Shown: positions 1 through 64,000 of the stretch, in pieces | How the letters are laid out: each line of letters opens with the position of its first letter | Numbering within the stretch: the first letter of the stretch is position 1 | Assembly: GCA_034430215.1 (NCBI GenBank) | Contig: DAOUFE010000013.1 | Span: 5,702 to 69,701 of the forward strand | Length of the DNA stretch: 64,000 nucleotides | Direction of reading: 5' to 3' | Source: Anaerolineaceae bacterium | GTDB taxonomy: Bacteria; Chloroflexota; Anaerolineae; Anaerolineales; Anaerolineaceae | The notes under the pieces: generated by a model | What the model was told of the DNA's origin: nothing | Seen by the model: only the letters and a program-made list of their open reading frames with translations | The model's database searches: none | Program-made: the position numbers and the translations under genes

Positions 1-2
1 GA

Positions 3-503
3 TATCCCATGGCAGGTGGTGTTGGCGGGCGCGCAGATGTGATCGGATGTTTCGCCGCAGGCATCGGTGGTACCGGAGAGCGTGCCTATATTGGTGGCAC
101 ACTATCAGCCAATCCGCTTTCCTGCGTAGCAGGGTATTATTCCTTGCTTGAATTGGAAAAGACCAATGCACCCGTCATTGCAGGGCGTGCGGGCGACAGG
201 CTCACAAAGGGGCTGCAGGCTATTATTGATAAATATGCTCTCCCATTCGTGGTGTACAACCAGGGTTCAATCGTCCATCTCGAAACCTCCGCCGTGATGC
301 TGCTCGATTTCCGCAATCCGCTTCGCCTGGCTCGCGAACTAAAACCCCGCAAGCACATGATGGAAGAAATGGGTGCTGCGTATATGTCGCAGGGATTGAT
401 CACACTGGCAGGCTCCCGCATGTATACATCTATGGCGGATACCGATGATGTGATTGATAATGCATTGAGCAAGTTCGAAACTGTTTTATCAGCCTGTGCG
501 TAG
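3..503 (+). CDS. class-III PLP aminotransferase (glutamate-1-semialdehyde aminomutase-like), C-terminal part; 5' end outside window
   Basis: The frame is open from the window edge to TAG at 501-503. GGTLSANPLSCVAGYYSLLELE and the following sequence resemble the C-terminal domain of class-III aminotransferases. Confidence 0.65.
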   Translation, partial: YPMAGGVGGRADVIGCFAAGIGGTGERAYIGGTLSANPLSCVAGYYSLLELEKTNAPVIAGRAGDRLTKGLQAIIDKYALPFVVYNQGSIVHLETSAVMLLDFRNPLRLARELKPRKHMMEEMGAAYMSQGLITLAGSRMYTSMADTDDVIDNALSKFETVLSACA

Positions 504-512
504 AGGTTCACT

Positions 513-1724
513 ATGACAACCGACTATAAACTCTATAAATATCGCTGGGTAGTATTGGCTGTCTTCATGTTCATTAACTTGACGATCCAGATGCTTTGGA
601 TCACCTATGCTCCCATTACGGGACCCGCAGCAAAATTCTACGGGGTAACCGATTTGAAGATCGGTTTCCTGGCGATGTCTTTTATGATTGCCTTTATCCC
701 GCTTTCGATCCCAGTTTCATGGATCATAGACACATATGGCTTTAGGCGCGCCGTCAGCATTGGGGCGGTCTTGATGGGTGTTTTTGGTCTCTTGCGCGGG
801 TTTGCCGGCACCAACTATACCCTTGTTTTATGCAGCACTATCGGCATTGCTGCTGCTCAACCTTTCTTGCTCAATGCCTGGACAAAAGTTCCAGCCAATT
901 GGTTTGCCATCGAAGAGCGAGCCACTGCAGTAGGGATGGTAACGCTCTCTAACCTGGTTGGGACTGCGGTAGGAATGGTATTGACGCCCATTTTAATCGA
1001 GACTATTTCCATTCCAAATGTTCAATTAATCTATGGCGGTATTGCAGCCTTCTCTGCGGTTTTATTCGTGATTTTTGCGCGAGAAAAACCAGCCACTGCA
1101 CCAGGTCCTATTGGAAGTGAAGTACGTGCCCTGATGCTGGATGGATTGAAGCACGCCCTCACAGTAAAATCTTTCTGGCTGTACCTGTTTGTCTCATTTG
1201 TTGGTTTGGGGATTTTTAACGGTGTTACCACCTGGGTGGAAAACATCATTCGTCCACGCGGGTTGACGCCCACTGATGCCGGCACGCTTGGCGCGTTGAT
1301 GCTCATCGGTGGCGTGCTGGGTGCGGTTACTATCCCGCCATTTTCGGATAAACATCATAAACGGAAGCCCTATATCTTACTTGGCTTATTACTGGCGATC
1401 CCGGGTTTGATTGGAGTGACCTTTGCCACCAACAAGTGGTTAATCTTCGTTTCTGCCTTTGCAATGGGATTCTTCCTCGTCAGTACCAGCCCCATCGGTA
1501 TGCAGTATGCTTCTGAAGTAACTCACCCTACCCCTGAAGGCACCTCGAACGGATTGATCCAACTTTTCGGTCAGGCATCTGTTGTGTTTGTGTACATCAT
1601 GGAAGCCTTAAAAACCCCGGAAGGTTCATTCACCCCCGCATTGCTTTTGGCAATTGGACTGATAATTATTAGTGCCCTCTTGGTCACCCAATTGAAAGAG
1701 CCTAAAGAACTTCAAGACCTTTAG
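513..1724 (+). CDS. MFS transporter
   Basis: 403-aa ORF with about 12 hydrophobic helices in two halves, separated by a charged loop (REKPATAPGPIGSEVR). It starts 10 nt after the upstream stop. Confidence 0.8.
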   Translation: MTTDYKLYKYRWVVLAVFMFINLTIQMLWITYAPITGPAAKFYGVTDLKIGFLAMSFMIAFIPLSIPVSWIIDTYGFRRAVSIGAVLMGVFGLLRGFAGTNYTLVLCSTIGIAAAQPFLLNAWTKVPANWFAIEERATAVGMVTLSNLVGTAVGMVLTPILIETISIPNVQLIYGGIAAFSAVLFVIFAREKPATAPGPIGSEVRALMLDGLKHALTVKSFWLYLFVSFVGLGIFNGVTTWVENIIRPRGLTPTDAGTLGALMLIGGVLGAVTIPPFSDKHHKRKPYILLGLLLAIPGLIGVTFATNKWLIFVSAFAMGFFLVSTSPIGMQYASEVTHPTPEGTSNGLIQLFGQASVVFVYIMEALKTPEGSFTPALLLAIGLIIISALLVTQLKEPKELQDL

Positions 1725-1749
1725 GTTCTCTTTTTCTACAGGATAAATC

Positions 1750-3330
1750 ATGACTGGTGAAAAAACTATCATAGCAGTTGATCTGGGAACATCCGGTATG
1801 AAGGTCGCACTGATCACGGTCAGTGGTAAAGTATTGGGCTGGGAAAATGAACCCATCAACCTCATTCTCACACCCGATGGTGGTGCAGAACAAAGCCCGG
1901 ATGAATGGTGGCAGGCATTTCTCTCTGCTGCAGGCAGGTTGATGGATCGGAATCGGGATGCAAGTGCGAAAGTGATCGCAGTTTGCTGTTCCACCCAGGG
2001 TGAAGGGACGGTTGCTGTTGACCGGGATGGAAATGCCCTGGGCAACGCGATCCTCTGGATGGACATGCGTGGTCAACCCTGTCTGCTTAAACAACTTCAT
2101 GGTTTATTCAACATGAATGGCGCGGACATTTTCAAGGTACTCAAGTTTATACAATTGACCGGAGGGATGCCATCGCTAACCGGTAAAGACCCTGCCGCAC
2201 ACATGCTGCTGATCCGCGATACGATGCCTGAGATCTATGAAGGCACTTATAAATTCTTGAATGTTCTTGATTATCTAAATTTACGATTGACGGGTGAGTT
2301 CGTCGCTAGTTTTGATTCGATCGTTACATCCTGGATAACGGATAACCGCAACCCCGATTCGATCTGCTACGATGATTCTTTGATCAATATCCTTGGCATT
2401 GATCGCCAGAAACTTCCCGACATTGTTCCCTGTACAAAAGTGATCGGTACCCTGAGAAGGGATGTCGCAGAAAAATTGGGGCTTTCAATGGATGTCAAAG
2501 TAGTTGCGGGAGCCATTGACAATACTGCCGCAGCTATAGGTGCTGGAGCAGTGGAGGATTATGCCATGCACCTGTATTTAGGCACCTCTTCCTGGATGAC
2601 AGCACATGTACCTTACAAGAAAACAGATATCTCCTCCAGCCTGGCTTCCATCCCCTGTGCAATACCAGGACATTATTTACTAACGGCTCTCCAGGCAACT
2701 GCAGGGGGCAACCTCACCTTTCTGCGTGACAATATCATCTATCATAAAGATGAGTTGTTGCAGGAAGCAGATGTGCCTGATATTTTCAAAGTACTCGACC
2801 AGATTGCAGCACGTGTTCCTGCAGGTGCCAACGGCGTATTATACACACCGTGGATCTGGGGAGAACGCGCTCCGGTGGAAGACCGCAGTCTGCGGGCAGG
2901 ATTGTACAACCTTTCGCTGAACAATACGCGTGAGGACATCATCCGTGCATTCCTTGAAGGTATCGCCTTCAACACGCGCTGGCTGCTTGACCCTGTCGAA
3001 AATTTCTTGAACCGCAAAGTGACTTCGATCAACATCGTTGGGGGTGGAGCGCAATCGGACGTCTGGTGCCAGATTTTTGCGGATGTGATGAACGTAGAGA
3101 TCAAACAGGTCACAGACCCTCTTTATGCCAATGCACGTGGAGCAGCCTGGATTGGAGCGGTTGGGATGGGTGAGATCAGGTTTACCGATATTCCCCAACT
3201 GGTGGAATTTAAAAGAATTTACCAACCGAGACCAGAAAATCGGGCACTCTATGATGAGAAATTCATTGTCTTCAAACTGATCTACAAACAGATGAGAAAG
3301 GTTTATTCACGCTTGAATTCGCCATTTTAA
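1750..3330 (+). CDS. FGGY-family carbohydrate kinase (xylulokinase/glycerol kinase-like)
   Basis: N-terminal AVDLGTSGMKVAL and C-terminal GGGAQSDVWCQIFADV motifs are typical of FGGY kinases. Length is 526 aa. Confidence 0.85.
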   Translation: MTGEKTIIAVDLGTSGMKVALITVSGKVLGWENEPINLILTPDGGAEQSPDEWWQAFLSAAGRLMDRNRDASAKVIAVCCSTQGEGTVAVDRDGNALGNAILWMDMRGQPCLLKQLHGLFNMNGADIFKVLKFIQLTGGMPSLTGKDPAAHMLLIRDTMPEIYEGTYKFLNVLDYLNLRLTGEFVASFDSIVTSWITDNRNPDSICYDDSLINILGIDRQKLPDIVPCTKVIGTLRRDVAEKLGLSMDVKVVAGAIDNTAAAIGAGAVEDYAMHLYLGTSSWMTAHVPYKKTDISSSLASIPCAIPGHYLLTALQATAGGNLTFLRDNIIYHKDELLQEADVPDIFKVLDQIAARVPAGANGVLYTPWIWGERAPVEDRSLRAGLYNLSLNNTREDIIRAFLEGIAFNTRWLLDPVENFLNRKVTSINIVGGGAQSDVWCQIFADVMNVEIKQVTDPLYANARGAAWIGAVGMGEIRFTDIPQLVEFKRIYQPRPENRALYDEKFIVFKLIYKQMRKVYSRLNSPF

Positions 3331-3426
3331 CTGTATTTTTAGCAGATACATATCATCAGCCTCGCTTGTGTGTGCTTCATCTCTGAAGTATGATGGTGGA
3401 GAATTCTGTTGCACAGGCAATAAACC

Positions 3427-4176
3427 TTGGAAACCACCGGTTCTCCTCAATATTTCATTGGAACTTCTGGCTGGACATATGACCACTGGAAGGGCTGTTT
3501 CTATCCCCAGGATCTGGCAAAGAGCCATTGGTTTGATTTTTATGCTAAACGCTTCAATGCAGTTGAGATCAACGCAACTTTTTACCGGACTTTTCAGGAT
3601 CAAACCTACTTGAATTGGAAATCTCGTGCCCCGCAGGGGTTCGGATATGTGCTCAAAGCTCCCAAAACCATAACCCATCGTAAACTTCTCAACGATGTGG
3701 ATGCGGATATCCAGGCTTTTTGTCGTTCTGCTGCTCTGCTTGGAGATACTTTCGAGATGATCCTGCTGCAGGTCGCACCAAACCTCCCGCATGACCTGGG
3801 GTTGTTGAAACACACTCTGCAGGCATTTTCAGATCCCTCACGGGTGGCAGTGGAATTTCGCAATGCATGTTGGTTCAATCAGGAGACCGAAAGCCTTTTA
3901 AGCTCGGTTGGGGCAGTTTTCTGTAATGTAGATTCACCCAGGCAGAAGTTAACGGAAATTCTCACATCAGAGCGGGCATACATACGTCTACATGGACGAA
4001 AAAGCTGGTATTCCAGTAATTACACAGATGAAGAACTGACAGCAATCGCAAGCCTGGCGCGTAAATTAATCGCACGCGGTGCCAGGCAGGTATATGTCTT
4101 TTTTAACAATGACTTCGGGGGGTATGCCCCTGCTAATGCGCTGGTGTTGCGGAAATACCTTCAAAAACAACCTTAA
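3427..4176 (+). CDS. DUF72 family protein
   Basis: GTSGWTYDHWKGCFYP near the N-terminus and a length of about 250 aa are typical of DUF72 (YecE-like). The annotated start is TTG. Confidence 0.75.
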   Translation: METTGSPQYFIGTSGWTYDHWKGCFYPQDLAKSHWFDFYAKRFNAVEINATFYRTFQDQTYLNWKSRAPQGFGYVLKAPKTITHRKLLNDVDADIQAFCRSAALLGDTFEMILLQVAPNLPHDLGLLKHTLQAFSDPSRVAVEFRNACWFNQETESLLSSVGAVFCNVDSPRQKLTEILTSERAYIRLHGRKSWYSSNYTDEELTAIASLARKLIARGARQVYVFFNNDFGGYAPANALVLRKYLQKQP

Positions 4177-4507
4177 TTTCGATTATTGAGCAAAAAGAGC
4201 GATGGGGTTACAGCAAATATTATATAAAGACCAGTATGTATTTTCTTATGCTGAATATGAGGATAGGCAGGGATAGTCAGGGCTATCCAATTCTGACACA
4301 GCATAGTTTGATCGCCCGCATCAAAGATCATGCACTCTTTAACAGACTTTAATAGAACATGATTTTCGTTGCTTATATGGATTGTGAAGTTGAGCGAAGC
4401 AACCTGCACCACGCGCAGTGCAGGCGAACATCTTTTTGTGGTATTGTGTAAATCCCATTGCAAGACCCTCACCTGCACCTCATTGGGTAATGAAATCGCA
4501 AATTCAT

Positions 4508-4541
4508 CCCTCTCCATTTTTGCACTTGAAAATGGGGAGGG
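4508..4541. repeat. GC-rich imperfect hairpin (ccctctccatttt / aaaatggggaggg)
   Basis: 13-nt arms with one mismatch around a 7-8 nt loop. It lies in a non-coding spacer. Confidence 0.6.
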
Positions 4542-4624
4542 TGGCGAATTCAAGAGAGGTCATACTGAAACATTAAAATGGTGGGTTGCAAGCCCACCCT
4601 ACAAAAACCCACTGTCATTACTTC

Positions 4625-4850
4625 ACCCTGCGTTCTTTGCAGGTGAAGCTATCTGCTATTCAGAGACTGCCACGCTTCGCTTGTAGTGACAAACCTGCTG
4701 ACCTTGCGAACCCTGCGTTCTTTGCAGGGTGAAGCTACCTGCTATTCAGAGACTGCCGCGCTTCGCTTGTAGTGACAAACCTGCTGACCTTGCGCACCCT
4801 GCGTTTCTTGCAGGGTGAAGCAACTATGCGTTTTTCGTGGTGGTTACTCG
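4625..4850. repeat. tandem array of an 85/86-bp unit, about 2.6 copies (family A)
   Basis: Units start at 4625, 4710 and 4796 with accctgcgttctttgcagg. Each contains a ccctgc-N7-gcaggg hairpin and a cgcttcgcttgtagtgacaaa block. The last unit is a variant ending gcgtttttcgtggtgg. A related array lies at 56569-56703. Confidence 0.9.
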
Positions 4851-4951
4851 AGCCTAGCTAACGTTAGATGGGATCAAAGAACGATCCCACGAAAACTAAT
4901 CCAGAATTAGTACAGTCTGAAAAACGACTGCATCTTACCCGCTATCACCTT

Positions 4952-5599
4952 CTACAGATCCAATCTTTCAAAATGCTGTACCGATCTGCCATAGGCAACG
5001 GCGGTCAGCAGAGCGAACAATATGATCCCAACAATAAAAACCAGGGATTGCTGTAGGTAATACACGGCATTCGCCGTGTCCAGAGTAACCTTCCAGGTTG
5101 GGATGATATTTATCAGTACCTCAGACAAACCCACAAAGATCGTCATTGCGACACAGGAAACCAGATAGGGTGTGCCTGGTTTGTAAGCCGTTCGGTAGAA
5201 CATGGGCAGAAAAGTGATGTTAAAGATACCAAACATTATCAAGACTAACCCGAAGAAGGCGATATTCGCTTCCATGCCTGCGGGATTTTCAACCGGGAGA
5301 ATACGATATCGGAGGATAGCGAAGGGAATGCTCACGATCACCTGCAGCAATTCAAAGAGGAGAACCGTGAAAAATCGAGCTTTCACCGCATCCCTTTTCC
5401 TGATCGGCAATAAAACTGTAAAGAAAATATCATTGGTCACATTACCATTCAGAAATATAAAGAAAATACCCAGTGTCTGATAGAAAAATGCTACATAGTA
5501 GGGATAACTGGGGATCAGAAGCATTGCTGCCAGAGGAAGGAACAAATAACATGTCGGGTGAACCGATAATTTTAATTCTTTATAAATCAGGTTCTTCAT
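4952..5599 (-). CDS. ABC-2 type transporter permease
   Basis: 215-aa ORF with about 6 TM helices. Its start overlaps the stop of the upstream ATPase gene by 20 nt. Confidence 0.7.
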   Translation of the reverse strand: MKNLIYKELKLSVHPTCYLFLPLAAMLLIPSYPYYVAFFYQTLGIFFIFLNGNVTNDIFFTVLLPIRKRDAVKARFFTVLLFELLQVIVSIPFAILRYRILPVENPAGMEANIAFFGLVLIMFGIFNITFLPMFYRTAYKPGTPYLVSCVAMTIFVGLSEVLINIIPTWKVTLDTANAVYYLQQSLVFIVGIILFALLTAVAYGRSVQHFERLDL

Positions 5600-6446
5600 C
5601 TGCCTGCCTTCTTTCCGTGTAGATCATGATGGATTCCAGGTCAGCGGTGGTTACCTTGAAATCCTGGATATCCTGTACATCATTGCTTTGCAACATGCCT
5701 GTAAATTCACCTTTCCTCTCGCGATATCCGATGATCTTCCTCTTGAGCGATGGGGGGATTCGAGCCGTTTCACCTTTGATAATGCGATAAGAATTGAGAA
5801 ATGCATCTTTATCCTGGCTGGCAATGATCTCACCATTTTTCAGATAGGTGATGTCATCCGCATTCTTCTCCAGATCAGAAGTAATGTGCGTGGAAAAGAA
5901 GATCGAAGTGCCTTCTTTATCAACAATATCTGTAAATATATTCAGCAATTCATCGCGCGAAACCGGGTCGAGTCCCGTGGTCGGCTCATCCAGGATCAAC
6001 AATTCAGCATGATGAGATAGGGCAAGAGCTAATGCAAATTTGATACTCATCCCTTGCGAAAGTTGTTTGATCTTTTTATCCGGGTCCAAATCAAAGCGGG
6101 TGAGGTAATTTTGATAGATAGCTTCATCCCATTTCTTATAAAACCCGCGGTAAACATCCGTAATCGTTCGGATCTTGCTTTGTGAAAAATAGTTAGCTGC
6201 TCCGAGGATGAAAGAAATTCGCTGTTTGATCTCGAACTCATGCTCCTTAACATCCAGACCAAAAAATTGGATCGATCCACTATCCGGGTGCACCAGGTTG
6301 AGGATGGACTTCATGGTAGTCGTCTTCCCGGCTCCATTTTTCCCGATGAAACCCATGATCCTTCCCTGTTCCACAGAAAAAGACACATCCTTAAGGTGGA
6401 ATTTTTCATAATGCTTGTTCAAATTTTTTACGGTTAGTACTTCCAT
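5580..6446 (-). CDS. ABC transporter ATP-binding protein
   Basis: Walker A GKNGAGKTT, signature LSQGMSIKFAL and Walker B LLILDEPTTGLD. Confidence 0.9.
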   Translation of the reverse strand: MEVLTVKNLNKHYEKFHLKDVSFSVEQGRIMGFIGKNGAGKTTTMKSILNLVHPDSGSIQFFGLDVKEHEFEIKQRISFILGAANYFSQSKIRTITDVYRGFYKKWDEAIYQNYLTRFDLDPDKKIKQLSQGMSIKFALALALSHHAELLILDEPTTGLDPVSRDELLNIFTDIVDKEGTSIFFSTHITSDLEKNADDITYLKNGEIIASQDKDAFLNSYRIIKGETARIPPSLKRKIIGYRERKGEFTGMLQSNDVQDIQDFKVTTADLESIMIYTERRQADEEPDL

Positions 6447-6512
6447 ATTTTTCCTTTTTCAACAATAATGAAACAGCTTCGTTGTGCTACATTCCTTAAC
6501 GATGTCAATAAT

Positions 6513-6755
6513 TCATTCCTCTTCTTCCGATGGTTCCATGCTGGCTTCCAGGATTGCCATGAAACCCGGTTTTTTCTCAAGCAGGGTGGATGCTTTAATG
6601 ATCGCCAATCCCTGTTTCAGGTCGCCCAGCACAAGCAGCTTGTCACCTACCTGAATGTTAAAGTCACGCCTGGCTTCTGCAGGAATAACAATTTGACCTC
6701 TCTCACTGACGGTGATCGCACCGTAAAAACGTTTTCCTTTTGGGGGTTTTGCCAT
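6513..6755 (-). CDS. AbrB/MazE/SpoVT-family DNA-binding protein
   Basis: ITVSERGQIVIPAEARRDFNIQVGDKLLVLGD matches the SpoVT-AbrB looped-hinge helix fold signature. It is the first gene of a three-gene operon with the ABC-2 exporter. Confidence 0.8.
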   Translation of the reverse strand: MAKPPKGKRFYGAITVSERGQIVIPAEARRDFNIQVGDKLLVLGDLKQGLAIIKASTLLEKKPGFMAILEASMEPSEEEE

Positions 6756-6770
6756 CTTTCACCTCATGAC

Positions 6771-6800
6771 AAGATAAATCTTGTATACAAGATTTATCTT
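6771..6800. promoter_or_regulatory. perfect 30-bp palindrome, candidate operator
   Basis: aagataaatcttgta|tacaagatttatctt is an exact inverted repeat. It ends 16 nt upstream of the AbrB-like start codon and overlaps the predicted -10. Confidence 0.6.
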
Positions 6801-6824
6801 ACTATTGAGTAGGTATTCTGTCAA
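6796..6824 (-). promoter_or_regulatory. sigma70-type promoter for the AbrB/ABC-2 operon
   Basis: The minus strand reads TTGACA (6824-6819), a 17-nt spacer, then TAAGAT (6801-6796). Confidence 0.5.
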
Positions 6825-6851
6825 CATTCTCCAATCTCAAAAAGCGTCTGT

Positions 6852-6860
6852 TGGTATAAT
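6852..6860 (+). promoter_or_regulatory. extended -10 element (TGGTATAAT) upstream of the nitrilase-family gene
   Basis: TGn-TATAAT at 6852-6860, about 85 nt upstream of the 6944 start. No good -35 was seen. Confidence 0.3.
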
Positions 6861-6943
6861 TACTTCACAGGGTGGCCAGTGAAAATCAAGAAAACTCGAG
6901 TGACCGTTTCTCCCTTTAATAAAACTACACATAAGGAAAAAAG

Positions 6944-7780
6944 ATGGAATTACTCACTGCAGCTGCAATTTCAACTAAAAACTATATTGGTGAGCAAGGC
7001 AAAGCACTACAAACAATGGAAAACTGGCTTCAGCGCGCTTCTGAACAGGGATCAGAACTGGCTTTATTCCCCGAACTCAATGTCAGTGGATATATCCCCG
7101 CCCCCATTGCCGCTCAAATAGCTGAACCTGTTCCGGGACCTTCCACCGAGAAGATCATCCGGCTGGCAGAAAAATATCGCACGACAATCGCTTTTGGGTT
7201 GATCGAAAAAGAAAACAATAAATTATTTTGCACACATGTGCTGGTAAACGGAAATGGGATTCTGGGCAAACAACGAAAGATCCATGTGCCGGCTCATGAA
7301 CGACCTTTCTGGGGCGCAGGGGATGCCATTGAGATCATGGATATGGGAAAAGCAAACATTGGCATTGCTGTTTGTCGGGATGCTTTCTTTGACGAAATGA
7401 CCCGCACACTCTACTTTAAAGGCGCCGATATCGTTCTGATGCCTTTTGGGTACTACAACGTGCCGCGCAACCAATACCTCAAAGAGACGATTCATGGCAT
7501 GTCTCTGGTCAAATCAGCCTGGTCCAATGGTTTTTTTGAGCTTTTATGCAACAACGCAGAAGATCGCTCTGCCAATGCCTACGAGCCACACGGGAATAAG
7601 TTCCCTGGTTGGGCTGGCATTATCGATCCTTGGGGCATGGTTCTAGGGTTTGTGGAAGATGAAGGGAATAATGAATCCATGATCGTACGGAAGCTCGATC
7701 CTGCTGTTATGATTGACCGCCGCTCCCACCCCAATTTCCTTGCAAAGGAATTACGCCCAGCGTTGTATCAATTTGAATGA
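6944..7780 (+). CDS. carbon-nitrogen hydrolase (nitrilase superfamily)
   Basis: The Glu-Lys-Cys triad contexts are present: FPELNVSGY, GKQRKIHVP and IGIAVCRDAFF. Confidence 0.8.
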   Translation: MELLTAAAISTKNYIGEQGKALQTMENWLQRASEQGSELALFPELNVSGYIPAPIAAQIAEPVPGPSTEKIIRLAEKYRTTIAFGLIEKENNKLFCTHVLVNGNGILGKQRKIHVPAHERPFWGAGDAIEIMDMGKANIGIAVCRDAFFDEMTRTLYFKGADIVLMPFGYYNVPRNQYLKETIHGMSLVKSAWSNGFFELLCNNAEDRSANAYEPHGNKFPGWAGIIDPWGMVLGFVEDEGNNESMIVRKLDPAVMIDRRSHPNFLAKELRPALYQFE

Positions 7781-7821
7781 TTCCCAGAATATAAATTATT
7801 TGCTTCGATTTTCATAAAGGG

Positions 7822-7863
7822 AAAGCACCTCAATTTTGTGCAGATGAGGTGCTTTCATTTTTA
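7822..7863. terminator. bidirectional intrinsic terminator between convergent genes
   Basis: Perfect 11-bp stem aaagcacctca / tgaggtgcttt (7822-7832 and 7845-7855) followed by cattttt. Confidence 0.7.
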
Positions 7864-7898
7864 CCCATTAGAACCTGTCACCGTGTGGTCAGCCTGTG

Positions 7899-10208
7899 TC
7901 ACGGAAGCCAATCCAGTACTTTTCCTTTCAGGTTCATTACCGGGATGATCTGGCACGTATCTACCTGGATCAAAACCTGGGTATATCGTTGGTCTGGGAT
8001 TTTCCAGGAGAGGTCGACAAGCAGCCAGGCACCGTCAGGGCTCCAAACCATGTTGCGGATGTTGCCTTCACTATTCATTTCAATTAGCGTTTTGCGTTGA
8101 GAACCATCAGGTGTGAAGGCAAAAACGGTTTGTGTGCCAGCCGATTCATCGACCCAATTGAGTGCTAAACGTTTTCCATCTTCTGAGACGGCAATGGAAG
8201 TAGCAAGCTGGGGCACATTGAACAATGTAGAAGCCTCTCCAGTGAGTGGATCGATGATCTTCAAAACCGGACCATTTTCATCCATGGTCACATATAAAAT
8301 ACCCTGATCTGGCAACCACCCTTGCATGAGTTTTACTGGCTCAACGGTATTCAAAAGCTGTGCGCCAGTTCCATCCAGATTTGCCAGGAAGATATTAGGG
8401 CTCATGCCATCAGGAGTCCCCGTGAACCCAATCTGCTGCCCATCGGGTGACCAGAATAGCTGGGCAACACCTGAATTTGGTTCAACACCGGCAAGCGGTT
8501 CACTGACACCCGATTCAAAGTCGTATACCAACAGTTTGCCTTCTCCATTTGCGTAGACCATCATTTTTCTATCCGGCGATATGGATGCGTCAGCGCCATC
8601 ATCGATTAGCGGTTTGACCTCCGACCCATCCAGCCGGGTTAGCGAGAGGCGATTGGTTAATGTTTCCTCATCAAGCAGCTCAATCAAAACCATATCATTT
8701 AGCTCATCCGGGATAGGTAAAGGATCAGACAGAGAGGCATTCCATGCTTCCTCGGTAAGACAGACCGTTTGTTCAGGTTTGGCATCAGGGCTCATTGAGG
8801 AAGTGGTAGCGGGTGTCCATTCTACAAACCAGGGACCCTTGATCCGGGCAATGTATAGCGAAACAGTCAGGGTGACAGGACCTTCAGGCAGCCCACCATC
8901 GTAATTTATGCTCGACCAGAAAGATTGAACAGGGTCTGCTTCGTTGCCATCTTCGCTGCTGCCACCGCTAACGACGGAGTGTTCTGTGTCAACGATGGAT
9001 GCGTTCAAAATACCATCGGTAGACTCCATTTTGACAGTCAGACTGGCATTTCCACCCATTTCACTTACTTCTATGGATCGGATATGCAGGGTATGTCCGT
9101 CGATTTTCAGGTCCCGATTTACTTCATACACCTGATCTGGTTGGTGGTCAGAACCGGGGTCAAAGGTAATGCTGGCAGAAGTATTAAATCCTGCTTTGAT
9201 CGAGTTGATCACCAGCTGGGCAGATCCTGACGTAACCACACTGGAGGTTTTATAGCCAAACGCGGCACTCATTGGGTCTCCCTCATTCGGATCGATTGCC
9301 TCCAAAGAAGGTTCAAAGGTGATCTCCTGCCCGCGATTGTCAATGATGGTCACATCCTTCCGATCTATGGCAACCCAGGCTATGTTGGGATTATTCTGCC
9401 AATTCACACGTACCTGAACCAACTGACTATCCACTAATGGAATGACACTCTCGAGATTTATATTAATTCCATGATCTACATTAGCTTCGGGATTTGCGGA
9501 CTCCGGATTGGGGGTGGGTGATGTTTGGATACCAACCGGATAAATAGTCATTTCTGGAGGAGCGGGGATAAAAGAAAGGGATATTTCCCAATTCTCGGGT
9601 CCTGTTCCAACAGGAAGTGGATTCAAGCAAGGTAAAAGCAATGTTGCCTGATCGATATTTGTAGGGATTGCAGGGTAAGTATATTGCACCCTGTAGCCAG
9701 ATTCCCAGGTGGAATCGGTTAACCCTCCGGGAATCTGATAGATAGTTCCATCCGGCAGGTGTAATTCTGCTGCAGCGAAACAGATTTCAGCAATATTTCC
9801 ATCGGTTGAATTTGTATTGTCATTGAACGGTCCTTCGACACTATACGTGATGACGGTATGCTCCTGATCGAGCACTGCATTTTCCACCGTGACTGTATAT
9901 CCGTCCCGGGTATCAGAAACAGGTTCTTTCAGGATACGCAGCGTTGAAGTTTGATCGATCAATCCAATCCCCGGGATGAACCCCAATATTTTCCGAGTAG
10001 CTGAAGCTACTCCAGGTATGGCAAAGAATAGTGTAGCAACCGTAATGGCTGTCAAAAGGCCAGCCATGGTTAATTTTCTTTTAGGTTTCATAATGTTCAC
10101 TCTTTCCTTTTGAACTCTGGCTAAAATGCCCGGCCAGAGATTCACATCAGGTCTACTATGTTCCCGAGAAATTTCATCCAGCAAGCGATAAGGTCGGTTC
10201 TGGTTCAT
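7899..10208 (-). CDS. membrane-anchored putative anti-sigma factor with C-terminal TolB-like PD40 beta-propeller
   Basis: ATGA start/stop overlap with the sigma gene at 10205-10208. There is a single TM helix (LTMAGLLTAITVATLFFAIPGV) after a short cytoplasmic N-terminus. C-terminal repeats include SPDRKMMVY, WSPDGQQIGF, SEDGKRLAL, TPDGSQRKTL and WSPDGAWLLV. Confidence 0.6.
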   Translation of the reverse strand: MNQNRPYRLLDEISREHSRPDVNLWPGILARVQKERVNIMKPKRKLTMAGLLTAITVATLFFAIPGVASATRKILGFIPGIGLIDQTSTLRILKEPVSDTRDGYTVTVENAVLDQEHTVITYSVEGPFNDNTNSTDGNIAEICFAAAELHLPDGTIYQIPGGLTDSTWESGYRVQYTYPAIPTNIDQATLLLPCLNPLPVGTGPENWEISLSFIPAPPEMTIYPVGIQTSPTPNPESANPEANVDHGININLESVIPLVDSQLVQVRVNWQNNPNIAWVAIDRKDVTIIDNRGQEITFEPSLEAIDPNEGDPMSAAFGYKTSSVVTSGSAQLVINSIKAGFNTSASITFDPGSDHQPDQVYEVNRDLKIDGHTLHIRSIEVSEMGGNASLTVKMESTDGILNASIVDTEHSVVSGGSSEDGNEADPVQSFWSSINYDGGLPEGPVTLTVSLYIARIKGPWFVEWTPATTSSMSPDAKPEQTVCLTEEAWNASLSDPLPIPDELNDMVLIELLDEETLTNRLSLTRLDGSEVKPLIDDGADASISPDRKMMVYANGEGKLLVYDFESGVSEPLAGVEPNSGVAQLFWSPDGQQIGFTGTPDGMSPNIFLANLDGTGAQLLNTVEPVKLMQGWLPDQGILYVTMDENGPVLKIIDPLTGEASTLFNVPQLATSIAVSEDGKRLALNWVDESAGTQTVFAFTPDGSQRKTLIEMNSEGNIRNMVWSPDGAWLLVDLSWKIPDQRYTQVLIQVDTCQIIPVMNLKGKVLDWLP

Positions 10209-10762
10209 TTTGCATTCCTTCCAAAGCCCAACAAATTACGCAATTGATTGCGCGCATTATTCAATAGCCATTTAATCGTGCCAGGTGCTACTGAAAGCGA
10301 TTCAGCCATTTCCTTTTCCTTCATATTTAAGAAATAGCGCTGGACGATGACTGCGCGATGACGGGGAGATAATTTTCCCAGGGCGTTTTCTATCTCATGC
10401 TTTAACCGGGCTTCATCAGCCAGTTCTTCAGCAGACTCTGCCTGCTGGAATAAATCGACAAGGATTTCCACATTATCCTCAGTTCCATATTGCACCCAAC
10501 GAACGGTTTTCTTGCCAGTGCTGATCGCGCAGTTAATGACAATACGCATCAGGTAAGGTTCAAAGAGGCGCGTCTCATCAAATTTCTCGATATGGTGATA
10601 AAGTCGCACAAATGCATCCTGTGCAGCATCTTCAGCAAGTTGTTCATCATGGGTAATGAGAAAGGCTGTTTGAATGGCTTTCCGTTGGTAGCGATTCACA
10701 AGAAATTCCAGCCCATCAATGTCACCGTTTTTAAGACGGCTGATCGCTTCTAAATCATTCAT
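10205..10762 (-). CDS. ECF-type RNA polymerase sigma-70 factor
   Basis: Region 2 (DAAQDAFVRLYHHIEKFD) and region 4 HTH (EMAESLSVAPGTIKWLLNNARNQL). Length is 185 aa. Confidence 0.85.
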   Translation of the reverse strand: MNDLEAISRLKNGDIDGLEFLVNRYQRKAIQTAFLITHDEQLAEDAAQDAFVRLYHHIEKFDETRLFEPYLMRIVINCAISTGKKTVRWVQYGTEDNVEILVDLFQQAESAEELADEARLKHEIENALGKLSPRHRAVIVQRYFLNMKEKEMAESLSVAPGTIKWLLNNARNQLRNLLGFGRNAK

Positions 10763-10797
10763 TATTTCTCCGTTTTTGATGAGTACTCATACTATAG

Positions 10798-10827
10798 ATA
10801 CGAGAACAACCTCAAAAAGGTTGGCAT
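10798..10827 (-). promoter_or_regulatory. possible ECF-type autoregulated promoter
   Basis: The minus strand reads gccAACc, 16 nt, then CGTAtc about 40 nt upstream of the sigma start. This is pattern-level only. Confidence 0.25.
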
Positions 10828-11143
10828 ATTGAACTGATTTCTAAAGTAAAGTTGCCTACCAGCTTGATAATTCAATAGTGCCAGTAGCCATTGGCAAACG
10901 TTTTTTCAATGTTAACTTTCCAGTATTTGGAATACCCTTCTTCTCCCACCAACTTGAAGCTCTTTTTGAGAACAATTGTAACAATAGATGAAATGATTTC
11001 TTTTTGAATTCTTTCTGTGAAGAAGCGCTGCTTGCTTTTCAAATTCCTGGTTTTTCTAGTAGTATAATTTTTCTCATGGTCAACGTTATTATTGTTGATG
11101 ATTATTGTGAAAACTTTATTATCGTTAGCATTCGGTCGGTTCC

Positions 11144-12787
11144 TTGTCCAGTAATTTAGATCCCCCTGTTGTTATTTCTACTGATTCAGATAAAGCAAGC
11201 GAGGAACTAGCCCAATCTGAAATAAAAGAATATCTGAGCGTTCGGCAGCAGCGCAGATGGGTCTTTCCAAGAGCAGCATTGGTGGGGGCGATTGCTGGAA
11301 CCATTGCCCTGTTATTCCGAATGGCTTTGAGCGGTGCAGACGCACTTCGTAATAATTTCATTAGTTGGGCGCATACTTTCCCAACTTTTGGGTGGATTTT
11401 CCCTGTTTTGTTTTCCTTGCTGGGAGCATTGATTTCTGTTGCAATGACACGCCGGTATGCATCTGAAGCCAGCGGAAGTGGAATTCCCTACCTGGAAGCA
11501 GTTTTGCAAAGGTTTCGTATTTTAAACTGGAAACGAGTTCTGCCAGTAAAATTCTTTGGCGGGATCATTGCCATTGGCAGCGGTCTTGCCCTGGGTAGAG
11601 AGGGTCCAACTGTTCAAATGGGTGGAGCTGTGGGGGATGCTATTTCAAGCGCGCTGAAAGTCTCAAAGACAGAGCGATTGACATTGACCACAGCAGGTGC
11701 GGGTGCCGGACTGGCTGCAGCTTTTAACGCACCACTATCAGGTTTAATTTTTGTACTCGAAGAAGTTCGGCGCGATTTTCAGCCCATCGTTTTTGGTGCT
11801 ACTTTTATCGCAGCTGTGGTTTCGGATATCATTGCCCGGATTGGCGCGGGTCAATTCCCTGTTTTTACTATTCCTGATTATCCCGTTCCACCCCTGGAAG
11901 CATTGCCAGTTTTTGCTTTGTTGGGATGTGTAGCAGGCCTTTTAGGTGTTTTATTCAATAAAGGATTAATTTCCGCAATAAAACTGTTTGCATTAATTCC
12001 TAAACACCTGATTATTCCTGCTGCAGCCGTTACAGGAGGATTGGTTGGACTGGCAGGTTGGTTTTCTCCATTATTGATTGGAAGCGGACACTCTTTGGCC
12101 GAAACTGCCCTGCAGGGAAAACTTCTCCTTACTACAATTCCAATTTTCTTTTTGCTTCGTTTCCTGTTAACTACCTCAAATTATGCTACAGGTGCACCTG
12201 GCGGAATTTTTGCTCCACTTCTGGTGTTAGGTGCATTGATTGGACTGGCTGTTGGTCAAATTGCACATTCCATAACTCCTGATATTGTGCCTATTCCTGC
12301 GGTATTTGCAGTCGTGGGAATGGCAGCATACTTTACTGCAATTGTTCGAGCTCCTTTAACAGGCATTATGCTCATAGTCGAGATGACTGGTAATTATTCG
12401 CAAATGCTGCCGTTACTGGTTAGTTGCTTTTGCGCCTATATAATTGCGGAAGCCTTGAAAGATCTCCCCATTTATGAAGCCCTGCTTGAGCGTGATCTAC
12501 AACAAAAAGGGACTGGTCCTCTGATAAAAGATCCAATGGTCATGGATTTCTTAATACAGTCAGATGCACCATTCGCAGGAAAACTGGTACGGAACCTGGG
12601 ACTTCCCCCGGGATGTATTCTTATACGTTGCTCAGATGGACAACGTGAATGGGTGCCAAAAGCAAACACTCGCCTTGATGCTCATATGAAAATTACGGTT
12701 GTCATTTCACCCGATGCGGAGAATAGTCTCGATATCCTGCATCATGGGTGTACATCTATCCGAACAAATCAACAAGCTAATATATAG
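11144..12787 (+). CDS. ClC-family chloride channel / H+-Cl- antiporter with C-terminal TrkA-C (RCK_C)-like domain
   Basis: Selectivity-filter motifs GSGIPYLE, GREGPTVQMG and GGIFAPLL, followed by a soluble C-terminal domain of about 90 aa. Confidence 0.85.
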   Translation: MSSNLDPPVVISTDSDKASEELAQSEIKEYLSVRQQRRWVFPRAALVGAIAGTIALLFRMALSGADALRNNFISWAHTFPTFGWIFPVLFSLLGALISVAMTRRYASEASGSGIPYLEAVLQRFRILNWKRVLPVKFFGGIIAIGSGLALGREGPTVQMGGAVGDAISSALKVSKTERLTLTTAGAGAGLAAAFNAPLSGLIFVLEEVRRDFQPIVFGATFIAAVVSDIIARIGAGQFPVFTIPDYPVPPLEALPVFALLGCVAGLLGVLFNKGLISAIKLFALIPKHLIIPAAAVTGGLVGLAGWFSPLLIGSGHSLAETALQGKLLLTTIPIFFLLRFLLTTSNYATGAPGGIFAPLLVLGALIGLAVGQIAHSITPDIVPIPAVFAVVGMAAYFTAIVRAPLTGIMLIVEMTGNYSQMLPLLVSCFCAYIIAEALKDLPIYEALLERDLQQKGTGPLIKDPMVMDFLIQSDAPFAGKLVRNLGLPPGCILIRCSDGQREWVPKANTRLDAHMKITVVISPDAENSLDILHHGCTSIRTNQQANI

Positions 12788-13047
12788 TTCGTTGCGAATC
12801 CCTTAAGATTTCATACCCAATACGCTTGTTCAATTCAAAAGCCCCATTCTATGATGGGATGAATTTTTTGTCAGTATTTGTAGTTCATTGTGAAGAGCGC
12901 TTTTCTTGCATTGAATAATGATAATGAAGTTTTACTCTTTCTAAACTCCCCTGCTCATTATTCCTCATTGCACACTCTCACAACCAAAGCATACCTGAAG
13001 GGGCGAAATTACATTACTTGTTAATTTCTCAATAGAGGGTATGGTCA

Positions 13048-13482
13048 ATGGTTCGATACATCATCATCAGTGGCATTCTATTCGGGGATATGGATGGCAT
13101 CATCAACATCATTCCGCTGGCGAGGAGATTATTCGAGTTTTATAAACCTATGGCAAGAACAGCGATCAATCCCATCAAAGGTATTGTCATTGACCTGGTG
13201 TATGGGTTTATCATGGCGATCATGTTTCTTCTTCTCTATCCAAGCCTGTCGGGCGATACTGTACTGCGTTCCCCTGCTGCCACCATTTACTATATCTGCA
13301 CAACCGATGTCGAAATGCTGAAACTCATGTTGATGAATGTTGTCAATCGCTACATTGAACATGGCAATATCAAATTTATAGCGGATCAGATCGACGATCA
13401 ATTGCAATACAAAGCAATCTATCACCAGTGGAAATTCAGGAGAGTCGCTGATTGGGCATGGTGGGAAAAAGTACTGGAATAA
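13048..13482 (+). CDS. hypothetical protein (possibly a membrane protein remnant)
   Basis: 144-aa ORF in an AT-rich stretch with competing ORFs in other frames. No motif was recognised. Confidence 0.3.
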   Translation: MVRYIIISGILFGDMDGIINIIPLARRLFEFYKPMARTAINPIKGIVIDLVYGFIMAIMFLLLYPSLSGDTVLRSPAATIYYICTTDVEMLKLMLMNVVNRYIEHGNIKFIADQIDDQLQYKAIYHQWKFRRVADWAWWEKVLE

Positions 13483-13561
13483 GCTGTTTCCGTTTGTGAT
13501 AAAATCTTCTGGCATTGTGTTCACCAGATGATAATAACCTCTTAGTCACAAGTACATATCA

Positions 13562-14167
13562 ATGACCTTTACAATCCGCCTTGAAGAAGAAAAAGATTAC
13601 TTTCATGTAGAAAATCTGACCCGTGAGGCATTCTGGGATTTGTACCAACCCGGTTGTGATGAGCATCTTGCGCTTCACCAATTGCGAAATTCGCAAGCGT
13701 TCATCCCAGAATTGGATTATGTAGCCTGCGAGGATGATGAAATCTTGGGAAATATTGTGTACAGCAAAGCTGTTGTCCGGAATGAGAAAGAAATGTTTTC
13801 CGTTTTATGTATGGGACCTTTATGCGTGATTCCATCCCGCCAGAAAACGGGAATAGGCTCTCAATTGTTAAAATACACGATCGAAAAAGCAAAAGGAATG
13901 GGTTATGCAGCAATCGTGATATTTGGCAACCCTGCTTACTATCACCGGTTTGGATTCAAGGACGCCAAAGAATATAACATTCAAACATCCGAAGGGCAAA
14001 ACCTGGACGCTTTCATGGTGCTGTCATTAGATGAAGAGAAGTTACAAAAGATCAATGGAAGATTCTTTGAGGACCCAGCATTTCAAGTTGACAAGGAAAA
14101 CCTGAAAGAATTCGAGCAGAATTTTCCTTTTAAAGAAAAACACAAACGAGAAGGGCAATTCCGATAG
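13562..14167 (+). CDS. GNAT-family N-acetyltransferase
   Basis: RQKTGIGSQLLKYTIEKAKGMGYAAIVIFGNPAYYHRFGFK fits the acetyl-CoA binding core (Q/RxxGxG/A). Confidence 0.8.
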   Translation: MTFTIRLEEEKDYFHVENLTREAFWDLYQPGCDEHLALHQLRNSQAFIPELDYVACEDDEILGNIVYSKAVVRNEKEMFSVLCMGPLCVIPSRQKTGIGSQLLKYTIEKAKGMGYAAIVIFGNPAYYHRFGFKDAKEYNIQTSEGQNLDAFMVLSLDEEKLQKINGRFFEDPAFQVDKENLKEFEQNFPFKEKHKREGQFR

Positions 14168-14203
14168 TCTGGTTCTTTATCTTTGAGCATTTTGAATAGT
14201 ACA

Positions 14204-14245
14204 AACAACAACGCTCTCGGTTCAAAGAGCGTTGTTGTTTTTATT
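14204..14245. terminator. bidirectional intrinsic terminator
   Basis: 14-bp stem aacaacaacgctct / agagcgttgttgtt with an 8-nt loop, followed by tttatt. It lies between convergent genes. Confidence 0.75.
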
Positions 14246-14300
14246 GTATTCCTGATATTCAGCCATATGCAAAAACTATCTTCTGAACATCACTAAGTCT

Positions 14301-15203
14301 CTACGAAAGCACATCAATCGTTTGACCTTTACTCCGCATTAACCAGACATACCCATCTTCGAGACCAGGTTTTACCGCTTCAGCAGTTGGATATTTTTCT
14401 ATGGAAGATCCAACCAACCTGTATTGGATCCCCTCTGGCAGGTGCAGCATGGATACGACGGTCAACCCGTGATCCGGTCTTTCCAGGCTGTCGGAGGTGA
14501 GTGACCAGACATGCCCATCCGCTTCCCGCATCAGCCCTGCAGGGTTGCCACGGAAGATCACCTGCCCGGATGATAACACAGCCATATCCTGGCAGGTCTG
14601 CGCGATATCTTCGACGATATGGGTTGATAGGATGATGGTTCTCTCATCGGACAAATTGACAAGCAGATTTCTGAAACGGATGCGCTCTTCAGGATCGAGG
14701 CCGGCAGTCGGTTCATCGACGATCAGCAGTTCAGGATCATTGACCAGTGCCTGGGCAATACCAACCCGTCGTTTCATACCGCCAGAAAATCCCTTGATCT
14801 TTCTGCCTGCATCCTGACTTAATCCAACCATATTGAGGGTCTTTTCAACCTGTTGTGCTCGTTTTTGCGTATCATCGATCCCCTTGAGGATCGCCATGTA
14901 ATCTATGAACTGCGATGCGCTCAATTCCTGATACATGCCAAGTTCTTGTGGAAGATACCCCAGTGTGGCTTTGACAGCTTTTTTCCCGGCATTAGTTTTT
15001 AATGAATACCCGTTGATTGTAACTTCACCCTGGCTCGGATTGACAATTCCAGCCAGAATACGCATCAAAGTAGTTTTTCCAGCTCCATTTGGACCAAGCA
15101 GTCCAAACATTCCGGTGCCAATTTCAAGATTGACATTATCCAGCGCCTGAACGGTGCGATTTTTTGCGTGGTAGATTTTTGAAAGAGAAGAAATTGTGAT
15201 CAC
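14301..15203 (-). CDS. ABC transporter ATP-binding protein (ABC-2/DrrA-like)
   Basis: Walker A GPNGAGKTT, signature FSGGMKRRVGIAQAL and Walker B LLIVDEPTAGLD. Confidence 0.9.
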   Translation of the reverse strand: MITISSLSKIYHAKNRTVQALDNVNLEIGTGMFGLLGPNGAGKTTLMRILAGIVNPSQGEVTINGYSLKTNAGKKAVKATLGYLPQELGMYQELSASQFIDYMAILKGIDDTQKRAQQVEKTLNMVGLSQDAGRKIKGFSGGMKRRVGIAQALVNDPELLIVDEPTAGLDPEERIRFRNLLVNLSDERTIILSTHIVEDIAQTCQDMAVLSSGQVIFRGNPAGLMREADGHVWSLTSDSLERPDHGLTVVSMLHLPEGIQYRLVGSSIEKYPTAEAVKPGLEDGYVWLMRSKGQTIDVLS

Positions 15204-15261
15204 GTTCTTTATCCTTTTGTTAATTCTTTTCGTCGTATGTGCCAGAAAGGCAACCCAATGA

Positions 15262-15924
15262 TTAGATATATCTTTCCTGTCGTCGCAGTAATTCCAAAGA
15301 GGCGATCAGAAAGGCAATGCTTAAACTGAAAAGTACGATCTGGTTGGCATGTAATGCAGGATGTTCTGGCATAAAAACACCCATGAAGACCAATACGTAC
15401 TGACCTATTGCACCATCTGCAAACCAACTGCGTGCGACAAGCTGGACAATCCATACCAGACCAACTACAGAAGCCCCTATAGGCGCATGGGTGGAAATAA
15501 AAGCCATCAGGCATCCAAATGACATCAGCGAAATAGTCGGTATCAGCCAAAGCAACTGCATATCACCCAGGCCGCCAATGGGAGAAAAATCGGCGCCAAA
15601 ATAAACAGCAAAAATTTGAAAGGTAAGCGCTGACAGCACCTGGATTGTGAAGGTTGGCAGGAGCCGTTCCAGGAGAGTCTGGATGGCTGAAATCGGTGTA
15701 GAAAAACGCAGTTCCAGAGCAGGGTCTTCCAGAACCGCATAGGCAGCGGTTATTCCACCCATCAATGGGATGACCGTTCCCAGGTACGCGCGTGTTGTGT
15801 CAAAAATATACTCAGAACCACGGATGAACCCGATGATGATGAATAGTGCCCAAAAAGAAAGTGGGAACCATATCTGTTCGAATCGAGAGGTAAGCAAGAT
15901 GTAGTGTAATGATGAGCGTTTCAT
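15262..15924 (-). CDS. ABC-2-like integral membrane permease
   Basis: Multi-pass hydrophobic ORF. The ATG at 15924 is preferred because AGGGA lies 5-6 nt upstream. The ORF track start is 15954. Confidence 0.6.
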   Translation of the reverse strand: MKRSSLHYILLTSRFEQIWFPLSFWALFIIIGFIRGSEYIFDTTRAYLGTVIPLMGGITAAYAVLEDPALELRFSTPISAIQTLLERLLPTFTIQVLSALTFQIFAVYFGADFSPIGGLGDMQLLWLIPTISLMSFGCLMAFISTHAPIGASVVGLVWIVQLVARSWFADGAIGQYVLVFMGVFMPEHPALHANQIVLFSLSIAFLIASLELLRRQERYI

Positions 15925-15932
15925 GATAATCC

Positions 15933-16718
15933 CTAAGCTCGCTTTTCCTGCCATCGCAGGTAACGGTTGGCAGCAAACAAAGCGATGGTGATACAGGTCA
16001 TGAGAACAATCAAATTTAACACTGCTTCACCGGGAGTGAAACCCTGCACTACTTTGTAGGTCGAGCTATAAGTAACATTGAAGTATGCCTGCAAGGGATA
16101 CTGCCCTGCAGCATTTAATAGAGTATCACTAATGGTTGGAAATGCTTTTGGAGAGAGCAAATTACCCCAAAACCAGTAGCCTGTAAACAACACCTGATAC
16201 ACACGTAGCGGCATGACCAAAGGACAAGCCAGCGAAAAAGCAACAACAAAAGCATGTGCAGGCACCGCAATAGAGAGGAAAGCCAGGAAAAGAGGCCACA
16301 GGTATTCCAATGGAGCAAGACCTGTTACGATCATGGCAATTCCAGATGCTGCCACCAGAAATGCCATGGGAAGGAGTACAGAAAGCAAAATTCCCAGGTA
16401 CTTTGCCAGAACGTAGGCAGAAATGGATAAAGGTGTGCTGCATTGCAGCTCTCGAATACCATTACGGAAATCACGCTGCATCCTGTCTGCAGATAATATT
16501 CCTGCCAGAAGAGGCATAAAAACATTGAAAGTAAAAACGAAATTTCCCGCGCTTTGCCAGATTTTTTCATGAACGATCATATCACCTGTTCTATCCATGG
16601 ATGGAGCAAGGATGGAAATGATATAAAAAGTGATGAGCAATGCGTAGGTGATCCAGAAACCAGTCCGGCGGATCGACATTTTAAATTCATAGTTGCTTAT
16701 TTTGAAAAAGTGGTTCAT
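15933..16718 (-). CDS. ABC-2-like integral membrane permease
   Basis: 261-aa ORF with about 6 TM helices, in an operon between the anti-sigma and permease genes. Confidence 0.6.
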   Translation of the reverse strand: MNHFFKISNYEFKMSIRRTGFWITYALLITFYIISILAPSMDRTGDMIVHEKIWQSAGNFVFTFNVFMPLLAGILSADRMQRDFRNGIRELQCSTPLSISAYVLAKYLGILLSVLLPMAFLVAASGIAMIVTGLAPLEYLWPLFLAFLSIAVPAHAFVVAFSLACPLVMPLRVYQVLFTGYWFWGNLLSPKAFPTISDTLLNAAGQYPLQAYFNVTYSSTYKVVQGFTPGEAVLNLIVLMTCITIALFAANRYLRWQEKRA

Positions 16719-16799
16719 TCTATTCTCGTTTTTTTAATAGTATGTTGTCTTTCCTGTAGATCAATTCTTGTTCGAAATAATGATAGAGCAGCCGCGAAA

Positions 16800-17714
16800 T
16801 TACGCTGATCTCGGCACCAGTCCACGTTCAGAGAATCGAGTGGAAAACAATGCAACGGCAAAAATCACAATTGCAGATATAAGCATCAAACCCGGTGATT
16901 TCCAAAAACCCTGGTAACCATTCCAAAAGCCTTCAATTTTTGATATTGAAAATCCCCAGAAATTTAGAAACTTTGACACCTGTAAGTATTGAGTGACCCA
17001 CAATATATAAGAGATCACAATGGCGTTGCTGGTACCCAGCCATATAGAGAGTAGCAATGCCAGGGCGGAGAGGAATGCCATCGGTGCCAGCCAGCTTAAG
17101 ATGAGCTGCCCAAAGAATTCTGACGGGATGATCGATACCAATGCGACGCTGGCCACCAGGGTGATCACCAGGTTAAACGCAGAAACAATGCTTAAACGTG
17201 CAAGGAGAATTTTCCACAAGGATGTTTGAGTTGCCACGACAAGTTCGTATGCAGGATCATTTTCGGGGTTGTGAAGCATTGCCAGGTTCGCGGCTGCCAC
17301 CATCGGAGCTATGAACACGATCGCGTTGACATGATTGGAAAGCAGTGCAATCATTACACCCAACGCCATGATACCAAGAGAAGTCGGCCAAACCTCGCGT
17401 CTGATGAGATAAGATTGGGCTCTCAGCAGGTTGAACGCTTGCTGGAAGGCTTTAGCGAATTTAAGAAATACAGGGAAGGGTTTATTCTCAGTTTGTTCTT
17501 TTTCCCGAATATGTGTCAGGGCATGTTCTGCAAGGTTTTTCGGCGGTACAACGGCTGTATTCGTCGCTTTTATTTCGCCAGAAACCGAGCGCCAAAAGGT
17601 CAATTCTTCCTGGCACAGAGAGCATTCCTTGAGGTGCTCCTCCAATTCAGAAACCTGTGAGGCCTCCAATTGCCGTGCAGCATAGAGGGGTATTTCATCA
17701 AGGTAATGTTTCAT
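16800..17714 (-). CDS. zf-HC2 anti-sigma factor with multi-pass membrane domain
   Basis: The ATG at 17714 shares one base with the sigma TAA (TAATG). It carries an HLKECSLCQEEL zinc motif followed by about 6 TM helices. The ORF track start at 17804 would overlap the sigma gene by 90 nt. Confidence 0.7.
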   Translation of the reverse strand: MKHYLDEIPLYAARQLEASQVSELEEHLKECSLCQEELTFWRSVSGEIKATNTAVVPPKNLAEHALTHIREKEQTENKPFPVFLKFAKAFQQAFNLLRAQSYLIRREVWPTSLGIMALGVMIALLSNHVNAIVFIAPMVAAANLAMLHNPENDPAYELVVATQTSLWKILLARLSIVSAFNLVITLVASVALVSIIPSEFFGQLILSWLAPMAFLSALALLLSIWLGTSNAIVISYILWVTQYLQVSKFLNFWGFSISKIEGFWNGYQGFWKSPGLMLISAIVIFAVALFSTRFSERGLVPRSA

Positions 17715-18337
17715 TAGATTTCCTCCATACGGCTCATCACACCGCGTAACTGTTGTCGGGCATAACTTAAACGACTTTTTACGGTTCCAATAGGGCAGTG
17801 ACATACTTCTGCAATTTCGTTCAGGTTCAATCCCTGATAAAAAACCAGTTCAAGCACCAGGCGATGTTCTGGTGATAATTGCCTCAAGCCCTGCCGGATT
17901 AACCTTGATTGTTCATTGGACTGGGCTTGCTCTTCAGGTTGTGGTTCCTCAGCAAAGAGATTGTCTTCCATCTCCTCTGAAATTGGGATAAGCCGATGAC
18001 GCAAGGATTTGCTCGCAGTGTGATGAATGATCCTCAAAAGCCAGGCGATGAGACGTCCGTCACCACGATATGAACCAGCAGAACGCCAGACTGCTTCCAG
18101 CGTATCCTGAACTACATCCTCCGCCTGTGCATGATCCGAAGTCAGGCACAGAGCATAGGTATACAATCGCTGACCATATACCAGATACAGTTCATGGAGG
18201 GCGTTTTCCTCTTTCGCTGCAATCCGGCTTATTAGTTCAAGATCGTACGCAGTATCAGAGGATATGGATTGCGTTCTCTCAGTTGTTTGAGAAAGGTTCA
18301 TTGTCAATTGCTTTGCCAGCATTTCGTCTTCACTCAT
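17714..18337 (-). CDS. ECF-type RNA polymerase sigma-70 factor
   Basis: Region 2 (AEDVVQDTLEAVWRSAGSY) and region 4 HTH (LNLNEIAEVCHCPIGTVKSRLSYARQQL). Confidence 0.85.
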   Translation of the reverse strand: MSEDEMLAKQLTMNLSQTTERTQSISSDTAYDLELISRIAAKEENALHELYLVYGQRLYTYALCLTSDHAQAEDVVQDTLEAVWRSAGSYRGDGRLIAWLLRIIHHTASKSLRHRLIPISEEMEDNLFAEEPQPEEQAQSNEQSRLIRQGLRQLSPEHRLVLELVFYQGLNLNEIAEVCHCPIGTVKSRLSYARQQLRGVMSRMEEI

Positions 18338-18643
18338 GTACTCTGGTAGTGTTCATAAATATGTACCACCATGAAGACAAAAGGTTCAAAATTGGGTTGG
18401 ATGTTTTGCTTACAAGACAAAACCAATTATTTCACTCTACAGTATAAAGCACCATCATTTCCGGAGCTTATTTCTGATAGCCTGATAAAAATTATGCACA
18501 CATTCCTTTGTAGATTTCTGTACAACAGTACTGTTTTTTCAAATGCAAAGTCCGATCCTTATGATTGTGTATAATCAAAACCCGAAGAATATGTTCCGCA
18601 TACTGACCTTTCATTGCACATATTCTACAGGGAGAACCAGATT

Positions 18644-19843
18644 ATGAATTATCGAACGCATCACGGATGCACCTTCTCTGAGATCGGTATTGGCTGTTAT
18701 GCCTTGAGCGGCGCATACGGTCAGAAAGACCCACACAGTTATCGCCAGATGCTGCAAAGGGCCATCGAGCTGGGCGTTACATTCTTTGATACTGCTAATA
18801 CATACGGAGATCTCGCTGAAGAGTTGCTGGGAGAAGTCATCCAACCGCACCGCTCCTCAATCTTTCTGGCTACCAAAGCTGGTATGCAAGGAAACCAGAC
18901 ACCCGACCTTTCCTTTAGGGGAATACTGAACGCCTGCGAAGGATCTTTGCGCCGGTTACAAACAGAATATATTGACCTGTATCAGATCCACTATGATGAT
19001 CCGCTTACACCCGTTGAAGAAACCCTTGAAGCTCTGGACGAGCTGTTAAAAGCTGGAAAAATTCGCAACTATGGTATTGGCCATTTGCCGATGGATCGCA
19101 TCCGTACATATCTGGAGACAGGGAAGATATTCTCGGGACAGTATGAGTTTAGTGCAGTGGCGAGGGATACCCGAAAAGAGATCCTTCCCCTGTTGCTCGC
19201 CCATAAAACTGGTATGATCGCTTTCAGCGTAACTGGGCGCGGCTTGTTGGCCAATCAGATTGGTAGAAAGCCATCTGTTGAATCGGGGGATATCCGTGTC
19301 ATCGATCCACTTTTTCAGCGCGATCGTTATCAATCTGCCCTGCGCATCACCAATAAATTTATCGAACTTGGTCAGCTTTATGGAAAAAGCAGCACACAAA
19401 CAGCGATAGCATGGGTATTGTCACAGCCTGGTGTGATCTGCGCGCTTACAGGTCCCTCATCCATTACACATCTGGAGGAAAATCTGGGTGGCTCAGGTTG
19501 GATGATCGCGAAAGAACACCTGGAAGAGCTGGAACAATTCTATACGGCAGAAGATGAGCGATTACAAAAAGAACTACGGCAAAGTATCAGAGGAATTCTG
19601 GTAAATCCACTCTCTTCTGACTCTACGCAGGCAATTCAGGACCTGATTTATGTGATCGAAACTGCTATTACATGTGGTTGGATCGAGCAGGAGAAGATCA
19701 TGCCGTATTTCATGGAAGTATGGCAGGAGAAAAAGGCAGGTAAACAGGCATCATTGCAAAAACTGGAATCAACGCGTCATGAAATAGCCAACTTGATCGA
19801 CCCCGATATACTGCTACGTCAGGTAGGTTCTTTACGTATATAA
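18644..19843 (+). CDS. aldo/keto reductase with a C-terminal extension of about 80 aa
   Basis: GIGCYALSG, FFDTANTYG, IDLYQIH and ICALTGPSSITHLEENL are AKR motifs. The ATG at 18644 follows GGGAGA. The ORF track start is 18614. Confidence 0.8.
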   Translation: MNYRTHHGCTFSEIGIGCYALSGAYGQKDPHSYRQMLQRAIELGVTFFDTANTYGDLAEELLGEVIQPHRSSIFLATKAGMQGNQTPDLSFRGILNACEGSLRRLQTEYIDLYQIHYDDPLTPVEETLEALDELLKAGKIRNYGIGHLPMDRIRTYLETGKIFSGQYEFSAVARDTRKEILPLLLAHKTGMIAFSVTGRGLLANQIGRKPSVESGDIRVIDPLFQRDRYQSALRITNKFIELGQLYGKSSTQTAIAWVLSQPGVICALTGPSSITHLEENLGGSGWMIAKEHLEELEQFYTAEDERLQKELRQSIRGILVNPLSSDSTQAIQDLIYVIETAITCGWIEQEKIMPYFMEVWQEKKAGKQASLQKLESTRHEIANLIDPDILLRQVGSLRI

Positions 19844-19905
19844 GTATTAGTGAAGCATTATGAAGAGAATTATCTTTCGGAAAATTATTATACGGAGTTT
19901 ACAGC

Positions 19906-20223
19906 ATGATTTCTAGAATATGGCATGGTTGGACCACACCTGAAAATGCAGATATTTATGAAGGTCTACTTAAGGAAGAGATCTTTGTTGGCATCCGCAG
20001 CCGGAACATACATGGTTATAAAGATATTCAATTGCTCCGACGAAACGTCGGAAAAGAGGTTGAGTTTATCACGATCATGTTGTTTGACTCGCTTGATGCT
20101 GTGCGAGAATTTGCTGGTGAAGATTATGAAGCAGCAGTAGTTCCACCTAAAGCGCGGGCTGTTCTTTCCCGCTTCGATGCTCGATCACAGCATTATGAAG
20201 TTCGAGTAGCAGGGGAAGGATAG
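19906..20223 (+). CDS. antibiotic-biosynthesis-monooxygenase (ABM)-like small protein
   Basis: 105-aa ORF. SRIWHGWTTPENADIYEGLL ... FDSLDAVREFAG resembles the ABM/dimeric alpha-beta barrel family. Confidence 0.5.
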   Translation: MISRIWHGWTTPENADIYEGLLKEEIFVGIRSRNIHGYKDIQLLRRNVGKEVEFITIMLFDSLDAVREFAGEDYEAAVVPPKARAVLSRFDARSQHYEVRVAGEG

Positions 20224-20264
20224 ATATTTTCCATTGCTATAATTTAAACCTCTGATGTTGTTGT

Positions 20265-20296
20265 GTAGCCATGTACGCTTTTTTCCACATGGCTAC
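20265..20296 (+). terminator. hairpin, possible terminator
   Basis: 10-bp stem gtagccatgt / acatggctac with a 12-nt loop, followed by ttctgttctt. The U-tract is weak. Confidence 0.35.
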
Positions 20297-20400
20297 TTCT
20301 GTTCTTGTATATCACTATTTTCGCAATCCTCTGAATAAGTGGTAAACTCTACTGCGTCAGGTCGAGAAGGAAACTGTAATAACATCCTTTTCGATCTTTA

Positions 20401-21594
20401 TTGATTGCATCAGAGGTTAATTTGGCTTCAGAAAAACTTATCACCCCACAAATTCAACAAGAATTGATCGAATTTACCCAGGATCTTGTTCGCATTAAGA
20501 GTTTTTCCGGGCAAGAGGAAGAAGTAATCCGGTTCATAGCCCAAAAGATGCAATCGCTGGATTATGACGACGTGATCATCGATGCCATGGGGAATGTCGT
20601 GGGGAAAATTGGAAACGGCGAGAAAATCCTGCAATTTGATTCACATGTTGATACCGTAACGGTGAACGATGCGGATGAGTGGGACCTCCCGCCATTCAAA
20701 GCCGACATAATTGACGGGCAATTATATGGCAGGGGTTCAGTGGATATGAAATCGGGGGCAGCTGCGTCAATTTATGCAGGTGCATTGGCAAAACGGTCTG
20801 GGTTACTTTCAGGTAAAACCATCTATGTTTCCTGCAGTGTGTTTGAGGAAGACTGCGATGGGGAAAACTTGAAGAATCTCTATCAAGAGTTAAATTTCAA
20901 GCCCCATTATGTCGTTATCTGTGAACCCTCAGAAAACAAGATCACGCTTGGGCACAAAGGAAAAGCCCAGGTTTGCATCAGAACACATGGCATTTCAGCT
21001 CATGGCTCAGCCCCTGAAAAAGGAGCCAATGCAGTCTATGAAATGGCAGAGATCATCCAGCGGGTTGAAAAGACGAACATCAACCTGATGCGACAGCCAG
21101 AACCACGTGGCACGCTGGTTTTATCATCTATCTCCTGCACAACAGCCTCATTGAATGCAGTGCCTTCTGAATGTGCTATCTATCTGGATAGAAGAATGGC
21201 ACCTGGAGAAACAGAAGCTGCCATCCGGCAAGAGATGGATCGATTGATCGAAGGGAAGAGAGCTACCTGGGAAATCGGCATACTCCAGCGTAAATGTTGG
21301 ACTGGTAAAGAAATCACCTATAAACCATTTCACATGGCGTGGAAGATAGCTGAAAACCATGAGCTTACCCTGGCTTGCAATGCAGCCTATCAGGATCATT
21401 TCGGAAAAACACCGTATGAATACGGTTTTTGGGATTTCAGCACAAACGCTGTCACACCAGTGAGTATGAGAATCCCTGTGATCGGTTTTGGACCGGGTAA
21501 TCCGAAATTAGCTCACATGCGAAATGAACGCTGTGAAATTCAGCAAATCATTGATGCCTGTGGTTTTTATACCAATCTGATACAACACATATAA
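20401..21594 (+). CDS. M20-family metallohydrolase (YgeY-like)
   Basis: HVDTV, GRGSVDMKSG and EEDCDGE metal-ligand contexts, and the N-terminal region resembles YgeY-type hydrolases. TTG start. Confidence 0.75.
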   Translation: MIASEVNLASEKLITPQIQQELIEFTQDLVRIKSFSGQEEEVIRFIAQKMQSLDYDDVIIDAMGNVVGKIGNGEKILQFDSHVDTVTVNDADEWDLPPFKADIIDGQLYGRGSVDMKSGAAASIYAGALAKRSGLLSGKTIYVSCSVFEEDCDGENLKNLYQELNFKPHYVVICEPSENKITLGHKGKAQVCIRTHGISAHGSAPEKGANAVYEMAEIIQRVEKTNINLMRQPEPRGTLVLSSISCTTASLNAVPSECAIYLDRRMAPGETEAAIRQEMDRLIEGKRATWEIGILQRKCWTGKEITYKPFHMAWKIAENHELTLACNAAYQDHFGKTPYEYGFWDFSTNAVTPVSMRIPVIGFGPGNPKLAHMRNERCEIQQIIDACGFYTNLIQHI

Positions 21595-21601
21595 AAGGCA
21601 A

Positions 21602-23032
21602 CTATTTCCAATAAGGCATCTGGTCATCCGCCGGGTTATTGGTCAGATTGGTAGGTTTGCTGCCATCAGGTTCCATCGTATAGATTTCCCAATTGCCATC
21701 CCGGTTCGTCTGGAATGCGATCAGCCTGCCATCCGGAGACCAGGCAGGCGACCACTCTTCAGCAGGATTGTTGGTCAGGTTCACTAATCCGCTGCCATCC
21801 ATATTGATCAGGAAAATATCCGATTGATCCTTCTGAACAGAGCGGAAAGCAATCTGCGTACCATCGGGTGACCAGATGGGCGTGTAATCGCTCCCCTTAT
21901 CATTGGTCAGGCGCTTTACATTAGTACCATCGCTATTCATCAGGTAGATGGAATAATATCCGGTGGTGTTATCCCTGTCTGAGACAAAGGCGATCTGTTT
22001 CCCGTCCGGTGACCAGGCAGGTGCAAAGTCATCTTTTGGGCTGTTGGTCAATCGAATGGGATTCGAACCGTCTGCATTCATCACATAAACCTCATTATTT
22101 CCATCTCGCCGTGAGGTAAAGGCAATCAGCTTCCCGTCTGGTGACCAGGCAGGAAAACCCTCATCAGAATTTTCCTGATTGGTCAGGTCAATGGGATTAC
22201 TACCATCCGCGTTCATCAAGCCAACATAACTTTTCGTGAGCCCAAATCCTGTAAAAACGATCTGACTGCCATCGGGTGAGAATGGACCCGGGAATGTGTT
22301 GGAATCACCCTGGGTCAGGCGGGTAACCTCAGCACTGGCAATATCCAGCATATAAAGGTCAGAATAATCACCACCACGATTGGAACCAAAAAGGATTTGA
22401 CCGCTGCCGCCCACGGGTGTTTGTTCTACTGCTGGGGTCGCTGTTTTTGATACCGCACTCACTGGAGAAATCTCATACCAGATATTGGCTATGAACCCTG
22501 CCGCATCCACTTCTGCAATCTGATCGAGTATTTCAGGGCTATCGCCAACACAATGCCAGCTATAAATGGTTTCATGTCCAGTGACATACATGGGAATACT
22601 ATTCGAATCGGGATTGGCTGCACAAAAATCCTTCAACTCTTGAGCAGGCGTTTTATCAATATTTGCCTTCGAATCACAGGGCAGGTTTGCGCCAAAATTA
22701 CAGGCATACACTTTGTTGTCCATACACCGCCAGATAGTAGTTTGCCTGAGCATTTCCATGGGTTCAGTGCTCGATTCAAGACCAGCTGCCTGTTTGAAAC
22801 CATCAATGATCTCATCCGGGATCGTTACTCCCGTATATCGAGCATCAGGGGAATCAATTGTTCCCATTGCTGAACAATAAGCAAATGGGTCAATGAATGT
22901 TTCGACCGTGGGTGTCTGCGTGGCAATTGGCAGAGTTGCTGTAAGAGAAGTTCTTGATATACTGGGAGCACAAGCCGATACAATCAAAGCCATAAAAATT
23001 ATCAAATAAATGGTCGTTGAAAATTTCTTCAT
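21602..23032 (-). CDS. lipoprotein with TolB-like PD40 beta-propeller repeats
   Basis: Signal peptide with lipobox-like LIVSAC. At least six repeats of the type DGSNPIRLTNSPKDDFAPAWSPDGKQIAF. Confidence 0.8.
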   Translation of the reverse strand: MKKFSTTIYLIIFMALIVSACAPSISRTSLTATLPIATQTPTVETFIDPFAYCSAMGTIDSPDARYTGVTIPDEIIDGFKQAAGLESSTEPMEMLRQTTIWRCMDNKVYACNFGANLPCDSKANIDKTPAQELKDFCAANPDSNSIPMYVTGHETIYSWHCVGDSPEILDQIAEVDAAGFIANIWYEISPVSAVSKTATPAVEQTPVGGSGQILFGSNRGGDYSDLYMLDIASAEVTRLTQGDSNTFPGPFSPDGSQIVFTGFGLTKSYVGLMNADGSNPIDLTNQENSDEGFPAWSPDGKLIAFTSRRDGNNEVYVMNADGSNPIRLTNSPKDDFAPAWSPDGKQIAFVSDRDNTTGYYSIYLMNSDGTNVKRLTNDKGSDYTPIWSPDGTQIAFRSVQKDQSDIFLINMDGSGLVNLTNNPAEEWSPAWSPDGRLIAFQTNRDGNWEIYTMEPDGSKPTNLTNNPADDQMPYWK

Positions 23033-23220
23033 TTTAATACTCCTGACTCACCTTAATATCCAGGCAAGTTGTTGATTTCCTATTTATTAACTTTTCTACA
23101 AGATCGATCCATTTCCATCATATCGCAATCAGAACTTTTTGGCTTGTTTTTGTGGCTTTCTTTGCCCTTTGTGGGGTAGAATCGACATACTTTAACTTGC
23201 ATGATAATCGAGGAATTGAA

Positions 23221-24330
23221 ATGACAGCAAAATCCAAAGTCGCAGTATTGTACACACAACCCGAAACAGTAATTCAAGATTATCAACACCTTTTCGAACT
23301 GGCGGGTGGGGCAGAAACGCTTCAGGCGCAGACCACCACAATTCTCAAAGATAATATCACCTGGCATTTTCCCATGCCGGCAGCCAATACAACCCCCTGG
23401 CAGCTTGAAGGCACTATCCTGGCTTTACAGCACGCTGGGTTCGATGACCTGGTGTGTGTACAAAACCAGACAGTAGTCACCAATGCTTTCAAGGGTGAAG
23501 ACCTGAACGGCTATGTGCCCATCTTTAAACATTATCAAATTCCGGTTCGTTACAATTTCCGCAAGGAAGACATGACATGGATACCGTTCCGTCCTAAAGC
23601 GAAAATGCTGGCATTGGATACCATTTATCCAGAAGGTATCATGATTCCTGATTACTTTATTGGGAAGAATATCGTCCACCTCCCCACAGTAAAGACACAC
23701 ATGTACACTACCACTACCGGTGCCATGAAAAATGCCTTTGGCGGGTTACTGAACAAGTACCGTCATTACACCCATACCTGGATCCACGAGACGTTAGTTG
23801 ACCTGCTGGCAATCCAGAAAGAGATCCATCCTGGGATATTTGCCATTATGGACGGTACCAGCTCTGGAAATGGAGCGGGACCACGAATGGTGAAGCCAGA
23901 GATCAAGAATATCATCCTGGCTTCTGCGGATCAGGTGGCGATCGATGCGGTGGCTGCAAAACTGATGGGTTTTGACCCACTCGGCATAAAGTATATTCGC
24001 CTGGCTCATGAGCATGGTCTGGGGATTGGCGATCCTCACGAGATCGAACTGGTAGGGGAAGATGTATCGAATGTGAACTGGAATTTCAAGGTGGGGCATA
24101 ACTCACACAGCTTCCTGGCATGGCTGGCGTGGTATGGTCCAACCAAAGCATTACAAAAACTGATCTTCCGCACACCCATATCCATCATTCCAACCTTCAT
24201 TGGTGAGGTTGAGCAAGATTACATGTACTGGCCTTTGAAATATAAGAAAGTCGCAGCACGCTGGCGCGAAGAAACTACCTGGGGGCATCTGTTCCATCAG
24301 TATCAAAAGCAGGGATATCTTAAGGAATAG
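23221..24330 (+). CDS. DUF362 domain-containing protein
   Basis: VHLPTVKTHMYTTTTGAMKNAFGG, IMDGTSSGNGAGP and ILASADQVAIDAVAAKLMGFDP are DUF362-like. The ATG at 23221 follows GAGGA. The ORF track start is 23152. Confidence 0.7.
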   Translation: MTAKSKVAVLYTQPETVIQDYQHLFELAGGAETLQAQTTTILKDNITWHFPMPAANTTPWQLEGTILALQHAGFDDLVCVQNQTVVTNAFKGEDLNGYVPIFKHYQIPVRYNFRKEDMTWIPFRPKAKMLALDTIYPEGIMIPDYFIGKNIVHLPTVKTHMYTTTTGAMKNAFGGLLNKYRHYTHTWIHETLVDLLAIQKEIHPGIFAIMDGTSSGNGAGPRMVKPEIKNIILASADQVAIDAVAAKLMGFDPLGIKYIRLAHEHGLGIGDPHEIELVGEDVSNVNWNFKVGHNSHSFLAWLAWYGPTKALQKLIFRTPISIIPTFIGEVEQDYMYWPLKYKKVAARWREETTWGHLFHQYQKQGYLKE

Positions 24331-24334
24331 GGTG

Positions 24335-24603
24335 ATGGATATTGCTCTTTCACGCTCTGCGAGAAAGCTTCAGATCGCTCAGGATATTCTTTCCGATCTC
24401 CACCTTTTTTGAAAGATAGAGCACTTTTGGTACTCCGATACTTGTGGGGCAGTAGCTTATGGGCTGGTGGTCGTGGCACCAGATATTGACATAGAGCGGT
24501 GATGAACGATGGTATTCGCACCCTGGCACAATTCAAGGATTGGCTTACTCGCAATCAATCGGATGCCCTAACCTTATGGACACCCCCGAAGAAACAAGGT
24601 TGA
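24335..24603 (+). pseudogene. decayed nucleotidyltransferase-domain gene
   Basis: An ATG-initiated frame is interrupted by TGA at 24410-24412. It resumes with CGAVAYGLVVVAPDIDIE (GS-x-DxD-type NTase motif), then ends in double TGA at 24500-24505. A protein-like continuation (DGIRTLAQFKDWLTRNQ...) lies in another frame. Confidence 0.35.
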
Positions 24604-24634
24604 TCTGTAAAGCTCTGGATAAACCAATTTTTCA

Positions 24635-25303
24635 TTAGTCGTCTTTTATACCCGCAGCAACAAATACCTGGATGGCTTGCACGATCTGTTCGAGTGCCTT
24701 CAGGGAAGCAGAGACATTATCAGGAATTTCAAGCCCGTGATTCATCCCTTCGATCACCAAAGACTGACCGTTTGTGATGGCTACAAGATTCTGAAATACC
24801 TCTGGCAGATAGAAGAAATCTGCCGTTCCCATGATGAATAGAGAACGAGGGTGGACCTCCTCGATACGTTTGACGAGCCATGTGTGGGTCAAAAGCGGTG
24901 TCAACCAGATGCAATGTGCGCTCTGATAACGCTTATCCGCCAAAAGATACCCCATTCCCAGGGTACCTAATGATTTCCCCACCAGGGTTATCTTATGATA
25001 TGCCTTCTGTGCCAATACCGCATTGCAGGCAGCAAAAACATCCATGGCGATCCAGTCATTCTGTTCCGCAGAGGTGCTGTCTTTAAAGCTGGTATGGTCG
25101 TAGGCATATTCCACTTGCAACAGGTCAGCCCCACTTTCGAGTAGAACTCTACCTGCGTAATGAAGGTCGGGTCTATCCACCGTATGTGAATATCCGGGAA
25201 GGATGATACCAATATGTACGGCGGGTTTATCCTGCGTGATATACGTGTTGGGAATCCGCCGTCCTCTGAAACCGATCACATCCAAACATTGCGTTTCCAT
25301 CAT
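24635..25303 (-). CDS. alpha/beta hydrolase (dienelactone hydrolase / KANL3-like)
   Basis: Nucleophile elbow LVGKSLGT and a C-terminal H in GMNHGLE. Length is 222 aa. Confidence 0.65.
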   Translation of the reverse strand: MMETQCLDVIGFRGRRIPNTYITQDKPAVHIGIILPGYSHTVDRPDLHYAGRVLLESGADLLQVEYAYDHTSFKDSTSAEQNDWIAMDVFAACNAVLAQKAYHKITLVGKSLGTLGMGYLLADKRYQSAHCIWLTPLLTHTWLVKRIEEVHPRSLFIMGTADFFYLPEVFQNLVAITNGQSLVIEGMNHGLEIPDNVSASLKALEQIVQAIQVFVAAGIKDD

Positions 25304-25358
25304 GAGCCCCTCTTATCAATCCTGAATACCCAATCCAAAGAAGTACTGAAGCCCAAAA

Positions 25359-25607
25359 TTAGTCACTCCTGGATTTCATCAGCGCATCCACGACAGCCAG
25401 AATAACACCTAAACCCATCAATCCGTAACCTACAATCCGGTTCTCGCTAAAAACTACACCGGCAACGATACAGGCAAAAGCAAGCCCTGCCAATACAGAC
25501 AGCCTTTTTACAGGTCTTTTCTTGTTGATCCAGAAAATAAACAAGGCAACAACGATGAGAGCTAAAACACCTATCGTGATCACAATGTAAGGGATGGATG
25601 TATTCAT
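25359..25607 (-). CDS. small membrane protein (2 TM)
   Basis: 82-aa ORF with two clear hydrophobic helices separated by a KKRPVKR loop. Confidence 0.45.
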   Translation of the reverse strand: MNTSIPYIVITIGVLALIVVALFIFWINKKRPVKRLSVLAGLAFACIVAGVVFSENRIVGYGLMGLGVILAVVDALMKSRSD

Positions 25608-25686
25608 GGCAACTCCTTTCTTTTACTCACAGCTCAAGTTGTCAATGAACGCACTAATGAATGAACCTCACTCTACACAACAAACA

Positions 25687-26385
25687 CTATTCATGCCCCA
25701 ATGCAAACTGCACGGCAGTTTCAGCATGGATGCGGGTAGTATCGAACAAAGGCACCGGGCTATCCTCTTGATGTACCAGCAGTCCAATCTCCGTACACCC
25801 CAGGATGATCCCCTGAGCGCCTTGACCTGCCATTTTCTCGATGATGCGGGTGTACTGCTGCCTTGATTCGCCTCGAATGGCACCCAGCACCAGCTCATCG
25901 TAAATGACCCGATGGATAATCTCCCGGTCTTTTTCCTCTGGGATGATGACCTGCAAACCAAATTTCTGCTCCAACCTGCCTTTATAGAAATCCTTCTCCA
26001 TGGTGAAGCGCGTTCCCAGCAACCCGATCTTTGTGATGCCAGCCGCTTTGACTACCTGGGCAGTAGCATCAGCAATGTGAATAAAGGGAACCTGGATGGT
26101 AGCTTCAATTTCATCTGATGAGATATGCATGGTATTGGTGCAGAGAAAAACGCAATCAGCACCTCCTGCCTGCAGACTCCTGGCTGCTTCTGCCAGCATT
26201 TTGCCAGCCTGTGCCCAATCTCCATCACGCTGCAGGATTTCTACTTCAGCAAAATCTACCGACAACAGGATGCATTTCGCAGAATGAAGCCCTCCCAATT
26301 GCCTTTTAATCCCTTCGTTGATGATACGATAATACTCCAGCGATGATTCCCAGCTCATGCCGCCGATCAGTCCGATGGTTCTCAT
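25687..26385 (-). CDS. aspartate/glutamate racemase family protein
   Basis: GLIGGMSWESS, VFLCTNTMH and IILGCTEIGLL carry the two catalytic-Cys contexts. The ATG at 26385 is preferred over the track start at 26406. Confidence 0.8.
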   Translation of the reverse strand: MRTIGLIGGMSWESSLEYYRIINEGIKRQLGGLHSAKCILLSVDFAEVEILQRDGDWAQAGKMLAEAARSLQAGGADCVFLCTNTMHISSDEIEATIQVPFIHIADATAQVVKAAGITKIGLLGTRFTMEKDFYKGRLEQKFGLQVIIPEEKDREIIHRVIYDELVLGAIRGESRQQYTRIIEKMAGQGAQGIILGCTEIGLLVHQEDSPVPLFDTTRIHAETAVQFALGHE

Positions 26386-26469
26386 ATTCTCTCCTTTGAT
26401 CCGCAATCAGCGAATATGTTTATTGTTATTGGTTGATCCTTGTTAAATATCTTTTCTTGTTGCTGCGGC

Positions 26470-27156
26470 TCATGCCAGTTCTTTTCTCATGCGGTAGAAG
26501 CCGGTATATCCGATTCGCCTATGGAATGATTCAATGAACACCTTTTTCACTGGCGCGAATCCAACCCGCTCATACAACTTGCGGGCACGATCGTTGTCGA
26601 CATCCACGGTCAGGCTGATTTTCTTGAAACCCAATGCTGAAGCTTTCCTCTCCGTTTGTGTCAGGATATGGCTGCCCAATCCTCTGCCCTGCTGCTCAGG
26701 AAGCACTGCCAGGTTGCTGATGAAATACTCATCATCCTCTGCTTCCTTGATGCCAGCAAGAGGGAGCGCCTTCACGAAAAATTGCAGGAATCCTTTCAGC
26801 CCCCTGATCTTGAGCAAATGCCATGCCATTGGTAGTTCAAGGGATTTCATCAGTTTTCCAGGGTAAGCCACCACCAGCCCTGCCAGCAGCTTTTCGATCA
26901 ATACGATCTGAGTGAATTGATAGCTGAAACGGTTGGATTTCATACGGAAAAGAGATTCCAGCACCTGCTGCCCATGCTGTAGATTGCCCATGCCAAATAG
27001 ATGATCCGCAGTGGTTTTCATGGTGAGATAGATCAGCCGGGATGCGAGTGGGGCTTGATCAGGTATGGCTGGTTGCAGGTCGGGAAACGAAGCGTATTGC
27101 ATCATTTGGGTATACCCAGGGGGTAAAAAATACTGCCCTTCGATTGGATTATACAT
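26470..27156 (-). CDS. GNAT-family N-acetyltransferase
   Basis: VLPEQQGRGLGSHILTQTERKASALGFKKISLTVDVDNDRARKLYERVGF. Confidence 0.75.
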   Translation of the reverse strand: MYNPIEGQYFLPPGYTQMMQYASFPDLQPAIPDQAPLASRLIYLTMKTTADHLFGMGNLQHGQQVLESLFRMKSNRFSYQFTQIVLIEKLLAGLVVAYPGKLMKSLELPMAWHLLKIRGLKGFLQFFVKALPLAGIKEAEDDEYFISNLAVLPEQQGRGLGSHILTQTERKASALGFKKISLTVDVDNDRARKLYERVGFAPVKKVFIESFHRRIGYTGFYRMRKELA

Positions 27157-27189
27157 CGGGAGGGCAGTCTGGCATCATTGTAAAATTCT

Positions 27190-27834
27190 TTATAGCTTCA
27201 GACAGGCATCAGCGCTCAACCAGAACAGACTCTCGCGGATCTCATGGCGCGACTGCCAGCCGCGATTATCCCATTCGGCACTGCTGAGATCATCCCCACC
27301 GTACAACACCTGCCCAAAAGACAGCCCACGGAACTGGGCAACTGCCATCATGCCAGCAGCTTCCATTTCCACCGTCAGGCAACCTTCCTCCTTGCGGTCA
27401 GCGATCTTGTTTGCAGTCTCACGATAAGGTGCATCGGTGGTCCAAGTCTTGCCCAACTGGTAAGGCACACCGCGCTCTTCAAGTGCGGATACCAGTGCCT
27501 GCACACCCGCCGGGTTTGCAGTGACTTCGCGAGATGGTGGCAGGTAGTGATGGCTCGCGCCTTCATCGCGCACAGCAGCGTTCACCACAATGAGATGACC
27601 TACTGCAATATCCTTCACCAGCACGCCGGCTCCGCCGCAAGCGATATACTTGCTGCAGCCAAGGGCGGTCACCTCTTCGAGCAAGCTGGCTGCCAAAGCT
27701 GAGCCAATACCGGGATGGAAAAACGCCAGCCGTTGCCCGTGATGTTCGATCTCGTACACCGGGTGCGGACCATCCTCCCAGCGGTTCTCGACCAGCGTTT
27801 GGGCATCATGCTCACTGATAACTTTCTCGAGCAC
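27190..27834 (-). CDS. nucleoside phosphorylase (PNP_UDP_1 family); true N-terminus probably further upstream
   Basis: GIGSALAASLLEE, DEGASHHY, TTDAPYRET and VEMEAAGM motifs. The track start is GTG at 27834, but the frame stays open and protein-like up to 27981. Confidence 0.75.
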   Translation of the reverse strand: MLEKVISEHDAQTLVENRWEDGPHPVYEIEHHGQRLAFFHPGIGSALAASLLEEVTALGCSKYIACGGAGVLVKDIAVGHLIVVNAAVRDEGASHHYLPPSREVTANPAGVQALVSALEERGVPYQLGKTWTTDAPYRETANKIADRKEEGCLTVEMEAAGMMAVAQFRGLSFGQVLYGGDDLSSAEWDNRGWQSRHEIRESLFWLSADACLKL

Positions 27835-28113
27835 TTCTTTGAAGAAGCAGATGACACAATGCTCAGGAAAGTCACGCGGTTTAATAATTTTGGATGGCTC
27901 GATCCGCGCTTCGGGGGTGGGGTCAAATTCAAGAATGGGGTAGGAAGGTGATGGTATAGGAATGGTTTCCTTTATAAGATTTCATCATGAATATCTAATT
28001 GTACAGGAATATATGGGGGAGACGGAATCGCGTTTTGATCCTGCAATTGTGTTGAATTAATGGTTTAGCTTATCATAAGGGGTAAAGAGGGAATTGATTC
28101 TTAAATAATTACT

Positions 28114-28197
28114 GTCATTCTGAGCGCAGCGAAGAATCTCGCTTTGATTTCTTTTTCGGGGCAAGATTCTTCGGTCGCTTCGCTTCCTCAGAATGAT
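28114..28197. repeat. family B hairpin repeat, gene-free copy
   Basis: Left arm gtcattctgagcgcagcgaagaatctcgc and right arm gcaagattcttcggtcgcttcgcttcctcagaatgat form an imperfect inverted repeat with a spacer of about 20 nt. Confidence 0.85.
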
Positions 28198-28252
28198 AAA
28201 TCCTGTAAGCCTACCAGCATTGCAACGAATATTCTTATCCCAATCGTTAAAC

Positions 28253-29029
28253 CTACCTCTTCACTACTCTGAGCACATTCGGCAGCGGTGAATCTGTCAC
28301 CCAGGAGCGCACCATCTGTGCGAACACCTCGGGGAACTGCAGCGCCCAGGCGTGCCCGCCCCCGGGCATGGAAACCCCATGTGCAGCGGTATATTTCTTC
28401 AACGGCTGCAGGGCGATCTCCCCATATAGTTTAGCAGCCCCGGGTTCTTTTTCCCCCACACATACCAGCAGCGGGCTGGTAACCTTTTCTGGAGCTGTAA
28501 AACCGGTCAATTCGGTATAAATCGGTTTGAGGAATTCCATCTGGTTGCTGGCAAGAATATCGTCGTGCAGAAGATCGTAATATTTATCCGGGATGAGGTG
28601 CTGCTTTAACGTGCTCCGTACGATGGTCTCTGGTTTCATCCATTTCAGGATCCCGAACATCGGCAGGCTCATTTGCACCAGCCATTTTGGCAGCCGAGAA
28701 GAACAGCCTGACAGGATCACATGGTCAGCCACATCCGGGTCGAGCCGCAAGAGCGTCAACGCCACTGCTCCACCCAGCGAAAGAGAAACGATATGGGCTT
28801 TCCCATGCGATGTTTTTTCCCGGATGATCTCTGCCACTGCCTGCGCCGACCCTTCGAGGGTGAAGGGAACATCCTGGCTCTTTCCATGCCCCGGCAAGTC
28901 GGGTGCCAGGCAGTAAAAATCGGGTAACTGCTCGATCACTGGCAACCATGAGGAATGGCTCAATCCACCACCATGAAGAAACACGATAGCGGGAGTAGAA
29001 GGATTGCCTTGTTCGTAGGTGTAGATCAT
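28253..29029 (-). CDS. alpha/beta hydrolase
   Basis: VFLHGGGLSHSSW oxyanion region and nucleophile elbow VSLSLGG. Length is 258 aa. Confidence 0.8.
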   Translation of the reverse strand: MIYTYEQGNPSTPAIVFLHGGGLSHSSWLPVIEQLPDFYCLAPDLPGHGKSQDVPFTLEGSAQAVAEIIREKTSHGKAHIVSLSLGGAVALTLLRLDPDVADHVILSGCSSRLPKWLVQMSLPMFGILKWMKPETIVRSTLKQHLIPDKYYDLLHDDILASNQMEFLKPIYTELTGFTAPEKVTSPLLVCVGEKEPGAAKLYGEIALQPLKKYTAAHGVSMPGGGHAWALQFPEVFAQMVRSWVTDSPLPNVLRVVKR

Positions 29030-29058
29030 TGTTTCCTCTTTCTATGACCTGCCAGGGG

Positions 29059-29697
29059 TTATTTTCCCGTTGCAACAAGAACAGTTTCCGGATGATGAAA
29101 ATATTCCTGCGCAATCTCGTAATACCTGCCGGCGTGCAACCCATCCATGAGAGCATGGTGACCCTGCACACCCAGGGGCATCTTGATCCGTTCCCCTTCT
29201 TCAAAATACTTTCCCCAGGCGATGCGCGGCACCGAATCCGAAGGGTCCATTCGCATGGGATGCATGAAGCCTGTAAAAGATACCCACGGCACAACGGTCA
29301 TGAAGAGCAGATCATCCCGATCCTTATCTTCTTCTGAAAGTCGGGGGCGCTGTTGCACATCAGCAATCTTGATGGCAGATTCACGTGCAAAGGTTGCGAA
29401 ATCATTGACATACTGCAAAGAACAAAAGCTGAATACGCCATCATTTCCCATGATGGTCGAGGAAGGGTGCACAATATCATGTTCGACCACTACATCACCA
29501 CGAATGCGGTAGCGGAATTCGGGGATTCGGTTGGCTGTACGGGCAAGCAAGTAAACAACAGCGATGTGAAAAGAAATGCCTGTCTTTTTCACATATTCGC
29601 GGAATGCAGTTATCTCGACATTAGCGCACAGGCTGAATTGCGGGTATTCATACTTTCTGAATAATTCAAAATGCTCGCGCCTGGGCCAGGTTTGCAT
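29059..29697 (-). CDS. chloramphenicol acetyltransferase (CAT) family protein
   Basis: WPRREHFELF, VVPWVSFTGF and MPLGVQGHHALMDGLH (catalytic His context) parallel classical CAT proteins. Length is 212 aa. Confidence 0.8.
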   Translation of the reverse strand: MQTWPRREHFELFRKYEYPQFSLCANVEITAFREYVKKTGISFHIAVVYLLARTANRIPEFRYRIRGDVVVEHDIVHPSSTIMGNDGVFSFCSLQYVNDFATFARESAIKIADVQQRPRLSEEDKDRDDLLFMTVVPWVSFTGFMHPMRMDPSDSVPRIAWGKYFEEGERIKMPLGVQGHHALMDGLHAGRYYEIAQEYFHHPETVLVATGK

Positions 29698-30034
29698 ATC
29701 AATGGTGTGGATGGTTCACCTCCAGAAGATCTCAGTTCCAGACATAATTGTACAGCATCACAAGCCAGAGAGGCGGCTAAAAAATTATTATTATTCTAAA
29801 TATAGTGAATTATCTTATAAAAATGTCAATGAAATAGATATTTAAATATCTCAATAGCTTTGCATTTGGTACATTGTCAATAATTGCGTTCCTTCAGATT
29901 GGTGATAGACGACAAACGCCCTCGAAAATGCCATCGAGTAATTCTAATTTATATTCACATCTACTTCTATTGCATCGGGTTAGGTTGTGGATTGATCCGT
30001 TAAAGATTCTGAAAGACACTGCGTTTGGCGCATC

Positions 30035-30087
30035 GTCATTCTGAGCGTAGCGAAGAATCTCGCCTTGTCTCTTGTACACAAGATTCT
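30035..30087. repeat. family B repeat, left arm plus start of a degenerate right arm
   Basis: gtcattctgagcgtagcgaagaatctcgcc differs at about 2 positions from the 28114 copy. It is followed by caagattct and then diverges. Confidence 0.8.
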
Positions 30088-30291
30088 AACCAGTACTGCT
30101 TCAGGTGTTGCGTCGAGTGCTGCACATCGTCAATGACAGTATATGCAACTGTTTCTGCAACAGTGGCATAACATATTACACCAAACGCGTAAAAACGTGA
30201 TTCCACGTATCGATTTACTCCAATTAATTATTAACCCTTGCATTGACTATTCATCTATAATTATTTCGTCACTAAGCCAAGGAAGTTCTCG

Positions 30292-30582
30292 ATGAAGAAA
30301 TATTACACCTACATTATGGCGAGCCCTTCGAAAACCCTGTATGTTGGTGTAACAAGTGATATTTTTCGAAGAGTTTTACAGCATAAAGAGAAGCAAATCC
30401 AAGGATTTACACAAAAGTATAACATTACAAGGTTAGTTTACTTTGAAGTAACTACTTCAATCAATGAAGCGATCATACGAGAAAAAGAAATCAAGGGTTG
30501 GTTGAGAAAAAAGAAAATTGCCTTGATTGAAAGTATCAATCGTGATTGGGTGGATTTAAGTAATGATTGGTATGATAAGTAA
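30292..30582 (+). CDS. GIY-YIG nuclease family protein (small, UPF0213-like)
   Basis: YYTYIMASPSKTLYVGVTSDIFRRVLQHK ... REKEIKGW carries the GIY/YIG, Arg and Glu positions. AAGGAAG RBS lies 7 nt upstream. Confidence 0.85.
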   Translation: MKKYYTYIMASPSKTLYVGVTSDIFRRVLQHKEKQIQGFTQKYNITRLVYFEVTTSINEAIIREKEIKGWLRKKKIALIESINRDWVDLSNDWYDK

Positions 30583-30632
30583 ATTTCACAAGAGAAAATA
30601 GTCGATTTAATTTTATGGGTACAAACCTCAAT

Positions 30633-30671
30633 GCAAGATTCTTCAGTCGCTGCGCTCCTTCAGAATGACAA
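30633..30671. repeat. family B repeat, right arm
   Basis: gcaagattcttcagtcgctgcgctccttcagaatgacaa is about 85 percent identical by eye to the right arm at 28160-28197. Confidence 0.8.
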
Positions 30672-30867
30672 TCCTATGAGCATAGAATCTGCAGGCATTT
30701 TAGAAAACACTAAATTCGGCTCCAACCTAATGCTATTATTCAAGACAAGTTCATTCGGAGGTCTCTGAACTCCGAAATGACACCTTTTCTATTATTCTTA
30801 ACAGATCGAAACAAATGCTCTCCATCACATCGATTATCCAAATCCCAACGCGCTATAATGATATTGT

Positions 30868-31929
30868 ATGAACATGCAAACAGTTGCTGAAATGCTGGAT
30901 AAATTCACCGCTCCAGGTGAACTTTGTCGTCCATTAGAGGATGGTAAAGTGCAATGCCATGCCTGCGCTCATCGCTGCGTCATCAAACCCGGCGGGCGCG
31001 GCATTTGCCAGGTACGCAGCAATCAAGGGGGTGAACTGCGTGTGCCGTGGGGGTATGTGTCTGGTCTTTATCCCGACCCGGTGGAGAAGAAACCATTCAA
31101 TCACTTGCTGCCGGGTAGTCTTGCGCTCACATTCGGCATGCTGGGGTGTAATTTTCACTGTGATTTCTGCCAAAACTGGGTTACCAGCCAGACACTGCGC
31201 GATCCGGCTGCCAGCTACGGCGCAGAATACATTCAGCGAATTTCGCCAGAACAGGTGGTACAGGTTGCAAAACGGGATGGCTGCGGTCTGGTTGTGTCTT
31301 CATACAACGAGCCTTTGATCACCAGTGAATGGGCAGTTGCGATCTTCAAGCAGGCAAAAGCTGCCGGGTTGCGTTGCGCGTATGTTTCTAACGGACACGC
31401 CACCCCAGAGGTACTGGAATTTCTTGCTCCTTACCTCACTGCGTACAAAATTGATTTAAAGACGATGCAAGCAAGTCAGTACCGGCAGTGCGGTGGCAAG
31501 CTGGAATCGGTTTTGGAGACCATTCAGATGGCGCATAAGATCGGGCTGTGGGTAGAAGTAGTCACCCTGGTGATCCCTGGTTTCAATGACAGCACACAGG
31601 AGCTTTGGGACACATCCCGTTTCATCACATCGGTATCGCGCGACATCCCCTGGCATGTTACCGCTTATCATCCTGACTATAAACACGATGCACCTCCTAC
31701 CAGCGCAAAGAAGCTGCAGGAAGCTGCTGAAATTGGGCAGGAAGCCGGATTGAAATTTGTTTATGCGGGTAATCTGCCTGGGAGAGTGGGATCGCTGGAG
31801 GATACCCACTGCCCCAACTGTTTGAAAGTGCTGGTCAAGCGTCGGGGTTATTATGTCATTGAAAATCATCTCAAAGATGAAAATACCTGTCCATACTGTG
31901 GCACCGTGATCGCCGGAGTTTGGCAATAA
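30868..31929 (+). CDS. AmmeMemoRadiSam-system-type radical SAM enzyme
   Basis: CNFHCDFCQNW (CX3CX2C) cluster, an N-terminal Cys-rich region (CHACAHRC ... GRGICQVR), and YPDPVEKKPFNH typical of this subfamily. Confidence 0.75.
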   Translation: MNMQTVAEMLDKFTAPGELCRPLEDGKVQCHACAHRCVIKPGGRGICQVRSNQGGELRVPWGYVSGLYPDPVEKKPFNHLLPGSLALTFGMLGCNFHCDFCQNWVTSQTLRDPAASYGAEYIQRISPEQVVQVAKRDGCGLVVSSYNEPLITSEWAVAIFKQAKAAGLRCAYVSNGHATPEVLEFLAPYLTAYKIDLKTMQASQYRQCGGKLESVLETIQMAHKIGLWVEVVTLVIPGFNDSTQELWDTSRFITSVSRDIPWHVTAYHPDYKHDAPPTSAKKLQEAAEIGQEAGLKFVYAGNLPGRVGSLEDTHCPNCLKVLVKRRGYYVIENHLKDENTCPYCGTVIAGVWQ

Positions 31930-31960
31930 GCGAAAAGAATGTTTCATGCGAGGTGAACTA

Positions 31961-32392
31961 ATGGAAAAGAAAAATGGTTTCACAAAAATACTTGCAATCA
32001 CAGGTACCGTATTGGTCTGGTTTCCAATCGTTGCAGCCATGATCCTTTCTATCGCTCACCTTATCAGGTCTGGTCAATTTCTTTTCGATTTTTTAATCCC
32101 AGCAGAAATCTTTTTTGTGATCCTGATCGGGGGAGCGCTGCTCATCTGGGCAGCAATACAGGCAAAAGCTTACCGGGCATGGATCATCTGGAGCCTGGTA
32201 GCAATGGTTGCGTGCCTGGTTGGCAGTCAGGGACTGGCAGTTGTTAGCGGGTTGGCATCAGGTGAGCGAGAAGCTGAAGGATTCTGGTGGATACTGGTAT
32301 TAAGTTTGATGGGTTTATTTGATCTCATCGTTTTATGGTTGGGAGTGTGCGGGATAAGATTTACCTGCCATTTATTTAAAAAGAGCGAATAA
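31961..32392 (+). CDS. small integral membrane protein (4 TM)
   Basis: Hydrophobic 143-aa ORF. The ATG at 31961 follows GAGGTG. The track start is 31946. Confidence 0.5.
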   Translation: MEKKNGFTKILAITGTVLVWFPIVAAMILSIAHLIRSGQFLFDFLIPAEIFFVILIGGALLIWAAIQAKAYRAWIIWSLVAMVACLVGSQGLAVVSGLASGEREAEGFWWILVLSLMGLFDLIVLWLGVCGIRFTCHLFKKSE

Positions 32393-32547
32393 GAATTTCT
32401 GCCAAAAATTATTCTTTTTCTACTGTTTTTATACTATGCTGAAAAGCGCGGGTAAAATCAACATCCTATCTTTTTCTTAAAGTAAGTGTAATTTACAGAT
32501 TAATGCTATACTTTTGACTACACAATAGCATATTTTAAGGGGGGATA

Positions 32548-33585
32548 ATGAAAGACCTTTACAGCATCCTTGACCTAGAGCCAACTGCAACAAACGAAGA
32601 AATAAAATATAATTATCATTTCTTACTGCACGCCTGGCATCCAGACAAATTTCCCGATGTATCGCAAAAATTAAAAGCTGAAGAAAAAATTCGAGATATT
32701 AATTATGCCTATGAAATTCTGATAAACCCAGAGTCAAGGCAAACTTACGATGTAGAAGCTGGTTATAAAAGTAGTAATAGCGTGCCTCCAAAGAAGTATA
32801 TTTTTACTGATGAATTTAAAGAAGAAATTCAATACTGTGATAGTTGCGGCTGCCGTGCAAAAACAAGGAAAGTAAAGTTTTATCAGAATATCGGTATGCT
32901 TATCGTTCGTCAGCATAAATCAGTAGAAGGAAATCTATGTAAAAATTGTATCAATTATTACTTTTGGGAATTCACAGGGATAACATTACTTTTCGGATGG
33001 TGGGGGGTAAAATCTTTTATAGTCACACCTTTTATAGTTATTTCAAATATATTTCACTTCATTTCCTCTATTGGGCTAAAAAAGCCTGATCAAATTTCAG
33101 AACGCAAACCTTCACCTTTTTGGATAATATCAACAATTGGTGTAATTGCAGCACTTATCATCTATGCTTATGTAATAATAGACCCATTTTCAGCATCTCC
33201 ATCCTATGTTGATACACCTACAAGTGAACCACAAACATCAATTGCAATTGTGCCCACAAAAACCAAATCTCCAACAAGGATACCAACTTCAACGAGACAA
33301 ACGCCCAGATGTTATGAATGGTCAGAAATCACAAAGAACATGATAGGGAAAAATGTATGTGTATATGGGAAAATCTATGATACACGGTTTGTAGGTACCA
33401 ATACATTTCAGGTTCTCTTCTCTAAAAATTCTTACGACTTTTTTATGGCAGCAGGTACCTATTACTATGAGGTAAATAGTGGAGATTGTGTTTATGCTGA
33501 AGGCGAAATTCTAAAATCAAGCGCTGGTGTGCCCTATATGGATATTGACGATGTGTTGTATGAATGCGAATCTTGGATGAATTAA
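32548..33585 (+). CDS. J-domain (DnaJ-like) membrane protein
   Basis: N-terminal J domain with an HPD motif (DLYSILDLEPTATNEEI ... LLHAWHPDKF), CxxC...CxxC, about 3 TM helices and a Thr/Pro/Ser linker. GGGGATAATG RBS context. Confidence 0.8.
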   Translation: MKDLYSILDLEPTATNEEIKYNYHFLLHAWHPDKFPDVSQKLKAEEKIRDINYAYEILINPESRQTYDVEAGYKSSNSVPPKKYIFTDEFKEEIQYCDSCGCRAKTRKVKFYQNIGMLIVRQHKSVEGNLCKNCINYYFWEFTGITLLFGWWGVKSFIVTPFIVISNIFHFISSIGLKKPDQISERKPSPFWIISTIGVIAALIIYAYVIIDPFSASPSYVDTPTSEPQTSIAIVPTKTKSPTRIPTSTRQTPRCYEWSEITKNMIGKNVCVYGKIYDTRFVGTNTFQVLFSKNSYDFFMAAGTYYYEVNSGDCVYAEGEILKSSAGVPYMDIDDVLYECESWMN

Positions 33586-33593
33586 TAAACCTT

Positions 33594-35303
33594 TTACGGG
33601 CTGGTAACTGATGGCTGTACCCAGGGGGTGGCGGTAGGCTCTGGCACCGGGAAGACCGTGATATCTTCCACGTAATCTGAAGCACCCGGGCATTCCTCTT
33701 CAAGTGAAATCTTCACGTGCTGCCAATCGAGAGGGTCATCGTCATCGTATGTTTCTTCCAGCGCGCCCGCCAGGCAGCCCGCTCCGGCATTGTAATTCAC
33801 CAGGGTGAACCGCCACAGGTCTTCATACCCAGCCAAAGTACGGGTATCTTCATGAGTGATGTTATAGATAAGCTGGTTCACCTGCTGGCAATTGGCAACC
33901 AGGGTGTTAGCAAAAACTTCTACGCTGAAGTTTGCCCGCGATAGATCGATCCCCATGGCACAGGTTGCGCATGACGCGTCGACCGTTTGTACCAATGCAC
34001 CACGCAGTAGATTTTGCGATTCTTCGCTCAGCTGTGCAAACCCCTCATCGCAGGTATCCTGGCTGAGAACCAAAGGGCAAAACTGAGTGTAGAAACCTTC
34101 GTTCCATAACAGCACTGTATCCGCGCCATATTCCGACATTTGCCCCAATCCAGCTTCCATATAAGTGGTAAAGATCCCCGGCCAGAACTGGCTTTCGCGG
34201 CTGAAAAGGTTTTTTAATAATTGAGCAGGAACACCTGTCTTATTTGAGACAGCAAGAATATCGTTGTTAAAGTCATTTTGCCATTCATCCAGTTTAGTGC
34301 GACTTGCCTGCACACCACATTCTGACGCCACCCCAGATCTGGTCAATCCCCCATCCGGGCATTTGGATACATCCACCATGCCCTGATTAATTAACCGTGC
34401 TGCAAGGTAATAATAAGAAACGCTGGATTGAAGATCAGCACTGTTGTATGGCGTCTGAAGCCAGGTTGGCAGCCCCGTGGCATCCGGAAACACCTGCCAT
34501 ATATCCGAGCAGCTTGCAGGTCTTTCGCCTACCCATTGACTGCTAAGCACATCTGCCAACCAAAGTTGATCATCCGTGCCATCTCCTTCGGGATCACTGA
34601 AATCACCCTGGGGTAATGCCCTCACCAGAGCGGTATATGTCTCGCTTGAATCCCCAAAAGAGGAATCCGCCCAAAACTCCACATCGATTCCCTGTTCCCC
34701 TGTGGGTTGCAATGGTAATTCGCAGACGCTGCCTGCACAGGAGAAAGGTTCGCCGTTCAGATAGCCATTGATAGTAATGATAGTTTCATTGGGCAGGGGC
34801 TCATTCCCTTCCAACACCAGGTAAGGTTGGCTGCTGCAGGTGTAAGTAGGTGGTGTGTATTCGCAACCTTTTAGCGACAGCCAGACATTTGGTAGAGGTA
34901 ATTCGACATCTACTTCTTTTGAACCGGTGCTTTCTCCAGTATAAATCAGGTAAACACCACTGCATTGTGAAACATCACCCCCGTTTTTCGCCTGTTCACA
35001 AGGAGGAGTATCGTACCAGTCTTCATATCGTTCTGCGCCACAGGCATCGAATATTTCACTACCTTTGGGCAGCCCTTCGTGCTCGATTTTAATATTACAG
35101 ACATATCGATTATTTTCCCAACGCACCATCCACCACTCATACAGGTGCGTTTCTACCGTAAAATGGGATATCCGTTTATGAATAGCGGGAGTTGGAGTGG
35201 GTGCATTATATAGATGAGATGCCTGAATACTGCGCGGAGAAAATACCCCCAGAGCAAGAAACGTAACCAGAATTGCCATCAGGGCAAAATTCCGCTTCTT
35301 CAA
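33594..35303 (-). CDS. secreted Cys-rich protein with lytic transglycosylase (SLT)-like domain
   Basis: Signal peptide; LLKNLFSRESQFWPG (catalytic ES context) and LVNYNAGAG resemble SLT domains. Confidence 0.5.
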   Translation of the reverse strand: MKKRNFALMAILVTFLALGVFSPRSIQASHLYNAPTPTPAIHKRISHFTVETHLYEWWMVRWENNRYVCNIKIEHEGLPKGSEIFDACGAERYEDWYDTPPCEQAKNGGDVSQCSGVYLIYTGESTGSKEVDVELPLPNVWLSLKGCEYTPPTYTCSSQPYLVLEGNEPLPNETIITINGYLNGEPFSCAGSVCELPLQPTGEQGIDVEFWADSSFGDSSETYTALVRALPQGDFSDPEGDGTDDQLWLADVLSSQWVGERPASCSDIWQVFPDATGLPTWLQTPYNSADLQSSVSYYYLAARLINQGMVDVSKCPDGGLTRSGVASECGVQASRTKLDEWQNDFNNDILAVSNKTGVPAQLLKNLFSRESQFWPGIFTTYMEAGLGQMSEYGADTVLLWNEGFYTQFCPLVLSQDTCDEGFAQLSEESQNLLRGALVQTVDASCATCAMGIDLSRANFSVEVFANTLVANCQQVNQLIYNITHEDTRTLAGYEDLWRFTLVNYNAGAGCLAGALEETYDDDDPLDWQHVKISLEEECPGASDYVEDITVFPVPEPTATPWVQPSVTSP

Positions 35304-35384
35304 TAATCATTCCCCAGAAATCAGTAGATGTCATATTAGTGTAGCAAAAACCCCGATGAGTCACAAGAGGAATTACCCCGTCTA

Positions 35385-37385
35385 TCACCCCTCGCCTTCG
35401 ATGCCGATTAAACAACGGGCATTGTTGATCTGATCTAATTCGCCAATGATGCCTATCCGATCCCCTGCTTCGAAGATGGTCATAGATTTAGGATTAGCTG
35501 TCAGTTCATTATTCCGCATTAAAGCCACCACTGAAGCGCCAGTATGTGCACGAATATTACTTTCAGCCAGGCTTTTTCCAATGATCGGACTGTCTTCTGG
35601 CAAGGATAACCAGGTAAGTTCTATCCCCCTTAATGCATGCAAAAGTTGATGAAGAGATTGGTGTTCTGCATTCGTGGTGATATTCGGTTCATAATTATCA
35701 TGGCGAACCGATTCAGCGTAATCATGTACTTCCTTTAAGGGAAATCCCAAACTGATCAGCGCATGGGAGATCAATTCCAAACCTTCTTCCAATTCAGCCT
35801 GTACCGTGTGCTGAGCACCTAATTTTGCCAGTACCCGTACTCCCTCCTGGCTTGAAGCCCGTGCAATGATGGACAGCCTGGGATTGAGATTCTTCGCAGT
35901 TGTGATGATCAGGCTGGATGCAGATTCGCTCTGTACTGTAATTACCAGGATACGCGCTTTTTCTAAAGATGCATGCATGAGAACTTCAGAATTTGCAGCA
36001 TCGCCAAACAAAGTGGGAATTTTTCGCTTGTTCAAAGCATCGATCTGTTCAGCATCTGCCTCGATCACCAGCATGGGGACTTCCAGAGATTCCAACACAT
36101 CCACCATCTGCTTCCCAACCCTGCCATATCCAATAATGACTGCGTGATTCATCAGCTTACTTTCATCAATCTCTGGCAACGGTTTTGAGGATTCCAGTTT
36201 TTTCCAAAAGCTGGGCATTCGCTGCAACAGCTTTTCCATCCTGGGTAAGAGCTTGAAAAGAAAAGGATTGATGGTGATGGAAATGAGCGATGCTGCCAGG
36301 ATAAGCGAGTATTGATCAGTGTTCAAGAGGTTAAGGGATACACCCGCCTGCCCAATGATGAATGAAAACTCACCAACCTGTGCCAAACCTACCGCGATCA
36401 CTAAAAATGTCCGTGCGGGACGTGGAAATAGCAACCCAAGGAGGAGAACAATCAGTGGTTTACCAACCAGAACGAGCAAGGACAGAGCAATCACATGGCT
36501 GACGTTTTGCCATAGAAAGGCGGGGTTGACCAGCATACCCACAGAGACAAAAAATAATACCGAAAACGCTTCACGGAATGAAAAGACATCCGCTCCCACC
36601 TGATAACTGAGGGGCGACTGGCTGATGATCGCGCCTGCCATAAAAGCGCCAAGCGCCAATGAAACCCCGAACAGTTCCGCTGCTCCCAATGCAGTACCTA
36701 AAGTGATGGCAAGGATTGCCAGGATGAACAATTCTCGCGAACGCGTACGGGCAATACGCTCCAGTGACCAGGGAAGCAGCCGTGTACCAAAAAAGAACAT
36801 GACTGCCACAAATGCAATCGCTTTCAAAAGGGTAATAATCAGGTTCTTCCAATCAAATCCACCTGCGTTGACCACCATAGAAGGCAAAAGCACAATGATC
36901 AAGACAGAAAGGATATCTTCCATGACCAGCCAACCCACTGCCGCCTGACCATGTGAACTGTTCAGCAGTGAATTATCCATCAACCCACGCAGGAGAACGA
37001 CGGTACTGGCAACTGAAACGGATAATCCCAGCACTATGCCGGCAGTCAGATTCCACCCCCAGAGCAGGCTCAACCCTGAACCCAGTAAAGTAGCAAGCAA
37101 GGTTTGAATCAACGCTCCTGGGATGGCAATATCTCGAACGTTCCCCAAATCTTTAAAAGAAAAATGAAGCCCTACACCAAACATCAAGAAGATAACACCC
37201 AGTTCTGCCAGTTGCTGGATGGTTTCAACATCTCCTTTAAAACCGGGTGTGAACGGACCAATAACGATACCAGCCAGCAAATAACCAACAATGGTTGGCA
37301 ATCCAATCCGGCGGGCAATGATCCCGCCAATGAATGCAACCACCAAAGCAATAGTAATGCTGATTAATAAAGGAACATCATGCAT
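35385..37385 (-). CDS. CPA2-family cation:proton antiporter with TrkA-N and TrkA-C domains (Kef/YbaL-like)
   Basis: Membrane domain of about 380 aa, then Rossmann VIIGYGRVGKQMV and a C-terminal RCK_C-like domain. Confidence 0.85.
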   Translation of the reverse strand: MHDVPLLISITIALVVAFIGGIIARRIGLPTIVGYLLAGIVIGPFTPGFKGDVETIQQLAELGVIFLMFGVGLHFSFKDLGNVRDIAIPGALIQTLLATLLGSGLSLLWGWNLTAGIVLGLSVSVASTVVLLRGLMDNSLLNSSHGQAAVGWLVMEDILSVLIIVLLPSMVVNAGGFDWKNLIITLLKAIAFVAVMFFFGTRLLPWSLERIARTRSRELFILAILAITLGTALGAAELFGVSLALGAFMAGAIISQSPLSYQVGADVFSFREAFSVLFFVSVGMLVNPAFLWQNVSHVIALSLLVLVGKPLIVLLLGLLFPRPARTFLVIAVGLAQVGEFSFIIGQAGVSLNLLNTDQYSLILAASLISITINPFLFKLLPRMEKLLQRMPSFWKKLESSKPLPEIDESKLMNHAVIIGYGRVGKQMVDVLESLEVPMLVIEADAEQIDALNKRKIPTLFGDAANSEVLMHASLEKARILVITVQSESASSLIITTAKNLNPRLSIIARASSQEGVRVLAKLGAQHTVQAELEEGLELISHALISLGFPLKEVHDYAESVRHDNYEPNITTNAEHQSLHQLLHALRGIELTWLSLPEDSPIIGKSLAESNIRAHTGASVVALMRNNELTANPKSMTIFEAGDRIGIIGELDQINNARCLIGIEGEG

Positions 37386-37656
37386 GAGGATTCTTCCAAA
37401 ATATTTGATTAATAAGAATTCACAGTGCTTTAAAGAAGCGATCGGTAATGATTATGAAGCAGAAATTTCAAATCGAGTGAACGAACCATGTTCTGATTAA
37501 CATGTCTCCGATGTCATATTTCAGTAGCCAATCCATTTTCCCCGATCTGAAAGGCAAGAGCCACTTTCTAGTATTTAAAATGTAGTTTAACAAAAAATAC
37601 ACCCTGCAACAAGGGTATATAGAAAAACTAAAGAAATACTCATAATCCAGGGATGA

Positions 37657-38190
37657 CTATGTGGCTTTTTTTACTTTTCGAAGGATCGCGGACTGCACCA
37701 ACACACCAAAGAGGAAAATTGCCCCTGCTGCGGTCATCGCTGCTGCACCTTCCAGGTTGATGACTTGTACGATGATCATAGCGCCACTGAGTGATGAGAG
37801 CAATGTCAGCGCCCACCCAAATATGCGGGCTACCAGCAAGATACCAAGCAATCCAAACGCTACGATCAAAACCCATGACCAACTTCCAAGATTTAGATCG
37901 AGCAATCGGATCGCACTCAATGCAATATAGCCTCCGGCTGCAAAACCTGCCACCGACAATGCGACTTTCTGGATCAGCAGTGTAAGTGCCGCACCAATCA
38001 CGCCAATTCCCAGTGCGATCAGCATTTGTGTGGTACCACTCATTCCATCAAATAATTTATTAACAAGCAGTAATCCACCGATGAATCCCAATAATCCCAC
38101 CACCAGCCAATAGAGCTTTCTTCCAAAAAGCACCAGGGCAGAGCCTGTAAAAAGTAACGGAATAGTAAACATACCTGTTGCGTTCCTCAT
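37657..38190 (-). CDS. integral membrane protein (5-6 TM), function unknown
   Basis: 177-aa, Gly/Ala/Leu-rich hydrophobic ORF. Confidence 0.5.
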   Translation of the reverse strand: MRNATGMFTIPLLFTGSALVLFGRKLYWLVVGLLGFIGGLLLVNKLFDGMSGTTQMLIALGIGVIGAALTLLIQKVALSVAGFAAGGYIALSAIRLLDLNLGSWSWVLIVAFGLLGILLVARIFGWALTLLSSLSGAMIIVQVINLEGAAAMTAAGAIFLFGVLVQSAILRKVKKAT

Positions 38191-38258
38191 ATGAAAGACT
38201 TTATGAAGCAGTCTTTCTCTGAAGAAACGTTACAAGAATTATGCCGATTTATTTCTCG

Positions 38259-39542
38259 TCAGGGATTTGAAGTAGAAGTTCCTGTTTCACTGGGTGTAGG
38301 GGTGACAGTTTCGGTTTTTGTGAGGGTTGGTGTGTGAGTAATGGTGATCGTTCGGGTGAGCGTGATGGTTCTGGTACGGGTTATTGTACGTGTGAAAGTA
38401 GCGGTTCTGGTAGGAGTATCGGTGGGCGTGGGTGTATCAGTGGGCGTTGGAGATGTGGTCATTTCATGCACCAGCGTGGTTTCAATGACAGAAGGGGCTT
38501 CAGGCTGAAGCACAAAATCCACTGCCTGTAGCATGAGCGCATGAATCTCTTCTACATGGGGCAGAAATACTTCGGTTATTGGTCGATCGGTGATCTGAAA
38601 CCTCTCCATTTCAACTTCTCCCAGGGTAAAGCTACCAATCCGGTGAGGCCCACCCAACTTCAGGGCGAATGGGATAAGGGCTGTCAGGTCTTCCAGGAAA
38701 AGGTCACTTTCCACCATCTCGTGAAATTCAGGCACCCATTCAGGCAAATTCACCAGATTTCCCCCGCTGATCAACCGAATAATGATATTCTTCATGACTT
38801 GTAACTGTCGCTCGTTGCGCGATATTTCATCCATTCCCTGGCGATAGCGAATGTAGCATAACACCTGACTTGGAGAGAGATGTTGCATGCCGGGATTCAG
38901 CTTTGGGCATGCACCTTTCATGGTCACCGGTACTTCCAGGGTAAGCCCATCCAATCGCTCAACCAGATTGGTGAAATCGTCGGTATGCACCAATACATAA
39001 TGCTCTGGGCGAATACCAAAAGTGTACTCTATGGATTGAGCAAGCAGATCAAATCCTCCCAGGCTGTATGCTATATTCAATCGCTGAATTGTGAAACCAG
39101 GAAGGTAGATAAATAAATCAGGAGGAAGGGTAATCAGACTGACTTTGGCTGTGATAGTAGAATAGATGACTAATACAATTGCATCTGTCCTGCCAGGGTA
39201 AGGTGCTTCTCGATCTGCGCCAAGGAGAACAAGAGTATGAACACCTTCTGGAAAACTGATCGATTCAGCAGGTGATGGCAGTGGGATGATGGGCGTTTCT
39301 GCGGGAGGGGGAAATTTTCCCCAGATCTCCGAAGTGGTAGTGGCTGTATCAACTTGGGGAGAGGATGTTGCCGAGGCGGTAACTTGCATTGGAGACGGGC
39401 TGAAAGCGGGTGCTTTATCGGAAGAAGGTGAACAACCCGAGATGAGAAGCGTGATAAAAGTGCCTATCACCACGAGAGAGCAAACAATCATAAAATAGTT
39501 CTTTTCCCGCAGCATCATTTCATTATACACATCTACAATCAT
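38259..39542 (-). CDS. LytR-CpsA-Psr (LCP) family protein with Thr-rich C-terminal tail
   Basis: LVLLGADREAPYPGRTDAIVLVIY LCP core and an N-terminal TM anchor. The ATG at 39542 is preferred, because the track start at 39668 would overlap the divergent gene. Confidence 0.75.
   Translation of the reverse strand: MIVDVYNEMMLREKNYFMIVCSLVVIGTFITLLISGCSPSSDKAPAFSPSPMQVTASATSSPQVDTATTTSEIWGKFPPPAETPIIPLPSPAESISFPEGVHTLVLLGADREAPYPGRTDAIVLVIYSTITAKVSLITLPPDLFIYLPGFTIQRLNIAYSLGGFDLLAQSIEYTFGIRPEHYVLVHTDDFTNLVERLDGLTLEVPVTMKGACPKLNPGMQHLSPSQVLCYIRYRQGMDEISRNERQLQVMKNIIIRLISGGNLVNLPEWVPEFHEMVESDLFLEDLTALIPFALKLGGPHRIGSFTLGEVEMERFQITDRPITEVFLPHVEEIHALMLQAVDFVLQPEAPSVIETTLVHEMTTSPTPTDTPTPTDTPTRTATFTRTITRTRTITLTRTITITHTPTLTKTETVTPTPSETGTSTSNP
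38262..38455 (-). repeat. coding low-complexity repeat (TPTPTDTPTPTDTPTRTATFTRTITRTRTITLTRTITITHTPTLTKTETVTPTP)
   Basis: Alternating Thr-X pattern over about 64 residues at the C-terminus of the LCP protein. Confidence 0.8.
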
Positions 39543-39661
39543 AGAAAAAGGTATCCTTCTACACCCAAGATAAGGATAAGGTAAGGATAATAGAAACCGT
39601 TTAAAATGATACAATTTCTTTAGTGAGTAAAAATTTATTCGAGGGAGGCCAACATCCCCAC

Positions 39662-40672
39662 ATGTCAAAAAAAATGACCATCGCTATACCTATGGCGGGT
39701 TATGGAACGCGTATGCGTCCTCATACCTGGAGTAAGCCAAAACCATTGGTGCCTATCGCAGGGAGAACGGTGCTTGATTATGTAATGGATCAGTTCAGCA
39801 GTCTGACCTCTGATTGGCAGGTGGAATATGTATTCATCATCAGCCCCAATGGTTGGGATATCCGCACACATATGGAAACCAACTACCCCAAGACAAAAGT
39901 CCATTATGTAGTGCAGGAAGAAATGCATGGCCAATCTCATGCCCTTTACCTGGCAAAAGAAAATCTAAAAGGGCCAATGTTGATGGCATTTTCGGACACG
40001 TTGATCGAGACAGACCTTACTTTTCTGAAAAATGAACCCTCTGATGGTGTTGCCTGGGTAAAGGAAGTACCTGACCCACGCCGGTTCGGTGCAGCAAAGG
40101 TCGATAAAAATGGTAAAGTAACCCGCCTGATCGAGAAACCACAAGACATCAAAGACAACCTGGTTGTAGTGGGGTTCTATTACTTCAAATCAGGTGAAGC
40201 TCTGATAAAAGCCATCGAAACACAAATGAAACAGAACGTTATGTTGAAGAATGAGTATTTTCTGGCAGATGCGATCAACATTCTGCTGGATGAAGGGCAA
40301 CAATTCCGCATTGAAAAAGTGGAAACATGGCTGGATGCCGGTATTCCTGATGCGGTGCTGGAGACAAACCGCTATTTACTGGAGCATAACCCTGCCCAAA
40401 CTGATATGCCAGATCACCCCTGGGCTTCGATCATTCCACCGGTATACATTCATCCCCAGGCTGAGATCAGTGCATCCGTGATTGGTCCCCACGTTTCCAT
40501 TGGTGCAGGATGCAAGATCCATGATGCGATCATCAGGGATAGTATTTTAGATGATGATTGTAGTGTTAAAAGCGTTGTAATGGAGCACAGTCTGGTTGGA
40601 AGGCATGTTAAATTGAAAGGGAAAGCCAGTAAGTGGAATCTTGGAGATAACACAGAGTGGGAGACGGAATAG
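39662..40672 (+). CDS. sugar-phosphate nucleotidyltransferase with C-terminal left-handed beta-helix
   Basis: IPMAGYGTRMRP (GxGTRxxP) signature. The C-terminal hexapeptide-like region includes IGPHVSIGAGCKIHDAIIRDSIL. Confidence 0.8.
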   Translation: MSKKMTIAIPMAGYGTRMRPHTWSKPKPLVPIAGRTVLDYVMDQFSSLTSDWQVEYVFIISPNGWDIRTHMETNYPKTKVHYVVQEEMHGQSHALYLAKENLKGPMLMAFSDTLIETDLTFLKNEPSDGVAWVKEVPDPRRFGAAKVDKNGKVTRLIEKPQDIKDNLVVVGFYYFKSGEALIKAIETQMKQNVMLKNEYFLADAINILLDEGQQFRIEKVETWLDAGIPDAVLETNRYLLEHNPAQTDMPDHPWASIIPPVYIHPQAEISASVIGPHVSIGAGCKIHDAIIRDSILDDDCSVKSVVMEHSLVGRHVKLKGKASKWNLGDNTEWETE

Positions 40673-40875
40673 TCGTTTCGGTGCGCTGCCATTCAGGGTA
40701 TACCTATGCCGAACGTCCATTGCAGGTTCTTCTCGAAGGGGAATGGCACAATATAACAAAAATACTGAATGAATGGCGTACGCCACAAGAAAGAGCATTT
40801 CATGTAATGTGCGATAACAATCAAGAATTCGTTCTAAAATTCAATGAAAAAACAGAGGAGTGGATCAAGGAATGA
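40657..40875 (+). CDS. small conserved-looking hypothetical protein (72 aa)
   Basis: The GTG start overlaps the upstream stop by 16 nt. Its TGA overlaps the ATG of the next gene (ATGA at 40872-40875). The composition looks protein-like. Confidence 0.5.
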   Translation: MGDGIVVSVRCHSGYTYAERPLQVLLEGEWHNITKILNEWRTPQERAFHVMCDNNQEFVLKFNEKTEEWIKE

Positions 40876-42032
40876 AGGAATCTTATCTCGCTGAACGTAT
40901 TATTCACTTAAAACCATCTGGAATTCGGAAATATTTTGATATTTCTGCCACAATTGAAGATGTGATCTCGCTGGGGATCGGTGAACCTGATTTCACTACA
41001 CCGCAGCCAATTCTTGATGAAGGTATACGCTCGTTACAGCGCGGAGAAACCCATTACACTGCCAATTCTGGCATCATCGAATTACGCCGTGCGCTGGTTG
41101 CCCACCTGGATCAAAAATACCATGTGACGTATGACCCCACCAATGAGGTTGTGATCACCGTAGGTGGCTCTGAAGCGCTCTTTCTTTCTTTATGTGCAAT
41201 CCTCAACCCGGGGGAAGAAGTCATCATCCCCACCCCTTGTTTTGTGTCATACCAGGCAGATGTTGAGCTGGCTGGTGGTAAAGTAATTGAAATTCCCAGT
41301 CGCATGGAAGATGGATTTGCCCTGGTTCCCGAGAATATCGAGAAAGCTATCACCCCAAAAACGAAAGCGATTTTTATCGGGTACCCCTGCAATCCTACGG
41401 GTGCAGTTGCCAGCCGTGAAACCTTGCTGGAGGTTGCCCGAATTGCAGAGAAGTATGATCTGATCGTTATATCGGATGAAATTTACGACCGTCTGGTTTA
41501 TGATCACATTCATGTTTGCTTCCCCAGCCTGCCTGGAATGAAAGAACGAACGATCTTATTGGGCGGTTTCTCTAAAGACTATGCCATGACAGGCTGGCGT
41601 GTAGGATATGCCTGTGCTCCGAGAGGTGTTATTGAAGGAATGTTGCGTATCCATCAGTATTTGATCATGTCTGCCCCCTCTACAGCGCAGGCTGGTGCTT
41701 TGCAGGCTCTGCGGGTTGGTGAAGAGTATGTTATGGAAATGGTCGAAGAATATGATCGCCGCCGGAAATTAATTGTCAATGGTTTCAACCAGTTGGGATT
41801 GCCCACCATTGAGCCAAAAGGGGCTTTTTATTGCTTTCCTAAAGTGGGCGTGACCGGATTGGATGATGAGACCTTCTGTACGCGATTGCTTCATGAGCAG
41901 CATGTGGCAATGATCCCAGGTCATAATTTTGGCGCTGGAGGTGAAGGCTTTGCCCGGGCTTCGTATGCAACGGCGTATGAAAAAATCGAAGAGGCTCTGG
42001 CGAGGATAGAGAAGTTCTTGAAAACACTATAG
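40872..42032 (+). CDS. class I/II PLP aminotransferase (aspartate aminotransferase-like)
   Basis: GEPDF, the NPTG context and FSKDYAMTGWRVGY (PLP lysine). GAGGAG RBS lies 11 nt upstream of the ATG at 40872. Confidence 0.85.
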   Translation: MKESYLAERIIHLKPSGIRKYFDISATIEDVISLGIGEPDFTTPQPILDEGIRSLQRGETHYTANSGIIELRRALVAHLDQKYHVTYDPTNEVVITVGGSEALFLSLCAILNPGEEVIIPTPCFVSYQADVELAGGKVIEIPSRMEDGFALVPENIEKAITPKTKAIFIGYPCNPTGAVASRETLLEVARIAEKYDLIVISDEIYDRLVYDHIHVCFPSLPGMKERTILLGGFSKDYAMTGWRVGYACAPRGVIEGMLRIHQYLIMSAPSTAQAGALQALRVGEEYVMEMVEEYDRRRKLIVNGFNQLGLPTIEPKGAFYCFPKVGVTGLDDETFCTRLLHEQHVAMIPGHNFGAGGEGFARASYATAYEKIEEALARIEKFLKTL

Positions 42033-42047
42033 GTTTTTAATGTATAA

Positions 42048-42087
42048 CCCACCGTTATTATTATGAAATAATGACGGTGGGTTTTCT
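42048..42087 (+). terminator. intrinsic terminator
   Basis: Stem cccaccgttatta / taatgacggtggg followed by ttttct. It begins 16 nt after the aminotransferase stop. Confidence 0.75.
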
Positions 42088-42242
42088 ATTGGGGGAATTC
42101 GTATGGTATGTTCTATCAGGTGGGCATTCCAAAGCAATAACCAATACGAAGAAAGCTTCATGATTTTCGTGACTTTTGTGTTTTTAGCGGTTAAATAATT
42201 ATTGAGTCCATCACCAATTCCAAAAATTGTGACAAATTTCTA

Positions 42243-42270
42243 TTGACAGAATCTCAAATCTGCGTAGAAT
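42243..42270 (+). promoter_or_regulatory. sigma70-type promoter of the pyrimidine operon
   Basis: TTGACA (42243-42248), a 16-nt spacer, then TAGAAT (42265-42270). Confidence 0.6.
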
Positions 42271-42362
42271 TGTTTCGATATGTGTGCGAGAATTGTGAGC
42301 AAAAAATTTATTCCACCTGCCCGAAGCAAAGAGTCTTCTGGCGTTACCAATGTTTTGTTAAC

Positions 42363-42391
42363 AGAGAGCCTTTTATAGGCTCTCTTTTTTT
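42363..42391 (+). terminator. leader (attenuator) terminator upstream of pyrC
   Basis: 8-bp stem agagagcc / ggctctct with a 7-nt loop, followed by a T6-7 run. It ends 16 nt before the pyrC ATG, inside the predicted leader of about 130 nt. Confidence 0.6.
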
Positions 42392-42407
42392 GCCTGTTTA
42401 CGGAAGG

Positions 42408-43490
42408 ATGATGAAAACTCTTACTCTCCCCGGACTGATAGACCCACACGTTCACATGCGCGAACCTGGCGGCACCCACAAAGAAGATTGGGATAGCGGT
42501 ACAGCTGCTGCCCTCGCTGGTGGTTTCACTACCATCCTTGCCATGCCCAATACAAATCCGCCTGTCACCGATACTGCAACTCTGACCTCAACTTTAACCA
42601 TCGCAAAAAGTAAAGCACGCTGCGATTTCGGACAATACCTGGGTGCAGGAGCGGATAACACCACCTCCGTTTCAGCCATTGCCTCGTACAGCGCAGGGTT
42701 GAAAATGTACCTTGACCAGACTTACGGACCTTTACGGCTGGATGATATGACCGATTGGATGGCACATCTTCAAGCCTGGCCAAAAAACATGCCCGTTTGC
42801 GCACACTGCGAAGGAAAAACCCTGGCAGCTGTGATCCTGCTGGCAGAACTCACACAGCATCCGGTACACCTCTGCCATGTTTCACGCCGTGAAGAGATCC
42901 TGCTCATCAAGGCTGCGAAGCAAAAAGGTATACCCATCACCTGCGAAGTCACACCACATCATCTTTTCTTAAGCGAAGAGGATATACCGGATATTGGCAA
43001 CGGGCGCAGTGAAGTGCGCCCCCGATTGGCTACCAGGCAGGATGTGCAGGCACTCTGGGATAATTTAGATGTGATCGATTGTTTTGCCACCGATCATGCC
43101 CCCCACACATTGGCTGAAAAAGATAGTGAAACACCCCCACCCGGGTTCCCCGGACTTGAAACCTGCATTCCCCTGTTGCTCAATGCAGCTTCTCAAAACC
43201 GTTTATCGATAGAAGATATCATTCTGCGTTGCTATACCAATCCACGCCGCATTTTCGATATACCCGAACAACCTGAAACCTGGGTAGAAATTGACCCACA
43301 ATCAAAATACACCATCCAGGCCAGCAAAATGTACACCCGCTGCAAATGGACGCCTTATGAAGGTATGCAGGTGCAGGGCAGGGTAAAACGAGTTGTCTTG
43401 CGCAATCAGGTAGTTTATGAAGTTGGAAAAGTGCTGGCTAATCCTGGCACCGGTTGGAATGTCCGCCCTCCAATTCTTAATTTCACATAA
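42408..43490 (+). CDS. pyrC: dihydroorotase
   Basis: [15 protein letters not shown] and the ATDHAPH metal-ligand motif. GGAAGG RBS precedes the ATG at 42408. The track ORF start at 42243 is the promoter TTG. Confidence 0.85.
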
Positions 43491-43524
43491 TCTTAGTTCA
43501 ATCAATTTATCAAGGAGATTTATA

Positions 43525-44517
43525 ATGTCACCTCATACCCCAAAAACTGTACGCAAAAGCCCATATTTACCATTTGGCGATCAAAAAACAGCACCGTTTT
43601 ACGGCATGGATATCTTATCGGTTAAACAGTTCAAACGCAGCGACCTGGAATATATATTTGGTGTCGCACATGAAATGGCTGGCATGGTTCGCCGCGTAGG
43701 AACCTTTGACCTGTTGAAAGGAAAAATCCTGGCCAACCTGTTTTATGAACCTTCCACCCGTACCTCATCATCTTTCACCGCTGCTATGGAACGGCTGGGT
43801 GGCAGCGTCATCCCGATCAATGAAGTACGTTACTCTTCAGTATCGAAAGGCGAATCACTTCCCGATACCATCCGTACGCTGGAAGCCTATACAGATGTGA
43901 TTGTGCTGCGTCATCCAGAAATAGGTTCAGCAGCCTTGGCTGCTAAATATGCCCGTAAACCCATCATCAACGCGGGTGACGGAGCTGGTGAACACCCAAC
44001 CCAGGCTCTGCTCGATCTTTTCACCATTTTGGAAGAAATGAACCGGGTGGATGGGTTGACGATCACCATGGTAGGCGATCTGAAATACGGGCGTACGGTA
44101 CACTCCCTTGCACGCTTGTTGACGCTCTTCGATGTAAAGATCAACTACGTTTCGCCAGAAATTTTGCCGATGCCAGAAGAGGTCGTAAAAGAAGTAGAAG
44201 CAAAAGGCACCCCTCAAGCACATTACACCACATTGGAAGAAGCCCTGCCAGAAAGTGATGTGGTCTACGTAACCCGTGTACAAAAAGAACGCTTCACGGA
44301 TGAAAAAGAATACGAAAAAGTGAAGGGCAGTTATATCATCAGTCCCGAGACATTGAAGATCGCCAAAGATGACATGATCGTGATGCACCCCTTGCCACGT
44401 GTGGGCGAGATCAGTATGGAACTCGATGACGATCCACGCGCAGCTTATTTCCGTCAGGTTGAATACGGTCTTTATGTCCGTATGGCTTTACTGGCGATCG
44501 TTTTAGGAAAAGCATAG
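43525..44517 (+). CDS. pyrB: aspartate carbamoyltransferase catalytic subunit
   Basis: [11 protein letters not shown] (STRT), HPTQALLD and HPLPR motifs. AAGGAG RBS lies 8 nt upstream of the ATG at 43525. Confidence 0.9.
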
Positions 44518-44554
44518 TCAAATCTGTAAATCTACTAATCTACAGGAGGTTTTC

Positions 44555-45985
44555 ATGATTGCATTCTTTACCATGCTCGAAGAGCGGGCAAAACAAACAG
44601 GTTCTCTTTTATGTGTCGGGCTTGATCCTCATCCGGCGGACTTGCCTGCTCAAACAGCCCTGGCAGCGCGCGATTTCTGCCTGCGTCTGATTGAAAAAAC
44701 AGCCGATGTAGCACTGGCGTATAAACCCAATGCAGCATTCTTTGAGATATATGGATCAGAAGGATGGAAAGCGCTTGCAGAAGTGATCGCGGCAGCTCCG
44801 CATGGCACCCCCATGATATTGGATGCAAAACGGGGAGATATATCCTCCACAGCAGATGCATATGCCAAAGCAGCTTTTGAAACGCTCAAAGCACAGTGCA
44901 TTACCTTGAGCCCATACCTGGGGCATGACAGTCTGCAGCCATTCATCAAAGATCCAGAAAAAGGCATTTTCTTGCTCTGTAAAACCTCTAACCCTAGTTC
45001 AGGTGATCTGCAGGATATCACCCTGGCGGGCGAGAATTACCCTCTTACTTTGTATCAAAAAGTAGCTAAACTTGCCGCACAATGGAACACCGCCAACAAT
45101 ATTGGTGTGGTAGCTGGTGCTACCCATCCCAACGCCTTGCGCAAAGTACGCCAGGCAGCTCCAGATTTATGGATCCTGGCGCCTGGCGTAGGTGCACAGG
45201 GTGGTGACCTGCAAGCAGCTTTACAGGCAGGCTTGCGCAGTGATGGATTAGGAATGCTAATTCCGGTTTCACGCGGTGTTGCCTGCGATCCCGATCCACA
45301 TGCCGCTGCGAAGAAGCTGATGGATGAGATCAATAAAGAACGGAAAGTAGTCATCAGCCAGGCTGTTCTGGCTGAAAAAGAGCCTGCTGTTCCACCTGCC
45401 CTGGCAGAAGGGCTGCTGCAGGCAGGCTGCATCCGTTTTGGAAACTTCACCCTGAAATCGGGGTTGCAGTCGCCTATTTACATCGATCTGCGCCAACTGG
45501 TCACGTATCCAAAACTGCTGGCTGAAGTTGCTTCTGCATATATTACTTTACTGAAGGGTTTGAAATATGATCGGTTGGCAGCTCTACCTTACGCTGCTCT
45601 CCCCATCGCCACAGCTATATCCTTGCAAACTGGCGAACCCATGCTTTATCCACGCAAAGAAGTAAAAGACTATGGCACAAAAGCGGAAATCGAGGGAGAA
45701 TATAAAGAAGGCGAGAAAGTAGTAGTGATCGATGATCTGACCACTACGGGTGGCAGCAAATTTGAAGCCATCGAAAAACTGACCGCTGCCGGATTAAAAG
45801 TAGAAGATGTAGTAGTACTGGTTGACCGCCAATCTGGTGCAGCGGAAGCACTGCAGCAGGCAGGGATCAAACTCCATGCTGTGCTGACATTATCCCGCCT
45901 GATCGATTACTGGGAAAAAGCTAACCGTATTCCTGCAGAGCAGATCCAGGCTGTACGCGAATTTCTAAAGGTGCAACCAGGATAA
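44555..45985 (+). CDS. pyrF/pyrE: fused orotidine-5'-phosphate decarboxylase (type 2, N-terminal) / orotate phosphoribosyltransferase (C-terminal)
   Basis: N-terminal half has LCVGLDPH and ILDAKRGDISSTADAY. C-terminal half has IRFGNFTLKSGLQSPIYIDLR and the PRPP motif VVVIDDLTTTGGS. Confidence 0.85.
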   Translation: MIAFFTMLEERAKQTGSLLCVGLDPHPADLPAQTALAARDFCLRLIEKTADVALAYKPNAAFFEIYGSEGWKALAEVIAAAPHGTPMILDAKRGDISSTADAYAKAAFETLKAQCITLSPYLGHDSLQPFIKDPEKGIFLLCKTSNPSSGDLQDITLAGENYPLTLYQKVAKLAAQWNTANNIGVVAGATHPNALRKVRQAAPDLWILAPGVGAQGGDLQAALQAGLRSDGLGMLIPVSRGVACDPDPHAAAKKLMDEINKERKVVISQAVLAEKEPAVPPALAEGLLQAGCIRFGNFTLKSGLQSPIYIDLRQLVTYPKLLAEVASAYITLLKGLKYDRLAALPYAALPIATAISLQTGEPMLYPRKEVKDYGTKAEIEGEYKEGEKVVVIDDLTTTGGSKFEAIEKLTAAGLKVEDVVVLVDRQSGAAEALQQAGIKLHAVLTLSRLIDYWEKANRIPAEQIQAVREFLKVQPG

Positions 45986-46000
45986 AGAAACCAGGTAAAA

Positions 46001-46804
46001 ATGAAAACAACTGCCTACCGTACTGATAATGAAGGATGGATACTTGCTATCACCCTGATCGTTCTGGTGATCGCCGGGATCATTGCAGCAGGTCCAACAC
46101 TATGTATTGCCCCCATCCTGGTATTACTGATGATCGGGCTTGCCTATGCAATGAACCAATCATCCCATCATGATCTGTTACAGCGGGCAAAAAAAGTCTC
46201 TCTGCAAACCAGCCCACAGCTGAACATGCTGGTTCATGAATGTCAGGAACGGCTAGATCCAGGAGAGCTGGATGTATTCGTTGTCCCCAGCCGACAATTG
46301 AATGCATATACCTTTGGGTTTAACCCACCTCGGGCAGTGGTGCTTTACAGCTCATTGCTCGAGGTGATGGATGCTGATGAATTGAAATTTATCATCGGGC
46401 ATGAAATGGGTCATGTGGCATTGGGACATACATGGCTAAACACGTTATTGGGTGGAATGTCGGGTGTGCCGGTAAGTCTGGGTGCTGCCGTGGTACTCAC
46501 CTTTGCTTTTCGCTGGTGGAACCGTGCCTGCGAATACTCAGCTGATCGGGCTGGTTTGCTCGCCTGCGGTGACCCGCGCAAGGCTACCACGGCAATGGTC
46601 AAGCTGGTAGCAAGAGAAGCAGATACACCGGCAGAAGTAGCCATGGTTTTGAAAGCATTGGACAGACAGGATGATGATATTGGAAATGTCCTGGCGGAGT
46701 CTATGGCAACCCATCCGATGCTTATCAAGCGGATCAATGCGGTCAATGCATATGCTCGCAGCGCAGAATACCAGCACATCTTGCAGCAAGTGAGCCGGAA
46801 ATAA
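46001..46804 (+). CDS. M48-family zinc metallopeptidase
   Basis: HEMGHVALGH (HExxH) after two N-terminal TM helices. Length is 267 aa. Confidence 0.8.
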   Translation: MKTTAYRTDNEGWILAITLIVLVIAGIIAAGPTLCIAPILVLLMIGLAYAMNQSSHHDLLQRAKKVSLQTSPQLNMLVHECQERLDPGELDVFVVPSRQLNAYTFGFNPPRAVVLYSSLLEVMDADELKFIIGHEMGHVALGHTWLNTLLGGMSGVPVSLGAAVVLTFAFRWWNRACEYSADRAGLLACGDPRKATTAMVKLVAREADTPAEVAMVLKALDRQDDDIGNVLAESMATHPMLIKRINAVNAYARSAEYQHILQQVSRK

Positions 46805-46963
46805 TAATTTTAAAATATATAGGGTACGTTCTGAAAACTGACTGTACCCAATTTTTCGTCATTGCAAGCCTGTTTTTTGGCGAAGCAAATAAAGAAGGAG
46901 TACTCCTCTCGCCTGTTGTACCCTCACCATTTTGAAAAGCGAAAATTTGGAGAAAATCTGGCT

Positions 46964-47000
46964 CCTTCCCCTAAATCCAGGTTTTGGATTTGGGGGAAGG
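46964..47000. repeat. strong 16-bp hairpin, possible terminator between convergent operons
   Basis: ccttcccctaaatcca / tggatttgggggaagg with one G-U position and a 5-nt loop. There is no clean U-tract on the plus strand and only a U-rich tract on the minus strand. Confidence 0.45.
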
Positions 47001-47071
47001 CTGGGAAGGGGGTCATGAGTTTGTTTATTAATTCCTTGTTTTTTTGGTGATTTTCGTAGGTTTTTTCTTGA

Positions 47072-47797
47072 TTATTCCGTTGCACGTGTCTTTAATAAAT
47101 TAATCAGCACATCCAGAAATGGATTATTCATCGCAGTGGTTCGTGCAGTTGTGGTGGCTGTATCAGTTCCATCCGTCTGAGTGTCAGTACCTGGCATGAT
47201 GCCACCCATTCCCATATCATTGCCACTGGGCATACCCGCACCACCACCCATTCCGCCCGCCATACCACCTGGATCCCCAGCTCCTCTGCCCATATTACCA
47301 CCTGGGACTACCACATCACCACCTGGAAATCCCATATTATTCCCTGGCATTTGATCCATGGAAGCACCTGGAGTACTGCTAATACCTGGCCTAAAACCCA
47401 TAGTTACACCAAGATCACTGGCAATTGTTGTCATATCTTGATCGGAGAGATCCATTGCATTGATCGCCTGTAATTGTGCAGTGGTCAATGTCTCCTGGAT
47501 CTGTTGATAGAGTGCTTCCATTTCTGCATCTGAAATAGTGTCACTGTTGCTGAAGACTTTGACACCTTTCCATAAAGGCAACAGTTCCTTTGCCTGTTCA
47601 GCAGTTACAGCATTATCAGTACCTTCGAGTTTCAAAATGCCGATCGCCAGTTTAGTTTCTAGCGTCATGGTTGACGCATCTATCGTACCAGAAGTCTGGG
47701 CAATTACCTTGTTACCTAAAAAAGTAATATAGACAAATACACCAGCAGCAACCACAATCACAGCCGCAATAACCATCCAGATATATTTCTTTTTCAT
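47072..47797 (-). CDS. membrane-anchored protein with Gly/Met-rich low-complexity C-terminal region
   Basis: N-terminal TM helix, a helical domain, then PGNNMGFPGG ... GGMAGGMGGGAGMPSGNDMGMGGIMPG. It is the last gene of the exporter operon. Confidence 0.6.
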   Translation of the reverse strand: MKKKYIWMVIAAVIVVAAGVFVYITFLGNKVIAQTSGTIDASTMTLETKLAIGILKLEGTDNAVTAEQAKELLPLWKGVKVFSNSDTISDAEMEALYQQIQETLTTAQLQAINAMDLSDQDMTTIASDLGVTMGFRPGISSTPGASMDQMPGNNMGFPGGDVVVPGGNMGRGAGDPGGMAGGMGGGAGMPSGNDMGMGGIMPGTDTQTDGTDTATTTARTTAMNNPFLDVLINLLKTRATE

Positions 47798-47828
47798 CTT
47801 CTACTTTCCTTTTCTTATTTCCTTTTGC

Positions 47829-49070
47829 TTATTCATGTCTGAGTGCGACAATAGGATCCAACTGTGCAGCTTTGTGAGCCGGCAGGTATCCAAAGAAAAT
47901 GCCAATGAGCGCAGCCGAGCAGAATGACAAAATAATGGAGAAACTGGAAATTACTGTACGCATTCCGCTCAATGATCCAAACAACCAGGAGCCAACCACC
48001 CCTGCAATTACACCAATTACTCCTCCGAGTAAACTTAACATCAGAGCTTCGAGCAAGAACTGGGTTTGAATATCACCTGGAGTAGCGCCTACTGCCTGCC
48101 GTAATCCAATTTCACGCGTGCGCTCAGTGACACTTACCAGCATGATATTCATGATCCCAATGCCACCCACAATCAGGGAAACACCAGCCACCCATCCCAA
48201 CAAAGTGCGGAAAGATGAAGTGGTGGATTCCTGGGTCTCGATAATGTCATCCTGTGTGGTGATATTGAAATCCGCTGTATCCACTGTTACCTCGTGCCTG
48301 TTAACCAGCAGCAAGGTGATCTGTTGGACCACTGCTTCCATCTGGTCTTTATCTTTTACGGAGACAATGATCATCCGTACATCGTCACCCATGATACGGG
48401 CGAATTGAGATGGTGTGAATTTCTTAAACACGACTGAAATGGGGGTGTAGATCTGTTCATCGTAATCTGTACCTGAAGATAATCCTTTGGGGGCAAGAAC
48501 CCCAATCACGGTCAGTTTAGTATTGCCAACTGTAATATATTGACCAATTGGATCGGTACCCGAATCGCCAAATAATTCATCTGAAATAGATGAACCCAAC
48601 ACCACTACTTTACGGGTGTTGTCCATCTCCTCCTGGGTGAAGTATCGTCCGGTGGCAACCTCTACTTCACGCACGGTAGGGTAATCAATCGTAGTACCAA
48701 CTACAGTGACATCAGAAAGTGTTATTCCATCAAATTTGATAGTTTCACTGGCTGATTGTTCCACTGAAACTCCCGCAATACCATTGATTTTTTCACTAAT
48801 GGCGGTTGCATCATCAAATTTCAATCCACCCGAAGAACTGTTGGGTCCCATGGAAGGACCTCCCCGGGTGAAAGCCGTCGAAATGAATATCAGGTTGGAG
48901 CCCAGCCCATTGATGGCTTCAGAAATAGTAGCCTCAGTACCTGCGCTGACCGCAATCATAATGATGACCGCGGCAACACCAATGATGACACCCAGCATGG
49001 TCAATAGAGAACGTAATTTGTTGGAAAGCAGACTTTTCCAGGCTACTTTCAAAACTTCACGGTAGTTCAT
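47829..49070 (-). CDS. MacB/FtsX-type ABC transporter permease
   Basis: 413 aa with TM1, a large extracytoplasmic domain, then 3 TM helices (FtsX/MacB architecture). ATGA overlap with the ATPase gene. Confidence 0.85.
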   Translation of the reverse strand: MNYREVLKVAWKSLLSNKLRSLLTMLGVIIGVAAVIIMIAVSAGTEATISEAINGLGSNLIFISTAFTRGGPSMGPNSSSGGLKFDDATAISEKINGIAGVSVEQSASETIKFDGITLSDVTVVGTTIDYPTVREVEVATGRYFTQEEMDNTRKVVVLGSSISDELFGDSGTDPIGQYITVGNTKLTVIGVLAPKGLSSGTDYDEQIYTPISVVFKKFTPSQFARIMGDDVRMIIVSVKDKDQMEAVVQQITLLLVNRHEVTVDTADFNITTQDDIIETQESTTSSFRTLLGWVAGVSLIVGGIGIMNIMLVSVTERTREIGLRQAVGATPGDIQTQFLLEALMLSLLGGVIGVIAGVVGSWLFGSLSGMRTVISSFSIILSFCSAALIGIFFGYLPAHKAAQLDPIVALRHE

Positions 49071-49834
49071 TCTGATGCTCCTTCCGATGCCACTTTTTGA
49101 GTTTCACCATGCACAGATTTCAAAATAGGATTTCGGTTTGTTCTTTCCATAGCCAATTTACCATCACGGATAAGGATGATCCTTCCTGCGTGTTGTGCAA
49201 TATCAGGTTCGTGGGTAACCATCACAATGGTACGTCCTCGATCATTAAGTTCATGCAAGATATCCATGATCTCAATACTGGAACGTGTATCCAGGTTGCC
49301 GGTAGGCTCATCCGCCAGGATCAAAACCGGGTCATTTATAAGAGCCCTGGCAATGGCAACACGCTGTTGCTGCCCGCCTGACATCTGGTTGGGAAGGTGA
49401 TCCGCCCGCTCTTTCAGACCCACGCTTTCCAGTGCAGCCAGCACCTTTTGCTTTCGTTCTTCCATAGGAATATTACCCTCCCTCTGATACATCATCGGAA
49501 GCATGACATTTTCCAATGCGGTTTGACGAGGAAGAAGGTTATACGATTGAAAGACAAATCCCAACTGGCGGCTTCGAATGAACGCCAGTTCTTTCCGGCT
49601 ATACTCACTCACATCTTCCCCTGCAAGGATATAGTGACCACCTGAAGGTCTATCCAGGCAAGCCAGAATATTGAGGAGAGTGCTTTTTCCTGAACCGCTG
49701 GGACCCATAATGGCAACAAATTCACCTTCATGGATCTGGATGTTAAGGTCATCCAGTGCAGTCACTCTGTACTCGCCCTCGCCATAAATTTTCGTTAATC
49801 CAATCGTCTCGATGATCGTATGATTCTCGCTCAT
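49067..49834 (-). CDS. MacB/LolD-type ABC transporter ATP-binding protein
   Basis: Walker [10 protein letters not shown], signature [15 protein letters not shown] and Walker [12 protein letters not shown]. Confidence 0.9.
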
Positions 49835-51276
49835 GATTGCGTCTCCAAAATACCTGTCGTAACCACATCACCCTCTTTCAGCCCAGATGTGACAACGGTA
49901 TAAGTCGAATCGGATAGGCCAATTTCGACAACAGTCAGAGTAAGTTTGCCATTGGCACCCACTACAAATACACCATATTGATCATCCCCCAGGTCATGCA
50001 CCGCTTCCACAGGCACCAGGAGCGCATTTTCTGCCTCACCACCAATAACTTCAACGGAGGCATTCAATCCTTCGATCACAACCACAGAATCATTTTCATT
50101 GGATAGGTCAAGCTGGATGACCCCCTGTACTACCTGATAACCATTCATTGTCTGCAGGGTTGGATTGATCTCTGTTACTGTTCCTTCAAACACCTTATTG
50201 GGAATGGCATCAAAAGTGACTTTAGCAGAAGCACCTTCAGAAACTTTATCCAGATCGGTTTCATCCACCCAGAACTCTACTTCAGGGTGTACCAGGTCAG
50301 CGATCGTGATGAAAGAGCCTGTTCCGACCTCGTCACCTACTTCGCCCTCGATGGAAAGGATTGTGCCATCGAATGGGGCGTAGATGGTAGTGCCTTTCAA
50401 GGTGGCAAATGCCTTGTCATAGGCAATCTGTGCTGCGGCTACACTTGTCTCAGCAATTGCCAGGTCAGAAGGATCAATCCCATTATTTGCTTGTAGTTCA
50501 GCTAATTTATCTTCTGCTTCTTTGACTGCTGCTTCTGCCAGAGTTAAGGTGGCCTGCGATGAATCGATCTCATATTGGGTATATCCAGCGCAATATTGAT
50601 AGGTGGCATATGCCTGTTCGACTTTCGTTTTTGCCGGGAGAATAACTTTTAAGTAATAATCCTGATTGGTGTTGCTTTGATCCAGAGCGTTCAGGGCTTC
50701 TTGAGCTTTCATATATGCCGCGTAATAAACATCTGTGGTGTCCTGGTCACAGCGTGCCATCCCTGCTGTCAATACGTTAGATTGAGCTTCCTCGAGTTCC
50801 TTTTGCGCATTTGCCAAAGTAAGGGCTGCATTTGCCAGGTTGGTCTCTGCACTATTTTTTACTTCTTCCAGATTTTGATTGGCAGCTTTAAGATCCAATT
50901 CAGCCGTAGTCAGGGCAGATTGCAGGGTACTGATGTCAGCAATTCTTGCCAATTCCTGTCCTTCGGTCACTTTGTCGCCCACAGCTACAGAGATGGAAGC
51001 CACAGTTCCTGATGCAGTAAAGCTTAAGTTTGTTTTTTGACCGCCTACCAGTGAACCGGTGCCGCTTGCGGAGAGTGTCAATGTGCCACGTCGAACCTGA
51101 GCAGTCTGGTAACCAGTTTGTTCAGTGGTATTAGCAATAGATGATCTTTTCAAAAGGATATAGCCTAACCCTGTGGATGCCAGAACTGCAACCATAATAA
51201 CTGGGATGAGTATCCTCTTATTAACCTTTCTTAATTTCATACGCTCTTTCATAGGTCTTGAAACTCCTTTATCCAA
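49831..51276 (-). CDS. HlyD/MFP-type periplasmic adaptor, paralog 3
   Basis: N-terminal TM anchor, biotinyl-lipoyl-like segments flanking a long coiled coil, and a C-terminal beta-barrel. Paralogous to the two upstream genes. Confidence 0.8.
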   Translation of the reverse strand: MDKGVSRPMKERMKLRKVNKRILIPVIMVAVLASTGLGYILLKRSSIANTTEQTGYQTAQVRRGTLTLSASGTGSLVGGQKTNLSFTASGTVASISVAVGDKVTEGQELARIADISTLQSALTTAELDLKAANQNLEEVKNSAETNLANAALTLANAQKELEEAQSNVLTAGMARCDQDTTDVYYAAYMKAQEALNALDQSNTNQDYYLKVILPAKTKVEQAYATYQYCAGYTQYEIDSSQATLTLAEAAVKEAEDKLAELQANNGIDPSDLAIAETSVAAAQIAYDKAFATLKGTTIYAPFDGTILSIEGEVGDEVGTGSFITIADLVHPEVEFWVDETDLDKVSEGASAKVTFDAIPNKVFEGTVTEINPTLQTMNGYQVVQGVIQLDLSNENDSVVVIEGLNASVEVIGGEAENALLVPVEAVHDLGDDQYGVFVVGANGKLTLTVVEIGLSDSTYTVVTSGLKEGDVVTTGILETQS

Positions 51277-51297
51277 ATGGGTAACAAAAAAGTGCCT

Positions 51298-52752
51298 CTA
51301 TTCAGAAACCTTGCTGGTGATGATGAGCTCTCCATCGCGTAATCCATCAATAATTTCTATATAACTGGCATTCTGAAATCCAACTTCTACAAAACGTTTT
51401 TCGGGCGTTCCGTCTGAATTCAATACATAGACAAATGATTTACCTTCATCGTTCTGATAAACTGCAGTTACAGGCGCAAGCAGCACCCTGCTCGCCTCTC
51501 CACAGGTAAGGTATACGGTTCCGTTCATGCCCAGCGATAAATATTTTCCAGGCATCAGCATAGGATCCTGCAAGGTAACCACCCCTGTTGCCACAGAGGT
51601 ATTGAACCCTGACATCAATTCAGGTGAAACCTGAGTGACTGTTCCCGTGTACACCCGGTCAGATACTGCAGATAGAACCACCTGGGCGCTGCACCCTTCC
51701 TGTAATGCTTGATAATCTGATTCATCAACTGAAACATTCATTACCAGTTGCGATAGGTCTGCCATTCTTATGAGCGTAGAAGTATCTACACTGTCACCAA
51801 CCGCTGCATTAATTGCCAGAATAACTCCGTCGGTTGGTGCAACCAACGTTGCATCTGCCAGATCGTTCTGTGCTTTGGTAAGCTGTAATTGCGCGTTTTC
51901 AAGTTTAGCCTGGGCAATTTCGACCGCAATGGGATCTACTCCATTGTGTTCAAGCAAATATTGATAATCTTTTTCTGCCAGTTCCATCTTGGCTTTTGCA
52001 AGCATCCATTTTGCTTCAGACTCATCAGTTTCTGTTTCTGTATACCCTGAGCAATATTGCCAGTTGAGGTACGCTGCATCACGGGCATTCTGCAGGGGAG
52101 TCAAATTTGTGAGAATATAGTCTTTTCCGTATCCGGTTTTCGGGTTTTCCAGTTCATCCTCCCAAACCTGGGCTTTTCGACGATAATCCCAGTATTCTGC
52201 AAGGAATTTGTCAGAGATCTCACTGCTGCAACGAACTGTTCCACTGGTCACATGGTCTTTATCCGCTTCTTCAAAAGCTTCCTGTGCTTCCGCTTGATCG
52301 AGAAGAGCCTGCGCCAGAGTGGTTTCGCCACTGCTGAGTAATGTAGTCAGTTCATTCTGTGCATCAAGAACTGCCTTCTCTTGCTGCTCAAGTTTCACCT
52401 GCAAAGAATTCAATTCGCTGGAAATTGCCAGAACATCCCCTGCTTTCACCTCATCGCCAATTTTGACATTCAGGGTCGCCAGCGTACCAGGGGTGGTAAA
52501 AGCAAGATCAATGGTTTTTGCAGCACTTAAGGAGCCTGAACCGGTAGCCGTTACCGTGATATCACCGCGTAAAGCAGGGGTTGTTTGATAGGCAGTCTGG
52601 GTAACTACATTTGTCGTTTGGTTCCCAACGGGAAAGATACAAAGCACAATAACAATGACCAGTATTCCTCCTGAAGAGATCAATGCGGGGATGCGGTATT
52701 TTTTCACAAAGGTTTTAACTGCCTGGAAAAAAGTTTTCATGGGTTCATCCAT
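51298..52752 (-). CDS. HlyD/MFP-type periplasmic adaptor, paralog 2
   Basis: Same architecture as paralog 3. It starts 2 nt after the stop of paralog 1. Confidence 0.8.
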   Translation of the reverse strand: MDEPMKTFFQAVKTFVKKYRIPALISSGGILVIVIVLCIFPVGNQTTNVVTQTAYQTTPALRGDITVTATGSGSLSAAKTIDLAFTTPGTLATLNVKIGDEVKAGDVLAISSELNSLQVKLEQQEKAVLDAQNELTTLLSSGETTLAQALLDQAEAQEAFEEADKDHVTSGTVRCSSEISDKFLAEYWDYRRKAQVWEDELENPKTGYGKDYILTNLTPLQNARDAAYLNWQYCSGYTETETDESEAKWMLAKAKMELAEKDYQYLLEHNGVDPIAVEIAQAKLENAQLQLTKAQNDLADATLVAPTDGVILAINAAVGDSVDTSTLIRMADLSQLVMNVSVDESDYQALQEGCSAQVVLSAVSDRVYTGTVTQVSPELMSGFNTSVATGVVTLQDPMLMPGKYLSLGMNGTVYLTCGEASRVLLAPVTAVYQNDEGKSFVYVLNSDGTPEKRFVEVGFQNASYIEIIDGLRDGELIITSKVSE

Positions 52753-52754
52753 TT

Positions 52755-54182
52755 TTATTGGCTCATTGTGGGTACCATTCCTGTAGAGACAATATCACCC
52801 ACATTCAAACCACTCGTTATTTGTATGTACGTCGAATCGGATAAGCCCACTTCCACCGTATGTAATCGAAGTGTTCCATCGTCATCGATCACAAAAACGG
52901 CATATTCTCCATCACCCAGGTCGTGTACAGCTTCAACAGGGGCTACAACAGCATCTTTTACTTCTGAAGAAATAATCTCAACCCCGGCATTCAATCCAAG
53001 GGGAATAGTCTGAAAATCTACCGTAGTGGATGGCTCCAATTCAATCAAACCCTGAGCGGTTTGAACCATGTTGATATTTACCAACTGAGGTTCGATCTGA
53101 ATCAGTGTGCCGGTGAATATATAATCTGGCAAGGCATCGAAAATCACTTCTACGCTGCTGCCTGTAGTAAATAATGGCAAATCTGATTCATCTACATTCA
53201 CCCGGACAAACGGATTGCTTAAATCTGATATGGTGATGAACAGCGATGTGTCCACCAACGCCCCTTCTTCTGCAGCCAGGTAGGTAACCACACCATCCAT
53301 CGGGGCTGTAAGGGTGATCCCATCCAGTATCGCTTGTGCTTCTGTCAATTTATCTTGTGCTTCGGTGACTTTTGCTTCAGCTAATTGCAGTTCGAGCGGG
53401 TCAATTCCAGAGCCGTCTTTAAGCGTGTTGTACCTGAGTTCTGCAGATTTTTGAGCTGCGTCAGCCAGTTCAAGGTTGGCTTGCGCTTCTTCTTTTTCAC
53501 CACTGGTATAAGAAATGCAATAATTGTAGTTTGCCACGGCGGTGTCATACCGGCTCTTTGTTTCGATATACTGGGCGCTGCCTTCGGTCAATTCTTTCAG
53601 TTTATTGAATAAGTTTTCTACTGAAGCTGCATACCCTCTGGTAACCGTGTCACTGCAGCGTGAATATGAAGTATGTTGTGCCTCAGTCAAAGCTATCTGA
53701 TAATCTTCCTTAGCAGTCACCCAATCCTGGTATGCCTGTGCCAGAGTAACATCGGCATTCTTTTGCAGGTCATCCAATTCCTTTTGAGCTTCCAATAATG
53801 CCAGCTTTGCACTGGAGACATTCACTTTGAGTGTTTCTGACCCTTCGATTCTGGCTAAAACTTCACCAGCTTTCACCTTGTCCCCAAGCTTTACGTCCAG
53901 CTCAGTTAAGATACCTTGCGTAGGAAAATTCAAATCTACTGAATTACGGGTGATAAGAGTCCCAGAGCCATTGATTGAAACACGGACATCGCGCTGCAGA
54001 ACTTTCGCAGTTTGATAGGTGGTACCCGCTTTATTTCCAGAATTCGCAAGAGAACTAGAAGAACCCTTAAGAAAATAAAACGCTGTTCCCGCGCCAACCA
54101 ACAGTGCTCCACTGATGAGAATGATCCAGAAACGCTTGCTTTTAGGTTTTTTAATTTTTTCCAGTACTCCAGAAAACTTCAT
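52755..54182 (-). CDS. HlyD/MFP-type periplasmic adaptor, paralog 1
   Basis: Same architecture. It is the first gene of the six-gene operon. Confidence 0.8.
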   Translation of the reverse strand: MKFSGVLEKIKKPKSKRFWIILISGALLVGAGTAFYFLKGSSSSLANSGNKAGTTYQTAKVLQRDVRVSINGSGTLITRNSVDLNFPTQGILTELDVKLGDKVKAGEVLARIEGSETLKVNVSSAKLALLEAQKELDDLQKNADVTLAQAYQDWVTAKEDYQIALTEAQHTSYSRCSDTVTRGYAASVENLFNKLKELTEGSAQYIETKSRYDTAVANYNYCISYTSGEKEEAQANLELADAAQKSAELRYNTLKDGSGIDPLELQLAEAKVTEAQDKLTEAQAILDGITLTAPMDGVVTYLAAEEGALVDTSLFITISDLSNPFVRVNVDESDLPLFTTGSSVEVIFDALPDYIFTGTLIQIEPQLVNINMVQTAQGLIELEPSTTVDFQTIPLGLNAGVEIISSEVKDAVVAPVEAVHDLGDGEYAVFVIDDDGTLRLHTVEVGLSDSTYIQITSGLNVGDIVSTGMVPTMSQ

Positions 54183-54448
54183 GCGTCCCTCCGGAACATA
54201 TTTCCTTTGGAAAAGAGCATATTGCGCTCTCTTCTGTGAATTTAAGAGCTTTAAAACCTATATGATATTAATCAATGGTTATTCAGTTTTTCTTTAGATG
54301 GAATGAATTATTTAAGTAATATCATTTCAGCCCGCAAAGGTAATCTATCTCACCTCTAAATCAAATCTTAATAAATTTGTGATACCCTGTAGTCCAGATG
54401 TATTCTAAAGATACGGTCTGTAATAGAATAAATAAAAGCAGGTAAACC

Positions 54449-55135
54449 ATGGCTTATTCCGTTTTGGTTGTAGATGATCAATCCAGTGTTCGGCAGTTAC
54501 TTCGGGAGTATTTGGTAGAGCAGGGATTTCATGTATCCACAGCTGCAGACGGGCAGTCTGCTTTATACATGACCCGGCACGACCCACCCGATCTTATTCT
54601 TCTGGACATTATGATGCCTAAAATGGATGGATACCAGTTCTTGCAGCAATACCGGAAAGAGCGGCAGACCCCTGTCATTATCATCACCGCACGGGAGGAA
54701 GAGACAGACGCTGTGTTGGGGTTGGATTTAGGCGCAGATGACTATGTGGTAAAACCTTTCAGGATGCGCGAGCTTCTGGCGCGCATTCGGGCAGTGCTTC
54801 GCCGCACACAAGAACCCGGTAAAAAATCTGAAATATTGCGAGCTGCTGATATCACCCTTGATGAAATTACCCATACTGTCACTGTTCATGAAATTCCTGT
54901 TAATCTGACCCCTATTGAATTCAACATGTTGGCAACTTTGATGCGCAGCCCAGGCCGGGTTTTTACCCGAGATGAATTGGTAAATTGCCTGATGGATTGC
55001 GGCTTTTCAGGGTTGAGTAGCACACTCAATGTTCATATTCGAAACCTGCGTACAAAAATTGAAACCGATCCCGAGAATCCACATTATATAGAAACGGTTT
55101 TTGGTGTAGGCTATCGCTTTACAAAATCTGGATAA
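54449..55135 (+). CDS. OmpR/PhoB-family response regulator
   Basis: Receiver domain (VLVVDDQ ... LILLDIMMPKMDG ... KPF) plus a winged-helix output (TVFGVGYRF). Confidence 0.9.
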   Translation: MAYSVLVVDDQSSVRQLLREYLVEQGFHVSTAADGQSALYMTRHDPPDLILLDIMMPKMDGYQFLQQYRKERQTPVIIITAREEETDAVLGLDLGADDYVVKPFRMRELLARIRAVLRRTQEPGKKSEILRAADITLDEITHTVTVHEIPVNLTPIEFNMLATLMRSPGRVFTRDELVNCLMDCGFSGLSSTLNVHIRNLRTKIETDPENPHYIETVFGVGYRFTKSG

Positions 55136-55141
55136 TTCTTT

Positions 55142-56545
55142 ATGAGGAAGACGTTATACTGGAAACTTGCTCTTGCTTTTATGTTCGTTGCAGTCATTGC
55201 AATTGTTTTAATCGCGATCTTTATTCGTATTACCAATGTTGACCGCCTCACCAAGTTGATCACAGAGCAACAGGGGAGCAGCCTGCAGGCAAGCATGGCG
55301 GAATATTACGCCATTACGGGTTCATGGCTGGGTGTAAAGGAATACTGGCAAACTGCCCAAATGCGGCCTACCCAATCCTCTGATTTGACGCAAGAACCAA
55401 ATACGAACAATCCCTTCCCACCTGAAGGACGTGATCGTCGAAATTTCTTTGGTCTGGTGGATGCCGATAGAGTTGTTCTGGTATCGGTTGATCCAAAATA
55501 TCCTGAAGGTAGTACTCTGCCTGAAGAGATGTTGAAAAATGGCTTTCCTATTACGGTGGATGGTCAGCAGGTGGGAACGATCATCAATGCGAATACTCCT
55601 CCAGGTTTCCTCCCAGAAGAAAATCTTTTTCTGACACGAACTAATCAGGCATTGCTGCTGGGGGTGGCTGGTGCGCTACTCATCGCATTAGTGGTCGGAT
55701 TTGTGTTAGCGCGCACATTGACACGCCCATTACGTGATCTCACTCAGGCAGCTCAAAGGATTGCCGATGGAAATCTGGAGCAGCAGGTAAAAGTGAATTC
55801 AAAGGATGAGATCGGTGATCTGGCAATCGCTTTCAATCAGATGAGTCACGAAGTGGCCCATCAATCGTTACTTCGTAAACAAATGACTGCTGATATCGCT
55901 CATGACCTGCGAACGCCATTGACAGTCATCGCCGGGTATATTGAATCCATGCAGGATGGAGTTCTCCAACCTACCCCCGAAAGATTGGCGTTGATCTATT
56001 CTGAGATTGAACGTCTGCAAAACCTTGTAGGCGACCTGCGTATGTTGTCGCAGGCAGATGCAGGAGAGTTACCCTTGAACCCGCAGAAAATAGAGCCTGC
56101 CTCGTTGCTAGAAAGGTCAGCCGCACTCTTTCAACATCAAGCTGAAAAACAGCAGATCACTCTTGAAGTCCAGGTTCCGGAGGTTCTACCAGAAATCTTT
56201 GTGGATGAAGCCCGCATGCTGCAGGTATTCGATAACCTGATCAGCAATGCTTTCCGGTATACACCCGCAGGGGGAAGGATCTCACTTTCGGGAAAGCTCC
56301 AGAATGACAGAGTAGTGTTAAGCGTAAATGATACCGGTTCGGGTATTTCAATTGACGAACAGCCGTATATTTTTGATCGCTTCTATCGGGCGGATAGATC
56401 CCGGCATGCTGAAAATGGGGAGTCAGGACTTGGCCTGGCAATTGTGAAGGCATTGATTGAAAGCCAGAATGGGAAGGTATGGGCTGAGTCAAAACCGGAA
56501 CATGGAACCACGATCTATATGGAATTCCCTGTGAATAATTCATAA
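55142..56545 (+). CDS. sensor histidine kinase (TM-sensor-TM-HAMP-HisKA-HATPase)
   Basis: H-box IAHDLRTPLT, N-box NLISNAFRYT, and G-boxes DTGSGI and GESGLGLAIV. Confidence 0.9.
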   Translation: MRKTLYWKLALAFMFVAVIAIVLIAIFIRITNVDRLTKLITEQQGSSLQASMAEYYAITGSWLGVKEYWQTAQMRPTQSSDLTQEPNTNNPFPPEGRDRRNFFGLVDADRVVLVSVDPKYPEGSTLPEEMLKNGFPITVDGQQVGTIINANTPPGFLPEENLFLTRTNQALLLGVAGALLIALVVGFVLARTLTRPLRDLTQAAQRIADGNLEQQVKVNSKDEIGDLAIAFNQMSHEVAHQSLLRKQMTADIAHDLRTPLTVIAGYIESMQDGVLQPTPERLALIYSEIERLQNLVGDLRMLSQADAGELPLNPQKIEPASLLERSAALFQHQAEKQQITLEVQVPEVLPEIFVDEARMLQVFDNLISNAFRYTPAGGRISLSGKLQNDRVVLSVNDTGSGISIDEQPYIFDRFYRADRSRHAENGESGLGLAIVKALIESQNGKVWAESKPEHGTTIYMEFPVNNS

Positions 56546-56568
56546 GGCAAAAGGGGCTGTCATTACGA

Positions 56569-56703
56569 ACCCTGCGTTCTTAAAAGGGAGATGCAATCTG
56601 AATCAAGAGACTGCCACGCTTCGCTCGCAATGACAAACCCACTGACCTTGCAAACCCTGCGTTCTTTACAGGGTGATGCAATCTTGCGTTTTTCGTGGTG
56701 AAC
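56569..56703. repeat. family A tandem repeat, about 1.6 copies of the 85-bp unit
   Basis: Units start at 56569 and 56654. The terminal unit accctgcgttctttacagggtgatgcaatcttgcgtttttcgtggtgaac closely parallels 4796-4848. Confidence 0.85.
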
Positions 56704-56731
56704 TGTCCACATTCATGAATCCTCCATCTAC

Positions 56732-56760
56732 TTGGCAACCTGCCTACTTTATTGCATAAT
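56732..56760 (+). promoter_or_regulatory. promoter-like TTGGCA-17-CATAAT upstream of the TGT-like gene
   Basis: The hexamer match and spacing are good. However, the -10 ends only 9 nt before the ATG at 56770, which would imply a near-leaderless mRNA and would exclude the GAGGGGG RBS. The call is therefore uncertain. Confidence 0.3.
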
Positions 56761-56769
56761 GAGGGGGTG

Positions 56770-57888
56770 ATGGAACAATCCTTACGCAACCTGCCCTTGG
56801 CACATGGCACTCTGACCTTTCCCGTTTTTCTTCCCGATGCAACGTACGGCATGGTGCGTGCGGTGGATGCGGAAGCGCTGGATTCTCTTGGCATCCAGGC
56901 GCTTGTGATGAATACTTTTCACCTGATGCAGCACCCTGGTTCCGCCACTATAAAAGCATTGGGCGGTTTGAATACCATGAGCGGTTGGCATAAGCCCATC
57001 ATGACTGATTCGGGTGGTTTTCAGGCTTATTCACTTATTCACAACAACCCTCGTGCGGGCACCATCACTGAACAGGGATTGACTTTTCAGCCCGAAGGCA
57101 GCCAGCATAAGATTCAACTTACCCCCGAAAAAAGTATCCAGCTACAATTGGCATTTGGTGCAGATATCGTTGTGTGCCTGGATGATTGTACGCACGTGGA
57201 TACCAGTGAAGAAGAACAGCACCAGTCAGTCAAACGCACAGTAGCCTGGGCAAAACGCTGCCGAACTACCTTTGATCAGCTTCTCAAGCAAAAGCGGAAG
57301 AATCCTGAACACCGTCCCCTGCTTTTCGCCGTGGTTCAGGGTGGAGGATCCTTCGACTTACGGAAAGAATGTGCAGATGCCTTGTTGGAAATTGGGTTTG
57401 ATGGCTATGGTTTTGGCGGTTGGCCGCTTGACTCACAATCCAACCTGCTGACAGACATCCTGGAATACACCCGCAGCCTTATCCCATCACAATTTCCACT
57501 CCATGCTCTGGGAGTGGGGCACCCCGAAAACGTATCAGCCTGTTACCGTATGGGGTATCCTATGTTTGATAGTGCCATGCCAACACGCGATGCCCGTCAT
57601 GGCAGGCTCTATACTTTCACAGGCTCACTCGAACAGATCAACCCGTTCGCACCTGCAAAAGAATGGCTGCGGTATTTTTATATTCAAGATGAGATACACA
57701 TCAGAGATAATCGGCCTCTGGTGGAAGGCTGCCCGTGCCCTGTCTGTCGCAAATACTCCGCTGGCTATCTGTATCACATATTTAAGATGAACGACTCCCT
57801 TTTCCCCCGCCTGGCGACAATGCACAATCTAGGGTTCATGTTGATGCTTTGTGACCTGCTTCGCGAACATAAAGAGGCAAGGTCTTAA
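56770..57888 (+). CDS. tRNA-guanine transglycosylase (TGT) family protein, atypical
   Basis: MTDSGGFQ, LDDCTH, MFDSAMPTRDARHG and the zinc site CPCPVC ... MHN are conserved. The region equivalent to bacterial GGLAVGE reads GGWPLDS. The ATG at 56770 follows GAGGGGG. Confidence 0.8.
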   Translation: MEQSLRNLPLAHGTLTFPVFLPDATYGMVRAVDAEALDSLGIQALVMNTFHLMQHPGSATIKALGGLNTMSGWHKPIMTDSGGFQAYSLIHNNPRAGTITEQGLTFQPEGSQHKIQLTPEKSIQLQLAFGADIVVCLDDCTHVDTSEEEQHQSVKRTVAWAKRCRTTFDQLLKQKRKNPEHRPLLFAVVQGGGSFDLRKECADALLEIGFDGYGFGGWPLDSQSNLLTDILEYTRSLIPSQFPLHALGVGHPENVSACYRMGYPMFDSAMPTRDARHGRLYTFTGSLEQINPFAPAKEWLRYFYIQDEIHIRDNRPLVEGCPCPVCRKYSAGYLYHIFKMNDSLFPRLATMHNLGFMLMLCDLLREHKEARS

Positions 57889-58697
57889 TGGTGGATGAGG
57901 ACTTGGTGAGGAGAGTTGTAGAAGCGGTGATGGCTGGCAGCGGATATAGCAGCATCAGCCGCGATCTGGTCATCCACATTGCCACCCGTGAAATTGCAAA
58001 AGGAAGAGCTTTTAAAGACAGCGTAAAAGCCACCCGCACAGTACTGCATCAAATTGGCGGGGCGTATCTTCCCGTCAACCCGCCTTATGAACTTTGGGTA
58101 AAAGAACTGGCCGGTTTATCGCGGTATCCCACCGACCCAACTTTACGTACATTTTGCATACAAAAAATGCAGATGCATGCTTCCACTCGCGAGCGCCTTC
58201 CTTTTTTGGAAGATTTTATCAATCTCATTCGCGAGAATGTAGGAGAGATTGGTTCTTTGCTTGACCTGGCGTGTGGATTAAACCCTTTGACATTGCCCTG
58301 GCTCCCAATGAAACCTAATGCCCGGGTGTATCTCTGTGACATCTATACAGATATGGTTGCATTTATGGATAGCTTTCGCCAGCATCTCGGATACGCCGGC
58401 TCCAGTCAGGTATGTGACCTGACCAGCGAGGTGCCTGATCGTCCTATTCAGGTCGCGTTTCTCCTTAAAATAATCCCATGTCTTGAACAAATACAGAAAA
58501 CAATCGGCTCTCGCCTTCTGGAAGGTATACAGGCTGAAACTCTGGTGGTAACATTTCCTGCATACAGCCTGGGGGGACGCAGTAAAGGGATGCGCCAGAC
58601 ATACGCAGTCCATTTCAATGAACTTGTGGCTGGGAAGCCCTGGGAAATTGAGAAGTTTGAAATCGGGAATGAGCTTGTATATATCATTCAAAAATAA
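57888..58697 (+). CDS. 16S rRNA (guanine1405-N7)-methyltransferase family protein (ArmA/Rmt/FmrO-type)
   Basis: Blocks TRTVLHQIGGAY, HASTRERL, LLDLACGLNPLTLPW, VAFLLKIIPCLEQ, VVTFPAYSLGGRSKGM and IGNELVYIIQK parallel ArmA/RmtB as I recall them. The ATG shares one base with the upstream TAA. Confidence 0.8.
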   Translation: MVDEDLVRRVVEAVMAGSGYSSISRDLVIHIATREIAKGRAFKDSVKATRTVLHQIGGAYLPVNPPYELWVKELAGLSRYPTDPTLRTFCIQKMQMHASTRERLPFLEDFINLIRENVGEIGSLLDLACGLNPLTLPWLPMKPNARVYLCDIYTDMVAFMDSFRQHLGYAGSSQVCDLTSEVPDRPIQVAFLLKIIPCLEQIQKTIGSRLLEGIQAETLVVTFPAYSLGGRSKGMRQTYAVHFNELVAGKPWEIEKFEIGNELVYIIQK

Positions 58698-58723
58698 TTC
58701 ATTTCGCAAATCAGGAGCAGAAC

Positions 58724-59218
58724 ATGGATAAAAAGATTTTGGTAGCGTATGCCAGCCGGGCAGGATCTACAGCAGAGGTAGCTGAAGAAGTAGGAAAAGT
58801 TCTGGCGGCAGAAGGATTGCCCGTGGATGTTTTGCCGATCCAAAGCGTGACATCCTTTGAACCATACAGGGCTCTGGTATTGGGCAGTGCAGCCCGCATC
58901 GGTAAATTGATCCCTGAAACCATTCGTTTCGCCCGAAAATATGCAAAATCATTCCAGCCGATAAAAGTGGCTTACTTTGTGGTTTGCTTGACCATGTTCA
59001 AAGATACCCCCGAGAACCGCACAACAGTCGAAGGATATCTTAAACCTTTATACAAGATCAAAGAACCGGTAGATCATGAGATGTTCGGCGGTGCAATGTT
59101 CCCAGAAAAAATTCCCGGCATCTGGAGCAAGATCATGCGTAATGCTGAACGGGGTGACTATCGTGATTGGGAAGCAATCCGCGCCTGGGCAAAACAATTG
59201 GCAATCAAACTGCAATAA
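58724..59218 (+). CDS. flavodoxin-domain protein (HemG-like fold)
   Basis: ILVAYASRAGSTAEVAEEV N-terminal FMN-loop context. Length is 164 aa. Confidence 0.65.
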   Translation: MDKKILVAYASRAGSTAEVAEEVGKVLAAEGLPVDVLPIQSVTSFEPYRALVLGSAARIGKLIPETIRFARKYAKSFQPIKVAYFVVCLTMFKDTPENRTTVEGYLKPLYKIKEPVDHEMFGGAMFPEKIPGIWSKIMRNAERGDYRDWEAIRAWAKQLAIKLQ

Positions 59219-59234
59219 ATCATAAAGAGGGAAA

Positions 59235-60026
59235 ATGACACCCATCCCCATTTTTCAGGTGGATGCTTTTACATCTAAAGCATTTGGCGGCAACCCGGCA
59301 GCAGTCTGTCTGTTATCCAGGTTCATGTCCGATGCCTGGATGCAATCCGTCGCTGCTGAAATGAATCTTTCGGAGACAGCTTTTCTCCTTCCGCAGGAAG
59401 ATGGATTCTCTTTACGCTGGTTTACACCTCGGGTTGAAGTAGCACTTTGCGGGCATGCCACACTGGCATCAGCACATGTCCTTTTCCAGACGGGCAGAAT
59501 ACCGGTAGGGGGTACTGCACATTTCTACTCTCGCAGTGGATTGTTGACTGCCACAGAAAACGCTGGCTGGATAACATTAAATTTCCCCACACGACCTGTG
59601 AAAACAGTACCCGAACCTTCCGGTTTACAAAGATCCCTTGGTGTTGAACCCTTGTATGTAGGGATGGGAGAAGACCTGCTGGTGGAAGTCAGCAGTGAGC
59701 GCGAAGTACGAGAATGTACTCCCGACTTTGCCCGCTTATTGGAGCTTCCAGTGCGGGGGGTGATTCTCACCGCCAGGGCAGAGATGCAGGGTTTTGATTT
59801 TGTTTCCCGCTTCTTTGGTCCTCAAGTGGGGATCAATGAAGACCCGGTGACAGGTTCAGCACACACCTCGCTGGCTCCCTATTGGAGCGAGAAACTGGGA
59901 AAGACGGATTTCATGGCATATCAGGCATCTGCCCGGGGAGGAGTTCTGCGGGTCAGTTTGTTGGGAGAACGAGTTGCCATTTCTGGTCAGGCAGTGATGA
60001 TCTTTGAGGGAGAGCTCCAGGCTTGA
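59235..60026 (+). CDS. PhzF-family isomerase-like protein
   Basis: IFQVDAFTSKAFGGNPAAV, ETAFL and CGHATLAS are typical of the PhzF family. Confidence 0.85.
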   Translation: MTPIPIFQVDAFTSKAFGGNPAAVCLLSRFMSDAWMQSVAAEMNLSETAFLLPQEDGFSLRWFTPRVEVALCGHATLASAHVLFQTGRIPVGGTAHFYSRSGLLTATENAGWITLNFPTRPVKTVPEPSGLQRSLGVEPLYVGMGEDLLVEVSSEREVRECTPDFARLLELPVRGVILTARAEMQGFDFVSRFFGPQVGINEDPVTGSAHTSLAPYWSEKLGKTDFMAYQASARGGVLRVSLLGERVAISGQAVMIFEGELQA

Positions 60027-60082
60027 TCGGAAAAAGAGCGATCAACTGGAAATTTATAGATCAAAGATTCAGCGTGAATTGG

Positions 60083-61045
60083 ATGACAAAGAAGCTATTC
60101 ATCAAACAAACGATCCTGGGCATAATGTTATTTACAACAGGATGCACTCCCCTGCTATCGTCAGGGCTGACACCGGTGCCTTCTTCAACGCCTACCCCCT
60201 TTCAGGTTGCTCCCTCTACATCTACTCCCACCCAACCTCCCGAACCAACCGCCACGACCACTCCTACAAGCATTCCGACGGTTCCAGCCACTCCTACGCT
60301 GGAGGAACAGGCTGTTGCCATTCCCATCATCGAATATCATAGTCCATCGTTTGAAATGACACCCGAGGTGCAAATGCAACCCGCCTGGTTTGCTGAGCAA
60401 TTGCAATGGCTGGCAGATGAAGGCTACACTACATTGAGCGCTGATGACCTGGTTGCATTTGTGAATGGAGAACGTTCTTTCCCACAAAAATCTGTTGTGC
60501 TTACTTTTGACCTGGGTACCGCCCAGTATCAGGATTATGCAGAAAATGTCATTCCCCTTTTAAAAAAGCATGGTTTTCAGGCAGTGTTTTTTATCCTTGT
60601 TAATAACAGTGTCATTCGAGATGACTGCTCACACCCTCAGAATGTATTTTGCTGGGATGACCTGCAGGGTTGGATGGATGAAGGGTTGATCTCGATCGGT
60701 TCTCACGGATTAACCCATCCTGATTATGCAAAACAATCAACAGATGCGATCTGGCAGGATATGGCAGGCTCAAAACAGATTCTGGAAGAAAAACTGGGAG
60801 TTGTTGTTCAGATATTGGCGTATCCATATGATTCAGCACCATCGGTTGCGCAGCAGATTTTACAGGAAAGCGGGTATGTATTGGGAATAAATGGAAACAC
60901 CCGGCCGGAAGTTGGTGCGATAGTGAACGACTCTCAACGGTATTACTTGCCCCGTCTGTATCCTTATTCAAATCCTGGAATTTATCCTTTGCTTTATGCT
61001 TATAAACGCTCTTTCTCAGATGTAGTAACCGATGCCAGTGAGTAG
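60083..61045 (+). CDS. polysaccharide deacetylase (NodB-type) lipoprotein
   Basis: Lipobox LFTTGC, a Thr/Pro linker, and VVLTFDLGT and GSHGLTHPD NodB-like motifs. The track start is 60023. Confidence 0.75.
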   Translation: MTKKLFIKQTILGIMLFTTGCTPLLSSGLTPVPSSTPTPFQVAPSTSTPTQPPEPTATTTPTSIPTVPATPTLEEQAVAIPIIEYHSPSFEMTPEVQMQPAWFAEQLQWLADEGYTTLSADDLVAFVNGERSFPQKSVVLTFDLGTAQYQDYAENVIPLLKKHGFQAVFFILVNNSVIRDDCSHPQNVFCWDDLQGWMDEGLISIGSHGLTHPDYAKQSTDAIWQDMAGSKQILEEKLGVVVQILAYPYDSAPSVAQQILQESGYVLGINGNTRPEVGAIVNDSQRYYLPRLYPYSNPGIYPLLYAYKRSFSDVVTDASE

Positions 61046-61198
61046 AAAAAGCACTCATATAGAAAAATTCCCAAAAAACAACAATTTCATGAAAGATTAT
61101 TTGCAATAATCTTCTTTCAATCATCTATGGTATGGTGTTGTATAATTTAAACGATTGGTGGGACAGGAAGTCGTTGCATCTTGATTAGGGAGTGTAAT

Positions 61199-63742
61199 AT
61201 GCACAAGACGATGTTCAATTTTGGAAAACTCTTTCTCTATTGCGGGTTGATCTGCACATTCTTATTGCCTCAACCGGTTTTTGCTGATTCAGTGATCAAA
61301 ACCGTAGATATCGTCCAGGTGGATTCAACCAAATTCCCAGATGTGACCCTGACCGTCAATCTGCTGGATTCCGCACGTACGCCGGTGACCCAGCTTGACA
61401 GTAGCAGTCTGATCCTGAAGGAAGACGATGTTCAATTGCCATATACATTCGTTTCTTCAAAAAGAGGGGTGAATGTTGTTCTGGTGATGGATATCAACTA
61501 TGCAGTTGGTAAAACGGGATTATCCGGGAAAGCCATTATGGCTGAAATGCGAGATGCCGCGCTGGCTTTTGTTCAAACCGTACAACCTGCAGATGCGGTA
61601 GAACTTGTCACCGTGATCGGAAATGAAGTCGATGTTGCACAGACTTTCACCAATGATTCGACTATATTAACCAATAAGATCAACGGGATGAAATATGAAA
61701 ATGCCTCCAACACATCTTATGCATTGGCAGGAGTATGCCAGGCGATTACTAACCTGGATGATGCTTACTCCAATCCAGCCCCCAAGATTGTTATCCTTCT
61801 TACCCCTGATCTGCAACAAAATACTGCCGGATGCCTAACCACGGATGTACCTGCCAAAGCTCGCAAAGGTGAAATCTGGGTGCATACCATTATGATGGGA
61901 AACGAAGATCCAATTGGATTGGACACAATGGCAGAGAGCACAGGCGGAAAATTCATCCGCTATACCAGTGCCAGTGATGTGAACGCCCTCTATTCACAAA
62001 TCGATCTTTTACGCCAGCAGTATCAATTGACATATCGAACAAAATCAGCCAGCCCAAGCGAAAGAACCGTATCATTGGTGGTCAGTCCCGAAACCAGTTC
62101 TTCACCGAATGATAGTATGACCTTTACTGTTAAACCTTCACCGCAGGCTCCCGCTATTAGTGGCATCGTTGCCAATGAAGGAAGCCCTATCATTCGGACA
62201 GCACCTGAATCAGATAGCTCCACCGATGATGCAACTCCCACCCAGGTACCCGTGAAAGCATCTGTCAGCTTCCCGGATGGTTATAATCGTAGCCTGACAG
62301 GCGCCCAAATTGAAGTAGACGGTGTACCTCTTGGAGATATGATCATTGCAGATGATGGCAGTCTCAGCTTCACATGGGATATTCGCGGTTACTTCACCGC
62401 AGGTGAAAATACCGCCCGCATAAAGATCATCGTTCAGGATGAGCTGGGCATGGAAAACAGCGCGGAAACCGACATTCCCATTGAAGTAAACATTCCTGGC
62501 GCTTCCAATCAGTTCTGCCTGGAAGTTCAAAATTGGAAAGTGGTCGGTGAGTATTTATATGAACCATGTGTCAAATACAACATCACCGCCGATAAAGCCA
62601 CGAACATAGGAATCACCCTGGGAGCATCGGTGTTGGGCATCTTAGCCCTGATCGTGATCATCATTCTGTTAATCTCCAATCGCAAAGCAGTGGTGAAAGC
62701 CAGCAAGAAGATGGGTGCAGGTGTTTCCACTATCGCTTCACGGATGACCCAACGAATCGGTGCCGGAGCAGGACCAAAGCAGCCACGTGCACAACTTGAA
62801 GTTCTTGCAGGTGGGCAGGTTGGCAAGAAGTATGACTTGTATGGGAAAACCACTATCGGTCGTGATCCAGAAAAAAGCCAGATGACGCTAGATAATCCAC
62901 TGGTCAGCCGGGCACATTGTACATTTCATTTGGATATGAACGCCGGCAAATGGACGCTCGAAGACCTTGAAAGCGCCAATGGTACCTACCTGAACAGCTT
63001 GCTATTACCACCTCATCAACCGCGTGAACTAAAAAATGGCGATACACTCGACCTGGCTCCCATCCCTAAGGGTGGTATACGCTTCCGATTTATCATCCTG
63101 GTACAACCTATGTCAACCGTTACGTTGAAACAGGGTCAGGTACCAGATCCCTATGCAACACAAAATCCGTATGCGACACGCAAAGGAACAGTACCTCCTC
63201 AAACACCACCAACAGGAGCACCAACGACACCGAACGTTCCTCCACATGTACCAACCGCCGGTGTACCTACCGTACCTCAACAACCGGGCGCACCCACCGC
63301 TCCAAGACCGCAGGGGGTACCAACCATACCTCAGCAGCCCGGCGTACCGACCATACCTCAACAACCGGGTGTTCCTACGGTTCCAAGACCACAGGGTGTA
63401 CCAACCATCCCGCAACAACCTGGCGTACCCACTGTTCCAAGACCACAGGGTGTACCTACCATTCCACAACAACCAGGTGTGCCAACCATACCTCAACAAC
63501 CGGGGGTACCCACCGTGCCAAGACCGCAGAGCGTACCAACCATCCCGCAGCAGCCAGCACCACCTACCGTGCCCAACCAACCAGCGCCGCCAACCATACC
63601 GAACCAACCCGCGCCGCCTACAGTGCCAACACCTCCACAGCAGCAACCTCCGGCTGGACCTTATCCACCACAGCCTAATCAGCCGCCAAAACCTACCAAA
63701 CCAGATGTTTTATGGCCACCGCCGCCGGAACAGAAACCTTAA
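61199..63742 (+). CDS. vWA-like / TM / FHA-domain protein with proline-rich repeat tail
   Basis: Signal sequence and a vWA-like fold (VVLVMDINYA ... without a canonical DxSxS MIDAS). There is a TM helix (LGASVLGILALIVIIILLI) and an FHA domain (TIGRDPEKSQMTLDNPLVSRAHC ... LESANGTYLN). AGGGAG RBS precedes the ATG at 61199. Confidence 0.75.
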   Translation: MHKTMFNFGKLFLYCGLICTFLLPQPVFADSVIKTVDIVQVDSTKFPDVTLTVNLLDSARTPVTQLDSSSLILKEDDVQLPYTFVSSKRGVNVVLVMDINYAVGKTGLSGKAIMAEMRDAALAFVQTVQPADAVELVTVIGNEVDVAQTFTNDSTILTNKINGMKYENASNTSYALAGVCQAITNLDDAYSNPAPKIVILLTPDLQQNTAGCLTTDVPAKARKGEIWVHTIMMGNEDPIGLDTMAESTGGKFIRYTSASDVNALYSQIDLLRQQYQLTYRTKSASPSERTVSLVVSPETSSSPNDSMTFTVKPSPQAPAISGIVANEGSPIIRTAPESDSSTDDATPTQVPVKASVSFPDGYNRSLTGAQIEVDGVPLGDMIIADDGSLSFTWDIRGYFTAGENTARIKIIVQDELGMENSAETDIPIEVNIPGASNQFCLEVQNWKVVGEYLYEPCVKYNITADKATNIGITLGASVLGILALIVIIILLISNRKAVVKASKKMGAGVSTIASRMTQRIGAGAGPKQPRAQLEVLAGGQVGKKYDLYGKTTIGRDPEKSQMTLDNPLVSRAHCTFHLDMNAGKWTLEDLESANGTYLNSLLLPPHQPRELKNGDTLDLAPIPKGGIRFRFIILVQPMSTVTLKQGQVPDPYATQNPYATRKGTVPPQTPPTGAPTTPNVPPHVPTAGVPTVPQQPGAPTAPRPQGVPTIPQQPGVPTIPQQPGVPTVPRPQGVPTIPQQPGVPTVPRPQGVPTIPQQPGVPTIPQQPGVPTVPRPQSVPTIPQQPAPPTVPNQPAPPTIPNQPAPPTVPTPPQQQPPAGPYPPQPNQPPKPTKPDVLWPPPPEQKP
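63260..63630 (+). repeat. coding tandem repeat, about 13-14 copies of a 27-nt / 9-aa unit (GVPT[IV]P[QR][QP][PQ])
   Basis: The periodic GVPTIPQQP / GVPTVPRPQ units can be read directly in the translation. Confidence 0.85.
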
Positions 63743-63753
63743 GAATGAATTCA

Positions 63754-63782
63754 GGGTCTGATGAAAAGTCAGACCCTTTTTA
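63754..63782 (+). terminator. intrinsic terminator
   Basis: 8-bp stem gggtctga / tcagaccc with a 7-nt loop, followed by tttttaattt. It begins 12 nt after the stop. Confidence 0.8.
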
Positions 63783-64000
63783 ATTTACCAGCCCGCACTA
63801 TTGCATCGGATTCCAAACGGCATTTAGTGTAATTAAAAGTGCTGAAAAGTGTGATTTTCGATTTAAGAAAGGTGGAAAAACGCAGATTAAAGCGCCAGTG
63901 TCTTTTGAAAAAGTGATTCATGATCCTTAATGACCAGGTACAATTTTTCAACAGCTTATGGTAATGATATACTTTATCCATCAAATTCCTGGAGTGAAGA

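Follow-up and report, generated by a model that had tools for sequence, protein, structure and literature searches.

The window, that is, the whole stretch of 64,000 nucleotides that was analysed here, carries at about 30.3 kb a small gene for a GIY-YIG nuclease, which has a chromosomal, intergenic setting and is arranged with short repeat units in the order unit(+), gene, unit(-) (Table 1). With the 96-aa translation, a Pfam search yielded the GIY-YIG family (PF01541, E = 1.6e-13) over residues 3 to 75 and no second family, which confirms the initial annotation that had placed a GIY-YIG open reading frame (ORF) of this length between two repeat arms. The NCBIfam search with the same protein gave no match. 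In an alignment of 16 homologues, including some that are flanked by the Neisseria NTS repeat (see below), Y7, Y17, G19, R27, H31, E64 and N83 do not vary. The search for homologues of like length returned more than 1,100, none with a more specific name than 'GIY-YIG nuclease family protein' or 'putative endonuclease'. Searches of the PDB by sequence and by profile retrieved only UPF0213 and UvrC domains and no Ssn structure. The genome from which the window is derived (G000) contains exactly one small GIY-YIG gene. Upstream of the ORF, the promoter-like TATAAT and the ribosome-binding site (RBS) that had been pointed out are indeed present; a consensus scan of this region detected no -35/-10 promoter pair. 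A small palindrome, CAACTGTT-TCTGC-AACAGTGG (window 30146-30166), marks the start of that part of the cassette which is common to locus L001 of the sister species; it is a perfect 8-bp stem in L001 and could be an operator or a terminator.

Table 1 Features of the nuclease locus and of the gene-free hairpin in window coordinates, and segments of the window that are aligned with locus L001 of the sister species by blastn
Feature	Position in window	Strand	Basis or remark	Position in L001	Identity
Aligned segment	25360-28011		blastn	2258-4920	82%
SRM-like unit, short type A, GTC-ATTCT-GAGCGCAGCGA-AGAAT-CTCGC; left arm of gene-free hairpin, site 1	28114-28142	+	Orthologous left flank in L001 and G001		
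SRM-like unit, longer type B (ATCATTCTGAGGAAGCGAAGCGACCGAAGAATC); right arm of gene-free hairpin	28165-28197	-	Compared with right arm of hairpin 3' of the gene in L001		32/32 (100%)
Aligned segment	28113-29029		blastn	6389-7289	82.6%
Aligned segment	29076-29760		blastn	8271-8955	91%
SRM-like unit, type A, 257 nt upstream of nuclease gene	30035-30063	+	Arm pattern and alignment		
Degenerate long-type unit, partner of the 30035 arm	30080-30137	-	Aligns with right arm of gene-free hairpin hp2 of L001		
Aligned segment (cassette)	30143-30576		blastn	5853-6285	84.8%
Conserved 5' part of cassette, common to L001; contains palindrome, TATAAT and RBS	30143-30291	+	Alignment with L001		
TATAAT	30256-30261		Upstream of GIY-YIG ORF		
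RBS, AAGGAAG	30279-30285		6 nt before ATG		
ssn-like gene, 96-aa single-domain GIY-YIG nuclease, catalytic residues intact	30292-30582	+	Pfam and alignment		
SRM-like unit, type B (GTCATTCTGAAGGAGCGCAGCGACTGAAGAATC), solo right arm, 55 nt after stop codon	30637-30669	-	Half-loop and arm homologous to L001	6426-6483	

The repeat units that accompany the gene are also found without it. At 28114-28199, the window contains a complete imperfect hairpin that encloses no gene. The pattern of its left arm, GTCATTCTGAGCGNAGCGAAGAATCT, occurs without mismatches at 28114 and 30035, which are the sole two occurrences in the 64-kb window, and none is expected by chance (100 shuffles). The identity between the two left arms (28114-28146 and 30035-30067) is 94% over 33 nt, and that between the right arms (28161-28199 and 30633-30671) is 87% over 39 nt. 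As single-stranded DNA (ssDNA), the region 28105-28205 folds with -19.6 kcal/mol (z = -4.06). Thus, the hairpin at 28.1 kb is real, and the near-identical arms on either side of the gene are present as they had initially been described. Each arm is in itself one oriented unit, GTC-ATTCT...AGAAT-C, in which GTC is followed by a 5-bp stem (ATTCT/AGAAT) around a GAG...CGA-rich interior and then by C. In the gene-free hairpin, a 25-nt unit of type A (+) is combined in inverted orientation with a 33-nt unit of type B (-), and the right arm reads (A/G)TC-ATTCT-GAGG...CGA-AGAAT-CTTGC on the other strand.

The left arm upstream of the gene has a partner of its own. According to the initial annotation, the right arm that follows it degenerates after 9 nt. 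It does start with 'caagattct', and its folding is lost (z = +0.25), but it continues as a diverged arm of the long type and ends in AATGAC at 30137. Since the 30035 arm has its own degenerate right arm, it does not form a single split hairpin with the arm at 30.6 kb. The alternative of two independent, complete hairpins, which had been named initially as speaking against one split element, applies in part.

When the 3.28-Mb assembly (47 contigs, 99.6% complete) was searched with the arm sequences by blastn-short, only these two loci were returned, and looser patterns revealed just three more divergent units in the whole assembly (C7:88300, C23:89747 and C27:31802). In total, the genome holds about eight units, which is a very low copy number. 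With so few units and a single gene, a tabulation of the arm copies within the genome is uninformative, and the association between repeat and nuclease was therefore tested across genomes. A permissive Rfam scan of 27500-31500 gave nothing at E <= 1, and no T-run terminators were detected. When single units were folded as ssDNA with the nearest-neighbour model, they were indistinguishable from shuffles (z about 0); covariation was therefore used instead.

For the comparison across genomes, the unit was defined in a generic way that is independent of its interior (GTC[AG]-X4, 5-55 nt, rc(X4)-TC). The definition was applied to 17 loci of relatives with Ssn homologues and to 80 metagenome loci encoding proteins of 60-68% identity. 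A unit lies within 400 nt of the gene in all 17 loci of the relatives, with a density of 5.4 units per kb up to 400 nt from the gene, 0.31 per kb further out and about 0.15 per kb genome-wide. Around the metagenome loci, the density is 6.7 per kb within 300 nt and 0.26 per kb further away, which corresponds to an enrichment of about 26-fold. A unit is located at most 300 nt upstream of the gene in 67 of 73 metagenome loci, downstream of it in 70 of 73 and on both sides in 59 of 66. The initial proposal that nuclease and repeat belong together is borne out by these counts. The units also show a bias in orientation relative to the gene. Upstream, the closest unit shares the strand of the gene (+) in 45 of 71 loci; downstream, it is on the opposite strand (-) in 50 of 74. 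The modal layout across homologous loci is unit(+)-gene-unit(-), as in the window.

The stems of the units covary. ATTCT is the dominant stem among the units of the window's clade. With the stem letters left free in the search, complementary YY/RR letters were found in 57 of 60 distinct units (27.6 expected), a count that is inflated by relatedness and still comprises three pair types, namely TT/AA, TC/GA and CC/GG. Units of the window's type also occur in two genomes in which no Ssn homologue was found, with nine units in G005 (97% complete) and three in G008 (95% complete); thus, either the repeats can outlast the gene or the gene is unassembled. The metagenome scan for nearer relatives yielded no protein above 68% identity.

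A nuclease of this kind and its repeat have recently been described in Neisseria. SsnA of Neisseria meningitidis is a 94-aa single-domain GIY-YIG protein (CDD cd10448); it binds the NTS hairpin CGTCATTCCCGCGMAVGCGGGAATCYRG exclusively in single-stranded form and cleaves a few nucleotides upstream of it (Chenal et al., Nat Commun 2025, PMC11893778). For SsnA, cutting depends most on the GTC that precedes the palindrome and binding most on the C that follows it, and the characterised Ssn family members do not cut double-stranded DNA (dsDNA) (PMC11893778). Homologous genes across phyla carry Ssn-related motifs (SRMs), of which at least one is present in 71% of the cases and one on both sides in 42% (PMC11893778). 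The protein of the window is likewise a single-domain GIY-YIG enzyme of about 95 aa. Its units share with the published ones the GTC start, the ATTC.../...GAAT stem, the C after it and a near-equal length; moreover, oriented units bracket the gene, and gene-free units occur elsewhere in the genome. In contrast to the published CCGCG...CGCGG, the interior of the window's units is GAG...CGAAG. The host also differs, being a Chloroflexota-like metagenome-assembled genome (MAG) with about eight units instead of hundreds. Furthermore, there is here comparative evidence for a cassette at different sites between congeners, whereas the activity of the enzyme is only presumed.

The published SRM search pattern, HGTCWYN(0-2)YYVSBRHN(0-5)WNVSBRGN(0-2)RNCYNB, has no match in the window and none in the 80 loci of the clade of 60-68% identity. 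The protein was assigned to the Ssn family by proxy, that is, by its continuity with homologues whose genes are flanked by the NTS or by SRMs that match the pattern. For instance, the units that flank the homologues of loci L013 and L017 (49-51% identity) match the published pattern. Locus L129 of a gammaproteobacterial MAG encodes a 52% identical protein (E = 1.3e-24) and has an exact NTS 8 nt before the start codon, and locus L128 of an Anaerolineales MAG encodes a homologue that is 44% identical to the window's protein. The latter two loci were obtained by scanning genome contigs for the exact NTS, as were loci of N. lactamica and N. mucosa. We consider it quite likely that the product of the ORF is a nuclease of the Ssn type, in which a lone GIY-YIG domain acts as a site-specific ssDNA endonuclease, and that the arms are its cognate SRMs. 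The idea that the nuclease targets the hairpin agrees with the published work, in which Ssn enzymes of the family recognise and cleave hairpins of this kind in single-stranded form (PMC11893778), and by analogy the same would apply to the protein of the window. The locus is a further case of the Ssn/SRM pairing described in 2025, with a variant repeat, and is otherwise ordinary for the family.

The Ssn/SRM system is thereby extended to a Chloroflexota-like lineage. Moreover, a large Ssn clade is bracketed by units of the type GTCATTCTGAG...CGAAGAATC, which have been overlooked by the published search pattern; thus, the published association of 71% is probably an underestimate. The clade could also be a source of new pairs of enzyme and site for ssDNA tools.

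The scans of the family led to some additional observations. The exact 28-nt consensus of the Neisseria NTS is present in at least 120 contigs (loci L047-L166), and the phyla among the matches listed include Proteobacteria, Dehalococcoidia, Planctomycetota, Nitrospirota, Gemmatimonadota and others. No small Ssn was found in the assemblies of N. lactamica NS19 and N. mucosa; the only matches were a 91-aa UPF0213 protein and GIY-YIG matches in long frames (388-637 aa). In a 72% identical homologue (P0005, loci L177-L184), the ORF reads into the downstream unit and the protein ends in the C-terminal tail ...DPSLRSG. Such tails encoded by the units probably explain why the annotated lengths of the family members differ.

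The comparison with related species revealed that the nuclease gene occupies two different sites. Site 1 is located between the genes for a nucleoside phosphorylase (PNP) and an alpha/beta-hydrolase, and site 2 between the genes for a chloramphenicol-acetyltransferase-like (CAT) protein and a radical-SAM protein. The window has its gene at site 2. The sister species has a 91% identical protein (P0002; loci L001-L004 in GCA_037975375.1, GCA_037975395.1 and two runs), and its gene is at site 1, where the window has the gene-free hairpin. In L001, a lone right arm of the long type lies 5' of the gene and a complete orthologue of the 28.1-kb hairpin 3' of it, with arms that are identical in 29 of 29 and 32 of 32 positions and a loop that differs. 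Window 30053-30142 is aligned with a gene-free long hairpin that follows the CAT gene in L001 and G006. The divergence of the cassette (84.8% identity) is like that of the flanking genes (82-91%), which argues against a separate import. In a third congener (G001, 99% complete), no small Ssn was found. Its site 1 carries two gene-free hairpins, of which the first has a left arm that is orthologous by position to the left arm in the window, and its site 2 is a 167-nt spacer devoid of any unit; elsewhere it is collinear with the window for 17 kb. A fourth congener (G003) has a 71% identical gene as A(+)-gene-B(-) among more than 20 units.

Thus, the presence/absence polymorphism that had been suggested as a check was found between congeners at both sites. 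Site 1 contains the gene in L001 but neither in the window nor in G001; site 2 contains it in the window and is free of repeats in G001. The view that the window holds filled and empty versions of one element is supported in so far as these sites are polymorphic; however, the hairpin is not filled in its loop, as the L001 hairpin is intact 3' of the gene. Alignments of filled and empty sites were obtained between the congeners, but the empty site of G001 gives no alignment with the flanks 29835-30034 and 30672-30828, so that neither a target-site duplication nor a sharp junction can be defined. A family-wide DNA search with the flanks of site 2 returned repeat arms only. As site 2 of G001 lacks units, those of the window would have arrived there together with the gene. 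The single hairpin at 28.1 kb looks like the fused outer arms of a two-hairpin site from which everything in between has been lost, and it is most likely the remainder at the former or alternative site of the cassette. As judged by these sequences, the cassette appears to have changed place or disappeared at sites marked by the repeat among members of a single genus. The same site pattern would result if the cassette had been duplicated in an ancestor and its copies then lost differentially. Identical proteins were found in one context each (P0005 across 19 contigs and P0003 across 15), and movement of the cassette, if it occurs, is rare. The three-state polymorphism in one genus lends some modest comparative support to the hypothesis of the authors of PMC11893778 that the repeat-gene-repeat module may behave like mobile DNA or drive rearrangements.

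The surroundings of site 2 have been rearranged as well. A 17-kb segment (window 29761-46846), which extends from the radical-SAM gene to a 267-aa ORF, is collinear in the window and G001 and is missing at the corresponding place in L001 (8956-9323) and G006 (C309). There, the CAT gene is joined via a strong gene-free hairpin (-35.6 kcal/mol, z = -6.6) to a 241-aa ORF and MacB/ABC genes. At window 46855-46888, just before the 241-aa ORF on the minus strand, lies a degenerate unit of another stem type (GTCATTGCAAGCC...GCGAAGCAA), the orthologue of which in L001 (about 9335-9373) is better preserved.

How could the nuclease and its repeats be involved in such changes? By analogy with the Neisseria enzyme, the protein would probably bind the unit when the DNA is single-stranded and folded or extruded, and the cut would be expected a few nucleotides 5' of GTC. 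In this lineage, the clusters of repeats appear to be points of recombination or rearrangement, which is seen as a pattern only. The anatomy of the locus, the association, the intact active site, the stem covariation and the site polymorphism were observed, whereas cleavage of ssDNA, the position of the cut and any causal part of the nuclease in the rearrangements are inferred. Two junctions, that of the cassette in the window (30138-30143) and that of the missing 17-kb segment in L001 and G006, follow closely on the GTC end of a unit read on the minus strand. Both junctions are where an Ssn cut would be expected, which is suggestive of a nuclease-linked rearrangement. It is conceivable, albeit unlikely, that unit(+)-ssn-unit(-) is a rarely moving element that makes use of ssDNA cuts by Ssn at its hairpins. 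In that case, the genus would record one relocation from the PNP/hydrolase site to the CAT/radical-SAM site together with nuclease-linked rearrangements.

Alternatively, the module could be an autonomous IS-like transposon, the nuclease of which cuts its own terminal hairpins, with the gene-free pairs being MITE-like derivatives and a single transposition having led from site 1 to site 2. Several observations are in line with this explanation: the gene is flanked by inverted terminal units in most loci, there are three states at two sites in one genus, units and gene seem to have arrived jointly at site 2, and the cassette has diverged to the same extent as the genome, which speaks for movement within the lineage and against import. 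Moreover, the resemblance of NTS-ssnA-NTS to an insertion sequence has been raised, as a hypothesis only, by the authors who described the system (PMC11893778). However, each genome has one copy of the gene, the identical proteins P0005 and P0003 are always in the same context, neither a target-site duplication nor a sharp junction is definable, and homologous recombination between the repeats accounts for the same patterns. To our knowledge, a strand-transfer activity has not been reported for GIY-YIG domains, which also counts against a transposon. We therefore give this explanation a rather small chance. The several copies per genome, or identical copies in different contexts, that characterise an IS or MITE family were not seen, with one small GIY-YIG gene in G000 and a single context for both P0005 and P0003.

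The resemblance to homing systems is likewise partial. The protein has the catalytic domain of I-TevI-type homing endonucleases, and as with these enzymes and MITEs there is a presence/absence polymorphism and a gene-carrying version beside gene-free inverted-repeat versions. Unlike I-TevI-type enzymes, the 96-aa protein consists of the domain only and has no DNA-binding domain, there is no intron or intein context, and the characterised Ssn family members leave dsDNA uncut; unlike that of MITEs, the copy number is very low here, and a target-site duplication could not be defined from the flanks. A classic homing-endonuclease or MITE family does not agree with a single-copy gene, a single-domain protein and one context per identical protein. 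It could be assumed in a literal sense that the cassette has been inserted, in a homing-like manner, into the loop of a hairpin, thereby separating the arms at 30035 and 30633, and that the 28.1-kb hairpin is an unoccupied target. Indeed, the order A(+)...gene...B(-) in the window and G003 mirrors the A(+)-loop-B(-) of the gene-free hairpin, and the arms are 87-94% identical. Yet the 30035 arm is paired with its own right arm (30080-30137), which is aligned with a gene-free hairpin of L001, and the L001 orthologue of the 28.1-kb hairpin lies beside the gene and not around it. Since the protein also lacks a DNA-binding domain of the kind present in homing GIY-YIG enzymes and its characterised relatives do not cut dsDNA (PMC11893778), a split hairpin is very unlikely. 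That the units are generic REP-like or terminator-like intergenic repeats that have functionally nothing to do with the nuclease gene would fit their occurrence far from any Ssn gene and in G005 and G008, and also the position of the 28.1-kb hairpin between gene ends that converge, a place that would suit a terminator, but it can be dismissed almost entirely given the 20- to 26-fold enrichment beside the gene in 97 independent loci, their orientation bias, the lack of detectable T-run terminators and the published binding and cleavage by family members (PMC11893778).

The relationship between repeat and nuclease is also reminiscent of REP/BIME sequences with their RAYTs, which are IS200/IS605-like Y1 transposases. 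In both cases, inverted hairpin pairs lie beside a gene that is present in one copy and the product of which acts on hairpins in ssDNA, and the relation appears 'domesticated'. However, the enzyme of the window is a GIY-YIG nuclease and not an HUH tyrosine transposase. Moreover, L001 has a putative RAYT with REPs of its own beside the ssn cassette, which is a separate system. The segment between the phosphorylase gene and the cassette (L001 4921-5765) contains a 183-aa ORF that by eye resembles a REP-associated tyrosine transposase and is assigned to no Pfam family. Its palindromic repeats, GGTGCGGTCGG...CCGACCGCACC, are inserted beside the cassette and truncate the upstream hairpin. In G001, a remnant of this repeat is present at the same place (L036 1100-1175) without the gene, and G000 has only a 66% similar copy on C36.

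Two further differences in gene content were observed in the neighbourhood of the sites. The 345-aa DnaJ-domain membrane ORF of the window (32548-33585, within 32317-33592) has no counterpart at the collinear position of G001. Between the hydrolase and CAT genes, L001 (7290-8270) carries a gene for a 180-aa protein similar to F420H2-dependent quinone reductases, which is absent from the corresponding place in the window (29030-29075).

Follow-up and report, generated by a model that had tools for sequence, protein, structure and literature searches.

The MacB-type pumps described so far, MacAB, YknXYZ and Spr0693-95, are modelled with a single adaptor that forms hexamers, as the original prediction for this locus had stated (PMC5985334, PMC8277102). 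MacAB itself assembles with MacA6:MacB2 stoichiometry (PMC5985334), and reviews list two open questions for such pumps: why adaptors should be hexameric on a dimeric MacB, and what adaptors do in cells that have no outer membrane (PMC4338810, PMC5985334). TriA and TriB, which are 36% identical and both required (PMC4338810, PMC13328181), are the only multi-adaptor pump mentioned in the literature searched, which included a review from 2026. Our full-text literature search found no published account of a three-adaptor MacB/ABC pump.

The locus analyzed here lies in a 64,000-nucleotide stretch of DNA (the window) from an Anaerolineaceae bacterium represented by a metagenome-assembled genome, a host described as a filamentous member of the Chloroflexota. 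The region 47072-54182 holds six genes on the minus strand, coding for three adaptors of the HlyD/MacA type (A1, A2 and A3), a MacB-type pump split into ATPase and permease, and an anchored protein rich in Gly. The six open reading frames (475, 484, 481, 255, 413 and 241 aa) are real and lie on the minus strand where the original prediction placed them, and the intergenic gaps of 2, 21, -4, -4 and 31 nt are correct for the frames as listed. For A3, an ATG at 51252 (M9 of the listed frame) has an AAGGAG Shine-Dalgarno sequence and agrees with a 473-aa database entry; it is most likely the true start, which would make A3 473 aa long and the A2-A3 gap 45 nt. As predicted, the locus is one closely packed unit of six genes, in which three genuine adaptor paralogs accompany one MacB-type pump.

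A GC-rich hairpin at 46964..47000 on the minus strand, 72 nt past the last gene and at the junction with the convergent upstream operon, is the likely transcript end. It has 15 base pairs (-24.2 kcal/mol), is not followed by a T-run and is absent from the list of the consensus terminator scan. Within the operon, consensus scans for internal promoters and terminators were no richer than shuffled sequence (12 versus 12.7 and 6 versus 6.5). We further note that the operon is patchy in the genus, being found in three of seven genomes, one of them with only a contig-end fragment (A1 and the regulator), which marks it as accessory.

The ABC ATPase (255 aa, 49067..49834, minus strand) is of the MacB/LolD/FtsE type, and its gene is separate from that of the permease, with a 4-nt overlap on either side. 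It carries an ABC_tran domain (E 3e-35) and matches the first 229 model positions of MacB NF007826 (E 7.5e-76); its best NCBIfam matches are the MacB N-terminal domain, DarD, LolD and FtsE. The permease (413 aa, 47829..49070, minus strand) comprises TM1, a large extracytoplasmic MacB_PCD domain (PF12704, E 2.3e-43, residues 21-252) and an FtsX C-terminal TM bundle (PF02687, E 1.6e-21, residues 294-405). It matches solved MacB (5gko/5nik) with an E-value of about 5e-63 over residues 3-412 and Spr0695 (5xu1) with 3.5e-42. Judged from sequence, the pump is a MacB-type (type VII, mechanotransmission) ABC transporter, with permease and ATPase both of that type. It falls outside MacB sensu stricto (NF007826, 966-bit cut-off), in which ATPase and permease are fused into a single polypeptide, the two separate genes here scoring 255.8 and 247.5 bits.

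A1 (475 aa, 52755..54182, minus strand), a MacA/HlyD-type membrane fusion protein encoded by the first gene of the operon, has a short basic N-terminal tail and one TM helix (residues 20-38), and scores 129.9 bits on TIGR01730 (cut-off 94.9) and E 7e-21 on HlyD_D23. A2 (484 aa, 51298..52752, minus strand; 152.1 bits on TIGR01730) begins 2 nt past the A1 stop; it is the most divergent paralog and has the longest tip module, about 59 aa between two cysteines. A3 (481 aa as listed, 49831..51276, minus strand) scores 142.1 bits, and its stop overlaps the ATPase start (ATGA). All three thus pass the curated TIGR01730 cut-off of 94.9 with 130-152 bits, and all contain HlyD_D23/HlyD_3. Their 63-73 bits on TIGR02971 fall below the 129-bit DevB cut-off, which sets them apart from the DevBCA type. 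Pairwise alignment gives 34-39% identity.

The AF2 model of A3 (pLDDT 87.5) contains all four MacA-type domains, namely the MP, beta-barrel, lipoyl and long helical domains, and a Foldseek search with it returned MacA structures as best matches (9qgy_G, E 7e-23; 5nik_D, E 4e-22). Each of the three N-termini has a 19-residue hydrophobic stretch after a short basic tail (mean Kyte-Doolittle 2.1-2.7), and none has a lipobox; the adaptors thus combine the MacA-type four-domain plan with an N-terminal transmembrane helix. MacA E231 is strictly conserved and takes part in ring contacts (PMC8277102). Its equivalent in A3, E339, is invariant across 53 homologues. In the HMMER alignment, two further conserved contact residues of the EcMacA barrel domain differ, Y276 pairing with a Val and T293 with a conserved Asn of the adaptor, and the lipoyl gating loop is four residues shorter than that of MacA and lacks its Gln.

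The best homologues of the locus come from Anaerolineaceae, as do near-identical contigs, in keeping with the earlier guess of a Chloroflexota-type host. Three tandem adaptors occur in about 34 of 201 sampled Anaerolineaceae genomes (18 genera), and the pump operon is colinear across many genera. In the adaptor tree, the paralogs form three position-specific clades with support of 100/99 (A1), 100/99 (A2) and 100/100 (A3). Recent adaptor duplication was considered and is ruled out by the trees together with the dN/dS values. Compared with a congeneric genome, dN/dS is 0.08-0.10 for all three adaptors, indicating strong purifying selection (A1 0.079 and A2 0.081; the permease 0.030). That the adaptors are redundant tandem duplicates of no special meaning, either recent or decaying copies, is very improbable. 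Adaptor duplication does recur in this pump family, genus g250 having a pair of independent origin and G526/G491 an additional pair, and some genomes (G491, G449) carry apparently frameshifted copies; against this, paralog identity is only 34-39% and the clades are orthologous over 18 genera, and the reading is already contradicted by the trees and dN/dS.

The A3 clade also contains, nested inside it, the single adaptors of reduced operons. This placement suggests that A3 is the core adaptor and that a single gain added A1 and A2, which were lost jointly. The three paralogs of the original prediction are therefore not equivalent: A3 appears as the ancestral core and as the sole adaptor of derived operons, while A1 and A2 are present or absent together. 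No sampled intact operon had A1+A3, A2+A3 or A1+A2 alone. As a separate observation, the cultured Longilinea arvoryzae has a sister operon reduced to A3 alone.

We consider it somewhat better than an even proposition that the locus encodes a stress-inducible MacB-type exporter of a TolC-less cell, with a mixed (A1A2A3)2 ring around a permease dimer. In this model the permease and ATPase would form a 2:2 MacB-like dimer, and the adaptor collar would be a heterohexamer holding A1, A2 and A3 twice each. A3, translationally coupled to the ATPase, would be the ancestral core, to which A1 and A2 were added once as an accessory pair. Each permease protomer in the solved MacA6-MacB2 complex faces three non-equivalent adaptor positions, and three specialised paralogs would match these. 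A hetero-oligomeric ring, as originally proposed, is strengthened by the finding that the paralogs are ancient, fixed in position, under purifying selection and locked in arm length: both helical arms are constant, at 63 and 70 aa, in 54/54 sequences of the three adaptor clades. Equal arm length could, however, merely reflect the indel intolerance of coiled coils. The mixed ring remains the best reading of these sequence patterns, but it would not be structurally obligatory, since the nested single-adaptor operons show that an A3-type adaptor can serve the pump alone.

The length of the tip module, by contrast with that of the arms, is specific to each clade, at 49 (A1), 59 (A2) and 54 aa (A3), with 59.4 +/- 1.0 in 18 A2 orthologues. 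The helical tip region is also where the paralogs differ most, with identities of 0.23-0.31 between clades versus 0.35-0.46 within a clade. Such differences would suit alternative collars, in which each paralog forms a homo-hexamer on the same permease-ATPase dimer, giving three variants with tips for different substrates or wall layers. The sufficiency of A3-type adaptors in reduced operons points the same way, as does the fact that the solved MacA, YknX and Spr0693 adaptors are all homo-hexamers (PMC8277102). We nevertheless regard this arrangement as unlikely. A1 and A2 do not occur on their own with the pump and are lost jointly, the arms are length-locked across the clades, and a single predicted promoter serves three genes that are closely packed or translationally coupled, so that the adaptors cannot be chosen independently.

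A still less probable arrangement has A3 as the sole pump adaptor and A1 and A2 as a separate membrane-anchored heteromer, kept in the operon for co-regulation only and having another job, for instance as a scaffold across the wall or as a partner of the kinase in signalling. The joint gain and loss of A1 and A2, with A3 retained beside the pump, would agree with this, and so would the MP domain of A2, the most divergent of the three (0.31-0.33 identity to the other paralogs). Yet A1 and A2 keep the full four-domain MacA plan under purifying selection, including the transporter-contacting MP and barrel domains, and within each clade these pump-proximal regions are as conserved as the rest of the adaptor. 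Their arms have exactly the same length as those of A3, and genes of the A1 and A2 clades were recovered solely within these pump operons. We also considered whether A1 and A2 serve other, adaptor-less pumps of the genome. This is ruled out, as each of the three further MacB-type permeases has a neighbouring partner of its own and A1 and A2 are thus not needed elsewhere.

Returning to the mixed ring, its helical arms would build a single tube across the wall zone. Three different tip modules, each of them probably held by a disulfide, would cap this tube. A stronger version, which we hold as possible but short of even odds, is an obligate, position-specific 2+2+2 ring that would resolve the six-to-two symmetry mismatch of MacB-type pumps, with the three disulfide-stapled tips forming a cap in place of an outer channel. 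A3 would then be the subunit that touches and activates the permease, with A1 and A2 in the two remaining non-equivalent positions, and the heterotypic tip cap would suit a multilayered, TolC-less envelope. Specialised interfaces are not evident from the sequences, however, as only one clade-specific fixed residue emerged at an 80% threshold.

Searches of the host genome, which is 99.6% complete, gave no match to TolC/OEP (PF02321) or Omp85/BamA (PF01103); both searches matched seven of 14 control genomes, those with an outer membrane. The atypical envelope suspected from the window is therefore supported, the genome being without TolC and BamA homologues. The role of long adaptors in such a cell had been called puzzling; this is indeed a known open question, but it is not peculiar to this locus, as YknX and Spr0693 are solved precedents. 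Purely by analogy with YknXYZ, Spr0693-95 and AS-48EFGH, the substrate would probably be a membrane-active peptide or amphiphile extracted from the membrane's outer face.

The last gene of the operon (47072..47797, minus strand) encodes an anchored accessory protein of 241 aa, with an N-terminal anchor, a conserved helical domain of about 85 aa, a Gly-rich disordered linker and a conserved C-terminal amphipathic helix. It has no Pfam or NCBIfam match, profile searches against PDB and Pfam returned only low-complexity noise, and its AF2 model from a five-sequence alignment (pLDDT 49) was too poor for a fold search. The gene stands last in every complete three-adaptor or single-adaptor operon recovered from this subfamily. 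A lipobox Cys is nearly invariant in its relatives and absent in the protein itself. Of its predicted Gly/Met-rich character, the Gly-richness is conserved across the lipoprotein family, while the Met-richness (7%) is confined to this genus. A copper or silver role for the protein was rejected, as Met makes up 2-5% of 12 relatives versus 7% here and there is no His/Cys motif.

Divergent from the pump operon are genes for an OmpR-family response regulator (54449..55135, plus strand; Response_reg E 1e-33, Trans_reg_C E 6e-24) and a sensor histidine kinase (55142..56545, plus strand) with two TM helices, an extracytoplasmic loop, HAMP, HisKA and HATPase_c. These domain searches confirm the OmpR-type two-component system first noticed beside the operon. 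The best NCBIfam match of the kinase is BaeS (E 2.7e-82), aligned over its full length (residues 2-466); at 277 bits it lies below the equivalog cut-offs of 603 (NF007837) and 500 (NF012163). At least 15 related loci, with single and three adaptors alike, have the response regulator next to the pump operon.

OmpR/PhoB-family regulators bind direct-repeat operators, and an inverted pair of predicted TTTAGA-N5-TTTAGA operators flanks both divergent promoters. Site 2 (TCTAAAgaaaaACTGAA, 54282..54298, minus strand) is made up of two directly repeated hexamers 11 bp apart and occupies the position of the -35 box in the predicted promoter of the adaptor operon; the -10-like hexamer of this promoter, TATCAT, identified by consensus match, lies 14 nt downstream (54262..54267, minus strand). 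All 17 orthologous intergenic regions contain site 2 with one to four mismatches to TCTAAATCAAATCTAAA, and nearly all have a TATGAT-like hexamer 10-15 nt past it; shuffled sequences reached three or fewer mismatches to TCTAAATCAAATCTAAA in 0.2% of trials. Site 1 (TTAAGATTTGATTTAGA, 54355..54371, minus strand) is the inverted twin of site 2 and faces the regulator-kinase genes. It has one mismatch to the consensus, is kept in 17/17 loci and lies 73 bp from site 2 in 11 of them. Control of the pump by the two-component system, suggested originally from gene orientation, is thus supported by an operator pair conserved at both divergent promoters in 17/17 loci. We envisage that the BaeS-like kinase would sense an envelope insult and the regulator would switch on both promoters, the inducing signal of the pump operon being assigned purely by analogy. 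A search for further regulon members gave only one other good operator match in the genome, inside an ORF on contig C6, which is probably due to chance.

Compared with known systems, the locus resembles E. coli MacAB-TolC (PDB 5NIK, 9QGY) in its MacB_PCD and FtsX permease and in its MacA four-domain adaptors with an N-terminal TM helix. MacA is the best match in both sequence and fold, and a hexameric collar on a dimeric pump would be expected as in MacAB-TolC. Unlike that system, the locus has three adaptor paralogs instead of one, separate ATPase and permease genes, and a genome without TolC and Omp85. The helical domain is longer and bears a tip module bracketed by Cys residues. The Gln gating loop is absent, and the operon encodes a further component that is anchored or a lipoprotein.

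YknWXYZ of Bacillus and Spr0693-0694-0695 of S. pneumoniae are MacB-type pumps of single-membrane bacteria that have a MacA-like adaptor all the same, and the split layout seen here is that of YknYZ and Spr0694-95. By analogy with them, protection against membrane-active peptides is the likely role. YknWXYZ further shares the presence of an accessory component (YknW there, the anchored protein here); the sixth gene, without a Pfam match, is not a Yip1-family YknW, and a Yip1 gene occurs in another MacB-type operon of this genome, on contig C12. Both systems differ in having one homo-hexameric adaptor.

In its regulation, the locus parallels the BaeSR-controlled mdtABCD and the two-component-controlled MacABC of S. 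maltophilia, an OmpR-type system being divergent beside the pump. The kinase is BaeS-like over its full length but scores 277 versus 603 bits, and the TTTAGA-N5-TTTAGA motif was derived in this analysis. The operator pair provides a testable regulatory circuit for a group that is abundant in anaerobic digesters and sediments and has almost no genetics.

That a pump may need different adaptor paralogs has its published precedent in TriABC-OpmH of P. aeruginosa (PDB 6VEJ). The 36% identity of TriA and TriB is close to the 34-39% found here, and the two play non-equivalent roles in one hexamer. Three conserved and distinguishable adaptors offer a handle on both open questions, as each non-equivalent position could be separately tagged, deleted or mutated, an approach that TriA and TriB have provided for RND pumps; A3-only sister operons (including that of Longilinea arvoryzae) and independent adaptor duplications supply natural controls within the family. 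In a trimeric RND pump each protomer offers two positions, which TriA and TriB fit, a parallel to the three proposed here. TriC, however, is a trimeric RND protein that uses proton-motive force and works with two adaptors (3+3) and an outer-membrane channel, whereas the present pump is of the dimeric ABC type, without an outer channel and with three adaptors in a putative 2+2+2 arrangement.

The minus-strand pump operon (47072-54182) encodes three adaptors, A1 (52755-54182, 475 aa), A2 (51298-52752, 484 aa) and A3 (49831-51276, 481 aa as listed), followed by an ABC ATPase of the MacB/LolD/FtsE type (49067-49834, 255 aa), a permease with MacB_PCD and FtsX domains (47829-49070, 413 aa) and a last gene (47072-47797, 241 aa). 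These six open reading frames lie exactly where the original prediction placed them, with the same lengths and, as listed, the same intergenic gaps of 2, 21, -4, -4 and 31 nt. The gene identities it assigned also hold. A1, A2 and A3 each match HlyD_D23 and HlyD_3 and score 130, 152 and 142 bits, respectively, against the TIGR01730 adaptor subfamily model, above its curated cut-off of 94.9 bits, and the permease can be aligned along its whole length to solved MacB (E about 5e-63) and also aligns with Spr0695. Pairwise alignment of the three paralogs gives 34-39% identity, and each has a short basic N-tail and a single hydrophobic helix. The start of A3 is probably the ATG at 51252, 24 nt downstream of the listed TTG (51276), because an AAGGAG ribosome-binding site precedes this codon and the start agrees with a 473-aa database entry; the A2-A3 gap would then be 45 nt.

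The order A1-A2-A3-ATPase-permease-last gene is found again in many Anaerolineaceae genera. A survey of how widespread such operons are, suggested along with the original prediction, covered 201 evenly sampled Anaerolineaceae genomes and recovered at least three tandem adaptor matches (E <= 1e-45) in 34 of them, from 18 genera, with the matches head-to-tail in a single stretch wherever coordinates were checked. A maximum-likelihood tree of 78 adaptors, with which a smaller tree agrees, resolves three position-specific clades with support of 100/99 (position 1), 100/99 (position 2) and 100/100 (position 3). The three positions are joined in one clade (98/96), and basal single-adaptor systems of other families and Caldilineaceae fall outside it. 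The tree shows that the adaptor triplication of the Anaerolineaceae originated within the family. We further note that the operon is missing in four of seven sampled genomes of the window's genus (G002-G005) and is thus an accessory trait, with gain or loss over short evolutionary distances, and that genus g267 contains both single-adaptor and three-adaptor operons.

Between the window and a congener, dN/dS is 0.079 for A1, 0.081 for A2 and 0.096 for A3, similar to that of the ATPase (0.064). Within each clade, the MP strands, the barrel and the C-terminal MP half are as conserved as the remainder of the adaptor. Judged by these patterns, none of the three adaptors looks freed from transporter contact. 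We regard redundancy without meaning among the three copies as extremely improbable, and the assembly of A1 and A2 into a separate structure as distinctly improbable. A role for A1 and A2 in serving orphan pumps is ruled out, since the genome's other MacB-type pumps each have their own partner: a single adaptor (contig C27), a short adaptor (C6) and a Yip1-ATPase-CARDB-permease set (C12). The last of these, on the minus strand at 5356-10041 of locus L050 (G000:C12:19000-31000), combines an ATPase and a permease with a Yip1 (YknW-like) protein and a 586-aa CARDB/Ig-like protein; no HlyD-type adaptor is found in this operon, and the Ig-like protein may stand in for one.

Operons with a single adaptor, from several Anaerolineaceae including the cultured Longilinea arvoryzae, sit within the position-3 clade and share the two-component system, the ATPase, the permease (66-70% identical) and the last gene with the three-adaptor form. 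A moderately supported permease tree agrees with this nesting. The simplest reading of these sequences is that A3, whose translation is coupled to that of the ATPase, is the ancestral core adaptor, and that A1 and A2 arose once and were lost together at least twice. Intact operons with only A1 and A3, A2 and A3, or A1 and A2 are not found in the 201-genome sample; apparent two-adaptor cases fall at contig ends, have an A3 that seems frameshifted (G449), reflect a recent duplication of independent origin (genus g250) or consist of an ambiguous pair (G020). In the g250 genomes (G438, locus L037; G531, locus L039) the duplicated adaptors belong to the same pump subfamily, and the copies flank either the pump (adaptor-ATPase-permease-lipoprotein-adaptor) or the lipoprotein gene. 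Two further genomes, G526 (L028, C7:32000-50000) and G491 (L029, C2), carry a five-adaptor variant in which a position-1-type and a position-3-type adaptor are added as a pair and the permease is relocated, in the order A1-like, A3-like, permease, A1, A2, A3, ATPase, last gene. Adaptor multiplication thus recurs in this pump family. The inner three adaptor genes of G491 are broken into several ORFs by frameshifts or assembly errors. A few kb upstream of the single-adaptor operon of L. arvoryzae (DF967972.1, L034), three tandem 37-residue genes (1755-2348) adjoin a membrane protein resembling MamF/MmsF.

In the AF2 model of A3 (pLDDT 87.5), MP, lipoyl and beta-barrel domains accompany a long helical domain whose ascending arm (residues 113-175) leads into a two-helix tip module (176-229), from which a descending arm (230-299) returns. 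The best fold match of the model is MacA in the assembled pump (9qgy_G, E 7e-23; 5nik_D, E 4e-22), and the residue equivalent to MacA E231, described as strictly conserved and as contributing to the ring contacts (PMC8277102), is invariant in 53 homologues. The gating loop differs from that of MacA in being four residues shorter and without the Gln. Arm length is fixed at exactly 63 and 70 residues in 54/54 sequences of the three clades, at a between-clade identity of only about 0.3 in this region, and tip module length is characteristic of position (49 +/- 1.8 aa at position 1, 59.4 +/- 1.0 aa at position 2 and 53.9 +/- 0.7 aa at position 3). In-register arms with three distinct conserved tips would match the needs of a single three-subunit tube, an argument that is supportive and not decisive because coiled coils resist indels anyway. 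The alternative, that the paralogs form three alternative homo-hexamers, is a credible but rather unlikely reading of the same adaptors. Two cysteines bracketing the tip module (C176/C229 in A3, C176/C222 in A1) are also invariant in the 53 homologues. Since both occur together in the Anaerolineaceae subclade and are missing together in basal relatives and in the genome's other adaptor, the pair suggests an extracytoplasmic disulfide staple.

The Chloroflexota-type host is borne out by best homologues in Anaerolineae/Chloroflexota and by an Anaerolineaceae-labelled contig whose proteins are 87-98% identical to those of the window. Searches of the window's genome (3.28 Mb, 99.6% complete) found neither TolC/OEP-family nor Omp85/BamA matches, while the same searches matched 7/7 outer-membrane-bearing control genomes; the adaptors therefore cannot bridge to a TolC-type duct. 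Filamentous Chloroflexota are likewise reported to be missing outer-membrane biogenesis genes and to have multilayered envelopes (bioRxiv 10.1101/2025.08.19.671072). The role of long adaptors in such an envelope, first proposed to be unclear, is a puzzle that is already known and has solved precedents without an outer membrane in YknX and Spr0693, which form hexamers like MacA (PMC8277102, PMC5985334).

Relatives of the last gene close every complete operon recovered for this pump subfamily. They have in common a conserved helical domain (~85 aa), a linker rich in Gly, a conserved C-terminal amphipathic helix and a lipobox cysteine, in place of which the window's genus has an uncleaved anchor. 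The description of this protein as Gly/Met-rich thus stands for glycine, whereas Met-richness is confined to the window's genus, and a copper-binding role is for that reason not supported. Profile searches and structure prediction assign it no family or fold, with no Pfam match (the Yip1 family of YknW included) and no detectable homology to YknW or YbjP. By analogy, the protein is best viewed as a component of a fourth kind, whose function would compare with that of YknW or of YbjP, a lipoprotein seen on MacAB-TolC according to the title of PDB entry 9QGY.

Induction through the divergent OmpR-family regulator (54449-55135, +) and HAMP/HisKA kinase (55142-56545, +), as originally suggested, is supported by the intergenic region, with binding inferred. 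The kinase is BaeS-like along its entire length and scores below the BaeS equivalog cut-off. Alignment of 17 orthologous intergenic regions, from three-adaptor and single-adaptor operons, reveals two inverted 17-bp sites in 17/17, each built from TTTAGA hexamers repeated in the same orientation 11 bp apart (consensus TTTAGATTTGATTTAGA), with 0-4 mismatches to the consensus and a spacing of exactly 73 bp in 11/17 loci. Direct repeats 11 bp apart are the geometry typical of OmpR/PhoB-type regulators, and shuffled sequences reach <=3 mismatches in 0.1-0.2% of trials. In the window, the putative operator sites lie at 54355-54371, facing the regulator-kinase genes, and at 54282-54298, on the pump side. 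In nearly all loci, a putative -10 hexamer resembling TATGAT lies 10-15 nt beyond the pump-side site (TATCAT at 54262-54267 here). This arrangement suggests that the regulator-kinase genes are autoregulated. A generic promoter and terminator scan within the operon performed no better than chance; a strong hairpin (-24 kcal/mol) is predicted 72 nt past the last gene. In one genome (G008, locus L013, C21, 6174-6611) the sites are 338 bp apart, as against 73 bp in most loci, with two inserted copies of a ~50-bp GC-rich element (GGGGGACC.ATCCCCCG.CCCCTTCCCGATTCGGGACGGGGAGCCGCTCTGC) between them.

Judged from the analogous systems YknXYZ, Spr0693-95 and AS-48EFGH (PMC5985334), the first substrates to consider would be amphiphiles or membrane-active peptides. 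In solved MacAB-TolC, a MacA hexamer sits over one MacB dimer (PMC5985334), so each permease protomer would meet three non-equivalent adaptor positions, and three specialised paralogs, two copies each, would fit them. We lean slightly towards this mixed-ring model, taken together with the remaining description of the pump. Neither full-text literature search nor reviews up to 2026 yielded a published account of a three-adaptor ABC pump. The sole multi-adaptor pump named in that literature is TriAB, whose adaptors are 36% identical and both required (PMC4338810, PMC13328181); similarly, its two paralogs match a trimeric RND pump in which each protomer offers two positions.

Follow-up and report, generated by a model that had tools for sequence, protein, structure and literature searches.

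The TGT and FmrO genes and their surroundings

The window, a 64,000-nt stretch of a contig from an Anaerolineaceae bacterium, carries on its forward strand two genes that run directly into each other. The first (56770..57888, + strand) is an open reading frame of 372 aa with a Pfam TGT match and encodes a variant bacterial-type tRNA-guanine transglycosylase (TGT); the second (57888..58697, + strand), of 269 aa and with a Pfam FmrO match, encodes an FmrO/Sgm-type class I SAM methyltransferase predicted to modify 16S rRNA at N7 of guanine 1405. The TAA stop of the TGT gene (57886-57888) and the ATG start of the FmrO gene (57888-57890) have one base in common, and the resulting TAATG (57886..57890, + strand), read from the sequence, is a putative site of translational coupling. 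The frames, lengths and junction had been described at these coordinates in an earlier, sequence-only reading of this DNA, and they are borne out by the sequence and by the JGI gene calls for an identical contig, which contain the same two genes. The TGT motifs listed in that reading, MTDSGGFQ, LDDCTH, GGWPLDS, MFDSAMPTRDARHG, CPCPVC and MHN, are each found in the TGT reading frame.

A Shine-Dalgarno-like GAGGGGG, again read from the sequence (56761..56767, + strand), precedes the ATG at 56770 and takes the form GAGGAGG in the closest relative (locus L006). Upstream of the TGT start region, at a distance of 10 nt, lies a promoter-like sigma-70-type match, TTGGCA-17 nt-CATAAT (56732..56760, + strand). 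With 10/12 positions matched it is the top sigma-70-type site of the region, in a scan whose total did not rise above shuffle expectation. The closest relative keeps this site as TTGGCA...GATAAT but not the sequence farther upstream, and we infer that the site is the promoter of the TGT-FmrO pair. The sequence-only reading had proposed a repeat array along with this promoter-like element; the element stands, whereas the array comes down to just two direct repeats of 43 nt each (56557-56599 and 56642-56684), 84% identical. These repeats are restricted to this window and the identical contig; they are missing from L006 and the other 170 loci compared, which rules them out as part of the unit. 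Rfam models gave no RNA element at gathering thresholds in the whole window, nor at E values up to 10 in the interval 56500-56800.

Downstream of the pair, a gene with a Pfam Flavodoxin_5 domain (58724..59218, + strand) follows the FmrO gene after 26 nt, and a PhzF-family isomerase-like gene (59235..60026, + strand), matched by Pfam and NCBIfam models, follows the flavodoxin gene after 16 nt; both gaps are as given previously. The gap between the FmrO and flavodoxin genes has no terminator-like site, and the two downstream genes are probably co-transcribed with the pair. The further suggestion that they extend a functional module did not hold: flavodoxin is found downstream of the pair in the closest relatives only, and both genes follow it in only six loci, all of them close relatives. 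Because of this restriction we dropped them from the module.

The transglycosylase represents a TGT subfamily with an alternative substrate pocket

The TGT protein matches PF01702 over the full length of the domain (322.4 bits, E = 4.7e-96, residues 8-367), and the superfamily model TIGR00449 at 301.3 bits (cutoff 47.6). Against the NCBIfam equivalog Q_tRNA_tgt (TIGR00430) it scores 299.5 bits, narrowly under the cutoff of 306.75; NCBI still gives the name Tgt to some members of its clade. Like the bacterial Tgt enzymes of Z. mobilis and E. coli, it has the catalytic, zinc and dimer residues of the family, and a full-length comparison with Z. mobilis TGT gives an identity of about 35%. DpdA and the archaeal ArcTGT share the superfamily fold and the base-exchange chemistry, and they are precedents for a change of substrate in TGT relatives. 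The window protein scores 27.1 bits against a DpdA cutoff of 200 and 102.5 bits against an ArcTGT cutoff of 350, and was rejected as a member of either family. Judged by these scores, it clearly groups with the bacterial Tgt type, not with DpdA or ArcTGT.

We compared the window protein with a clade of 128 TGT sequences, bounded by an average identity of at least 45%, using Z. mobilis residue numbers throughout. The catalytic aspartates Asp102 and Asp280, Asp156, Gln203 and Gly230, which recognise the guanine face, and the zinc ligands Cys318, Cys320, Cys323 and His349 are all present in the window TGT and 99-100% conserved across the clade; a wider set (D102, D156, Q203, G229/G230, D280, R286, R289, C318/C320/C323/H349 and Y330/H333) is 97-100% conserved. 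The RNA-phosphate and ribose-pocket residues N70, Q107, R286 and R289 are likewise unaltered. The segment facing the 7-substituent is different. In place of the canonical L231-A/S232-V233-G234-E235, the window TGT has W231-P232-L233-D234-S235 (W-P-L-D-x in this TGT type), with H-A-L for Y258-L259-M260 and D-A for V45-G46; with H..L where Tyr258 and Met260 would stand, it lacks the canonical preQ1-reading set. Throughout the clade W231 and P232 are invariant (100%), D234 is found in 93%, H258 in 89% and L260 in 95% of sequences, and E235 is absent, whereas canonical TGTs have L231 in 94%, S or A232 in 97%, G234 and E235 in 100% and M260 in 99%. The clade C-terminus is also about 18 residues shorter than the canonical one, with a median of 18 residues after the zinc-binding histidine vs 36 in 133 canonical sequences. 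The departure from the bacterial preQ1-recognition motif, noted earlier from sequence alone, survives the comparison: the protein does not fall within the cluster of canonical bacterial TGTs, and its 7-substituent pocket differs from the canonical one throughout the clade. On these sequence features the FmrO-linked TGTs are a distinct TGT subfamily with a predicted alternative substrate pocket.

Four residues (D234, H258, H264 and A282) are particular to the FmrO-linked clade. The W231/P232 pocket itself is shared by sister TGTs that lack an FmrO partner: FmrO is missing at 23/26 sister loci, and the distant W/P-pocket TGTs P0249, P0264 and P0245 likewise lack it. The pocket is therefore neither explained by nor dependent on partnership with FmrO, and the idea that the variant arose as a product of that partnership is weakened.

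The methyltransferase is a full-length relative of Sgm

The methyltransferase scores 147.7 bits against Pfam FmrO (PF07091), well over the cutoff, over residues 20-266 of 269. Pfam searches thus confirm both families that the sequence-only reading had proposed to check in this way. Among solved structures, the best relatives are Sgm (4e-47), the 16S G1405 methyltransferase entry 6pi9 (3.6e-33), RmtB-type entries (3.3e-26) and 3fzg (3.3e-21). Sgm, a self-resistance enzyme of an aminoglycoside producer, matches over the full length at 164 bits with HMMER (Sgm residues 15-281) and is 35% identical in a MAFFT alignment. The two proteins have in common the blocks HASTRERLP, LDLACGLNP, CDI, D177, K194, LLK..PCLE and FPxxSLGGRSKGM, and the same three-part, full-length architecture, with HxSTRERL, DLACGLNP, K..PCLE and SLGGRSKGM, is shared with FmrO, KgmB, RmtB and ArmA. 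The assignment of the 269-aa frame to the ArmA/Rmt family is thereby upheld by the Pfam and Sgm matches. The score against NCBIfam Rmt_gen is 204.6 bits, under its cutoff of 250, and all acquired Rmt subfamily models match the protein, each far under its cutoff. Homologues of the FmrO family in Chloroflexi have been named in the literature only as uncharacterised.

TGT and FmrO are linked across much of the phylum

At 117/119 informative loci of the TGT clade, which spans Anaerolineae, Caldilineae, Thermoflexales and Ktedonobacteria, an FmrO gene adjoins the TGT gene, and this position next to tgt is kept in more than 100 species-level genomes of several classes. Complete genomes with the pair include Ktedonosporobacter rubrisoli (NZ_CP035758.1), Longilinea arvoryzae (GCA_001050235.2), Ornatilinea apprima and the chromosome OY969938.1, the Longilinea and Ornatilinea species being Anaerolineae isolates, and more than 500 species pairs of the two proteins can be drawn on. 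In 72/115 downstream pairs of relatives, the end of the TGT gene and the start of the FmrO gene have 1-11 nt in common. Gene order is reversed at four loci, three of which (L094, L129 and L157) nevertheless keep an overlap. Natural TGT-FmrO fusions occur in at least two independent lineages, with unrelated linkers, in five assemblies; one RsmI-TGT fusion was also found among the relatives, and in L086 an RsmI-like gene shares bases with the start of the fusion gene. The distance matrices of TGT and FmrO are strongly correlated (Mantel r = 0.825, with a permutation maximum of 0.295). An adjacency survey of this kind had been proposed for the pairing seen in the window, and the pairing proves to be real and far above chance. 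Such linkage is much closer than is usual for enzymes with separate substrates. Adjacency that is close to absolute, an overlap kept whichever gene comes first, and fusions that arose independently are classically the mark of a functional partnership.

The window had also been read as holding an independently acquired unit, and here the data point the other way. Both genes are native in GC and GC3, departing by no more than about 1.2 SD from the genes of the window, and ordinary chromosomal genes flank them, namely those of a two-component system, a MacAB-type efflux system and pyrimidine metabolism; among the surrounding genes we found no aminoglycoside-biosynthesis genes, transposases or integrases. 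In view of composition, context and TGT/FmrO co-divergence (Mantel r = 0.83), we rejected recent horizontal acquisition. Unlike Sgm, FmrO, KgmB, RmtB and ArmA, the window methyltransferase is encoded on the chromosome throughout the lineage in coupling with tgt, and lies in neither a producer cluster nor a mobile element. Since the pair has been co-inherited, at times as a fusion, across much of Chloroflexota, it is best regarded as a native RNA-modification unit rather than an acquired resistance island, and FmrO, in this large environmental phylum, looks like a chromosomal gene of great age with a housekeeping-like character.

Queuosine and decoding-centre genes near the pair in relatives

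The 64-kb window contains no queuosine-pathway genes. In L046, by contrast, a GGWPLDS-type TGT is directly preceded by an intact queA, and in L109 fragments of queA lie upstream of TGT-FmrO. Adjacency to queA is seen at 2 of about 128 clade loci vs 7/12 canonical loci; in this control set of 12 loci with the canonical pocket, queA is directly upstream of tgt in seven and FmrO is present in none. A YhhQ-type queuosine-precursor transporter (TIGR00697, above cutoff) is found near the TGT gene in 21/128 clade loci. A homologue search aimed at a second, canonical tgt in Chloroflexota started from P0342, a deltaproteobacterial protein that comes nearest to the window TGT among the representatives with a canonical pocket; 0/120 of its matches carried a Chloroflexota name. 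The sequence-only view that this does not look like an ordinary housekeeping tgt is not sustained by these neighbourhoods: the same TGT type follows queA in L046 and has the transporter nearby in 21 loci, and such links of relatives to queA and a preQ0/preQ1-type transporter may be a further likeness to bacterial Tgt. The classical queA-tgt operon likewise joins tgt to another RNA-modification gene, and its gene order survives in L046; in the FmrO-linked clade, however, the usual neighbour and constant partner of tgt is not queA but an rRNA methyltransferase gene.

Other genes that recur near the pair encode RsmF-like proteins (57 loci), RsmI (39 loci) and RsmE (31 loci), all nearly confined to the FmrO-linked clade, and the clusters of some relatives contain a second FmrO gene. 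RsmF, RsmI, RsmE and FmrO are methylases of the 16S decoding centre.

Discussion

We lean, with confidence only a little above even, towards a native, vertically inherited operon in which an intrinsic 16S m7G1405 methyltransferase is expressed together with the tRNA-G34 transglycosylase that belongs to the lineage. The first gene would encode the enzyme that serves this Anaerolineaceae lineage as tRNA-guanine(34) transglycosylase in queuosine synthesis; the variant enzyme would keep its catalysis, zinc site and reading of the guanine face, and the 7-substituent would be read by the proline-containing G-G-W-P-L-D segment. The second gene would encode an intrinsic Sgm/FmrO-type enzyme that acts on the 30S subunit and turns G1405 of its 16S rRNA into m7G. 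Expression may start from the promoter-like site, and translational coupling at TAATG would lead to TGT and FmrO being made together, each performing its own family's reaction on its own RNA. With the RsmF, RsmI, RsmE and second FmrO genes of relatives, the two could form a gene set for 'decoding-site tuning', and intrinsic insensitivity to 4,6-disubstituted aminoglycosides would come as a side effect. In favour of this reading are the family matches and conserved residues, the queA and transporter genes near this TGT type, the occurrence of the pocket without FmrO, the signs of native, vertical descent and the decoding-site methylase genes of relatives. Against it weigh the unusually tight linkage with its fusions, the scores of both proteins under the NCBI equivalog cutoffs, a TGT that departs from every characterised TGT at residues facing position 7 and is short at the C-terminus, and the rarity of queA beside it.

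A closer association is conceivable but, on present evidence, rather unlikely: TGT and FmrO may form a physical complex, bifunctional where fused, that acts on separate RNAs and whose genes are linked for reasons of stoichiometry, stability or recruitment. For example, a 30S-binding FmrO module could hold the transglycosylase close to the translation machinery. Overlap of start and stop, retained under reversed order, would fit such a complex, as would the two independent fusions with differing linkers, the overlap of an RsmI-like gene with the fusion gene in L086 and the strong co-divergence of the partners. Co-divergence would also follow from shared vertical descent alone, however, and FmrO is dispensed with by sister TGTs whose W/P pocket is identical. 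Moreover, an AlphaFold2 model of a natural fusion, a weak test with an unpaired alignment, had well-folded domains (pLDDT 87), a pTM of only 0.58 and a disordered linker, and thus gave no confident TGT-FmrO interface.

It is improbable that the variant TGT and FmrO are two halves of one pathway directed at the same guanine, a notion whose milder form would be a stable bifunctional complex that couples modification of the tRNA wobble position to that of the 30S decoding centre. We consider its explicit two-step version speculative and quite improbable. Here FmrO would methylate N7 of a guanine, in 16S rRNA (G1405) or in a tRNA, and the variant TGT would exchange the m7G, made a good leaving group by the methylation, for an imported 7-deazaguanine. 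Structural work on Z. mobilis TGT reportedly shows that the 231/232 peptide distinguishes N7 from the aminomethyl group of preQ1; Pro232 would remove the backbone NH that faces N7, and Trp231 and Asp234 could lie opposite the methyl group and the positive charge. The clustering of the TGT changes at residues facing position 7, with D234 and H258 particular to the FmrO-linked clade, is consistent with this proposal. So are the fusion partners of TGT, FmrO and in one case an RsmI-like domain, both of them enzymes of 16S helix 44, and the neighbours, which are nearly all decoding-centre rRNA methylases together with a transporter for 7-deazaguanine precursors. Against it stand the occurrence of W231 and P232 in TGTs that have no FmrO partner, the unaltered N70, Q107, R286 and R289, and the queA gene directly upstream of the same TGT type in L046, the only substrate of queA known to us being preQ1-tRNA. 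We know of no report of a 7-deazaguanine in rRNA, and replacement of m7G1405 by the proline-pocket TGT would, if true, be the first such modification of ribosomal RNA.

That the methyltransferase is mainly an aminoglycoside-resistance or self-protection determinant, like those of producers or the acquired Rmt and ArmA genes, that simply landed beside tgt is highly improbable and largely refuted by the conservation data, its full-length likeness to Sgm and its matches to every acquired Rmt model being set against scores far under each subfamily cutoff, native composition, surroundings free of producer and mobile-element genes, and a position beside a co-diverging tgt in several classes.

The partnership that we favour, a native operon of TGT and FmrO, is new relative to the searchable literature, and the earlier impression that such a pairing was undescribed holds to the same extent. 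Our literature search returned no paper joining tRNA-guanine transglycosylase with FmrO, none on Anaerolineae together with 16S methyltransferase and aminoglycoside, and none on G1405 and Chloroflexota. Chloroflexota go unmentioned in both the Bartonella Q-salvage paper and the RmtE genomics paper; the former contains none of the TGT pocket-residue terms, and the queuosine passages of the DPANN paper hold nothing that bears on TGT-FmrO.

The tRNA enzyme that is here linked and fused with enzymes of 16S helix 44 belongs to a sizeable subfamily whose conserved, uncharacterised pocket takes the place of the substrate pocket that has been studied most in its family. The lineage-wide presence of FmrO bears on a possible native role of m7G1405 in decoding, and, for a family known nearly only from aminoglycoside resistance, on where the Rmt and ArmA genes arose.

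Results and Discussion

On the forward strand of the window, an ORF at 56770-57888 (372 aa) matches the TGT family over its full length (PF01702, 322 bits) and is followed at 57888-58697 by a 269-aa ORF with a full-length FmrO domain (147.7 bits); read from the sequence, the ATG of the latter begins on the final base of the TAA stop of the former. The same two genes were called by JGI on an identical metagenome contig, in agreement with the boundaries and one-base overlap of the sequence-only reading, and its assignment of the products to the TGT and ArmA/Rmt-type families was likewise correct, the nearest solved relative of the second protein being Sgm (4e-47). The NCBI Tgt equivalog model scores 299.5 bits on the TGT ORF, narrowly under its 306.75 cutoff, and Rmt_gen scores 204.6 bits on the FmrO ORF against a cutoff of 250. 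The FmrO protein is 100% identical to one on NCBI, JGI and Logan contigs, and among species-level genomes an Anaerolineaceae MAG comes nearest (TGT identity 94%). An OmpR-type response regulator with a histidine kinase lies 5′ of the pair; a Flavodoxin_5 protein, a PhzF-family protein and a polysaccharide deacetylase lie 3′.

The pairing is conserved across much of Chloroflexota. The closest 120 TGT homologues (61-90% identity) all carry GGWPL(D/S/N) (120/120). Scanning a single genome for each GTDB species yielded 80 loci from Anaerolineae (among them Leptolinea, Longilinea, Bellilinea, Ornatilinea, Flexilinea and Anaerolinea), Caldilineaceae/Litorilinea, Thermoflexales and Ktedonobacteria, including the complete Ktedonosporobacter rubrisoli genome; a second scan, of metagenomes queried with more distant clade members, gave 80 further loci. 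Clustering of the TGTs at an average identity of at least 45% placed 128 loci in one clade, hereafter FmrO-linked. A first ORF-based count placed FmrO immediately after the TGT in 111, ahead of it in 3 and fused to it in 1, with no room for it in 9 and seeming absence in 4; two of these four (L113 and L147) do carry FmrO, so that adjacency is kept in 117 of the 119 informative loci. Only L103 and L040 lack FmrO within reach despite sufficient downstream sequence; at the TGT start of L040, it is a 305-aa ORF that forms the overlap. Of the 115 downstream pairs, 72 share 1-11 nt between the TGT stop and the FmrO start, and a further 25 are separated by 30 nt or less; in L094, L129 and L157 the order is reversed and FmrO overlaps the TGT start. 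Approached from the other side, an FmrO match on a 1.68-Mb contig again had a TGT-FmrO-FmrO neighbourhood. Pairwise distances of TGT and FmrO are strongly correlated (Mantel r = 0.825; maximum of 999 permutations, 0.295), and the pair has travelled as one unit.

The window TGT is ~35% identical to the Z. mobilis enzyme, whose numbering we verified on D102, D156 and D280 and used to compare 128 FmrO-linked, 26 sister and 139 canonical sequences. N70, D102, Q107, D156, G229/G230, G261, D280, R286, R289, Y330 and the four zinc ligands are invariant in all three groups, and Q203 (92-100%) and H333 (80-100%) nearly so. In contrast to canonical TGTs, the FmrO-linked clade and the sister groups share V45D, G46A and M260L and lack ~18 C-terminal residues. 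The departure of GGWPLDS from the canonical pocket motif, seen at the outset in the window protein, is consistent: L231 is replaced by W and A/S232 by P in 100% of the 128 FmrO-linked sequences (84% and 88% of sister sequences, respectively), while E235 is gone from the FmrO-linked clade and partly kept (34%) in the sister groups. Peculiar to the FmrO-linked clade are D234 (93% versus 26% in sister groups), H258 (89%), H264 and A282; C158 is kept as in canonical TGTs and is mostly Phe in the sister groups. In Z. mobilis TGT structures the 231/232 peptide flips, aided by E235, its NH reading guanine N7 and its carbonyl the preQ1 aminomethyl group. Because proline at 232 has no NH, its gain and the loss of E235 form a coherent co-change, and P232 without E235 may lock the carbonyl-out, preQ1-type conformation. 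TGTs with the W/P pocket occur without FmrO or any conserved neighbour in 23 of the 26 sister loci and in the distant P0249, P0264 and P0245; this pocket thus predates the partnership and extends beyond it.

Among 12 canonical-pocket loci used as a control, 7 have queA (PF02547, 443 bits) directly upstream and one has queH. A QueA profile search over all loci gave matches in the FmrO-linked clade too. In L046, an Anaerolineae MAG locus, the TGT (motifs FLPDAT, GGWPLDS and HALGIG) directly follows an intact queA, and in L109 (2836-4017) the queA upstream of TGT-FmrO is broken into two ORFs (216 and 164 aa), through either pseudogenization or misassembly. Downstream of TGT-FmrO, the queuosine-precursor transporter TIGR00697 (above cutoff) was found in 21 loci. 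No queuosine-pathway gene was found in the 64-kb window itself, but these associations in relatives probably link this TGT type to the usual Q pathway and speak against the earlier suggestion that it is not an ordinary housekeeping tgt.

Other genes downstream of TGT-FmrO encode an RsmF-like m5C1407 methyltransferase (57 loci), RsmI (Cm1402; TIGR00096, above cutoff; 39 loci) and an RsmE-family protein (m3U1498; 31 loci); nearly all these matches, like those to TIGR00697, fall within the FmrO-linked clade. Roughly half of the GTDB loci (L006-L085) have a second, divergent FmrO directly after the first (other examples are L001 7923-8741 and L171 5897-6727; Rmt_gen, 177 bits). It retains the SAM-binding blocks, with HASTRERL and DLACGLNP present; HR(M/F)E stands in place of PCLE, and the SLGGRSKGM target loop has changed and lost one residue. 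This paralogue may recognise another target or serve as a partner subunit. None of these five additional genes was found within the 64-kb window.

Long proteins among the matches of the representative search revealed fusions. P0244 and P0391 (628 aa, two NCBI contigs) join TGT and FmrO through ~12 residues; P0392 (667 aa), with its partial copies P0387 and P0393, does so in three Chloroflexota MAGs through an unrelated linker of ~50 residues rich in Ala, Pro, Ser and Gln. AlphaFold2 on P0244 with an unpaired alignment gave well-folded domains (pLDDT 87), a pTM of 0.58 and a low-confidence linker, a result that speaks neither for nor against a fixed interface. On the P0244 contig (L086), an RsmI-like gene (7280-8011) overlaps the start of the fusion gene, and P0254 (710 aa, a single Logan contig) carries an RsmI-like (TP_methylase) domain N-terminal to a GGWPIDE-type TGT. 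A further long protein, P0329 (581 aa), is a GGWPLK-type TGT with a C-terminal RVT_3 (RNase H-like) domain.

The best-supported reading, which we consider somewhat probable, is a native operon in which the lineage's own predicted tRNA-G34 transglycosylase is co-expressed with a predicted intrinsic 16S m7G1405 methyltransferase; the operon would be one part of a decoding-site modification gene set. Two alternatives draw on the strength of the linkage: the genes overlap whichever of them comes first, and there are independent fusions, including one to an RsmI-like domain. These features would suit a physical TGT-FmrO complex whose members act on separate substrates, which we regard as rather unlikely; they would also suit a guanine-7 pathway in which both enzymes modify a shared nucleotide, a decidedly improbable arrangement. 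That FmrO is an acquired resistance gene is essentially excluded.

The TGT and FmrO families are both well known. We found no description of their pairing in open-access PMC papers and bioRxiv preprints, as the sequence-only reading had supposed, and in the portions of the literature consulted Chloroflexi FmrO homologues appear just as uncharacterised tree members. What is new is a distinct subfamily of TGTs that, through much of a phylum, is locked to a housekeeping-like clade of FmrO.

The proposal that the pair is an independently acquired unit did not hold: in GC and GC3 both genes are within ~1.2 SD of the long ORFs of the window, no mobile elements were found among the surrounding genes, and TGT and FmrO co-diverge. 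The presumed repeat array upstream amounts to two 43-nt direct repeats (56557-56599 and 56642-56684; 84% identical, 85 nt apart), each containing a small CCCTG...CAGGG-type hairpin, in the interval from the stop of the histidine-kinase gene to the promoter-like site of the TGT. No Rfam family matches them, and they are missing from every fetched locus except the identical contig L005. The closest relative, L006, lacks them and retains the ribosome-binding site and the promoter-like TTGGCA-17-(C/G)ATAAT.

The surroundings comprise a MacAB-type efflux system, pyrimidine-biosynthesis genes and a VWA-FHA protein. At 47829-54182 on the reverse strand, three HlyD-family adaptor paralogues (481, 484 and 475 aa) stand in tandem after genes for a MacB-type permease and an ABC ATPase; three adaptors is an unusual number for one efflux operon. 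A 476-aa ORF (44555-45985, forward) combines OMP-decarboxylase and phosphoribosyltransferase domains, resembling a pyrF-pyrE-type fusion, and adjoins an aspartate carbamoyltransferase gene. The VWA-FHA protein (853 aa; 61181-63742, forward) ends in a long proline-rich tandem repeat (~63100-63700) of PQQPGVPT(I/V)P and RPQGVPTIP units, across which the other frames contain long spurious ORFs.
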